This document shows, one piece after another, positions 1 through 38,232 of a stretch of 38,232 nucleotides of DNA; position 1 is the first letter of the stretch, and every line of letters starts with the position of its first letter. Source of the stretch: an uncultured Dehalococcoidia bacterium (GTDB taxonomy: Bacteria > Chloroflexota > Dehalococcoidia > Lucifugimonadales > UBA3495); contig CAYOAF010000054.1 in NCBI GenBank assembly GCA_964401855.1, positions 1 through 38,232 of the forward strand, read 5' to 3'. The position numbers and the translations under genes are program-made. Under the pieces are notes generated by a model. The model did not search any database and had not been told where the DNA came from. It worked only from the letters and a program-made list of their open reading frames with translations.

Positions 1-189
1 ACAGCGCAGAAGGGAGGTGAAGGCTCAAACCATCAATAGGCGAAGACTTCATAACCGGACCCTCAGGGAGTTCACCCAAGCTCTTCCACACCCCTGATCT
101 CTCGGGTCCCAAACTGTCCCATTTGTGCTGGTTGCCAACAACCCAGCGAAGCTCGGCTACTTATTAAGAAATCAGGCGAACAGCACGTC

Positions 190-795
190 GTGCGGGAGTC
201 TCCGAGCACTCTCATTGTCATGTCTGAGATGACAGGTATCGCCTTGCCAGAGTTGGTAATTTACTGCGAAGATGTTTTTGCTCGAATAGTTGTTCAAGAA
301 GCGGTGCCAGACGAGCTTAGGGGTCGACTGAAAATACTGGATGTCGGAGACAAAAACAAGGTTATACAACAAGGCGTTTGCCACGTTCGCGGCGAATACG
401 CGAGTAAGGTTTTGTGCGTCCTCGATGGAGATTGTACAGATCAATGGATTCGAAGAAGGATAGATTCTGAGAGAGGTCATCGGACCGATATTGAACTCGA
501 ATGTCTGACCCTCCCGGGAAGTGGGTTGAACCCAGAAAAGTGGGTTCTAGACCAGTTAGTCTACCCTGACTACACGGACGCTTTGGCCTCTGAAATTGGT
601 TGTACCTCGACGGTGGCTCAAGCCCACGTGCAGGCACTAAGAGTGTTGCATGATTCCCATAACATCGGATTCGCATTGCACGAGCGTACGGGCCTCGATA
701 AGACAGATTGCCTTCACCGTGTCGCGCGGGCCGTGGTACCTAGACATCCTCAATTAGACGACCTAAGAGAATGTATTTCGAGTCTACTGGATTGA
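190..795 (+). CDS. Toprim-like (DUF4435/OLD-type) domain protein, possibly the 3' remnant of a larger ATPase-nuclease gene
   Basis: 201-aa ORF with a GTG start. 'ELVIYCEDVFA' (hydrophobic strand ending in acidic residues) is followed about 50 aa later by 'VLCVLDGDC' (DxD), which fits the Toprim E...DxD layout. The segment is visibly lower in GC than the rest of the window. All three frames upstream (1-189) are broken by stops. Confidence 0.3.
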   Translation: MRESPSTLIVMSEMTGIALPELVIYCEDVFARIVVQEAVPDELRGRLKILDVGDKNKVIQQGVCHVRGEYASKVLCVLDGDCTDQWIRRRIDSERGHRTDIELECLTLPGSGLNPEKWVLDQLVYPDYTDALASEIGCTSTVAQAHVQALRVLHDSHNIGFALHERTGLDKTDCLHRVARAVVPRHPQLDDLRECISSLLD

Positions 796-905
796 ACACC
801 TGCTCAACTGTTATCCTGGCCCGGCCACCGTTTCATTGGGCGTGGCCAGCGGCAATCGCCTCGGTCCCCGGCAACGCTGCAGCCAGCTTGACGGGTTGTT
901 GGAGC

Positions 906-2123
906 TCATTCGGGAACACCCGGCTGTTTTTTGTACACCACTTTGTCCCGGTGTAGCTGCTCTACATCCTCTTGCGAGTAGTTGAGGACGCCGGTGAGGA
1001 GTTCTTCCGTGTGCTGACCCGGAGCGGATAGCGGCCCCTGAGGCGGATTGCTATCGCTGAGCTTTATGGCCATCCCGGGGACGTGGACCTTGCCGCCGTC
1101 GTAGGGGTGTTCAGCTTCCCACAGCAAACCCCGCTCCCAGAGTTGGGCCTCCTGAGAAGCCCGGGGGATGTCGTTGACCGGCTGGCAGGCTATTTCCGCC
1201 TTACTGAGAATCTCGGCCGCCTCGCCCACCGTGTACTGGCTGACCCACTCACCGATCTCCCGCTCCAGCATCTCGACGTTCTTGAGCCGGCCGTCCGGGT
1301 TTTGCAACTCTGGGTTTTCCTGCCATTCCGTTTTGTTCAGAAGGCGGCACAGCCGTTCCCAGACATTCTTGTTGGCTGCCAGAATCAGGATATAGCCGTC
1401 CTTGGCGAGGAAGGTGTTTGCCGGGGCGCCCCGAGCCCGGTTGCCACGGCGCTCGGGCACGGTGCCGTCCGATAGGTAACCGATGAGGGTGTCTTCCATC
1501 CAGCTATAGCCCGAGTCCGCCAAACAAACGTCCACGGTCTGCCCCTCGCCGGTAAGCTCCCTCGCGTTCAGGGCGGCGAGCACTCCGATGACGCCGTGCA
1601 GCGCGGTAGTGCGGTCCACCAGGGAGAAGAAGCTGCGCACCGGGGGTGTCTCCGGGTAACCGGTGAGAGACATGTGGCCGCTCATGGCCTGACCGACAAC
1701 GTCCAGGCCGACCCGTTCGTGGAAGGGGCCGTATTGGCCATAGGCCGAGATGTTGCACATGATGATGCGGGGGTTGATGGAGTTCAGCACATCCCAGGAG
1801 AACCCCATCTTGGCGATGGTGCCGGGGCGGAAGTTCTGAATGAAGACGTCGGAGACCTTTATCAGCTCCCGGAGAATCTCCTTGGCCTTATCGGTCCGCA
1901 GGTCCATGCTCAGACTCTTCTTCCCGGCGTTCATGGATATCCAGTGGGTGCTCAGACCCCGTACCCTCGGGAGGGCGGTGCGGGTCTCATTGTTGCCCCG
2001 GGGCTCTATCTTGATCACCTCGGCGCCCAATCTAGCCATGATATGGGCGGCTCGCGGGGCGGCCTGGTGTCTGCCCAGGTCCAGCACCCTTATTCCTTCA
2101 AGGGCTGATTTGATTTCCGCCAT
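906..2123 (-). CDS. Family III CoA-transferase (CaiB/BaiF/Frc-like)
   Basis: 405 aa. N-terminal 'LEGIRVLDLGRHQAAPRAAHIMARLGAEVIKIEP' is the typical family III Rossmann start. A conserved 'DRTTALHG' Asp region is present, and length is typical. Confidence 0.9.
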   Translation of the reverse strand: MAEIKSALEGIRVLDLGRHQAAPRAAHIMARLGAEVIKIEPRGNNETRTALPRVRGLSTHWISMNAGKKSLSMDLRTDKAKEILRELIKVSDVFIQNFRPGTIAKMGFSWDVLNSINPRIIMCNISAYGQYGPFHERVGLDVVGQAMSGHMSLTGYPETPPVRSFFSLVDRTTALHGVIGVLAALNARELTGEGQTVDVCLADSGYSWMEDTLIGYLSDGTVPERRGNRARGAPANTFLAKDGYILILAANKNVWERLCRLLNKTEWQENPELQNPDGRLKNVEMLEREIGEWVSQYTVGEAAEILSKAEIACQPVNDIPRASQEAQLWERGLLWEAEHPYDGGKVHVPGMAIKLSDSNPPQGPLSAPGQHTEELLTGVLNYSQEDVEQLHRDKVVYKKQPGVPE

Positions 2124-2171
2124 GAAGATACCTCCTCGTGGAAAACGGCCGGTGGGTATGCCCGGCCGCTG

Positions 2172-3362
2172 TTAGATGACTCCGTCCTTTTTCATCTGGT
2201 CCAGGTCGTCTCTGGTGTAATTTAAAAGACCCGAGAGGATCTCCTCGTTGTGCTGGCCGGGCGCGGATACAGGGCCGATGACCGCCTCGCTCTTACCCAG
2301 CTTGATGGCCATACCCGGAGCGAGCACCTTGCCTCCGTCGTAGGGGTGCTCCACCTCCACCAGCAGCTCCCGCCCCCACAGTTGGGGGTTCTGGGCCGCC
2401 GTTGGAATATCGTTGACGGCGGCGCAGGTGATCTCCGCCTGGTTCATCATCTGCTCCACCTCCTGAGAGGTGCGCTGGCTGGTCCACTTTTCTATCTCCG
2501 CATCCAGCATATCGATGTTCCGCATCCTGCCGTCACCCTCCTGTAGCTCCGGGTCCGCCAGCCATTCGGGCTTGTTCAGGAGGTTGCAGAGGCGCTCCCA
2601 CTGGTTCTTTTGAGACGCGATAACGTAGACCCAGCCGTTGTTGGTCTTGTAGCTGTTCATCGGGGCGCCCCTTCCCCGGTTGCCGCGGCGCTGGGGCGCG
2701 ATGCCCTCCGCCAGGTAGGCGATGAGGGTGTCCTCCATCCAGGTGTAGCCGGAGTCGGCCAGGCATACGTCTATCGTTTGACCCCTTCCCGTAACCTCCC
2801 GCTGCCGCAGGGCCGCCAGCACGCCGATGGTGCCGTGAAGGGCGGTGGTCCGGTCGGCCAGAGAGAAAAAGGTGCGCACCGGCGGCATCTCCGGGTAGCC
2901 GGTCACCGACATGTGGCCGCTCATCGCCTGACCTACCGTGTCCCAGCCGATAAGGTCCTTATTGGGCCCATCCTGCCCGTAGGCGGAGCAGTTGAGCATG
3001 ATGATGCGCGGATTTAGGGCCTTGAGCACGTCGTAGCCGAATCCGATGTGCTTTATCATCCCCACCCGGAAGTTCTGGATGAACACGTCCGAGACCTTCA
3101 CCAGCTCCCGGACTATCTCCTTGCCTTCCTCGGACCGCAGGTCAAGGCCCAGGCTCTTCTTCCCGGCGTTCATGCAGATCCAATGGGTGCTCAGATCGCG
3201 CACCCTGGGTACCCAGGTGCGGGTCTCGTTGTTTCCCGGCGGTTCTATCTTGATGACCTCAGCACCCAGGCGTGCCAGGATATGGCCCGCTCTTGGGGCC
3301 GCCTGGTGCCGCCCCAGGTCCAATACCCTCAAACCTTGAAGGGCCGGTGTAGGCTTTTCCAT
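2172..3362 (-). CDS. Family III CoA-transferase, tandem paralogue of the preceding gene
   Basis: Roughly 65-70% aa identity by eye to 906-2123 ('LQGLRVLDLGRHQAAPRAGHILARLGAEVIKIEP'). I place the start at the ATG at 3362 (MEKPTPAL), which is preceded by GGAGG at 3368-3372. The ORF-track start at 3458 is an unsupported N-terminal extension. Confidence 0.9.
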   Translation of the reverse strand: MEKPTPALQGLRVLDLGRHQAAPRAGHILARLGAEVIKIEPPGNNETRTWVPRVRDLSTHWICMNAGKKSLGLDLRSEEGKEIVRELVKVSDVFIQNFRVGMIKHIGFGYDVLKALNPRIIMLNCSAYGQDGPNKDLIGWDTVGQAMSGHMSVTGYPEMPPVRTFFSLADRTTALHGTIGVLAALRQREVTGRGQTIDVCLADSGYTWMEDTLIAYLAEGIAPQRRGNRGRGAPMNSYKTNNGWVYVIASQKNQWERLCNLLNKPEWLADPELQEGDGRMRNIDMLDAEIEKWTSQRTSQEVEQMMNQAEITCAAVNDIPTAAQNPQLWGRELLVEVEHPYDGGKVLAPGMAIKLGKSEAVIGPVSAPGQHNEEILSGLLNYTRDDLDQMKKDGVI

Positions 3363-3515
3363 CTGGACCTCCGGTGTCAGTTGTGCCTGCTCCCTGCCGT
3401 CAGCTCCCGCGCAGTGGTCCAAGCCTGACAATCTGCCCGGGCCAAAGCCGGGAGACAAGTCACTCTAGCATGGCGCGGAGGCTTTTGTCCGGAATGCACT
3501 CAGGGAAGCAGGTGC

Positions 3516-4889
3516 TTAGTCCAGGGACCGGATATCCTTGAAACGAATCATGCAAAAGGTGGCCAGGGACAGGGCGCCCACGCCCACGGGGGTCAGGGCG
3601 AAATTGATATCGACGTGATCGGCCATCCAGCCAATAAAGACCGCGGCCAAGGGTATCAGCCCCGACTCGTAGTGCCAGACGCTGGAGACCCGGCCGCGCA
3701 AATGGTCCGGCACCACGAGCTGGATCAACGTCTGGTTGCTGACGATGAAGTGCGTCTGGGCCAGCCCCATGAGCGCCATCAGGGGCAGGGCGAGCCATAT
3801 CCAGTGGGACAAACCCAGCGCAAGGATAATCATGGAGCCTGCCATCAGAGCTATCAGCCCCACTCTCCCTTTCTTGGTGAAAAACCCCCATGTCGCCATG
3901 ATGATCGTGGCGACCAGCCCGCCGGCGCCCATGACGGTAATCATCGCGGTGCCGGTGCCTATGCCCGCATCGAGGGCTTGCTCCGTGTACACCGGCAGCA
4001 ACAGCACCAGGGGCATGAACACGGCGGTGCGGATGAAGTTCAGCAAGGTAAGACGCAGCATGACCTGGTTCTTTATGATGTAGCCCACGCCCTCCGCCAG
4101 GTTGGACAGTACCGAAGCCCCCCGGGCGGTGCTGGCTTCCCGGTAGGGGGTCCTCATGGGCAGCAGCAAGAGCACCATGAGCAGGTAGAGGCTCGCCTCG
4201 AAAAAGAAATTCCACTTGAACCCCACCGTCGCTATGAGCAAGCCTCCGATGAGGGGGCCGACCAGACGCATGGAGGTAACGGTCATGGCGTTGAGGGCCA
4301 AAGCATTGGCCATGTCGGACCTAGGGACGGTGTTGGCAATCAAGGCCTGGCGCACCGGCTGCTTGACGGCGAACCCGGTGCCGGCGAAGCTCATGTAAAC
4401 GTAGGCGTGCCAGACCTCCACCTGCCCGCTGGCAACCAGCATGGCAAACAGGATGGCCACCACCGCCAGCCCGCATTGGGTCACGATGGTGATCCCGCGG
4501 CGGTCCCACCGGTCGGCCAGCACCCCGGCCCAGGGTCCGATGACCAGGATGGGCAAGGACCGGAGCCCGGCCACGGCAACCGAGTGCATGGCCGACCCGC
4601 CGCTGACGTCAAACACCAGCCATCCGATGGTGAAGATCTGAAGCCACTGGGCGGCGTTGGCGAACAGGTTGCCGGTCCAGAGAAAGCGGTAGTCCCGGTT
4701 GTTCCGGAGAGAGGAGAAGGTACTCAAGCCGCCGCGCCGCACCCCGGGTTGAACGCCGGTAGCTGTCCGGCTGCCGCCCCGCTCGGTTGCCGAGGCCGAC
4801 CTTTCATCGTTTCGGTTAGCGGCCAAATGCCCTGCTGGATGTGTTTCGCTGTGGCGCGCGTCTCGCGGGACGTGAATTGCCATTTCCAC
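3516..4889 (-). CDS. MFS transporter (MFS_3 / EntS-like)
   Basis: Contains 'LRNNRDYRFLWTGNLFANAAQWLQ...LADRWDRR' and about 12 hydrophobic segments. The start is uncertain: the ATG at 4889 would overlap the helicase 3' end by 74 nt. An in-frame GTG at 4742 (VRRGGLSTFSSLRNN...) would avoid the overlap. Confidence 0.8.
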   Translation of the reverse strand: MEMAIHVPRDARHSETHPAGHLAANRNDERSASATERGGSRTATGVQPGVRRGGLSTFSSLRNNRDYRFLWTGNLFANAAQWLQIFTIGWLVFDVSGGSAMHSVAVAGLRSLPILVIGPWAGVLADRWDRRGITIVTQCGLAVVAILFAMLVASGQVEVWHAYVYMSFAGTGFAVKQPVRQALIANTVPRSDMANALALNAMTVTSMRLVGPLIGGLLIATVGFKWNFFFEASLYLLMVLLLLPMRTPYREASTARGASVLSNLAEGVGYIIKNQVMLRLTLLNFIRTAVFMPLVLLLPVYTEQALDAGIGTGTAMITVMGAGGLVATIIMATWGFFTKKGRVGLIALMAGSMIILALGLSHWIWLALPLMALMGLAQTHFIVSNQTLIQLVVPDHLRGRVSSVWHYESGLIPLAAVFIGWMADHVDINFALTPVGVGALSLATFCMIRFKDIRSLD

Positions 4890-6195
4890 GGTACACGTCC
4901 CGGCCGGTTCTCACCCCGCGGCCATCCGTGCTCCCGGGGGGTCTGCTGCGGTTACCGGCTCTGCTGCCGTTGCGAGGGCCGCTGCCGTTGCCGGGCCTGC
5001 TGCCGCTGCGGGGGCCGCCGCCGTTGCCGGGCCTGATCCGTTCTTCGGGGAGTTGTTTCTCCGGAGCGAAATCTCCGTAGTCGAAGCCGGGCAGTCGCCG
5101 CCGCTCGATCCTCGCACCCAGCTCCTTCTCCACCTCACGGACCATGGCGCCATCCTCGGCCCCGACCAGGGTGAATGCCTCGCCGGTCTGTTCGGCCCTG
5201 CCGGTGCGGCCGATGCGGTGAGTGTAGGTGTCGGAGGTGTTGGGAAAGTCAAAGTTGATTACGTGGGAGATCTCGGGGACATCGATGCCGTGGGCGGCGA
5301 TGTCGGTGGCCACCAGGATGTCGAACTTGCCGTCGCGGAAGCCGTTCATGGCCCGTTGGCGGGCGTTTTGGGACATGTTCCCCTGAAGCGCCGTCACCCG
5401 GTACGAATTCTTGGCCAGGTCCAAAGCCAGGCTCCGGGCCCGGTGTTTGGTGCGGGTGAATACCAGGGCCCGGCCCGTGGGAGTCTGCTGCAACAGGGCC
5501 AGCAGCAGACTCTTTTTGAGTCGATCCGGAACCGGGTATAGGGCGTGGGAAACGGTCTTGGCCGGGGCAATGGCCCCGATCTGGACCAACACCGGGTCCT
5601 GCAGGATCTTAACCGCCAGACCGCGGATCTCCGGGGGCATGGTGGCCGAGAAGAAAAGGGTCTGCCGCTTGACCGGGAGCCGCCCCAGGATGCGTTGTAC
5701 GTCGGGCAAGAACCCCATGTCGCACATGGTGTCGGCCTCGTCCAAGATCAACACCTCGACCCCCGACAGGTCGATGTCTCCTTGGGTTAGGTGGTCTAGC
5801 AGCCGTCCGGGACAGGCGACCACCACCTGGGCCCCGCTCCTCAGTCCGGCCAATTGCGGGCCTTTGCCGACACCGCCGTAGATTGTGATGCTCTTGACCC
5901 GGAGGTGTCGCCCCAGTTCGACGAAGGTCTGATGGATCTGCTCGGCCAGCTCCCGGGTCGGTGCGATGACCAGGGCTTGAACGCCTCGTTTGCGAGGGCT
6001 GTTGGCCAGACGATGGAGAATGGGGAGAGCGAAGGCAGCGGTCTTGCCGGTGCCGGTTTGAGCCAGTCCCAGGACGTCCTGGCCGTCCATGGCTACCGGG
6101 ATGGCCTGTTCCTGGATGGGGGTGGGGTTGGTGTAGCCTACGGTCTTGACTCCGGCCAAGACCTGGGAATGAAGGGAAAACTGTTCGAAATTCAC
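4816..6195 (-). CDS. DEAD-box ATP-dependent RNA helicase (RhlE-like) with an Arg/Gly/Asn-rich C-terminal tail
   Basis: Q-motif 'TPIQEQAIP', Walker A 'AQTGTGKT', 'DEAD', 'SAT' and 'HRIGRTGRA' are all present. GTG start at 6195 with AAGGAG upstream. Confidence 0.92.
   Translation of the reverse strand: MNFEQFSLHSQVLAGVKTVGYTNPTPIQEQAIPVAMDGQDVLGLAQTGTGKTAAFALPILHRLANSPRKRGVQALVIAPTRELAEQIHQTFVELGRHLRVKSITIYGGVGKGPQLAGLRSGAQVVVACPGRLLDHLTQGDIDLSGVEVLILDEADTMCDMGFLPDVQRILGRLPVKRQTLFFSATMPPEIRGLAVKILQDPVLVQIGAIAPAKTVSHALYPVPDRLKKSLLLALLQQTPTGRALVFTRTKHRARSLALDLAKNSYRVTALQGNMSQNARQRAMNGFRDGKFDILVATDIAAHGIDVPEISHVINFDFPNTSDTYTHRIGRTGRAEQTGEAFTLVGAEDGAMVREVEKELGARIERRRLPGFDYGDFAPEKQLPEERIRPGNGGGPRSGSRPGNGSGPRNGSRAGNRSRPPGSTDGRGVRTGRDVYRGNGNSRPARRAPQRNTSSRAFGR
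4964..5035. repeat. Four imperfect 18-nt tandem repeats encoding the helicase RG/NG-rich tail
   Basis: Plus-strand units are ctgccgttgcgagggccg / ctgccgttgccgggcctg / ctgccgctgcgggggccg / ccgccgttgccgggcctg. They encode the tail segment 'RPGNGGGPRSGSRPGNGSGPRNGS'. Confidence 0.6.
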
Positions 6196-6397
6196 TGAGA
6201 GAGCCTACTCCTTGACTGCTGTCCCGAGCCAAGTCGCACTCTCAGCCTCGTGGTCACGGTCAATCTAAATTCGCGGCGCTGCCTTCCGGCATTCGCCTAC
6301 TCTAGTATACCATGCCCGGTGAATTTGCGGATTGGGCCCAGAAATTGAGAATTGCCCCAACCCGGCACCTCCCATTGGGCCGAGGGCCAGCCCAGCG

Positions 6398-7264
6398 CTA
6401 CAGGTCCAACGCCATGAGTTCCTCACCGAAAACCAGCTCCCCGTCGTAAACCCTTTTTACGTCGGCGATGCCCTTTTCCATGCTGCCGTGTTGGCAAAGG
6501 GCTGGGCCCGTGTGAACCAGCACCAGGCGCTTGACCCCGGCCTCCTGAGCCATCGCCGCGGCTCCGCGGGTGCCGCACATGCTGTCCTCACCCTCTCCGT
6601 CGGCGTCCATGACGTCCGAGTCGCCCCAGCACATGCACAGCATCACGTCGGCCCCCCGGGCCAGGTTCGTCACCGACTCGCAAGGACGGGTATCACCGGT
6701 GAAGACGATGCTGCCCTCTGAAGAGTCCAAACGGTAGGCCAAGCAGTCAAGCCACGGCTGAGCGTGCTCGGCGACCGACGCCGTGACCTTCCATTCCTTG
6801 CCGGAGTGCACCAGCCCCGGTCCTATGTCGCGGACCGCAACCGACGGGGGTTTGCGCGGCAGGGTGCCTCCTCGGTTGACGAAGACCCGCTGGCTGCCGG
6901 CGTTGTTGATCCGGGCCTTCCAGTCGTGGGCGAAGGCGCCGACCTCCTCCCCGAGGATCCTTTCAGTGATGGTCTCGGTCAAGGTGGGGCCAAACACCTG
7001 TAGCTGATTCTCTTTGCCTACGCTCTGATCCCACCGGCACAACAGGAAGCAGGGGTAGTCTACGTCGTGGTCAAAGTGGTGGTGGCTGAAAAACAGGTAG
7101 TCTATCTGGGTGGGCCAGAGGCCCGCCTTCACCAGCTTGTGGGTGGCCGCCGGCCCGCAATCGAACATCAGGTATTCGCCGGCAACCTCGATGACATGGG
7201 AGGAACCGAACCTGTCGGGTGTCGGCGTGGGTGTTCCCGTGCCCAGTAGATGAACCTTGGCCAT
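6398..7264 (-). CDS. MBL-fold metallo-hydrolase
   Basis: 'FFSHHHFDHDVDY' (HxHxDH motif), N-terminal 'VHLLGTGTPTP' and length 288 aa. Confidence 0.8.
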   Translation of the reverse strand: MAKVHLLGTGTPTPTPDRFGSSHVIEVAGEYLMFDCGPAATHKLVKAGLWPTQIDYLFFSHHHFDHDVDYPCFLLCRWDQSVGKENQLQVFGPTLTETITERILGEEVGAFAHDWKARINNAGSQRVFVNRGGTLPRKPPSVAVRDIGPGLVHSGKEWKVTASVAEHAQPWLDCLAYRLDSSEGSIVFTGDTRPCESVTNLARGADVMLCMCWGDSDVMDADGEGEDSMCGTRGAAAMAQEAGVKRLVLVHTGPALCQHGSMEKGIADVKRVYDGELVFGEELMALDL

Positions 7265-7387
7265 TCCTGCACCTCCACGATAAGCTCAACCGAGTCTACC
7301 AGGAAACATTACATCCGCTCAAGGCCACGCCATCACAGCTGGATGAACCCACTATTCTTCCGTCCAAGTGCCCGCCGGAGAGTGTTT

Positions 7388-8383
7388 TCAGGTTAGCTGC
7401 ACCACCGTGCCCTGGGCGGCGGACCGGTAGGCGGCATCCACGACGCGAAGGGCGGCCAGGTCGTCCTCGATTCCGGCGACGGGAGGCCTCCCCTTCCGGA
7501 GGGCGTCGATGGTATCGGCCACGAAAGCCGGGTAGAAGGAGGTGTTGTCCTGGGGGGCTTCCAGGTAGCTGTGATTACCTTGCTGGTCACACCAGAGCAT
7601 GCTGTCCCGGCCCAGGGAGCGGAACTGGTACCGCTTGCTGTGCAGCGCGAACTCGACGCTGGGAGCCCTGGGGGTCTGGGCGTGGACGTAGGCGCTCTCA
7701 ATGAAGCACAGCGCCCCGTCCTCTGTCTCCATCCTCAGGTGGGCGTAGTCTTCCACCTCCTCGCCGTAGACGCTGTTCCCGGTGACCGCGTGCACGCTCT
7801 TCGGCTTCTTCCCCGTCAGGTGGAGATACAGGTCGGGGAAGTGGATGCCGATGTTGATCAGGCAGCCCCCGCCGGCCTCGGCTTTCTTCAGAATCCAGGG
7901 GTTGCCGTTCCGGTAGTAGCGGCTAACGGGGCCCGAAAAGAACCGGAAGGTGGCTTGGGAGAAGTCCGCGGCAGACCCCTCCAACTCTTTTATCTTGCGC
8001 ACCCAGGGGGCCATCCGTATCGAGAAGGGCACGGCCACGAAGGCGCTCTTCCGTTTCGCCAGGGCGGCCAGCTCCTCCACCTCCCAGAGGTTCAGACCCA
8101 TGGGCTTTTCCATCGCGAAGGGCACCCCCTCCTCCAGCAGGAACCGGGCGGTCTCCGCCATGTCGCAGTGCCGCCCCAGTGAAAACACGAAGTCGGGACG
8201 CTCCTTTAGCACCATCTCCCGCCAATCGGCGTAAAAGCGCGAGCCCAGACCGGCGGCCACTTCCCGGCCGGTTTCGGGGTTTCTGGCACTGATCGCCGCC
8301 ACGCCCACCAGTTGCTGCAGGGCTGGGTAATAGTGGGGGGCGTGCCAATGAGTCACGTCGATGAAACACGCCTTCAACGCCAT
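7388..8383 (-). CDS. Gfo/Idh/MocA-family oxidoreductase
   Basis: 'AMEKPMG' (EKP motif) and the overall N-terminal Rossmann / C-terminal alpha-beta layout. I place the start at the ATG at 8383 (MALKACFIDV), preceded by GGAGG. The upstream extension to 8527 runs through a hairpin repeat. Confidence 0.75.
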   Translation of the reverse strand: MALKACFIDVTHWHAPHYYPALQQLVGVAAISARNPETGREVAAGLGSRFYADWREMVLKERPDFVFSLGRHCDMAETARFLLEEGVPFAMEKPMGLNLWEVEELAALAKRKSAFVAVPFSIRMAPWVRKIKELEGSAADFSQATFRFFSGPVSRYYRNGNPWILKKAEAGGGCLINIGIHFPDLYLHLTGKKPKSVHAVTGNSVYGEEVEDYAHLRMETEDGALCFIESAYVHAQTPRAPSVEFALHSKRYQFRSLGRDSMLWCDQQGNHSYLEAPQDNTSFYPAFVADTIDALRKGRPPVAGIEDDLAALRVVDAAYRSAAQGTVVQLT

Positions 8384-8416
8384 AGCTCCTCCCGCTGATT
8401 CTTCCCTGAGGTATCG

Positions 8417-8476
8417 GCCCTCACCACCGGCCTCTCTCCCATTGGGAGAAGGGTGGCCGCAGGCCGGGGTGAGGGC
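8417..8476. repeat. Nested imperfect hairpin (REP-like element)
   Basis: Outer arms are gccctcaccaccggcc (8417-8432) and ggccggggtgagggc (8462-8476). The inner stem is tctccca-t-tgggaga (8435-8449). It lies in the 5' spacer of the oxidoreductase gene. Confidence 0.6.
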
Positions 8477-8664
8477 TTCCCATACCCGCCCATTTTCATC
8501 CGCCGGGGCGTCGCTGGCAACCGGCACGAAAGATTCCGAGCCCGGGCGCCGGGCTTTGTAACGCCACGCCGGTTAATGGGCCACGGCCTCACCCGCCTGT
8601 GGGGCGGATTCTGCCGATGCCCGGCGGTCCTCCGTTGAGGGTAGGGTTAGCCGGGAGGGGCCGC

Positions 8665-9009
8665 CTATTTAGGCCCGGACTTGTCCTCGAAGGCGCCCGT
8701 ATCCGGAAACACCTGGCGGTAGACCAGCCGCTGGCTCTTGGGGTGTTCGAAGGGCATGGGTATGGAGTTGGCTCGCAGCTCCAGATAGGTCTCGCCGTGC
8801 AGGACCCCCTCGTCCTCCAGCTCGTAGATGGCAAGATACTTGGCGCCTTCCCCTTCGCACAATTCGTACCGCCGGGCGCTGTGAATACCGGGCACCGATA
8901 CTCGCTCAGGAACGTGGGCCTCGTTGTACCACCGGTTGAACTCCCCCTCTATCTCCGCGCCGGGCTCCATGAACACCACCAGAAGGGCCCTGCCGATTTT
9001 CCCTTTCAT
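8665..9009 (-). CDS. Small dimeric alpha/beta-barrel protein (EthD/DUF4286-like)
   Basis: About 114 aa: 'ALLVVFMEPGAEIEGEFNRWYNEAHVPERVSVPGIHSARRYEL...YLAIYELE'. The ATG at 9009 has GGAGG 7 nt upstream. The family assignment rests on pattern only. Confidence 0.45.
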   Translation of the reverse strand: MKGKIGRALLVVFMEPGAEIEGEFNRWYNEAHVPERVSVPGIHSARRYELCEGEGAKYLAIYELEDEGVLHGETYLELRANSIPMPFEHPKSQRLVYRQVFPDTGAFEDKSGPK

Positions 9010-9242
9010 GGTCACACCTCCGAATTATTGTCCAAGACCATAATAACGGCGAAACGCGGCGAACCCAAGAGCAGCCGGCATAGACGCAGACAGCCTTCCC
9101 CATGGTTTCGGCGGGGCAAGGATGAAATCCCAACGGGGTCTGGGCCTGGGAACATCGCCCCCGGCGCTCTCGGAGTGACCCATAGGACCAGCCCTGCTTT
9201 CCGAGGATGGATCAGAGAGCAGGCTACCTTCCTGACACCGGC

Positions 9243-9392
9243 TTCATCCTGGATGGCTGCCATCACCGCCACGGGATTCATCGGCAGCTGGGTCATCCGG
9301 GCTCCCGCCGCGTGGTGGACGGCGTTGGCCATTGCCGCCAGCACCGGCACAATCGGGGCCTTGTCGACACCCCTCACCCCAAACTGGAGGCG
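9243..9392 (-). pseudogene. C-terminal remnant of a molybdopterin-binding xanthine dehydrogenase / aldehyde oxidase / CoxL-family large subunit
   Basis: The minus-strand translation is '...LQFGVRGVDKAPIVPVLAAMANAVHHAAGARMTQLPMNPVAVMAAIQDE'. This matches the family's extreme C-terminus (G-x-K/R-G-x-G-E-x-P...P-A-I-x-N-A-I...LP-x-T-P-E...AL). The other ~700 aa are absent, and hfq ends about 30 nt upstream. Confidence 0.6.
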
Positions 9393-9424
9393 TCGCCGCC
9401 TTACTGATTGCCCGGGGCGGTAGA

Positions 9425-9682
9425 TTACCGGCCGGGCGGTTGCTCATCCACACCACGCTTGGAACTTCGGATAACATACATGGTCGCCACCGCCGAGCGT
9501 AGAACGAGCTGATGGACTCCCTTGTGCTTGAACAAGATGGTCTCTGTGTCGAAGGCCAATACCTGGCCTTTGAGCTGGAAACCGTTGACCAGGTACAAGC
9601 TCAAGGCCTGGCCGGTGTCGAGGGCGTCCCTGAAGAACTGGTCGGCTAAGGTTGCGGCTTTCGCAGGCTTGCTCTCTGGCAT
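9425..9682 (-). CDS. hfq: RNA chaperone Hfq (divergent)
   Basis: 'LADQFFRDAL...LSLYLVNGFQLKGQVLAFDTETILFKHKGVHQLVLRSAVATMYV' aligns with the Sm1/Sm2 core of Hfq (compare 'QDQFLN...[23 protein letters not shown]...QQLIYKHAISTF'). Confidence 0.8.
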   Translation of the reverse strand: MPESKPAKAATLADQFFRDALDTGQALSLYLVNGFQLKGQVLAFDTETILFKHKGVHQLVLRSAVATMYVIRSSKRGVDEQPPGR

Positions 9683-9756
9683 TGGTGTGCTCCCAAAATC
9701 TCTTTACCACCCCGGTAATACCAGGAGTGCGCCCCCCAGCGCGGTGGCCAAGATTT

Positions 9757-10884
9757 CTATAATGCCCACAATACCAGAGCCAGGATCGTATAGCACGTTA
9801 GAAGCTGCGCTCCCTCCAGCCAGTTGCTAAGTCCGTCCAGCAGCACCGGGATCATCAGGAGCACGCCCACTCCCAGAGAGAGCAGCTCCACCGGAGCGAA
9901 GATCAGGCCCAGGGGCCGTCCCATCACCATGCTGGCAAGCACGATCACGGGTAATACCATGCAGGCCACCTGGGAAGCGGAGCCCACCGAAATAGTGATG
10001 CTCATATCTATCTTGTTCTTCAGGGCGACGCTGATGGCCACGATGTGGTCCACCACGTTCTCGAAGAGGGGGATGACAATTAGACCGATGAAGGCCTGGG
10101 AGATACCGGTCGCTTCCACGAACGGAAGAATACTGCTTACCAGTAACGCGGAGACCAGAACGATGCCACTCGTGGAGGCTACCAGCAACAACAAACCCTT
10201 GCTGAGCGGCCAATTTGCACCTTCCTGATTCTCCTCCATGGGTTGCCGGCGGAGGGTGAAAACCACCGTAATCCCGTAAATCAGCAGGAGTAGGATGCAT
10301 AGCCCCGGTGTGAGAAAGGAGGCGCTGGCCGCGGCCTTCTCAGGCGCCAGGGCCAGCAGAACGGTTGGAAGACCGATGGCCAACGTCGCGATGACTATCA
10401 GAGTGAAGTTGGTCTGGACCAGGGCTCGGCTGAATATCAGCTCCCTGTATTTGAGCCCAGCCAAGAGAAGACTCGTACCCAAGACCAAGAGGAGTTGCCC
10501 CAGGACAGACCCGATGATGGTCATTCGCACAACAATCAACAAATCGTGGTTCACCGCCGCGATGGAGATAATCAACTCGGCCGCGTTTCCAAAAGTCGCG
10601 TTGAGAAGCCCACCGGTAACGCGGCCGAGTCGAGTACCGACCTCCTCCGTCGCCTGGCCGAGCCGGTAGCTCAGCGGAACGCAGGACAGGGCCGCACAGA
10701 CAAATGTGAACACGGCCCCCAAGTCGAACAACCGGCCCATGACGGCAAGGGGAATGAACAGCAGCATCGCGGTCATTACGCCATCAGCGGCCACCTTGTT
10801 CCCAAGAGTCAGAGAACACGTTGCAGCCTCGAGCCAGTGTTTCGCCGCCCAAGGTCTCACCAAATCCACTCTGCTATTGTTCAA
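9757..10884 (-). CDS. CaCA-family cation/proton exchanger (CAX/ChaA-like)
   Basis: The alpha-1 repeat 'GNAAELIISIAAV' is present, with about 11 TM segments. The alpha-2 region reads 'PLFENVVDHIVAISVALKNKID' where 'GNAAEH' is usual. TTG start at 10884 with GGAGG 7 nt upstream. Confidence 0.85.
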   Translation of the reverse strand: MNNSRVDLVRPWAAKHWLEAATCSLTLGNKVAADGVMTAMLLFIPLAVMGRLFDLGAVFTFVCAALSCVPLSYRLGQATEEVGTRLGRVTGGLLNATFGNAAELIISIAAVNHDLLIVVRMTIIGSVLGQLLLVLGTSLLLAGLKYRELIFSRALVQTNFTLIVIATLAIGLPTVLLALAPEKAAASASFLTPGLCILLLLIYGITVVFTLRRQPMEENQEGANWPLSKGLLLLVASTSGIVLVSALLVSSILPFVEATGISQAFIGLIVIPLFENVVDHIVAISVALKNKIDMSITISVGSASQVACMVLPVIVLASMVMGRPLGLIFAPVELLSLGVGVLLMIPVLLDGLSNWLEGAQLLTCYTILALVLWAL

Positions 10885-11590
10885 CTGAGCGCCTCCAACT
10901 TCGGTGAACTGCCGCCGCGACGTGTCGGGGTCCCTGCATTTCTTGAAGAGGGCTTCTCAATTGAGCACACTAATCCGATAACCGATACCGCAGCCGGGAT
11001 CAATCCGAGAGGAGTGGTTCAAAGGGCATGTTGGCGGAAAAGCAAGCCAAACCGGCCGCTTGGCGTCCCGCCGCCCGGGCCTTTCCCGCGGAACATGGCG
11101 GTCATGGGAATCAGGGGCGGAATGGGATTAACGAGAGGGACCTGAGTCAGTGGAAGGCTGAAGAAGGAACCGGTGCGGGTACGGCAATGCGCGGATACGC
11201 GGAAATGATTCAATACTTCCGTCCTTACGTCGGGGTTGGTCTGAGACCGGTCCCGACATTTGCGGGGCTTCAGGGCAATGGGCGGCCCTTGAGCCTACGC
11301 GTTATACGGATACTAGAAGTATCCTTTAAGGCGGCACAATCCCAGCACAATAGACTCAGGTTATTGTCAAGTATCTCGTCTAAACCTCTTTTTGGTCTTT
11401 TGGCCATTACATGAAGATCCTAGGGCGAGCGAGACGAGTCGCCAGGAGGAAGAAGGCCGGGGCTTCAGCAACCTGTCCGGCCGGTTGGCAACGATGGCCC
11501 GGGGGGAAAGCAGACCAGAAACACAGGCTGCCGGGGCTGGCGATAGAGGGCTATGCGCCCGGAGAGTCGACCGAGAAGTCAAATTGAAGG

Positions 11591-11667
11591 TGGTGGGCCT
11601 GGATGGACTCGAACCAACGACCTCGGTCTTATCAGGACCGCGCTCTAACCGCCTGAGCTACAGGCCC
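11591..11667 (-). tRNA. tRNA-Ile (anticodon GAU), CCA encoded
   Basis: The reverse complement reads GGGCCTGTAGCTCAGGCGGTTAGAGCGCGGTCCTGATAAGACCGAGGTCGTTGGTTCGAGTCCATCCAGGCCCACCA. It folds as a cloverleaf with a 7-bp acceptor stem, a GCTC/GAGC D stem, a CGGTC/GACCG anticodon stem, a CTGATAA loop and a TTCGAGT T-loop. There is one U-U mismatch in the T stem. Confidence 0.93.
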
Positions 11668-11688
11668 ACTATTGCTGGCAGCATTTGA

Positions 11689-11717
11689 ATTATAACCAGG
11701 GACCGGCCGGGTATCAA
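11689..11717 (-). promoter_or_regulatory. Sigma-70-type promoter for tRNA-Ile
   Basis: On the minus strand: TTGATA (11717-11712), a 17-nt spacer, then TATAAT (11694-11689). The -10 ends 21 nt upstream of the mature tRNA 5' end. The -35 overlaps the stop codon of the MscS gene. Confidence 0.6.
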
Positions 11718-12964
11718 GGACCACCGGCCTCCCCGCCACTAGGCGATTCCGGTTTCCTGCCAGCATCCTCAGCGACGTGCATCTCCTGGGGCGGCCGAAA
11801 CGGCCGCCGGCCCCGGCGGCGGCGGCCCCGGCTTTGAGGCCGTCCCGCCGGTTTTCCCCGGCCACCGGCCACCGAGGTTCCGGCCCCCCACTGCTTGGGA
11901 AGTTGGATGGTCCGCACCGGGTAGTTGATCACGATGCCGTTTTCATTCAATCGCTGATGAAGCCTCTGCATCAAGGCGGTCTGAACAGAGAAGCTTCCCA
12001 ACCGGTCACTGGCCTGAACGAAAAGCCAGAAATTCACGTTGGAGTCACCGAAGTCCTCAAACCCAAACCAGCCCCCGTAGCCCTTGACGGCGCTGGGCTC
12101 AGCCTCCAGCACCTCGTCCATGACCTCCCGGCAGACCCGCTCCACCTCGTACAGGTCGCTGTCGTAGCTCACGCCGCACCTGAGATACACATTCACCGCT
12201 GGCACCGGACGCTGGTAGTTGGTGATGATAGTCTCGGCGAACCGGTTGTTGGGCACCATCACCAGGTTGTTCCGCCAGGTACAGATGCGGGTGCTGCGCC
12301 AGCCCACTTCCACCACGTATCCCGTGATGCCGCCTTCCAGTTCGATGAAATCACCCGGCGCCACAACCCCCTCGGTCATCACGTAGGTCCCGGCGAACAG
12401 GTTGGCCAGCGTGGGCTGGATGGCCAGGGCGATGGCCAAGCCTCCCAACCCCAGGCCGGCGATCAGAGGGCTGACGTTGATGTCGAGGAGGTCCAGCATT
12501 AAGATGGCGCCCAGGCCGTAGATCAAAGCCACGGTGAACCGCTGCAGGAGCGGGAACATCCGCAGGTCCACTACATGCCGAGTGCGCGACGCCAGGTTCT
12601 CCAGGTACCAATCGATGGCATTGGACGCCACGGCGGTCACGACTAGGATGCCCAGGAAGATGCCCAGCAAACCGGCAACGGTGTCCGCGGCACCCCTCTG
12701 TTCGGCGCTCAGGTCCAACGGTATGGCGATAGCCAGGTACACGCCCAGCACGACGATGCCCAGGGTGAGGGGCCAGCGGGTAGCCCGCACCATTCTGGAG
12801 TCCAGGTCGCTGGGGGTCCACTGAGTGACACGCATAACGAGCCGGAACAACAGCTTGTGGAAGACCACGGCCGTGATCAGGGTGGTCAGGACACCGGCAG
12901 CCACGGTGGCCGGGTCCAACCACGCCGGGTCTCCCAGTCCAAAACGCGCCAGAACAAAATACAT
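11714..12964 (-). CDS. Mechanosensitive ion channel (MscS family) with an Arg-rich C-terminal tail
   Basis: 'IAGLGLGGLAIALAIQPTLANLFAGTYVMTEGVVAPGDFIEL...GYVVEVGWRSTRICTWRNNLVMVPNNRFAETIITNY' is the MscS TM3/beta-domain signature. I prefer the start at the ATG at 12964 (MYFVLARFG). The ORF-track start at 13084 is possible. Confidence 0.85.
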   Translation of the reverse strand: MYFVLARFGLGDPAWLDPATVAAGVLTTLITAVVFHKLLFRLVMRVTQWTPSDLDSRMVRATRWPLTLGIVVLGVYLAIAIPLDLSAEQRGAADTVAGLLGIFLGILVVTAVASNAIDWYLENLASRTRHVVDLRMFPLLQRFTVALIYGLGAILMLDLLDINVSPLIAGLGLGGLAIALAIQPTLANLFAGTYVMTEGVVAPGDFIELEGGITGYVVEVGWRSTRICTWRNNLVMVPNNRFAETIITNYQRPVPAVNVYLRCGVSYDSDLYEVERVCREVMDEVLEAEPSAVKGYGGWFGFEDFGDSNVNFWLFVQASDRLGSFSVQTALMQRLHQRLNENGIVINYPVRTIQLPKQWGAGTSVAGGRGKPAGRPQSRGRRRRGRRPFRPPQEMHVAEDAGRKPESPSGGEAGGP

Positions 12965-13245
12965 TACCCGATACAACTCCAGCCGGGACCGCACCGGCGC
13001 GTCGGCGCCAAGGCGGATTGAGCTATACTTCTGCACCAGCAGCTTCGAAAGATTATACCACCGGGCGCCGGTATTCCGGCCCACGCTGCCCTATAGGTTG
13101 CTGGGCCGGGCGAGGCCTGAATCCGGGTCCCTCCCCTTGGCCCCTTTTGAACGAGGGGGATTCGACCCAACGGCGCAGCATTCGGTCCTGTCCAGCCGTT
13201 CCCGCGAGCGGCCACACTCCATCAACACCGAAGGAGGCATGAGAC

Positions 13246-13647
13246 ATGAAGGTAAATGTCATCCGGCCCGAAGACCGCCCGACCTACATCGGTCAGGGCC
13301 GCCTGACCAAGGTTCTCCTGGAACCCAGCGACGGCGTGGACAGCTTCTCTTGCGTCAGGGTGCTGTTCCCACCCGGTGAGAGGTCGGAACCCCACGCCAA
13401 GCCGGCGACAACCGAGGTGGTCATCACCCAGCGGGGGACTCTAACCTTGATCTCCGGGGGAGGGCAATACTCCCTGCCCGCCGGGGCGGTTGTCATCATC
13501 GAACCGGGCACCGAGCACGTCCACGCCAACTTGACCGGCGACCCGGTGGAGATCCTCGTCTTGCTCACGCCGCCGGGGCCGGAGCAGGTCTTCAAGGGGC
13601 GGCAGCCTCTGAGTGAAATACAACACGATTCGGCCAAGATCACATAG
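13246..13647 (+). CDS. Cupin-domain protein
   Basis: 133 aa: 'FPPGERSEPHAKP...EVVITQRGTLTL...LPAGAVVIIEPGTEHVHAN' shows the two cupin motifs. GAAGGAGG RBS upstream. Confidence 0.7.
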   Translation: MKVNVIRPEDRPTYIGQGRLTKVLLEPSDGVDSFSCVRVLFPPGERSEPHAKPATTEVVITQRGTLTLISGGGQYSLPAGAVVIIEPGTEHVHANLTGDPVEILVLLTPPGPEQVFKGRQPLSEIQHDSAKIT

Positions 13648-13710
13648 CGCGGTGGCCGCCGTTGCTGCCTATCGCCGCGGGGTGCGATCTCCGGACCGGC
13701 TGGATACCGG

Positions 13711-14526
13711 TTACGGCTTATCTGCCCCCCGGCCGCGGCGGAGGAGGTCCACCAACAGCGGCAAGAGATCACCCGAAGGTCCGTCCAGGGCTATGTCGCA
13801 CGCTGAGGTGAGGGCGGTCTGATGCGGGTTGACCTCAATCAAGGCGGCGCCTCTTTCCTGCGCCAGCACGGGCAGCTGTGCCGCCGGATTGACCCAGCCG
13901 GAGGTCCCGACGAGCAACATGCAATCGCTCTTCTCCGCTTGCTCCCAACAAGCCTGGAGCACTTGTTGCGGGATCGGCTCTCCGAACATCACCGTGTCCA
14001 TCTTGACCATTCCGAGGCAGTCCGGGCACCGGGGCGGCAGGTCCCCAATGGGGAAACCCTCCCGGGTGCGGCGCCTCCCGCAATCCATGCACCTCAGCCA
14101 GCTGCGGTTGCCGTGAATCTCCAGGAGGGACTCACTGCCCGCCCGGCGATGCAGGTTGTCCACGTTCTGGGTCACGGTGCACTTCAGCAGCCCCAACCGC
14201 TCCAGTTCGACCAGGGAATAGTGGCCGGGGTTGGGCGACGCCCCCTCCAGGGCCAGCTTCAGCTCGTGTACCGGGTTGTCCGGCTCCCCTTCATCGCGCA
14301 GCCTCGTTTCCCACCAGAGCCCGGGGTCGCGGAGGAACTCCCGATAGGCCTGCATGGGCGGCTCTCCGTACTTGGTCCAAAGGCCACCGGGGCCACGGAA
14401 CGGCGGGATGCCGCTCTCCACCGAAAGCCCGGCGCCCGTCAAGGCCACCAGATGCTTGGCGGAAAGGATAGCCTCGGCAGCCCGCTCCAACTTGCCCTGG
14501 GTCTCATCGGCTAGCTCAACCATCAT
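13711..14526 (-). CDS. cobB: NAD-dependent protein deacylase (sirtuin, CobB-type)
   Basis: 'ALTGAGLSVESGIPPFRG', 'TQNVDNLHRRAG', 'EIHGN' and a Zn ribbon CxxC...CxxC ('CMDCGRR...CPDC'). Confidence 0.85.
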   Translation of the reverse strand: MMVELADETQGKLERAAEAILSAKHLVALTGAGLSVESGIPPFRGPGGLWTKYGEPPMQAYREFLRDPGLWWETRLRDEGEPDNPVHELKLALEGASPNPGHYSLVELERLGLLKCTVTQNVDNLHRRAGSESLLEIHGNRSWLRCMDCGRRRTREGFPIGDLPPRCPDCLGMVKMDTVMFGEPIPQQVLQACWEQAEKSDCMLLVGTSGWVNPAAQLPVLAQERGAALIEVNPHQTALTSACDIALDGPSGDLLPLLVDLLRRGRGADKP

Positions 14527-14825
14527 CTGTCAGCTCCAAAATCCCTCCACCTACCGGGTATTCTACCCCACCCGCCGGCACGTCAAGGTCTTCCGGGGGG
14601 ACACCGCACCAAGCGGAGGCCGGTGCCCCGGGGGGCGAGCGTTTCAGCTTCGGGGGACCTGCCAGGATTACCGGCGCGGCACGGACTGTGACCGAACGTG
14701 GTGTTGATGACGTTTGCCGCCGCCCCGCACCCACGGACCCACGTGATTGAGGCTGTGGCCCGCCGGGGAGTGTGTCCGGAATAGGAAAGGGCGAACCTGT
14801 GGCCCCGGGGTCCGCGAGGCCCGGC

Positions 14826-15491
14826 TCAATGGGGCTCGGGGAAAGCCTCCCTCCCGATAAGGGGCACGAACCGGCACGGCCCCAGCATGCTGACCGACAA
14901 CCCCTCGTCGGTGCGAAGGGCCTTCACCAGGTACTGCTGCTCCAGCGGCCCAACGGGGATGGCCAGCCTGCCGCCGGGCGCCAGCTGGGACACCAGCGAT
15001 TCCGGAAGTCTTGGGGAGGCGGCGGCCACGACGATTGCATCGAAGGGAGCCCGGCTGGGACAGCCCATGGTTGGACCCGCCTCCCGCACCTCGACGTTGT
15101 TGTATCCCAACTCCGCCAAGATGCCCCTGGCGCGCACCGCCAGGACCGGGACCAGCTCCACGGAAACCACCCGTCCCCGGGGAACGAGCAGGGAGAGTAT
15201 CGCCGCCTGGTAACCGCTGCCAGTGCCAACTTCAAGAACTCTTTCCCATCCACTGAGCCCGAGGGCAACAGCCATCAAGGCCACCATGTAGGGTTGAGAG
15301 ATGGTCTGGCCTTCGCCGATGCTCAGGGGCTGATCCATGTAGGCCATGTGCCGGCTCTCCGCGGGCACGAACCGCTCCCTGGGCACCTGCTCCATAGCCC
15401 GGATGACCGATTCAGAACGCACGTTACGCCACAAGCTACGGAAAAGGCTATTCCGGGATTTCGCCAGGTTTTTATCCATGTCTCCCGGCAC
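14826..15491 (-). CDS. pcm: Protein-L-isoaspartate O-methyltransferase
   Basis: 'VPRERFVP...AYMDQPLSIGEGQTISQPYMVALM' and the SAM motif 'VLEVGTGSGYQAAILS'. Confidence 0.9.
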   Translation of the reverse strand: MPGDMDKNLAKSRNSLFRSLWRNVRSESVIRAMEQVPRERFVPAESRHMAYMDQPLSIGEGQTISQPYMVALMAVALGLSGWERVLEVGTGSGYQAAILSLLVPRGRVVSVELVPVLAVRARGILAELGYNNVEVREAGPTMGCPSRAPFDAIVVAAASPRLPESLVSQLAPGGRLAIPVGPLEQQYLVKALRTDEGLSVSMLGPCRFVPLIGREAFPEPH

Positions 15492-15675
15492 CTCAACACA
15501 ATCACTATAGCACGATGCCGCTTTCTCCTCAACGCAACCGGCTGGGAGGCGCCCACCGAATTCGCTCGAGTTCTCCCATTGACGCTACCTGGCCTCTATG
15601 CTAGTCTCAAATGAACTGGTTAGACTGTAATCTATACAGCCCGCAGTAGAATACTAAAGGTTTTAGCAGATTTTC

Positions 15676-16305
15676 ATGGACGCACTCCCGGCAAGCAATA
15701 CAACGCGCTGGCTCCCCCTTGGCGACGCCTGCCGCCTCTTGGACGTGAGCCAGGCCACTCTCCGCCAGTGGGCCGACTGCGGCCACCTTCGGGTATACCG
15801 CACCCCGGGCGGCCACCGCCGGTTCCTGCAAGATGACGTGGAGACGCTCATCAACGGGGACTTCCTCGGTCCGGAGCCAGGCAGGGAAGCCGGACTGGAA
15901 CAATCGGTGCTCCGCCGCATCCGCCGCCGGCTGCACCACCAGAGCATGGACCGCCAGGCCTGGTACCAGCGGGTCGAAGCGGAAAACCGGGTGCGTCTGC
16001 GCCTCTTTGGCCGCCGGCTGCTCTCCCTGCTGGCCCAGCAGGGGCCGGTAAGGCCGCGACGCCGGCAGGTCCTCACCGAGGCCTACCTGCTGGGCCGCGA
16101 GTACGCGGCCGAGATGGCCGGGCGAAGCGCCCCCCTCAAAGAAACCGTTGAGGCCTTCTTTTTCTTCCGGACCATGGTGCTTGACCTGGCCGAGCCTCGC
16201 TCCTGGAACCGCATCCTGGAGTTGGCCGACCAGGCGCTGATGGGTGTAATCGAGTCTTATCAGGAGCGCATGCCCCAACCGGAGCCCGCTGGAGTTGCGC
16301 GGTAA
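15676..16305 (+). CDS. HTH (excisionase/MerR-like, HTH_17) DNA-binding protein with a helical C-terminal domain; candidate regulator of the downstream tetrapyrrole genes
   Basis: 'WLPLGDACRLLDVSQATLRQWADCGHLRVYRTPGGHRRF' is a typical HTH_17 motif. The remaining ~150 aa are helical and of unknown function. Its stop lies 46 nt before the next gene on the same strand. Confidence 0.6.
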   Translation: MDALPASNTTRWLPLGDACRLLDVSQATLRQWADCGHLRVYRTPGGHRRFLQDDVETLINGDFLGPEPGREAGLEQSVLRRIRRRLHHQSMDRQAWYQRVEAENRVRLRLFGRRLLSLLAQQGPVRPRRRQVLTEAYLLGREYAAEMAGRSAPLKETVEAFFFFRTMVLDLAEPRSWNRILELADQALMGVIESYQERMPQPEPAGVAR

Positions 16306-16351
16306 CCTGGGTCCACCCGGGCCAATCTTGGAGGAGGTTTCGATTACGGCA

Positions 16352-17362
16352 ATGGACCTGACCGACCGTAAGCTGCTGAACTTGGTCCAGGGGCCTTTTC
16401 CCCTGATTGACCGGCCTTTCCTGAAGCTGGGCGAAGAGCTGGGGATCGGCGAGCAGGAAGTGTTGGACCGGCTGACCGAGCTGAAACGGGAAAACGTGGT
16501 GCGGCAGATAAGCGCCATTTTCGACACCCGCCGTCTCGGATACAAGACGACCCTGGTGGCCATGGCCCACGACCCGGACAAGTTGCACAAGGGGGCCCTT
16601 CAGATCAACCGGCACCCCGGTGTCAGCCACAACTACGCCCGAGAAGGGTCCCGCTACAATCTGTGGTTCACCCTGGCCGTCCCCCCGGACCACGACCTGG
16701 AAGCCACCGTTGAACAAATGGCCCGGGACACCGAGGCTCTGGACGCCCGGATCTTGCCGACCATCCGGTTTTTCAAGATCGGGGTGGCCTTCGACATGGT
16801 GGCCCAGAATGGGCCGTCCTCCAGCTTCAACCCGGCCGCCTCCACCAGCGGCTCCTCCAAGGACTGGAACCAGCCGGTTCCCCTATCCGAAGCGGACAAG
16901 GCGGCGATCCGAGAGCTGCAGGATGACCTGCACCTGACGGCACGGCCTTTCGACGGCATGGCCCGCAGGCTGGGCATGAGCACCACGGAACTTATGGCCC
17001 TGGCCGCCGGTTTCCAGGAGCGGAAGATCATGCGGCGCTACAGCGCCGTGCTGCACCACCGGCGCTCTGGCTTCCGGGCCAACGCCATGATAGTCTGGAA
17101 GGTGCCGCCGGAGCGATCCGAGGAAGTGGGCACGGCCATGGCCCAACACTCCGCCGTCACCCACTGCTACGAGCGCCCAACGTTCCCCGGCTGGCCCTAC
17201 ACCCATTTCACCATGGTCCACGCAACCTCCCCGGAGGGCTGCGAAAAGGTTGGGCGCGAGATCAGCGAGGCCACGGGGATCACCGAAAGGGCGTTTCTTT
17301 ACAGCACCAAGGAGTACAAGAAGACCCGGGTGCGCTACTTCGTGGAAGGCGCCGAGCGGTAG
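16352..17362 (+). CDS. Fused siroheme decarboxylase (AhbA/AhbB, NirD/L/G/H-type; two AsnC/Lrp-like repeats)
   Basis: 'MDLTDRKLLNLVQGPFPLIDRPFLKLGEELGIGEQEVLDRL...RQISAIFDTRRLGY...HPGVSHNYAR' is followed by a second repeat 'KAAIRELQDDLHLTARPFDGMARRLGMSTTEL...RRYSAVLHHRRSGF...VTHCYERP'. ATG at 16352 with GGAGGAGG upstream. Confidence 0.8.
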   Translation: MDLTDRKLLNLVQGPFPLIDRPFLKLGEELGIGEQEVLDRLTELKRENVVRQISAIFDTRRLGYKTTLVAMAHDPDKLHKGALQINRHPGVSHNYAREGSRYNLWFTLAVPPDHDLEATVEQMARDTEALDARILPTIRFFKIGVAFDMVAQNGPSSSFNPAASTSGSSKDWNQPVPLSEADKAAIRELQDDLHLTARPFDGMARRLGMSTTELMALAAGFQERKIMRRYSAVLHHRRSGFRANAMIVWKVPPERSEEVGTAMAQHSAVTHCYERPTFPGWPYTHFTMVHATSPEGCEKVGREISEATGITERAFLYSTKEYKKTRVRYFVEGAER

Positions 17363-17421
17363 GCTTCAACCGGCGCCCAGAGGCAGGAAGTGCCTGCCCC
17401 AAGGACCGATAATCGCAGGGC

Positions 17422-18147
17422 GTGACCATGCCAACCTACTATCCAGTGTATCTCAATATCGAGGGCAAACTGTGCGTCATCATCGGCGGCGGCGACGTGG
17501 CCGAGGGCAAGATTGCCAAGCTGCTGGAGGCCGGAGCGAGAATCACCCTCATCAGCCCGGACGTGACCCCCGGCATCCGGGCCGCGGCCCAGAGGGGTGA
17601 GCTGGAGTGGCGCCCCCGGAAGTACCAGCCGGGGGACCTGTCAGGGGCGTTCATGGGCGTTGCCGCTACCAACGTCCATTCCGTAAGCACACGCATATTC
17701 GAGGAGGCGGAAGAGCGGGGCGTGCTGCTCAACGTGGTGGACGACACGCCCCGGTGCACCTTCATCACCCCCTCCATCGTGAAGCGGGGTGCGGTAACCC
17801 TGGCCATATCCACCGGCGGGGCCAGCCCGGCCCTGGCCCGGAAGGTGCGGGAGTCCCTAGCCAGCAGCCTGGCCCTGGAGTGGGCCGACCTGGCCGGAGT
17901 GCTATCCCGAGCCCGCCAAGAGGTGAAAACCCGGGGGCAGGCCGTCGATCCCCAACGCTGGCAGTGCTGCCTCACGCCGCATCTGCTGGAGCTGACCCAA
18001 ACCGGGCGCGAAGAGGAGGCTCTGGCCGCCCTTCTGTCCAACCTGCTGGCCGACGTATTGGACGGAGGCAAGGCGGACCTGTGTCCCAACATGGACCAGT
18101 GCCAGCCTGAAGGGTGCCCCGCCAAGCCCGTAGGACCGGCGGGCTGA
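17422..18147 (+). CDS. sirC: Precorrin-2 dehydrogenase / sirohydrochlorin ferrochelatase (SirC / CysG N-domain / Met8-like)
   Basis: 'YPVYLNIEGKLCVIIGGGDVAEGKIAKLLEAGARITLISPD' is the siroheme synthase N-terminal NAD-binding motif. 'AISTGGASPALARKVR' is also present. The start is either GTG at 17422 or ATG at 17428. Confidence 0.8.
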   Translation: MTMPTYYPVYLNIEGKLCVIIGGGDVAEGKIAKLLEAGARITLISPDVTPGIRAAAQRGELEWRPRKYQPGDLSGAFMGVAATNVHSVSTRIFEEAEERGVLLNVVDDTPRCTFITPSIVKRGAVTLAISTGGASPALARKVRESLASSLALEWADLAGVLSRARQEVKTRGQAVDPQRWQCCLTPHLLELTQTGREEEALAALLSNLLADVLDGGKADLCPNMDQCQPEGCPAKPVGPAG

Positions 18148-18275
18148 GCCTTTTCCCGGCCCATTGGACCGGTGCGCCGGCGACCCCATCATGGGGGAAT
18201 GCTCGTCCCGAGGCAGTGGCCCGGTTTCGGAGCGGCAATGTACCAATCTTACGTTTTGGAGGCGCCTGAGGCGGA

Positions 18276-19211
18276 GTGGGCTCACGCAAGGTGATAAAGT
18301 TGGGAAGCCGGGGTAGCGCCCTGGCGTTGCGTCAGTCGGAAGAAGTGCTGGCGCAGCTTCGCGCGCTCTATCCAGCCTTGTGGTTCCAGGTAACCAAAGT
18401 GGGCACTCGCGGGGACATCAACGCCCAGGCCCCGTTGGCCAGTATGGGTCTGGGGGTCTTCGTCAAAGAGATAGAGCGGGAGCTGCTGGATGGCCGGGTG
18501 GACCTGGCGGTGCATAGCCTCAAGGACCTGCCGATCGGCATTCCGCCGGAATTGGCCATCGGCGCCCTGCCGCTCCGGCAGGACCCTCGGGACGCCCTGG
18601 TCAACCGCTGGCACTGCGCCCTCGACCAGTTGCCCCAGGGGGCCCGGATCGGCACCAGCAGTCCCCGGCGGCGAGCCCTGCTCCAGAGCCTGTGCCCCCA
18701 GGTCACCGTAGTGCCGATCCGGGGAAACGTGGAGACCCGGCTCCGCAAAGCTCGAGGGGAGGATTGCGATGGCGCGGTCCTGGCGGCGGCGGGCCTGGTC
18801 CGGCTGGGTCTGACCGGGCAGGTCGCCGCGTACCTCTCTCCCCGGCAGTTCGTGCCGCCGCCGGGTCAGGGTACCCTGGCGGTGGAGGTACGGGCCGGCG
18901 ACGATTGGATGTTGGAGTTGCTCCGGCCCCTAGACCATGTCGAGACCCGGGACGCCGTAACCGCCGAGCGGGCCTTCCTGGAAATGCTGGGCGGCGGATG
19001 CCAGTTGCCCGCGGGCGCCTATGCCCGGAGGGAGGGCGATTCGTTGCTGATGACCGTGTTCCTCGGCTCTCCGGAGGGAGAAAGGGCGTTTCGGGCCGAA
19101 GCCGCGGGGGCGGTCCACGACTCGGCGAAGCTGGCTGGCGACGCCTATCGGTCCCTATTGCAACAGGGCGCGGGAGAGTTGCTCGAAGAGAACGGGACTT
19201 TCCGCGGCTAG
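18276..19211 (+). CDS. hemC: Hydroxymethylbilane synthase (porphobilinogen deaminase)
   Basis: 'IKLGSRGSALALRQSE', 'TRGD', 'AVHSLKDLP', 'GTSSPRRRALL' and 'RGNVETRLRK'. The start is either GTG at 18276 or GTG at 18291. Confidence 0.9.
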   Translation: MGSRKVIKLGSRGSALALRQSEEVLAQLRALYPALWFQVTKVGTRGDINAQAPLASMGLGVFVKEIERELLDGRVDLAVHSLKDLPIGIPPELAIGALPLRQDPRDALVNRWHCALDQLPQGARIGTSSPRRRALLQSLCPQVTVVPIRGNVETRLRKARGEDCDGAVLAAAGLVRLGLTGQVAAYLSPRQFVPPPGQGTLAVEVRAGDDWMLELLRPLDHVETRDAVTAERAFLEMLGGGCQLPAGAYARREGDSLLMTVFLGSPEGERAFRAEAAGAVHDSAKLAGDAYRSLLQQGAGELLEENGTFRG

Positions 19212-19242
19212 TGCCCGGTCAACCTAGTCTTGGTAGGATGTC

Positions 19243-19341
19243 ATTCTGAGGAGCGGAGCGACGAAGAATCTCATTGCAACGCCGAGATTCTTCGGTTCGC
19301 TGCTCTGAAAATCCCCCCCTTCTTCCTCGGGGAGAAGGGGG
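19243..19341. repeat. Two adjacent hairpin elements (REP-like) in the hemC / cobA-hemD spacer
   Basis: Hairpin 1 has arms attctgaggagcggagcgacgaagaatctc (19243-19272) and gagattcttcggttcgctgctctgaaaat (19284-19312). The pairing is imperfect, about 29 bp. Hairpin 2 has arms cccccttct (19315-19323) and agaaggggg (19333-19341). Confidence 0.6.
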
Positions 19342-19370
19342 CAAGGGGATGAGGGACGCGGGAGACAGAT

Positions 19371-20888
19371 ATGCCCGGTAGAGTTTACCTGGTGGGCGCC
19401 GGCCCCGGTGACCCGGGGCTGCTCACGGTAAAGGGGCTTCGCTGCCTGGAACGAGCGGAGGTGGTGGTCTACGACCGCCTGCTGGACCCGTCGCTGCTGC
19501 AGGCGGCTTCGGCGTCGGCGGAGCGCGTGTTCGTGGGCAAGGAGCGGGGGCGGCAGGCCCTGACCCAGGACGAAATCAACCAGGTGTTGATCGACCGTGC
19601 CCGCGCCGGCCTGGAGGTGGTGCGCCTCAAGGGCGGCGACCCCTTCGTCTTCGGCCGGGGCGGCGAGGAAGCTCTGGCCCTGGCCCAGCACGGCATCCCC
19701 TTTGAAGTTGTCCCCGGCGTAACCTCGCCCGTGGCGGCGGCGGCCTACGCCGGCATTCCCCTCACCCACCGGGGCATCGCCGCGACGTTTACCGTGGTCA
19801 GCGGCAGCGAGGACCCGTCAAATCCGGAATCGACCGTTTCCTGGGAAGCCCTGGCCTGCGCCGGAGGGACCCTGGTGGTGCTGATGGGCTGGACCGGGCT
19901 GGAAACCATCCTCACCACACTCCTCCGCCACGGTTTGGCCCCGGACACGCCGGTGGCTCTGGTCCAGTGGGGCACCTGGCCGAGACAGGTTACCGTCACT
20001 GGACGCCTGGACAACACCATCGACCGGGGCCGGGAGGCCGGGCTTGAGCCGCCGGTTATCGCCGTCATCGGAAGAGTAGTGGGGTTGCGGGAGCAACTCC
20101 GTTGGTTCGACCGCCGTCCCCTGTTCGGCAAAAAGGTCTTGATCACCCGGTCGCAGACCCAGGCGTCAAAGCTGCGGGAAATGTTGGCGGCCCTAGGCGC
20201 CCAGCCGGTGGAGCTTCCCACTATTCAGACGGCCCCCCTGGAGGATTACGCCGCGCTGGACGCCGCGCTGGCCCGGCTCGGCGGCTTCCGCTGGGTTATT
20301 TTTACCAGCATCAACGCGGTGGAGGCGGTATTCGCCCGCCTGGAACGGGGAGAAACGCGCCGGGACGCCCGGGCCTTCGGGAACGCGCAGATTGGGGCCA
20401 TCGGACCGGCTACGGCGGAGGCCTTGCAGCGCCGCGGGCTCATCGCCAACTTTGTGCCCGCCAGGTCGGTGTCGGAGGCGGTGCTGGAGGAGCTATCGGG
20501 CCGGGACTGGGCGAACGTGCCGGTTTTCCTGCCCGCGGCCGATATCGGCCGGGACGCCCTGGCCCAAGGACTGGCCCGTTTGGGCGCCAAAGTGGAGCGA
20601 GTGGCCGCCTACCGCACCGTCACCCCCCCGAACATCGACGACCAGGCCCGGGAGATCCTGGACCAGCGGGTAGACGTGGTGACCTTCACCAGCTCCTCCA
20701 CGGTGCGCAACCTTCTGGAGGCGCTGGATGGCGACGGGTCGGGTCTGAAATCCAGTATAATAGCGTGCATCGGTCCAGCTACCGCGGCCACAGCCCGTGA
20801 ACTGGGCTTGCACGTCGACCTGGTGGCCGAACGCCATACCGTCGAAGGGCTGGTCGAAGCCCTCGTCCAACACCTGGGCCATAGCTAG
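19371..20888 (+). CDS. cobA: Bifunctional uroporphyrinogen-III C-methyltransferase / uroporphyrinogen-III synthase
   Basis: The N-terminal half, 'VYLVGAGPGDPGLLTVKGLRCLERAEVVVYDRL...VRLKGGDPFVFGRGGEE', is SUMT. The C-terminal ~250 aa ('KKVLITRSQTQASKL...VIFTSINAV...VTFTSSSTVRN') is HemD. Confidence 0.9.
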   Translation: MPGRVYLVGAGPGDPGLLTVKGLRCLERAEVVVYDRLLDPSLLQAASASAERVFVGKERGRQALTQDEINQVLIDRARAGLEVVRLKGGDPFVFGRGGEEALALAQHGIPFEVVPGVTSPVAAAAYAGIPLTHRGIAATFTVVSGSEDPSNPESTVSWEALACAGGTLVVLMGWTGLETILTTLLRHGLAPDTPVALVQWGTWPRQVTVTGRLDNTIDRGREAGLEPPVIAVIGRVVGLREQLRWFDRRPLFGKKVLITRSQTQASKLREMLAALGAQPVELPTIQTAPLEDYAALDAALARLGGFRWVIFTSINAVEAVFARLERGETRRDARAFGNAQIGAIGPATAEALQRRGLIANFVPARSVSEAVLEELSGRDWANVPVFLPAADIGRDALAQGLARLGAKVERVAAYRTVTPPNIDDQAREILDQRVDVVTFTSSSTVRNLLEALDGDGSGLKSSIIACIGPATAATARELGLHVDLVAERHTVEGLVEALVQHLGHS

Positions 20889-20935
20889 TGCTCTATCCAG
20901 CAAGTTGTTGAACTCGGGGTGACCCTCATCCTAGC

Positions 20936-20992
20936 CTTCCACCTTCGTAAGGGGGAGGGAACTAGTCCTCTCCCCCTTACGAAGGTGGAGAG
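20936..20992. repeat. Near-perfect ~57-bp palindrome centred on ACTAGT (REP-like) in the cobA-hemD / hemB spacer
   Basis: The sequence is cttccaccttcgtaagggggaggga-actagt-cctctcccccttacgaaggtggagag. It contains a perfect 19-bp core, ccaccttcgtaagggggag / ctcccccttacgaaggtgg. Confidence 0.65.
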
Positions 20993-21034
20993 TTAGAGAG
21001 GGGTCCCTGCGACCACGTGAAAACGGAGGGACCC

Positions 21035-22018
21035 ATGGTTAGTTTTCCAGAACTGCGGCTCCGACGCCTGCGGGGACAGGAGCCCTTGAGGAGCATGATC
21101 CGGGAGACCTGCCTCTCCCCGGCCCAGTTCGTCTACCCCATGTTCGTGACCCACGGCAACGGAGTACGCGACCCCATCGAGCCCATGCCGGGCTGCTTTC
21201 ATCTTTCCCTGGACCGGCTGACCGAGGAGATTGGCGAGGTGGCCGAGCTGAGTATTCCATCGGTGCTCCTCTTCGGGCTGCCCGCGGAGAAGGACCCGTT
21301 GGGCACCGAAGGGTATGACCCGGAGGGCATTGTTCAGGAGGCGATTCGGGCCATCAAGCGGGACGTGCCCGATATGCTGGTGATCACCGACGTATGCGTC
21401 TGCGAGTACACCGACCACGGACATTGCGGCGTTGTTGAAAACGGCCGGGTGGACAACGACAAGACCCTGGACCTGCTGGCCCGGTCCGCCGTCTCCCACG
21501 TCCAGGCGGGGGCCGACCTGGTCGCCCCTTCCGCCATGATGGACGGGCAGGTCTGGGCGATACGGCAGGCGTTGAACGACCACGGGTACACCGATGTACC
21601 CATCATGGGGTACGCCGCCAAGTACGCCTCCGCCTTTTACGGTCCCTTCCGGGTGGCCGCGGACTCCACCCCCCAGTTCGGCGACCGCCGCAGCTACCAG
21701 ATGGACCCGGCCAACGTCCGCATGGCCATGCGGGAGATAGAGAGCGATATCGCCGAGGGGGCCGACATCGTCATGGTCAAGCCGGCGCTGTTCTACTTGG
21801 ACATCATCCGCCAGGCGAGGGAACGCTTCGACCTTCCCCTGGCCGCCTACAACGTGAGCGGCGAGTACTCGATGGTCAAGGCGGCGGCCCGCCAGGGCTG
21901 GGTCGACGAAAAGCAGGTGACCATGGAACTCCTGACCTCCATCAAACGGGCCGGCGCCGACATCATCCTCAGCTACCACGCCAAGGACGCCGCCCGCTGG
22001 CTAAAAGAGAGAGAATAG
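21035..22018 (+). CDS. hemB: Porphobilinogen synthase (delta-aminolevulinate dehydratase)
   Basis: 'RLRRLR', 'PMFV', 'DVCVCEYTDHGHCG' (Cys-rich Zn site), 'APSAMMDGQV', 'SAFYGPFR' and 'VKPA'. ATG at 21035 with GGAGGG 6 nt upstream. Confidence 0.92.
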   Translation: MVSFPELRLRRLRGQEPLRSMIRETCLSPAQFVYPMFVTHGNGVRDPIEPMPGCFHLSLDRLTEEIGEVAELSIPSVLLFGLPAEKDPLGTEGYDPEGIVQEAIRAIKRDVPDMLVITDVCVCEYTDHGHCGVVENGRVDNDKTLDLLARSAVSHVQAGADLVAPSAMMDGQVWAIRQALNDHGYTDVPIMGYAAKYASAFYGPFRVAADSTPQFGDRRSYQMDPANVRMAMREIESDIAEGADIVMVKPALFYLDIIRQARERFDLPLAAYNVSGEYSMVKAAARQGWVDEKQVTMELLTSIKRAGADIILSYHAKDAARWLKERE

Positions 22019-22099
22019 CCGCCGGTGCTTGCACCTAGCTGAGCCTACTCCCAGCAAAACGGGATGGGGTGAAAACGACATTATTGCGAAGGTCGGTTT

Positions 22100-23386
22100 A
22101 TGAATCTTTCCAGGTCTGAAAAGCTCTTTTCCAAAGCCCAGCAGCACATCCCCGGCGGGGTCAACAGCCCGGTACGGTCCTTCCGCGCCGTGGGCGGGAT
22201 CCCTCCGTTCATCGCCCGGGGCCAGGGCGCCAGGGTCTGGGACGTGGACGGCAACGAGTACATCGACTACTTGGGCTCCTGGGGCCCCCTGGTGCTGGGC
22301 CATGCCCACCCGGCGGTGGTCGACGCCGTCAAGAAGGCCGCTGCGGGGGGCACCAGCTTCGGTGCGCCAGTGGAGCAGGAGGTTGAACTGGCCCGGCTCA
22401 TCTGCGAGGCGTTGCCCTCGGTGGACATGGTCCGGCTGGTCAGCTCCGGCACCGAGGCATGCATGAGCGCCATCCGGATGGCCCGCGCCTTCACCGGCCG
22501 GGACAAGGTGGTCAAGTTCTCCGGCTGCTACCACGGCCACGCCGACGGCCTGCTGGTCAAGGCCGGCTCCGGGGCGTTGACCCACGGGGTGCCCACCAGC
22601 GCCGGGGTCCCCGCCTCCTACGCCAGCGAAACGCTGCTGGCCGACTACAACGGCCTGGCCTCGGTGGAGCGGCTGTTCACCGCCTATCCGGCGGACATAG
22701 CCGGGGTTATCGTGGAGCCGGTGGCGGGCAACATGGGGGTGGTGCCGCCGTCAAACGGTTTCTTGAAGGGATTGCGGGACCTGACGGCCCGGCACGGGGC
22801 TCTGTTCATCTTCGACGAGGTGATAACCGGGTTCCGCATTGCCTACGGCGGCGCCCAGGGCCTCTACGGCATCACACCTGACATCACCTGTCTGGGCAAG
22901 ATCATCGGCGGAGGCCTGCCGGTGGGCGCCTACGGCGGGCGGCGGGACATCATGGAGGTGGTCGCCCCCCTGGGCCCCATGTACCAGGCGGGCACCCTGT
23001 CCGGCAATCCCCTGGCCGTGGCCGCGGGAACGGCGGCGTTGCAAGAACTGCACCGCCCCGGCGCCTACGAACGGCTGGAGTCCCTGTCCCGCAGGCTCGT
23101 CGAGGGGCTGTCCGAGGTGTTCAGCCGCCTGGAGGTCCCCTCCACCGTCAACCGGGTCGGCTCCATGCTCACCGGCTTCCTCAACCCTGGGCCGGTGCAA
23201 ACGCTGGCCCAGGTAGAGCAGTCGGACGCGGCGCGGCACGGCCGGTTCTTTCACGCCCTCCTGGAAAGGGGCGTCTACACGGCGCCCTCCCAGTTCGAGG
23301 CAGGATTTGTCTCGCTGGCCCACACCGAGGATGATATAGACCGGACCATCGCGGTCGCCGAGGCGGCGCTCAAGGGTTCGGCTTGA
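22100..23386 (+). CDS. hemL: Glutamate-1-semialdehyde 2,1-aminomutase
   Basis: '[17 protein letters not shown]', '[18 protein letters not shown]', 'FDEVITGFR' and the PLP lysine context '[17 protein letters not shown]'. Confidence 0.92.
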
Positions 23387-23512
23387 CCGGACGGCCTCCG
23401 CACCCGCAATGAACGACCGGCTCCACCGCCAAGGTAGGGGAGCTGGTGCTGATGTTGTGGGAAGCCTGAACATAGGGGCGATTGGCCGATCGCCCTCACA
23501 CGATGGGCGCTC

Positions 23513-23989
23513 CTACGACCCGTACCGCACGGCGGCGTTGGGATCGCTGTAGACGACGTTCTTGGTCGCCCAGAAAACCACGCTGATCCGGTCGACGGCG
23601 GCAACCAACTCCTGGGCCGCCTCCGGGTCCACGTTCTGCTTGTTGCGCCCGGCCAGCTTCTCCGCGTCCCAGAAGGTGGTGTGCAGGTCGGGATGCGCTT
23701 CCACGTGCTCCGGGCGGAAGTAGTCGGCCCAGAGGACCCGCAGCTCATGCTTGCAGATTTCCGCGTGTTCCTCCTTGACGGTCACGTACCGGGATACCGT
23801 GTTCGCGTAGCCTTGGACGGCTCCGGCGTCGGCGCCGGGATCGGGCGCCGCCAGGGCCTGGATGCGTTGCACCATTTTCTGTACCGTCTGGGCCGCGATC
23901 TTGGCGGCTATGGGGTCATAGATCCCGCAAGGGATGTCACAGTGGGCCTCGGCGATTTCCGCCTTGATCAGACCGAAAGGGTTGAACAC
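23513..23989 (-). CDS. sodN: Nickel superoxide dismutase precursor
   Basis: The Ni-hook 'HCDIPCGIYDP' comes after a 14-aa propeptide (MFNPFGLIKAEIAEA). 'VLWADYFRPEH' is also present. GTG start with GGAGGA 6 nt upstream. Confidence 0.9.
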   Translation of the reverse strand: MFNPFGLIKAEIAEAHCDIPCGIYDPIAAKIAAQTVQKMVQRIQALAAPDPGADAGAVQGYANTVSRYVTVKEEHAEICKHELRVLWADYFRPEHVEAHPDLHTTFWDAEKLAGRNKQNVDPEAAQELVAAVDRISVVFWATKNVVYSDPNAAVRYGS

Positions 23990-24226
23990 TGTCGTTCCTC
24001 CACGTTTATTATTATATTGGCACCGTTATAGAGTACCGAAAATCGAAGCGGCGCGCAAGCCCCGGCGCAAACTGCTCGCAGCGCCCGTTGTTGGCGAACC
24101 GCCCTCCGTGACAACTGTAAGGGCTCTTTTCACCCAACTCCCGACTGAAAGCATTTACCTTAGAGGAATTCGCGGGGATAATTGGGGCGGGTGGGACGGA
24201 GCCGCAAGCTGCCAAAGCCCACCAGG

Positions 24227-24256
24227 TTGTAACCGGCGGAGGCCGCCGCTTATAAT
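24227..24256 (+). promoter_or_regulatory. Candidate sigma-70 promoter for ilvD
   Basis: TTGTAA (24227-24232), an 18-nt spacer, then TATAAT (24251-24256). This lies about 42 nt upstream of the ilvD GTG, and an AGGAG RBS lies between them. Confidence 0.5.
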
Positions 24257-24298
24257 GGGCCAAGCTCGCCAACCGGCTCAGAAGAGGAGACAGCCACC

Positions 24299-25987
24299 GT
24301 GACTATCACCAGCGAAATGCTCAGGTTGAAGCACCGCAGCAAGGAGATCACCGAGGGGCCGGACCGGGCGCCGGGCCGGGCGATGCTCCGGGCCATGGGC
24401 TTGACCCAGGACGACCTGGATCAGCCCTTCATCGCCGTCGCCAACCTGGCCAGCGACGTCACGCCGTGCAACGTCCACCTGGACCGGTTCGCCCAGGCGG
24501 CCAAGGTGGGAATCCGCCAGGCCGGCGGCACCCCTTTCGAGTTCGGCACCATTACGGTGAGCGACGGCATCTCCATGGGCACCGAGGGCATGAAGGCGTC
24601 CCTGGTCAGCCGGGAGGTCATCGCCGACTCCATCGAGGTGGTGGCCTTCGGCGAGCGGATGGACGGCCTGCTGACCGTCGCCGGCTGCGATAAGAACATG
24701 CCCGGCTGCCTGATGGCCATCGCCCGCCTCAACATCCCGGCCCTCTTCGTCTACGGGGGCACCATCATGCCCGGCCGGTTCGAGGGCCGCGACGTGAACA
24801 TCCAGGATGTGTTCGAGGCGGTGGGCGCCCACGCCAAGGGCAACATGACCTCGGAGCAACTGCTGGACCTAGAGTGCCACGCCTGCCCCGGAGAAGGCTC
24901 CTGCGCCGGCCTGTTCACCGCCAACACCATGTCCACTGCCATCGAGGCCCTGGGCATGTCGCTGCCCGGCGACGCATCGATCCCCGCCCCCGACCCGCGC
25001 AAGGTGGAGGAAAGCCGCCGGGCCGGAAGCACGATGATGCGTCTTCTGCAAGAGGACCTGCGCCCCCGGGATATCCTGACGAAGCAGGCCTTCGAGAACG
25101 CCATCACCGTGGCAGTGGCCATGGGCGGCTCCACCAACGTGGTGCTGCACCTGCTGGCCATCGCCCGGGAGGCGGCGGTGGACCTGAGCCTGGACGACTT
25201 CGACCGCATCAGCCGCAGCACCCCTTACATCGCCGACATGAAGCCCGCCGGGCGCTACGTCATGGCCGACCTGGACCGGTACGGCGGCGTGGCGCTGGTG
25301 ATGAAGCGGCTGCTGGGGGCCGGACTGCTCCACGGCGACGCCATGACCATCACCGGAAAGACCCTCCAGGAGAACCTGGAGGCGTCGGAGACCATCGAAA
25401 ACCAGCCGGTCATCTATGCGGCCGATGCGCCGCGCGCTCCCACCGGCGGGCTGGCAATCCTCCACGGAAACCTGGCCCCGGAGGGAGCGGTCATCAAGGT
25501 CGCCGGGCACCAGGAGCGGGTCTACCAGGGCCCGGCCCGAGTCTTCGACCAGGAACAGGCCGCCTTCCGGGCCATCCAGCGCCGAGAGATCAAGTCCGGA
25601 GACGTGGTGGTCATCCGGTACGAGGGCCCCAAGGGCGGCCCCGGCATGCGGGAGATGCTGGCCGTCACCGGCGCCCTGGTGGGACAGGGGCTGGGCGATG
25701 AGGTGGCCCTGATCACCGATGGCCGCTTCTCCGGCGCCACCCACGGCCCCATGGTGGGCCACGTGGCGCCCGAGGCCCAGGTGGGCGGGCCCATCGGCCT
25801 GGTCCAAGAGGGCGACGTCATCACCTTGGACATCCCGGGCCGCCGCCTGGACGCGAAGCTAACCGGAGAGGAGCTTGCTGGCCGTCGGGCCAAGTGGCAA
25901 CCCATCCCGCCCAACTACACCACCGGCGTACTGGCCAAGTACGCCAAGCTGGTTTCCTCCGCTTCGGAAGGCGCGGTGACGGGGTAG
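24299..25987 (+). CDS. ilvD: Dihydroxy-acid dehydratase
   Basis: '[22 protein letters not shown]', 'CDKNMPG', '[16 protein letters not shown]' and '[12 protein letters not shown]'. Confidence 0.93.
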
Positions 25988-26060
25988 AGGCCCATTGCTT
26001 TGATACCATCCTGGTGTCATATCCACGGGCGCGAGCCGCAGCCAGGTCTTCCGCTGCGCA

Positions 26061-26222
26061 GTGGAGGAACACCTGCGGCGGGTAAAAGAGCGGGAGGACG
26101 TACAGCAATACATAAGAGGCTACCGAGAGCATCCGGAGACTCGAGTTGAACGGGCGGTGGCCGAGTCCACTTTACGCTACGCCTTTAATGACGAGTCATG
26201 GGAAGAAGCGTTTAGCAAATGA
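26061..26222 (+). CDS. Putative antitoxin (C-terminal part of a ribbon-helix-helix antitoxin)
   Basis: The frame is open from 26004 and its stop overlaps the toxin start in an ATGA. The translation is '...GASRSQVFRCAVEEHLRRVKEREDVQQYIRGY...NDESWEEAFSK'. The 'SRSQVFRCAVEEHLRR' stretch looks like RHH helix 2. No ATG is present, and the first usable start is GTG at 26061 (53 aa). Confidence 0.45.
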   Translation: MEEHLRRVKEREDVQQYIRGYREHPETRVERAVAESTLRYAFNDESWEEAFSK

Positions 26223-26536
26223 GGCGCGGTGAAATCTGGTGGGCCAACCTGCCTCCTCTGACTGGGCACCGGCCGGTGGTCCTGATTGCCCGGGACGAAG
26301 CTTATACTCATCGTGAATTGGTTACCGTGGCTCCCGTTACGAGGCGAATCAAGGGGATACCAGCGGAAGTGCCATTGGGACCGGAAGACGGCTTGCCCGC
26401 GAGTTGCGCGGCAAATCTCGACAGCATGACCACCGTTCCTAAAGATGCAATTCAACGGTACATCGCCAGCCTGCACCTCAAGAAAGTTCAAGCGGTAGAT
26501 TCCACCATCCACTTCGCCCTGGGGCTGGAGAGCTAG
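26219..26536 (+). CDS. Type II toxin, MazF/PemK-family mRNA interferase
   Basis: 105 aa: 'MRRGEIWWANLPP..GHRPVVLIARDEAY...LVTVAPVTRRIKGIPAEVPLGPEDGLPASCAANLDSMTTVPKDAI' is the PemK/MazF fold pattern. Confidence 0.85.
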   Translation: MRRGEIWWANLPPLTGHRPVVLIARDEAYTHRELVTVAPVTRRIKGIPAEVPLGPEDGLPASCAANLDSMTTVPKDAIQRYIASLHLKKVQAVDSTIHFALGLES

Positions 26537-26545
26537 CCGGGGTTG

Positions 26546-26612
26546 CACCACCGGAGTACTGGCCAATGACGCCAAGCTGGTTGGGCCGGCGTCGGAGGGT
26601 GCGGTGACCGGG
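26546..26612 (+). pseudogene. Diverged second copy of the ilvD 3' end (last 22 codons)
   Basis: By hand alignment, 55 of 67 nt are identical to 25918-25984 with no indels. The translation is [22 protein letters not shown], against [22 protein letters not shown] in ilvD. Confidence 0.6.
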
Positions 26613-26626
26613 GTGAGCGGGAGCGT

Positions 26627-26668
26627 TCAGCCGTCAGCTATCAGCAATAGCTGATAGCTGACGGCTGA
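26627..26668. repeat. Perfect 19-bp-stem hairpin with a 4-nt loop
   Basis: tcagccgtcagctatcagc-aata-gctgatagctgacggctga. It lies 14 nt after the duplicated ilvD tail. Confidence 0.7.
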
Positions 26669-26901
26669 CAGCAAGAGGGTGTCCCAATGCCCCCACCAGG
26701 TAACCGTTGACATCCTGGGCCAAAGTGGGTGGCGGGGGATGGCATACATATTGGATGCATCTGGTACACTTAAACCGGTCTGCGGCGTCACCGACGGAGA
26801 CTTCAGCGGCAGGATAGCCGGCGATTCCTGCAATGTCAAAGACGGGAAGCTGATCGCGAGGAGTTCGGTATTCTTGCACCCCGAACGGAGGAGCACGGCG
26901 A

Positions 26902-27705
26902 ATGGCTGTCAGCCACGTGGAATTCAGCAAGAAGCACGGCCTTGCCGTGATTACCCTCAACCGTCCCGAGGCCCGCAACGCCCTGACCCCGGAAATGGTG
27001 GGGGACCTGGGCCGGGCGGTCCAATCGTGCTGCGGCTCAGACGTGCGCGCCGTCTTGATTACCGGGAGCGGAAGCTCTTTCTGCGCCGGCGCCGACGTCA
27101 AGGACTTCGTACAGCAACTGGATGATGGCGGGCCTGAAGCCCTCTCCCAGCACGTGAGGCGCCTGGCCGAAGCCTTGCACAAAGATGTGGTGCTGGGCCT
27201 GCGCCGCCTCGATAAACCGGTGGTGGCCGCTGTTAACGGTGTGGCCGCGGGGGGCGGCTTCAGCCTGATGCTCGCCTGCGACATCCGTATCGCCTCCAGC
27301 GACGCCAGGTTCCTCATGGCCTATGCCAACATTGGGGCCACCGCCGACGGCGGGTCCACCTATTTGCTTCCCCGGCTGGTGGGCAGTGCCAAGGCGATGG
27401 CGATCTACCTGGCCGGACAGCCCATCAGCGCCGCAAGCGCCCTGGAAATGGGCCTGGTAACCCGGGTGTGCCCCGCGGCAGAGCTGGAACAGCACGCCCA
27501 CGAAGCCGCCATGAAGCTGGCCCAAGGCCCCACGGTAGCCTACGGCCGGGTAAAGGCCCTGTTCGAGCGCTCCTGGGAAGCCTCGCTGGAAAGCCAGCTC
27601 GACGCCGAGACCGAAGGGATCAGCAACTCCTGCTTGACCAATGACTTCCAGGAAGGCGTCCGGGCGTTCACCGAAAAACGCCAGCCCAGATTTCAGGGGA
27701 CGTAA
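26902..27705 (+). CDS. Enoyl-CoA hydratase/isomerase (crotonase family)
   Basis: 'ITLNRPEARNALT', 'VLITGSGSSFCAGADVK' and 'KPVVAAVNGVAAGGGFSLMLACDIRIAS'. Confidence 0.88.
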   Translation: MAVSHVEFSKKHGLAVITLNRPEARNALTPEMVGDLGRAVQSCCGSDVRAVLITGSGSSFCAGADVKDFVQQLDDGGPEALSQHVRRLAEALHKDVVLGLRRLDKPVVAAVNGVAAGGGFSLMLACDIRIASSDARFLMAYANIGATADGGSTYLLPRLVGSAKAMAIYLAGQPISAASALEMGLVTRVCPAAELEQHAHEAAMKLAQGPTVAYGRVKALFERSWEASLESQLDAETEGISNSCLTNDFQEGVRAFTEKRQPRFQGT

Positions 27706-27714
27706 GGCTTTAGC

Positions 27715-29061
27715 ATGAAATTACTAGCTCCGGCATTCGCGGCTTCAGCGTTGGTAGCGTTGGTAGCTTTGGTGGTTGCCTGTGCCAACCCGGTGGCAAC
27801 CGCCACCTCCGTCCCGTCGCCCGTCCCGCTTCCCACGATCACTTTGCCCACTTCAACGATTCCTCTCCCGCCCACAGCCACGGCAGCCCCCATGGCAACT
27901 CCACTGCCCAGCGCCACCGCGACGCCCCGGCCGGCCTCTACACCCGTACCTACGGCGGTCCCCACTGCCACACCCACTCCTACTTCGACTCCTATTCCTA
28001 CGCCTACGCCTATCCTGACGGCGACCCCCCTGCCGACTTCCACCCCGGCGCCGGCCGCTATGCCTACGCCTATCCCGACGGCGACCCCCCTGCCGACTTC
28101 CACCCCGGCGCCCACCTCTACCCCCGTGCCGGCCGCTACGGCTACCCCCACGACGGTTCCCACTCCCACGCCACCTCCCACTCCGGCCGGAAGCAGCGCG
28201 GAAGGCCAGTTCAAGCGTCCCGAGGGCATATCCTTCGATCAAGTGAATTCGGTGGTATATATGGGCGATACCGGAAACCACCGGATCCAGGAGTTCACCG
28301 AGGTCGGTGTCTTCGTATTAGCTTGGGGCAGCGAGGGTGCCGGGGATGCCCAATTCCTGGAGCCAGGGGGGATGGCATTTGACTCAACGAATCGTCACTT
28401 TTACGTGGCCGACACCGGCAACCACCGGGTGCAGAAGCTCACCGGCGGCGGAAGTTTCGTGGTAAAGTGGGGCAGCGAGGGCAGCGGCGATGGCCAGTTC
28501 AACTCGCCATCTGCAGTCCTCGTCGATGAAGTGAGGAAGTACGTCTACGTGATCGACTCCGGGAATCACCGGGTACAGAAATTCACCTCCCTCGGCATAT
28601 ACCTCGACCAGTGGGGCACTGAGGGCAGCGGCGATGGCCAGTTCCAGAACCCCGGCGGCATAGCGAGGGACGAAGACGGCTTCGTCTACGTCTTGGACAC
28701 GGGAAACCACCGGGTTCAAAAGTTCACCTCTGCTGGTTTGTACCAAAAGCAATGGGGAACCCAGGGCGAGGGCGAGGGCCAGTTCCAGAGCCCCAGGGGC
28801 ATCGCTTACGATGAGTCGGATGAACGGATATTTGTCGCCGATACCGGCAATAACAGGGTGCAGAAATTCATGCCTGCCGGGACCTTCGTGAAGGAGTGGG
28901 GCGCCGAGGGCAGCGGCGACGGTCAGTTCAAGGGCCTCACCGGGCTGGTGGTCGACGAATCAGCGTATCTCTTCGTTGCCGATACTGGGAACCACCGGGT
29001 CCAGAAGTTCGACCTGGACGGCGGGTTCAAAGCGAAGTGGGGCTCATCCGGCGGCGGTTGA
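27715..29061 (+). CDS. Secreted lipoprotein: signal peptide/lipobox, ~140-aa Pro/Thr/Ala linker and a six-bladed NHL-repeat beta-propeller
   Basis: 'MKLLAPAFAASALVALVALVVAC' carries the lipobox VVAC. It is followed by a P/T/A-rich tract. Six ~47-aa units follow, of the form 'F..P.G...D......YV.DTGNHRVQKFT..G.....WG.EGSGDGQ'. Confidence 0.85.
   Translation: MKLLAPAFAASALVALVALVVACANPVATATSVPSPVPLPTITLPTSTIPLPPTATAAPMATPLPSATATPRPASTPVPTAVPTATPTPTSTPIPTPTPILTATPLPTSTPAPAAMPTPIPTATPLPTSTPAPTSTPVPAATATPTTVPTPTPPPTPAGSSAEGQFKRPEGISFDQVNSVVYMGDTGNHRIQEFTEVGVFVLAWGSEGAGDAQFLEPGGMAFDSTNRHFYVADTGNHRVQKLTGGGSFVVKWGSEGSGDGQFNSPSAVLVDEVRKYVYVIDSGNHRVQKFTSLGIYLDQWGTEGSGDGQFQNPGGIARDEDGFVYVLDTGNHRVQKFTSAGLYQKQWGTQGEGEGQFQSPRGIAYDESDERIFVADTGNNRVQKFMPAGTFVKEWGAEGSGDGQFKGLTGLVVDESAYLFVADTGNHRVQKFDLDGGFKAKWGSSGGG
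28002..28112. repeat. 60-nt-period tandem duplication inside the P/T linker
   Basis: 28002-28052 and 28062-28112 (gcctacgcctatcc[t/c]gacggcgacccccctgccgacttccaccccggcgcc) differ at one position. They encode PTPI(L/P)TATPLPTSTPAP twice. Confidence 0.8.
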
Positions 29062-29112
29062 CGCCGGCCTGATACGTAGCAGGCAGTCCATCCCCGCCCG
29101 GAACGGGCTTGC

Positions 29113-31545
29113 TCACTTCAGATCCACCACGGTTACCCCGTCCCCGCCGGGGCCTTCCCCGGAAGCGGAGGCCGCCACCAGGGGGTGGCCGTGCAGGTAG
29201 CCCCGCACGGCCAGGCGCAACGCGCCGGTGCCTATGCCGTGGATGATGCGGATTGAGCGCAGACTCTCGAGGGCGGCGTCGTTCAGCGACCCCTCAACCC
29301 GGGCCAGCGCCTCGTCGGCCCGGAGGCCTCTGACATCGATTTCCGTGGCAGCCGCGCGGCCGGTGGGGCGTCTGAAGAAAACCTGGTGCTGGGCCGCGGC
29401 TTGATGGCCCTCCGCCTGGCCCTCCAACTGGTACACCGGTATCTTGGCCCGCATGGTGCCCACCAGTACCTCCGCAAAGCCCTGTTCGTCGGGCGGGGTG
29501 ATCACCTCCACCGGACGCGCGATGCCCCGAACGTGCACCCGGTCACCGCTTCTGATCCGCTCCCACCATGGGGTACGCCGCACCTCTATCGGCTCCCAGC
29601 GAGGTGAACTGACCTGCCGGCGGGTTTCGGTGAGCCGGGCCCGCTCCCCTTGTAGCGCCTGGCGAGAGGCGGGACGGTCCAGCGCCCGTTCCGCCTCCTG
29701 GAGCCGGGCCAGCAGGTCGCTGATCCGGTCCTGCAACTCTTGCCGGGCCTCCTCGACCAGCTCCATCTTGGAGGTTTCCACGGAGGCCAACTGGGCTTCA
29801 ACTTCCGCCTGCTGCCGCTTGGCCAGGAGCAGGGCGGATTCCGCATCCCGGCGCAAAACGTCGATTACCCGCCGCTCCTCTTGAATCTCGCCCAGCAGGT
29901 CCTCGGTGACCCGGGCCTCCGTCGATAGAGAGGCGCGGGCCTGATCGATGATATCCGGGGGCAGGCCGAGGCGGGCCGCGATGGTCAAGGTGTAGCTCCG
30001 CCCCGGCAGGCCCATGGTGACCTTGTAGGTTGGCTCCAGGGTTCCAGTGTACAGGTCCACGCTGGCGTTAATCATCCCCGCCTGCTCCTGGACGTGCCGG
30101 GCCACGCCCCGGTGGTGGGTGGTCGCCACCAGCAGCACCCCCCGGTCTCGAAAGTGGCTCAGGATAGCTCCGGCCAGGGCCGAGCCCTCCTCCGGGTCGG
30201 TACTGGTGCCCAGTTCGTCCAGCAGCACGAGGGAATCGGCCGTCGCCCGCTCCATGATGGAGAGGATGTTGTGGATGTGAGAGCTAAAGGTAGACAAGGA
30301 CTGTTCGATGCTTTGCTGGTCGCCGATGTCGGCAAAAACGCCATCACACCGGGGGAAGTGGGCTTCATCTGCCGGGATGTGAAGCCCGGACTGGGCCATC
30401 AACGCCAACAGCCCCACCGTCTTCAGGGTGACGGTCTTTCCCCCGGCATTGGGCCCGGTGATGAGCATTACCCCCTGCTCGCCACCCAGCTCCAGGCTAA
30501 CGGGCACCACAGCCGCCGAAAGCAGGGGATGGCGCGCTCTGATTAGCCGCAGGTGGCGCGCCTGGCCAGACTGGCCGGAAACCGATGGGGCCGAACCGCT
30601 CACGGCGGTGGAGTAGCGTCCCTTGGCCACGTCCAGGTCCAGGCGGGCCAGCAAGTCGAGAGTCAGGAGAAGGTCGTCGCCGGCCTGGCCCACCGTATCG
30701 GACAGGCTCCGCAAGACCCTCTCCTCCTCCCGCTCCGCGGCCAGCCGGTTTTCCCGCCACCGGTTGCCCGGGTCGAGGGCCGGCAGTGGTTCGACAAACA
30801 CGGTGGCCCCGCTGTCGGACACGTCGTGGACAATGCCGGGCACCCGAGACCTCAGCTCGGCCTTGATCAACAGCACCAGCCGGCCGTTGCGCTGGGTAAT
30901 GATGGACTCCTGGATCACCTCCTGGCGCTGCAAGCGGCGGAGGTTGCGCTCCATGACCTCGTTCAATCGCGCATGGGCCGACCGCGCCTCATGGCGGAGC
31001 TGGCCTAGGGCCGGGCTGGCGCTATCCAGGACCTCTCCGGCGGGGCTAATCGCGGAGCCGACGGCCTGCTCGAGGACCACTAGGTCCGGCAAATTGTCCC
31101 CTACTCCGGAGAGCAGGGGGATCTCCTCGTGGCGTGAGAGATTGGTCCGGTTGTAGCGGGCGGCCGCGGCCAGCCCCCGGATGGCGTACAGCTCCTCGCC
31201 GCGCAAGAGGCCGCCCAAGAGGGCCCGTTGGACGTACTCTCGGAAGTCCACATCCGGGCCGAACTCCAGGGCCCCGCCATTGTCCAGGAACTGGCGGGAC
31301 TCCGAAGTCTCCTGCTGCCGCGTGGCGATCTCCAGCAGGTCGGCGGAGGGGGTCAGGGACAGCGCCGCCTCGTGGCCCATAACGGTGCGGGTGTAGCAGG
31401 CCAGCTTCTGCCGTATCTGGTCGAACTCCAGCAGGCGCACCGACTCGGAAAACCCGCCCACAACCCGGGCCGGCCCGGCAGCGTCCAACTGGGGTCTACC
31501 GGGGGTTATTTCGTCAGCGTCTTCGAACAAACCGGTCCCGCCCAT
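29113..31545 (-). CDS. mutS2: Endonuclease MutS2 (MutS paralogue with C-terminal Smr domain)
   Basis: Walker A 'ITGPNAGGKTVTLKTVGLLALMAQSG', 'LLDELGTSTDPEEG' and 'TTHH'. The C-terminal Smr reads 'IDVRGLRADEALARVEGSLNDA...IRIIHGIGTGALRLAVRGYL'. The ATG at 31545 lies 10 nt after the upstream stop. An alternative GTG at 31440 (VRLLEFDQI) is possible. Confidence 0.92.
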   Translation of the reverse strand: MGGTGLFEDADEITPGRPQLDAAGPARVVGGFSESVRLLEFDQIRQKLACYTRTVMGHEAALSLTPSADLLEIATRQQETSESRQFLDNGGALEFGPDVDFREYVQRALLGGLLRGEELYAIRGLAAAARYNRTNLSRHEEIPLLSGVGDNLPDLVVLEQAVGSAISPAGEVLDSASPALGQLRHEARSAHARLNEVMERNLRRLQRQEVIQESIITQRNGRLVLLIKAELRSRVPGIVHDVSDSGATVFVEPLPALDPGNRWRENRLAAEREEERVLRSLSDTVGQAGDDLLLTLDLLARLDLDVAKGRYSTAVSGSAPSVSGQSGQARHLRLIRARHPLLSAAVVPVSLELGGEQGVMLITGPNAGGKTVTLKTVGLLALMAQSGLHIPADEAHFPRCDGVFADIGDQQSIEQSLSTFSSHIHNILSIMERATADSLVLLDELGTSTDPEEGSALAGAILSHFRDRGVLLVATTHHRGVARHVQEQAGMINASVDLYTGTLEPTYKVTMGLPGRSYTLTIAARLGLPPDIIDQARASLSTEARVTEDLLGEIQEERRVIDVLRRDAESALLLAKRQQAEVEAQLASVETSKMELVEEARQELQDRISDLLARLQEAERALDRPASRQALQGERARLTETRRQVSSPRWEPIEVRRTPWWERIRSGDRVHVRGIARPVEVITPPDEQGFAEVLVGTMRAKIPVYQLEGQAEGHQAAAQHQVFFRRPTGRAAATEIDVRGLRADEALARVEGSLNDAALESLRSIRIIHGIGTGALRLAVRGYLHGHPLVAASASGEGPGGDGVTVVDLK

Positions 31546-31555
31546 CAGGTCTGTG

Positions 31556-32320
31556 TCACCACTCGATTACCCAGACTCGGCTTTCCCGGAGCATACCGGC
31601 CACCCTCTCCAGGGCCTCGTGTTTCGGCTCGCGCACGTTCAACCGGCGTCCCAGGATCCTGCCCCGCCATCGCTCCAGGTAGTCGCACGCCTTCATGAAC
31701 CCATCCAGGGTAAACCTCTCGCCGCCCAGCAAGATATAGTCAAGCTGCCCGGCGAAGGGGTCGAACTGGCGCTGGGCGGCCCCGCAGGCCTTGTCGTAGA
31801 GCCGTTGCACCTGGCCCTCCCGGATGCGCTGAAACCGCTTTTGGGAGGTGCCGCCGGCGTGGTGGCGCCCTTTCACGTACCGGGTATCGGTCTTGGAGGA
31901 CAGCAGCCGCCCGCCCTTGTAAACCGCCACCAGAAAACGGCCCAGCCGGAGCAAGACCACCCCGACGGTGTAGTCCGTCTCCAGCAATCCCAGCAGAGGA
32001 GCGGTATCCCAGGAAGGGACCAGATCGTTTCCGGCCAGCGGAAAGGGCGGCGCGATCACCAACGCCTCCGGCCCGGCCCGCAGGCCGGCGATACCGGTGT
32101 CCGAGTTCAAAACCGGGCGTCCTATCCGATCAAGGCGGTCGCGCCAGGCCCGGCCCTCGGAGCCGGATGCTTCCAGGAATTCCCCTGCTTCCCCAGGACG
32201 AACGTACACCGAGGACGCCGGACCGCCCGGCGGCTCATATCCGGCCAGCAGCCCTTCGAGCTTTGCCTTGCTCAGGAGCTGACCTGGTTGAATTGCGGCT
32301 GGGCCGGCGTGTTGAGTCAT
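31556..32320 (-). CDS. Vms1/ANKZF1-like (VLRF1-domain, eRF1-fold) putative peptidyl-tRNA hydrolase, bacterial acVLRF1-type
   Basis: 254 aa. 'DTRYVKGRHHAGGTSQKRFQRIRE' matches my recollection of the VLRF1 catalytic-loop region of Vms1/ANKZF1 (RYTVR..QGGSQS). No HMM search could be run. Confidence 0.7.
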   Translation of the reverse strand: MTQHAGPAAIQPGQLLSKAKLEGLLAGYEPPGGPASSVYVRPGEAGEFLEASGSEGRAWRDRLDRIGRPVLNSDTGIAGLRAGPEALVIAPPFPLAGNDLVPSWDTAPLLGLLETDYTVGVVLLRLGRFLVAVYKGGRLLSSKTDTRYVKGRHHAGGTSQKRFQRIREGQVQRLYDKACGAAQRQFDPFAGQLDYILLGGERFTLDGFMKACDYLERWRGRILGRRLNVREPKHEALERVAGMLRESRVWVIEW

Positions 32321-32339
32321 TAGCTATAACCTTGGTGAG

Positions 32340-32348
32340 ATTTTATCA
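32340..32348 (-). promoter_or_regulatory. Candidate extended -10 promoter for the VLRF1-mutS2 pair
   Basis: The minus strand reads TGATAAAAT (TGn + TAAAAT), with its 3' end 19 nt upstream of the VLRF1 ATG. I could not find a convincing -35. Confidence 0.3.
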
Positions 32349-32554
32349 CCCCCCTGGGCCGGCCGTGGGAACCGGGACTTGGAGCACAATGGGGCCTGGC
32401 AACTAGCTGACTGTTCAACGCTGGACACTACGAGGCCACGAGTATTTGCCCGCCGACACGGTTTTTGCTACACTAGGCCGGTGATTCGATTCCCCTAGCC
32501 ACAGCCACCCATCGGCATGGGTCGCCATTGAAACCAATCGGAGAAGGAGTGGCC

Positions 32555-33175
32555 ATGATCTACGAAGTCCGCACCTATACTCTCAAGCCCGGCTCGGTGC
32601 CTCAATTCGAGGAGAATTTTGCCAAGGCCCTACCCTTCCGGGAGAAGTTTTCCAAGCTGGGCGCCTTCTGGCACACGGAAATTGGACCCTTGAACCAGGT
32701 GATCCACGTGTGGCCGTACGAGAGCGTAGAGGAGCGCAACCGGATCCGCGCCGAGGCGGTGAAGGACCCCAACTGGCCCCCACATAACCCTCCCGACATG
32801 TACGTCGGCCAGGAGACGGAGATTTTCGTCCCCGCCCCGTTCATGCGGCCCCTTGGTGGCGACCAGGCCCTGGGCGACATCTACGAGATGCGTATCTACA
32901 CCTACAGGACCGGGACCATGGCCCAGGTAGTCAAGCTGTGGGCGGAGTCGATTCCCCACCGGGAAAAGTTCTCGCCTCTGGCGGCCGGCATGTACAGTGA
33001 AATCGGCGGGTTGAACAAATGGATCCACATATGGCCCTACAAGGACCTGGCGGAGCGCAACCGGGTCCGCGCCGAGGCCGCCAAAACCCCCCATTGGCCG
33101 CCGGCCACCCGGGAGTTCCTGGTAAAGCAAGAGAACAAGATAATGGTGCCGGCCTCCTTCTCGCCGATGCACTGA
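32555..33175 (+). CDS. NIPSNAP-family protein (two tandem NIPSNAP domains)
   Basis: 'MIYEVRTYTLKPGSVPQFEENF...GAFWHTEIGPLNQVIHVWPYESVEERNRIR' is repeated as 'IYEMRIYTYRTGTMAQVVKLW...GMYSEIGGLNKWIHIWPYKDLAERNRVR'. ATG at 32555 with AAGGAG upstream. Confidence 0.8.
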   Translation: MIYEVRTYTLKPGSVPQFEENFAKALPFREKFSKLGAFWHTEIGPLNQVIHVWPYESVEERNRIRAEAVKDPNWPPHNPPDMYVGQETEIFVPAPFMRPLGGDQALGDIYEMRIYTYRTGTMAQVVKLWAESIPHREKFSPLAAGMYSEIGGLNKWIHIWPYKDLAERNRVRAEAAKTPHWPPATREFLVKQENKIMVPASFSPMH

Positions 33176-33245
33176 GTATTCCGCCCGATTTCCTTTGACA
33201 TCCGGCCCGCCGCAGCGGGTCACTTCGAGAGCGAAAAGGGGCACG

Positions 33246-33278
33246 TTGTGGTCCCCCACATATGGTGGGGGACCACAA
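33246..33278. repeat. 14-bp inverted repeat with a 5-nt spacer
   Basis: ttgtggtcccccac-atatg-gtgggggaccacaa. It lies 70 nt after the NIPSNAP stop and about 210 nt upstream of the erythrin-VIT1 gene. Confidence 0.6.
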
Positions 33279-33489
33279 TCAGATTTCCAACCCGTTCGGA
33301 ATCAGCAAGGCATTCGTTGAGCGCCATTGTCGGGGTGATGGTCTCAGCTATGTTCGTTATGCCGACGTACCTCGTTTCCCAGTCCCTTCTCGCAAGCCTG
33401 ACGGTACCCTTTCGCGCTCCACCTGCCACCGCAGCGGGTACCGGCGGCGGCGCACTGTTTGGGCCCATGCCCGCGAAAGGACACCAACC

Positions 33490-34749
33490 ATGAGTTCAGA
33501 ATCTCCCGCCCTGACCAAGACAGAGAGAAACCTGTGGAACGCCATCGTAGCCGAGGCGCTGGCCCACCTGAAATATAACGCCTATGCCCATAAGGCGCTG
33601 GAGGAAGGGCTCCCCGAGGTAGCCCAGATATTTCAGGAGGTGGCGGGGGCCGAGACGATTCACGGTATTAACCACCTGCGGGTGTCCGGTGACATCGGGA
33701 CCACGGCGGAGAACCTGCACACCGTCGCGGTCGGGGAGTCCAAGGAGGCCAGCACTCTGTACCCGCGGATGATTCAAGACGCCCTGGCAGAGGGCCGCAC
33801 CGACGCCGCCGATTCATTTGGCATGGCCCTGGAACGGGAGCGCCACCACCTGGAGATGTTCACTCAGGCACTGGAGCAACTGCAAGCGCGGCAGCGCGGC
33901 TGTTCGGCGCCCGCCGATGTAGTTGAAGAGGTTTCAGCCCCTACGGATGCGGAATCCGGCCCGGCCATCGGGGACGCCCCGGCGCCGCCGCCGGCGGGGG
34001 CCATGACCGTTCCCGCTTCGGAGCTGGAAACCTACGTCACCGCGGCCATGGAGGTAGACCGGGAGCGCTGGCGAGTCGCCTCGATGGGTAGATTACGTGA
34101 GGTGGTTTTCGGGGCCCAGGACGGCATCCTGAGCACGCTGGCCCTGGTGACCTCGGTGGCCGTGGCGGTGGACCAAACCTCCACCGTGCTGGTGGCCGGG
34201 CTGGCCGGGGCCCTGGCCGGGATGATCTCGATGGCGACGGGGGCTTACCTGGGTTCCCGGGCCGAGCAGGATGTTTGGCGCGCCGAGATTGCCCGGGAAG
34301 CCGAGGAGCTGGAATCCAACCCCGCGGAGGAGTTGGCCGAGTTGACGGTGATCTTCCAGCGCGAAGGGAAGACCTACGAGGAGGCCCGCCGCCTGTCCGA
34401 CCAGATCGCCGAGGACAAGGACCTCTGGCTGCGCACCCTGGTGGAGAAGGAGCTGGGAATCAGCCCCGAAACGACGGCCAGTCCCATCAAGGATGCATTC
34501 GCCATGGGGCTTTCCTTCACCCTGGCCGCCCTGGTGCCCATCGTTCCCTACATGGTGCTGGACGGAGGGGCCGCCATTGCCGTCTCCGTGGCGGCGGCCC
34601 TCGCGGGCCTGTTCGCGCTGGGGATGGGTAAAGGGCGCCTGGTCCGGAAATCGCCCATTCTACAGGGCTTGGAGATTCTCGGAATCGGCGTGGTCTCTGC
34701 CGCCGTCGGATTCGGTCTGGGTGACGTTATACCCCGGCTGGTGACCTAG
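33490..34749 (+). CDS. Erythrin-VIT1 fusion (rubrerythrin/ferritin-like N-domain + VIT1/CCC1 membrane domain; MbfA-type iron/manganese transporter)
   Basis: The N-domain 'TERNLWNAIVAEALAHLKYNAYAHKALEEG...FQEVAGAETIHGINHL...ESKEAS..YPRM' is ferritin-like with E-x-x-H motifs. The C-terminal 'REVVFGAQDGILSTLALVTSVA...' plus TM segments is VIT1. I place the start at the ATG at 33490; the upstream extension is unsupported. Confidence 0.8.
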   Translation: MSSESPALTKTERNLWNAIVAEALAHLKYNAYAHKALEEGLPEVAQIFQEVAGAETIHGINHLRVSGDIGTTAENLHTVAVGESKEASTLYPRMIQDALAEGRTDAADSFGMALERERHHLEMFTQALEQLQARQRGCSAPADVVEEVSAPTDAESGPAIGDAPAPPPAGAMTVPASELETYVTAAMEVDRERWRVASMGRLREVVFGAQDGILSTLALVTSVAVAVDQTSTVLVAGLAGALAGMISMATGAYLGSRAEQDVWRAEIAREAEELESNPAEELAELTVIFQREGKTYEEARRLSDQIAEDKDLWLRTLVEKELGISPETTASPIKDAFAMGLSFTLAALVPIVPYMVLDGGAAIAVSVAAALAGLFALGMGKGRLVRKSPILQGLEILGIGVVSAAVGFGLGDVIPRLVT

Positions 34750-34756
34750 AGGGGGA

Positions 34757-35668
34757 TTAACGCACCCGGTCTAGTATCTTGTTGACAGCCGTCACGAAGT
34801 CCGCCGGGTTGTCCCCTTGGACCAGGTGCCCGGCCCCGGATATGGTTACCGTCTCACAGCCGGGGATGATCTCCTCCATTTGCTGCATCGTTTCTACTGG
34901 AAAAACATCGCTATTGCTGCCTCGGACCACCAGTGTGGGGCATTCAATCTTGCGCACGCAGTCCCACAGCTGATCCGCGGTATAGCCTGTTTCCCGGCGG
35001 CCCGGGGTGCGCCAAATCTTGTCGGCTTTCCAGATCCACTTGCCGTCGGAGCGCTGGCGGATACTGTACTTCAACGCGCCCAGCACCTGTTCCCGGCTGC
35101 GCCCGGTGTATTCGATAACCCGGTGGGCGAACTCCTCGAAGGTGTCCAATTCGTCGGGAAGCTCCCGGAACCGGGCCATCCGGTCCTGGCCGCGGCGTGC
35201 ATTGACGGGCCCGGTATCCACGATTACCAGTGCCTTCAGTGCCCCCGGGTGGCGTGAGGCCCAAACGTAGCTGTTGCGGCCCCCCATGGAATGACCGAAC
35301 AGGATGAACCGGTCCAGCCCCATGGCTTCAACGAACCCGTCGATGTCTCCTTGAAAGGCGTCGATCCTATAGTCAGCTCCGGCCGCCCAGTCACTATCCC
35401 CGTGGCCCCGCTGATCCATCGCCAGGATGTGATACTGGTCAGAAAGGGCCAGGCTCACGAAGTCCCAGCTATGGGCCTGCTGAGAATTGCCGTGGAGCAT
35501 CAGGATCGTTGGGTTGGCGACGTCGCCCCACTCCAGGTAATGGAAGTTCATTCCGTTGACTTGAACATTCTTATCAGTGGGCTCGCTCTCCACGGCGAAC
35601 TGCACGCCCATCTGGCGAGCTGCATCATGAAGCGATAGGCCTACACCGCCCTCGGTGGAAGACGCCAT
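34757..35668 (-). CDS. Alpha/beta-fold hydrolase
   Basis: 'ILMLHGNSQQAHSWD', the nucleophile elbow 'GHSMGG' and the C-terminal 'GAGHLVQGDNP'. Confidence 0.85.
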   Translation of the reverse strand: MASSTEGGVGLSLHDAARQMGVQFAVESEPTDKNVQVNGMNFHYLEWGDVANPTILMLHGNSQQAHSWDFVSLALSDQYHILAMDQRGHGDSDWAAGADYRIDAFQGDIDGFVEAMGLDRFILFGHSMGGRNSYVWASRHPGALKALVIVDTGPVNARRGQDRMARFRELPDELDTFEEFAHRVIEYTGRSREQVLGALKYSIRQRSDGKWIWKADKIWRTPGRRETGYTADQLWDCVRKIECPTLVVRGSNSDVFPVETMQQMEEIIPGCETVTISGAGHLVQGDNPADFVTAVNKILDRVR

Positions 35669-35851
35669 TTCTTAACCTCCCAGGCTAGTTTCAAAACCCA
35701 TGATAACCCGGTTGTCAAGGTAGACCCCATCCCGGGGGCAGGGTTGAGGTTTCCTTTCTCCGAGGCTGGTGCTATCATTAAACGGCGAAAGTACGGGTCC
35801 AAGTGGGGCCGGTAACGTGCGAACCCAATCCAGTGAGGAGAATCGGTTCCT

Positions 35852-36517
35852 ATGACCACTCAGGCGATTACATTGGAACTGGAGCCCAGGGAGTTGCTGG
35901 GCAAGAAAGTGAAACAGTTGCGGCGCACGGGGATCATCCCGGTCCACCTGTATGGACCGGGGGTGGAGTCCCGTTCCTTGCAATGCCAGGCCCAAAAGCT
36001 CATCCAGGTGCTGGTCCGGGCCGGCGGCAGCACACCGATCACGGTCACTGTGCGGGGTGGGCAGGGCAGCCATCTCGCGTTCGTCCGGGAGATCCAGTGG
36101 GACCCCAGGCGGGACGATCTCCTCCACGTTGATCTGCTGGTGGCGGAAGCCAACCGGATGGTGCGGGCCCAGGTGCCCATCACCCTCGTCGGTGAGTCGC
36201 CGGGCGCCAGGATCGCCGGCGGGACAATAATGCATCAGCTTCACGAGTTGGATGTGGAGGCGCTGCCTCTGGAGATGCCTAGCCAGGCAGAGGTAGACCT
36301 GGCCCTTCTGACCGAGCCGGATGGTGTCGTAAGGGCCGGTGATATCAACTTGCCCTCCAACGTGACGGTGCTGACCGACCTCGACGAGGTGGTGGTCCGG
36401 ATCGAGCTCCCCAGGGTGGTGGCGGAAGAAGAAGCGGTCTCCGAGGAAGCCGCTGGGGGACAAGCCGACGCCGGGGAAACGCCGGCCGATGCGGAGAGTT
36501 CGGACACCGAGGAATAG
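35852..36517 (+). CDS. rplY: 50S ribosomal protein L25 / general stress protein Ctc
   Basis: 'LELEPRELLGKKVKQLRRTGIIPVHLYG...' and '...LLHVDLL', with an acidic C-terminal tail. Length 221 aa is typical of the Ctc form. Confidence 0.9.
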   Translation: MTTQAITLELEPRELLGKKVKQLRRTGIIPVHLYGPGVESRSLQCQAQKLIQVLVRAGGSTPITVTVRGGQGSHLAFVREIQWDPRRDDLLHVDLLVAEANRMVRAQVPITLVGESPGARIAGGTIMHQLHELDVEALPLEMPSQAEVDLALLTEPDGVVRAGDINLPSNVTVLTDLDEVVVRIELPRVVAEEEAVSEEAAGGQADAGETPADAESSDTEE

Positions 36518-36677
36518 ACGGATTAGCCGAAGCGCGCCAGCCGGCGTAGCCAGGCCTTGAGCCGGTCCCCGTCTACGACCAGTACTAGGTACCGAAAAAT
36601 GGCCGGCGTCACGGGCTGGTGCAGCGGGAGCGGTCGACCCGGTCCAGATCGAGGACCGATCTAGCCGCCTCCGGTTC

Positions 36678-36706
36678 TTTACATGGGTGAAACGGAGGAA
36701 TACAAT
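36678..36706 (+). promoter_or_regulatory. Candidate sigma-70 promoter for greA
   Basis: TTTACA (36678-36683), a 17-nt spacer, then TACAAT (36701-36706). The ATG that opens the computed 192-aa ORF (36683) lies at the 3' edge of the -35 hexamer, which places it upstream of the predicted transcription start. Confidence 0.55.
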
Positions 36707-36714
36707 GCTGGAAA

Positions 36715-36758
36715 GGGAAGTGGCGGCCCTGTCCGCCATTTCCCATCTTGTTTTCTCC
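36715..36758 (+). terminator. Terminator/attenuator-like hairpin in the greA leader
   Basis: A 12-bp stem pairs gggaagtggcgg (36715-36726) with ccgccatttccc (36733-36744), including one G-U pair. The loop is ccctgt. The U-rich tract aucuuguuuucucc (36745-36758) follows. The element lies between the predicted promoter and the greA RBS. Confidence 0.45.
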
Positions 36759-36794
36759 TATGTACCTGGCCTGCGTGTCTAGGGGGAAAGGGCC

Positions 36795-37261
36795 GTGCCG
36801 CAGCCCATCTATCTGTCCCGGAAAGGGTTGAAAAACTACGGGTGGAGCTTGAACATCTCCAGACCGTGGGGCGTCACAACGTGGCGGAGCGCATCCAGCA
36901 ATTCCGGGAACGGGGCGGCACCGTGAGCAACGCCGAGTACGAGGAGGCCAAGAACGAGATGGCCTTCACCGAGGGACGCATCCTCTCGCTGGACAATATG
37001 ATCAGCAACGCCGTTATCATCGAAAAAAGCCATGGAGCAAGGGATGCGGTTGAGATTGGCGCCAAGGTAACGGTACTGCGCCAGGACGGAAAGACGTACC
37101 GGTACGCCATCACCGGCAGCGCTGAAGCCGACCCCGCCAAGGGGATGATCTCCAACATTTCCCCCATCGGGAAAGGCCTGCTGGGGAAACAGGTTGGCGA
37201 GGTTACCGAGGTGAGCGTGCCAGCCGGCAAGGTCAAGCTCGAAGTCCTTGCCATCGAGTAG
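36795..37261 (+). CDS. greA: Transcription elongation factor GreA (requires a -1 frame change at the A5 run 36831-36835, or reflects a 1-nt homopolymer error)
   Basis: Downstream frame: 'KLRVELEHLQTVGRHNVAERIQQFRERG...NAEYEEAKNEMAFTEGRILSLDNMISNAVII...ISNISPIGKGLLGKQVGEVTEV'. The GTG at 36795 has the RBS AGGGGGAAAGG and encodes MPQPIYLSRKGLK in the +1-offset frame. Joining the frames at the A-run gives a 155-aa canonical GreA. Confidence 0.8.
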
Positions 37262-37458
37262 AGTGTTACAGCCGGCCGCTTTCGAAAGGCCGGAGACGGA
37301 TTCCCCAGTTGGTGCTGGACCCTGGCAGCCGTCCCGTACCGGACCAGTCGCGGGCCGGCTTCGCCGCGCACCCGCGGCCACGCCCGGAGGTCCCGGCTTC
37401 CACAAAGGAGCCCTCCTGAGCAGCTTGCATTTCACCCACCACCGTCCTTCCCTTGCGG

Positions 37459-38232
37459 ATGGCGGACAGCTATAACGTGCCGGACCGGAAAGACAGCCTG
37501 CTGGCCAGCCGCCATGCCAAGCTGGAGCGCATTCGCCAGCTAGGAATCGACCCTTACCCCCCTCGCTTCGAACGCACCTGTGATGCGGCCGCCGCCATCG
37601 CCCGCTTCGAGGCCGTGGAGAGCGGCGCGGAGCCGGAGCCGGACCCGGCGGACCGAGAGGTGGCCCTGGCCGGACGCATTACCTCCATCCGGGTCATGGG
37701 CAAGGCCGCCTTCCTGGACCTGCGGGACGCCTCCGGGACTGTCCAGGCCCTGCTGCGGCAAAACGTGCTGGGCGACGGCTTCGACCTAGTGAAGGACCTG
37801 GACCTGGGCGACCACCTGGGCGTCAACGGCCCCATGATCCGCACCCGCACCGGCCAGGTCACCATCGAGGCCCTCCGCCTCACGCTGACGGCCAAGGGGA
37901 TGCGACCCCTGCCTGAGAAATGGCACGGCCTTCGGGATGTGGAGATACGCTACCGGCAGCGGTACCTGGACCTGATCTCCAATCCGGACGTGATGTCCGT
38001 CTTCGCCCAGCGCAGCCGGATAATCAGCGGAGTCCGGAGATTCATGGATGAGCGGGGGTTTCTGGAGGTGGATACCCCCGTCCTGGTGCCCGTGGCCGCC
38101 GGCGCCCACGCCCGGCCCTTCGTCACCCACCACAACGCCTTGGACCAGCAGCTATACCTTCGGATTGCGACAGAGCTGTACCTCAAGAAGCTGATAATAG
38201 GCGGCTTCGACAAGGTGTACGAGCTGGGGAGG
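37459..38232 (+). CDS. lysS: Lysine--tRNA ligase (class II), 5' part; runs off the window
   Basis: '[20 protein letters not shown]', the OB fold '[29 protein letters not shown]', then '[13 protein letters not shown]' and 'FLEVDTPVL...[44 protein letters not shown]'. The frame is open to the last base, which explains its absence from the ORF track. Confidence 0.9.

What the first reader, a model, noticed from the sequence alone, without database searches (positions are those of the whole stretch)
29113..32320. Vms1-like (VLRF1) peptidyl-tRNA hydrolase translationally coupled to MutS2: a candidate two-gene ribosome-collision 'split and release' module
Seen in the sequence: a 254-aa ORF carrying 'RYVKGRHHAGGTSQKRFQR' ends 10 nt before the ATG of a full-length MutS2 with a C-terminal Smr domain. 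Both are on the same strand with no hairpin between them, and a single candidate promoter lies upstream of the pair. Established knowledge: the VLRF1 domain of eukaryotic Vms1/ANKZF1 is an eRF1-fold enzyme that releases nascent chains from peptidyl-tRNA on split large subunits. Bacillus subtilis MutS2 has been reported to recognise collided ribosomes and promote subunit splitting upstream of RqcH/RqcP. Smr domains cleave mRNA at collisions. Inference: the pair could form a self-contained rescue pathway in which MutS2 senses and splits and the VLRF1 protein releases the chain. That would be the bacterial counterpart of Vms1 action, and it could act with or instead of Ala-tailing. As far as I know, bacterial VLRF1 proteins have not been characterised experimentally, and I cannot tell from here whether this linkage has been reported.
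Basis: partly seen in the sequence, partly recalled or inferred. Interest (0 to 1): 0.8.

Follow-up and report, generated by a model that had tools for sequence, protein, structure and literature searches.

The report
Vms1-like release factor paired with MutS2
In this marine Chloroflexota contig a small Vms1/eRF1-like release-factor gene lies directly in front of the ribosome-splitting ATPase MutS2, and the pairing recurs across about 140 related loci in two gene orders, which suggests a dedicated nascent-chain release factor for bacterial ribosome quality control that I did not find reported.

Summary
On the minus strand, a 254-aa acVLRF1 gene (31556-32320; Pfam PF18859, E 2e-27; motif GGTSQ) is followed by a full-length MutS2 (29113-31545; TIGR01069, 727 bits).

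- **Junction:** the gap is 10 nt if the ATG is used, or 94 nt if the GTG at codon 29 is used. No terminator lies between the genes.
- **Fold:** the AlphaFold model (pLDDT 94.5) matches aRF1/eRF1, Balon, Pelota and Vms1.
- **Linkage, window-like clade:** 76 of 80 species-representative Dehalococcoidia genomes have acVLRF1 followed directly by MutS2.
- **Linkage, distant clade:** in a Chloroflexota clade about 29% identical, 64 of 67 informative loci have the reverse order (MutS2 then acVLRF1) in unrelated flanks.
- **Smr domain:** the linked MutS2 proteins carry DxR rather than DxH, like the B. subtilis splitter, which does not cleave mRNA.
- **Literature:** the paper that defined acVLRF-1 calls prokaryotic VLRF-1 proteins standalone. 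No searchable paper links VLRF1 to MutS2. A 2024 paper states that no dedicated bacterial RQC termination factor is known.

Best reading: MutS2 splits collided ribosomes and acVLRF1 frees the chain from the 50S-peptidyl-tRNA. The mechanism is inferred, not shown. Whether RqcH co-occurs in these genomes could not be tested.

The parts
32340..32348 (-). Extended -10-like promoter element TGATAAAAT, 19 nt upstream of the acVLRF1 ATG
   Evidence: Read from the sequence. TGnTAnnnT occurs within 120 nt upstream of acVLRF1 in 45 of 79 clade-A loci, against 13 of 1338 coding windows, and upstream of MutS2 in only 10 of 76. It was not picked up by the two-hexamer consensus scan. Function is inferred.
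31556..32320 (-). acVLRF1 gene (254 aa), a Vms1-like release factor with an eRF1 M-domain/RNase H fold
   Evidence: Pfam PF18859, 96.2 bits (cut-off 27.1). NCBIfam NF041024, 116.3 bits (cut-off 125). AF2 model pLDDT 94.5. Foldseek matches aRF1/eRF1 at E 3.5e-10 and Vms1 6r84_R at E 1.6e-4. The family profile matches aRF1 3agk at E 8e-22.
31841..31855 (-). Codons for the GGTSQ loop (residues 156-160), the family's GGxSQ catalytic-loop motif
   Evidence: G156, G157, S159, R162 and R167 are invariant in 41 diverse family members. The motif is defined in PMC6514570. In the model it lies in the loop between strand 138-146 and helix 158-189.
31546..31555 (-). 10-nt spacer between the acVLRF1 stop (TGA) and the upstream ATG of MutS2
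   Evidence: No terminator. No unusual RNA structure.
31459..31461 (-). Alternative MutS2 start (GTG, codon 29), giving a 782-aa product and a 94-nt gap
   Evidence: JGI gene call on the identical contig. Homology to TIGR01069 and B. subtilis MutS2 begins at residues 34-37. In many relatives an ATG lies 3 nt before the equivalent position.
29113..31545 (-). MutS2 gene (810 aa from the ATG): ABC-type ATPase, coiled coil, KOW/MSSS and Smr domains
   Evidence: TIGR01069, 726.6 bits, full length. MutS_V, MSSS (weak) and Smr. End-to-end alignment with B. subtilis MutS2 7qv3_v, E 2.4e-134. Walker A GPNAGGKT at 364 and Walker B DELGTST at 443.
29116..29340 (-). Smr domain of MutS2 (residues 736-810), with DVRG (737-740) in place of DxH and HGIG (769-772)
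   Evidence: Pfam Smr, E 2.2e-19. Motifs. The DLR/HGxG pattern of B. subtilis MutS2 supports ribosome binding, and no mRNA cleavage was detected there (PMC10897456).

Best explanation
The two genes form an operon for rescuing collided or stalled ribosomes in Chloroflexota.

- **Step 1, known by analogy.** MutS2 is a full-length orthologue of the B. subtilis collision sensor and splitter. [quoted passage not shown]
- **Step 2, inferred.** acVLRF1 is a small eRF1-M-domain protein without a codon-reading domain. It enters the vacated A-site side of that 50S, places its GGxSQ loop in the peptidyl-transferase centre and frees the nascent chain. It would do this either by hydrolysing the ester bond or, like Vms1/ANKZF1, by cutting the tRNA acceptor end.

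acVLRF1 would thus be a dedicated termination factor for bacterial ribosome quality control.

Shown here: the identities, fold and motifs of both proteins; operon-like anatomy; and deep conservation of the linkage. Not shown: the substrate, the chemistry, and how the pair relates to RqcH Ala-tailing.
For: - **Identity and fold of acVLRF1:**. The GGxSQ loop and the following Arg-rich helix are the most conserved part of the family, which argues for a catalytic role aimed at the peptidyl-transferase centre.
- **MutS2 orthology:** it is an equivalog-level MutS2 with intact Walker motifs and the same DxR/HGxG Smr pattern as the B. subtilis splitter.
- **Linkage:** 76 of 80 species-representative genomes have acVLRF1->MutS2, and 71 of those 76 junctions are 150 nt or less, including 13 overlaps. 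A distant clade has MutS2->acVLRF1 in 64 of 67 informative loci, with MutS2 only about 38% identical and with different flanks. The pair also stays linked when a small gene is inserted between them.
- **Flank control:** other window neighbours recur within the 6-kb flanks less often than MutS2's 76 of 80. The counts are enoyl-CoA hydratase (ECH) 63, NIPSNAP 42, rubrerythrin-VIT1 36 and NHL 8 of 80.
- **Promoter-like element:** it is enriched before the first gene of the pair in both gene orders.
- **Literature:** MutS2 splitting yields 50S-peptidyl-tRNA. [quoted passage not shown]
Against: - There is no biochemical or genetic evidence for any bacterial VLRF1.
- The catalytic Gln is replaced by Ala or Ser in 25 of 84 clade-B loci and 4 of 72 clade-A loci, even though these are MutS2-linked. 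This would be unexpected if Gln-dependent hydrolysis were essential.
- Some family members are not next to MutS2 (L009, L022, L024, L064, L069, L175).
- The family is reported in Actinobacteria, a phylum that lacks MutS2. The protein can therefore work without MutS2.
- Clade A shows appreciable local synteny (ECH in 63 of 80 flanks), so its 95% adjacency is not made of independent events.
- Foldseek also matches non-catalytic relatives such as Pelota and Balon.
- In B. subtilis, Pth already accounts for release.
Confidence: 0.55

Rival explanations
1. Pelota/ABCE1-like partnership. acVLRF1 binds the A site of the stalled 70S (lead) ribosome and acts as a cofactor that helps the MutS2 ATPase pry the subunits apart, as the eRF1-family protein Pelota/Dom34 does for the ABC ATPase ABCE1. 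Peptide release is secondary or absent.
For: Foldseek matches Pelota/Dom34 and the A-site hibernation factor Balon as well as eRF1. The catalytic Gln is dispensable in about 30% of clade-B members. Park et al. draw the parallel between Smr/MutS2 and the eRF1/Dom34 plus ABC ATPase systems. The tight operon fits a physical partnership.
Against: The GG-x-S loop and the Arg-rich helix are invariant across the family, whereas Pelota and Balon have lost this loop. The protein lacks the N and C domains that give Pelota its tRNA-like reach and its contact with the ATPase (254 aa). B. subtilis MutS2 splits ribosomes without such a cofactor.
Confidence: 0.18
2. ArfB-like action on the intact ribosome. 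acVLRF1 is a codon-independent release factor that hydrolyses peptidyl-tRNA on stalled 70S ribosomes before or independently of splitting. MutS2 then recycles the vacant ribosome, or simply shares regulation with it.
For: It has a release-factor fold with the GGxSQ motif. The family paper suggests that prokaryotic VLRF-1 proteins act as single-component release factors. Members exist without an adjacent MutS2, and the family is reported in MutS2-free Actinobacteria.
Against: It has no ArfB-like C-terminal tail or codon/mRNA-channel sensor to recognise an empty A site. According to the family paper, the long VLRF-1 catalytic loop may suit a context where the small subunit is absent. Conserved adjacency to a splitter in two gene orders is most simply explained by sequential action on the splitter's product.
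Confidence: 0.15
3. The pair acts on DNA, not ribosomes. MutS2 works as a recombination-suppressing Smr nuclease, as first described for it in other bacteria (from my own knowledge), and the RNase H-fold acVLRF1 is a nucleic-acid-processing partner.
For: MutS2 is annotated as an 'endonuclease'. [quoted passage not shown]
Against: The release-factor loop and rRNA-binding arginines are conserved. The Smr domain lacks the DxH nuclease histidine. It aligns end-to-end with the ribosome-bound B. subtilis MutS2. No DNA-repair genes are consistently nearby.
Confidence: 0.05
4. Inherited adjacency without functional coupling: the genes are neighbours through shared ancestry within one class.
For: All loci come from Chloroflexota, mostly Dehalococcoidia. 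Clade A retains other neighbours, with ECH in 63 of 80 and NIPSNAP in 42 of 80 flanks.
Against: The gene order is inverted between clades while adjacency and co-orientation are kept. The flanks are unrelated between clades. The pair survives insertions. The junctions are short or overlapping.
Confidence: 0.05

Closest known systems
Vms1/ANKZF1 (eukaryotic VLRF-1), the release factor of eukaryotic ribosome-associated quality control
   Same: It belongs to the same VLRF-1 clade of the eRF1 superfamily, with a small-residue-plus-Gln catalytic loop followed by an Arg-rich helix. Vms1 acts after ribosome splitting, on a large subunit carrying peptidyl-tRNA.
   Different: acVLRF1 is a separate family (GGxSQ rather than GxuQ). 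It has no Rei1 zinc finger, ankyrin or VIM/Cdc48-binding parts. Sequence identity is about 12-13% in the structural alignment. Its link to a splitter is genomic (an operon with MutS2), which has no eukaryotic counterpart. Its chemistry, hydrolysis or CCA cleavage, is unknown.
B. subtilis RQC pathway (MutS2/RqcU, RqcH, RqcP/YlmH, Pth)
   Same: MutS2 is orthologous over its full length, with the same ATPase motifs and the same DxR/HGxG Smr pattern. The presumed product of splitting is the same 50S-peptidyl-tRNA.
   Different: In B. subtilis the chain is Ala-tailed by RqcH and released by the housekeeping Pth, and no dedicated release factor is known. Here a release-factor homologue is genetically tied to MutS2. 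Whether RqcH is present in these genomes is unknown.
Pelota/Dom34 (or eRF1) with the ABC ATPase ABCE1
   Same: An eRF1-superfamily protein is paired with an ABC-type ATPase that separates ribosomal subunits.
   Different: Pelota lacks the catalytic loop and has three domains. acVLRF1 keeps the loop and is essentially a single core with a short N-terminal part. MutS2 is a MutS-type rather than an ABCE-type ATPase, and it senses collisions through Smr/KOW.
ArfB (YaeJ) and Balon
   Same: These are bacterial stand-alone A-site factors with a release-factor fold. Balon is an eRF1-superfamily member found in bacteria and appears among the Foldseek hits.
   Different: ArfB has the unrelated bacterial RF fold and a C-terminal mRNA-channel sensor. 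Balon is larger (360-375 residues in the matched chains). From my own knowledge, it lacks the catalytic loop and acts in hibernation with EF-Tu.

Membership tests
acVLRF-1 (Pfam PF18859; Burroughs & Aravind 2019) | Significant match to the family HMM above the curated threshold | tested here: met
   PF18859, 96.2 bits against a cut-off of 27.1, E 2.3e-27, covering 2-129 of 130 profile positions.
acVLRF-1 (NCBIfam NF041024 acVLRF1_NCBI) | Score at or above NCBI's curated cut-off (125 bits) | tested here: not met
   116.3 bits. It is the best NCBIfam hit but falls below the cut-off. Of 10 other diverse family members tested, 9 also fall below it, so the cut-off appears narrow rather than the protein atypical.
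acVLRF-1 | GGxSQ catalytic-loop motif followed by conserved arginines at the start of the next helix | tested here: met
   GGTSQ at 156-160, with R162, R165 and R167. G156, G157, S159, R162 and R167 are invariant in 41 members. The motif is defined.
acVLRF-1 | eRF1 M-domain (RNase H) fold without the stop-codon-binding and C-terminal domains | tested here: met
   AF2 pLDDT 94.5. Foldseek top hits are aRF1/eRF1, and Vms1 is also matched. The protein is 254 aa, against 345-437 residues for the matched a/eRF1 chains. How its N-terminal ~100 residues relate to the aRF1 N domain was not resolved (one search aligns profile positions 6-236 to aRF1 residues 7-267).
acVLRF-1 | Peptidyl-tRNA hydrolase or tRNA-cleaving activity on ribosomal complexes | not testable with these tools
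   No experimental study of any bacterial VLRF-1 was found.
MutS2 (TIGR01069 equivalog) | Full-length match above the equivalog cut-off, with ATPase domain V and intact Walker A/B motifs | tested here: met
   726.6 bits against a cut-off of 400, covering model positions 3-790 of 790. GPNAGGKT and DELGTST are present.
MutS2 ribosome-collision sensor/splitter (B. subtilis type) | C-terminal KOW and Smr domains with the DxR/HGxG pattern used for disome binding | tested here: met
   Smr, E 2.2e-19. MSSS/KOW scores 22.9 bits, below the 26.8 cut-off, but the region aligns colinearly with B. subtilis MutS2. DVRG and HGIG are present.
MutS2 ribosome-collision sensor/splitter (B. subtilis type) | ATP-dependent splitting of collided ribosomes | not testable with these tools
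   Inferred from orthology only.
Bacterial RQC pathway (RqcH-dependent) | Presence of rqcH and rqcP/ylmH in the same genome | not tested
   None lies in the 38-kb window. In the survey, 26 of 41 Chloroflexota genomes have rqcH and 35 of 41 have mutS2.

The most novel reading that the evidence does not exclude
Many Chloroflexota run a compact, two-protein ribosome quality-control route. MutS2 splits collided ribosomes, and a dedicated Vms1-like factor encoded in the same operon releases the chain from the 50S subunit. This could happen without RqcH Ala-tailing, possibly by Vms1-like cleavage of the tRNA acceptor end rather than Gln-dependent hydrolysis, since the Gln is dispensable in a third of one clade. 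It would be the first dedicated RQC termination factor in bacteria, and a prokaryotic precedent for coupling splitting to VLRF-1-type release.
Probability: 0.4. Interest if true: 0.8.

Novelty: new variant of a known kind. Interest (0 to 1): 0.72.

Why it matters
How the nascent chain leaves the 50S subunit is the least understood step of bacterial ribosome quality control. A 2024 paper states that no dedicated termination factor is known and that the housekeeping Pth does the job in B. subtilis.

A release-factor homologue tied to the splitter MutS2 in two gene orders across a phylum gives a concrete, testable candidate for that step. It would also show that pairing a splitter with a VLRF-1-type release factor is not purely eukaryotic.

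The proteins are small and soluble-looking, and MutS2 assays exist, so the hypothesis can be tested directly in vitro or by expression in B. subtilis.

Tried and rejected
- **Diverse alignment for the genome scan.** A 12-sequence alignment worked, but it returned only Dehalococcoidia, and only the best 80 of 189 hits.
- **Actinobacterial acVLRF1 neighbourhoods.** A third homology search seeded with P0143, the member that passes the NCBIfam cut-off, again gave Chloroflexota-type or unnamed proteins. Cluster look-up gave no taxonomy. A tblastn against plasmids found only haloarchaeal aRF-1 genes.
- **RqcH co-occurrence.** The supplementary table of the rescue-factor survey is truncated in the library and has no Dehalococcoidia rows.
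- **Sigma-70 and terminator consensus scan.** It found nothing in the region.
- **Junction RNA structure.** No signal.
- **Anti-phage defence models.** No acVLRF1 hit and only a trivial P-loop hit for MutS2, so a defence-system reading was dropped.
- **Loci without MutS2.** No recurrent alternative partner was found; the neighbours were BrkB, DUF3226, Uma2, DUF2779 and URO-D.
- **Codon-position test of the 28-aa MutS2 N-terminal extension.** Inconclusive.
- **Fusions.** No acVLRF1-MutS2 fusion protein appeared among the homologue lists; all were 345 aa or shorter.


Full report
**1. Observation.**

Both ORFs lie on the minus strand.
- **acVLRF1 ORF:** it runs 32320->31556 (254 aa), contains RYVKGRHHAGGTSQKRFQR at residues 147-165, and stops at TGA 31558-31556.
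- **Junction:** ten bases later, an ATG at 31545 opens an 810-aa ORF that ends at 29113.
- **Alternative start:** on an identical JGI contig the second gene is called 28 codons shorter, from the GTG at 31461-31459, which gives a 94-nt gap.
- **Where homology begins:** homology to the MutS2 equivalog model and to B. subtilis MutS2 starts at residues 34-37.
- **Coding test of the extension:** comparison with an 80%-identical relative shows the ATG and the reading frame conserved. The substitutions fall 5/5/10 over the three codon positions, which is not decisive.
- **Terminator and structure:** no terminator-like site occurs anywhere in 28900-32700, and the junction RNA is no more structured than shuffled sequence.

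The anatomy is therefore operon-like under either start. Strict translational coupling is plausible but unproven.

**2. What the two proteins are.**

*First protein (acVLRF1).*
- It matches Pfam acVLRF1 (PF18859, 96 bits, E 2.3e-27), and more weakly baeRF family 10 and eRF1 domain 2.
- The NCBIfam acVLRF1 model is its best hit but falls just under the curated cut-off (116.3 against 125). Nine of ten other family members tested also fall under it.
- In an alignment of 41 diverse members, the invariant positions are G156, G157, S159, R162 and R167 in the GGxSQ loop and the following helix, plus G76, G200 and P232 elsewhere. The loop residues are those that Burroughs and Aravind gave as the acVLRF-1 signature.
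- An AlphaFold model built on that alignment is confident (pLDDT 94.5, pTM 0.89). It places GGTSQ in the loop between the third core strand and a long helix.
- Foldseek against the PDB returns aRF1/eRF1 first (E 3.5e-10), then Balon and Pelota/Dom34, and yeast Vms1 on the 60S subunit (6r84_R, E 1.6e-4, the highest query-normalised TM-score at 0.45).
- A family profile matches archaeal aRF1 at E 8e-22.

*Second protein (MutS2).*
- It matches TIGR01069 at 727 bits over the full length.
- It has MutS_V, a weak MSSS/KOW match and Smr, and intact Walker A and B motifs.
- It aligns end-to-end with the B. subtilis MutS2 seen on collided ribosomes (7qv3, E 2.4e-134).
- Its Smr domain has DVRG and HGIG, the DxR/HGxG pattern of B. 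subtilis MutS2. Park et al. found that pattern necessary for ribosome binding, and they saw no mRNA cleavage.

**3. Is the adjacency more than chance or local synteny?**

*Clade A (window-like).* A scan of one genome per species returned 80 loci, all Dehalococcoidia/Chloroflexota, whose acVLRF1 is 47-80% identical to the window's.
- In 76 of the 80 loci, MutS2 lies directly downstream on the same strand.
- Using the longest MutS2 ORF, the junction is an overlap in 13, 0-20 nt in 23, 21-60 nt in 18, 61-150 nt in 17, and longer in 5.
- As a control, other window neighbours recur within the 6-kb flanks less often: enoyl-CoA hydratase (ECH) 63, NIPSNAP 42, rubrerythrin-VIT1 36 and NHL 8 of 80. This clade therefore retains real synteny, and its 95% figure is not made of independent events.

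*Clade B (distant).* The decisive evidence comes from a second clade, about 29% identical to the window protein, with the motif VGTGLVHxRHxxGGSS and source names Chloroflexi or Dehalococcoidia.
- Three long contigs show MutS2 upstream of acVLRF1, in flanks unrelated to the window's.
- Across those five contig look-up loci and 80 metagenome-scan loci, 64 of 67 informative loci have MutS2 immediately upstream on the same strand. These MutS2 proteins are only about 38% identical to the window's.

*Other arrangements.*
- The linkage also survives insertion of a small gene: a 114-aa ORF in L090, and a HicB-like gene in L177.
- Exceptions exist (L009, L022, L024, L064, L069, L150, L166, L173, L175). 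Their neighbours show no recurrent alternative partner.

*Promoter-like element.* An extended -10-like TGnTAnnnT motif is enriched in front of the first gene of the pair in both gene orders.

| Position tested | Loci with motif |
|---|---|
| Clade A, before acVLRF1 (first gene) | 45 of 79 |
| Clade A, before MutS2 (second gene) | 10 of 76 |
| Clade B, before MutS2 (first gene) | 17 of 29 |
| Clade B, before acVLRF1 (second gene) | 18 of 64 |
| Coding-sequence background | 13 of 1338 windows |

In the window the element is TGATAAAAT at 32348-32340. Coding sequence is an imperfect background for an intergenic motif, so this is supportive rather than conclusive.

**4. Mechanism.**

Established knowledge comes from papers read here.
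[quoted passage not shown] This yields a 50S subunit with peptidyl-tRNA.
- In eukaryotes the VLRF-1 protein Vms1/ANKZF1 frees the chain from the equivalent 60S complex by cleaving the tRNA CCA end.

*Inference.* In these Chloroflexota, MutS2 generates the obstructed 50S and the co-expressed acVLRF1 resolves it. Two points favour a catalytic role aimed at the peptidyl-transferase centre:
- The release-factor loop is the most conserved feature of the family.
- The protein has no codon-reading domain.

*Points that weaken the simple picture.*
- The Gln of GGxSQ is Ala or Ser in 25 of 84 clade-B loci and 4 of 72 clade-A loci. Either the Gln is not essential, which from my own knowledge holds for bacterial RFs where Gln mainly selects water as the nucleophile, or the chemistry is Vms1-like tRNA cleavage, or some members are non-catalytic.
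- The last possibility feeds the main rival, a Pelota/ABCE1-like cofactor-plus-ATPase pair.
- A second rival is ArfB-like release on intact 70S ribosomes.
- DNA-related and pure-synteny readings are unlikely, for the reasons given under the rivals.

**5. Scope and limits.**
- Actinobacteria, the other home of the family according to its describers, have no mutS2 or rqcH in 3213 surveyed genomes. The linkage is therefore a Chloroflexota feature, and acVLRF1 can evidently work without MutS2.
- I could not retrieve actinobacterial loci.
- I could not test whether genomes carrying the pair have rqcH. In the survey, 26 of 41 Chloroflexota genomes have rqcH and 35 of 41 have mutS2.
- The 38-kb window carries no rqcH, rqcP, pth, smpB or tmRNA.

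**6. Novelty.**
- Both families are known.
- The paper that defined acVLRF-1 never mentions MutS2 or Smr, and it describes prokaryotic VLRF-1 proteins as standalone and independent of other RQC components.
- No searchable paper holds both VLRF1 and MutS2, or the term acVLRF1. The only paper holding both MutS2 and Vms1 states that bacteria lack a dedicated factor.
- The MutS2 mechanism paper does not mention Vms1, operon or neighbourhood.
- The library omits much subscription literature, so prior mention, for example in the 2022 Nature paper on MutS2, cannot be excluded.

I rate this a new variant of a known kind: bacterial RQC with a genomically coupled Vms1-like release factor.

**7. Verdict.**

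| Item | Rating |
|---|---|
| Observation | confirmed |
| Functional linkage | about 0.85 |
| Specific split-then-release mechanism | about 0.55 |
| Interest | 0.72 |

Noticed in passing
L090-L174 (clade B) and L010-L089 (clade A); window residue Q160 = 31843-31841 (-): The presumed catalytic Gln of the GGxSQ loop is replaced by Ala or Ser in 25 of 84 clade-B and 4 of 72 clade-A acVLRF1 genes, although these remain linked to MutS2. G-G-x-S and the following Arg residues stay invariant.
   Followed up: partly
L177 7070-7282 (also L087/L178); L090 5612-5956: Small genes are inserted between acVLRF1 and MutS2 without breaking the pair. One is a HicB-like antitoxin ORF (70 aa). The other is a 114-aa ORF with no Pfam match.
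   Followed up: partly
window 16295-23386 (+): A tetrapyrrole cluster: NirD/L-like siroheme decarboxylase (AsnC-type), precorrin-2 dehydrogenase-like, HemC, a fused methylase-HemD, HemB and a class-III aminotransferase (probably HemL). This suggests the siroheme-dependent alternative haem route.
   Followed up: no
window 27715-29061 (+): An NHL-repeat beta-propeller protein with a ~150-residue Pro/Thr/Ala-rich low-complexity N-terminal linker after a signal-like start. It is convergent with MutS2, and the two gene ends are 51 nt apart.
   Followed up: no
window 33262-34749 (+) and 32528-33175 (+): A rubrerythrin-VIT1 fusion (iron handling) and a double-NIPSNAP protein lie divergent from the acVLRF1 promoter region. 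Both recur near the pair in about half of the clade-A genomes.
   Followed up: partly
window 35852-36517 (+), 36683-37261 (+): Ribosomal protein L25/TL5 (Ctc-type, with the C-terminal domain) is followed by GreA. No pth gene follows L25 here, although from my own knowledge the two are often neighbours in other bacteria.
   Followed up: partly
window 906-3458 (-); 23513-23989 (-); 11591-11667 (-): Two tandem family-III CoA-transferases, a nickel superoxide dismutase and a lone tRNA-Ile(GAT).
   Followed up: no
window ~26237-26554 (+), mapped from L001 10248-10565: A PemK-type toxin gene is called on the identical JGI contig. My own ORF choice on the opposite strand (26177-26575) had no Pfam hit. 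No antitoxin partner was looked for.
   Followed up: no
window 3615-5036 (+), 8599-9423 (+), 14772-15614 (+): Three sizeable ORFs (473, 274 and 280 aa) have no Pfam match. Their GC3 (0.62-0.69) is lower than that of neighbouring genes (about 0.8), so some may not be real genes or may be recent acquisitions.
   Followed up: no
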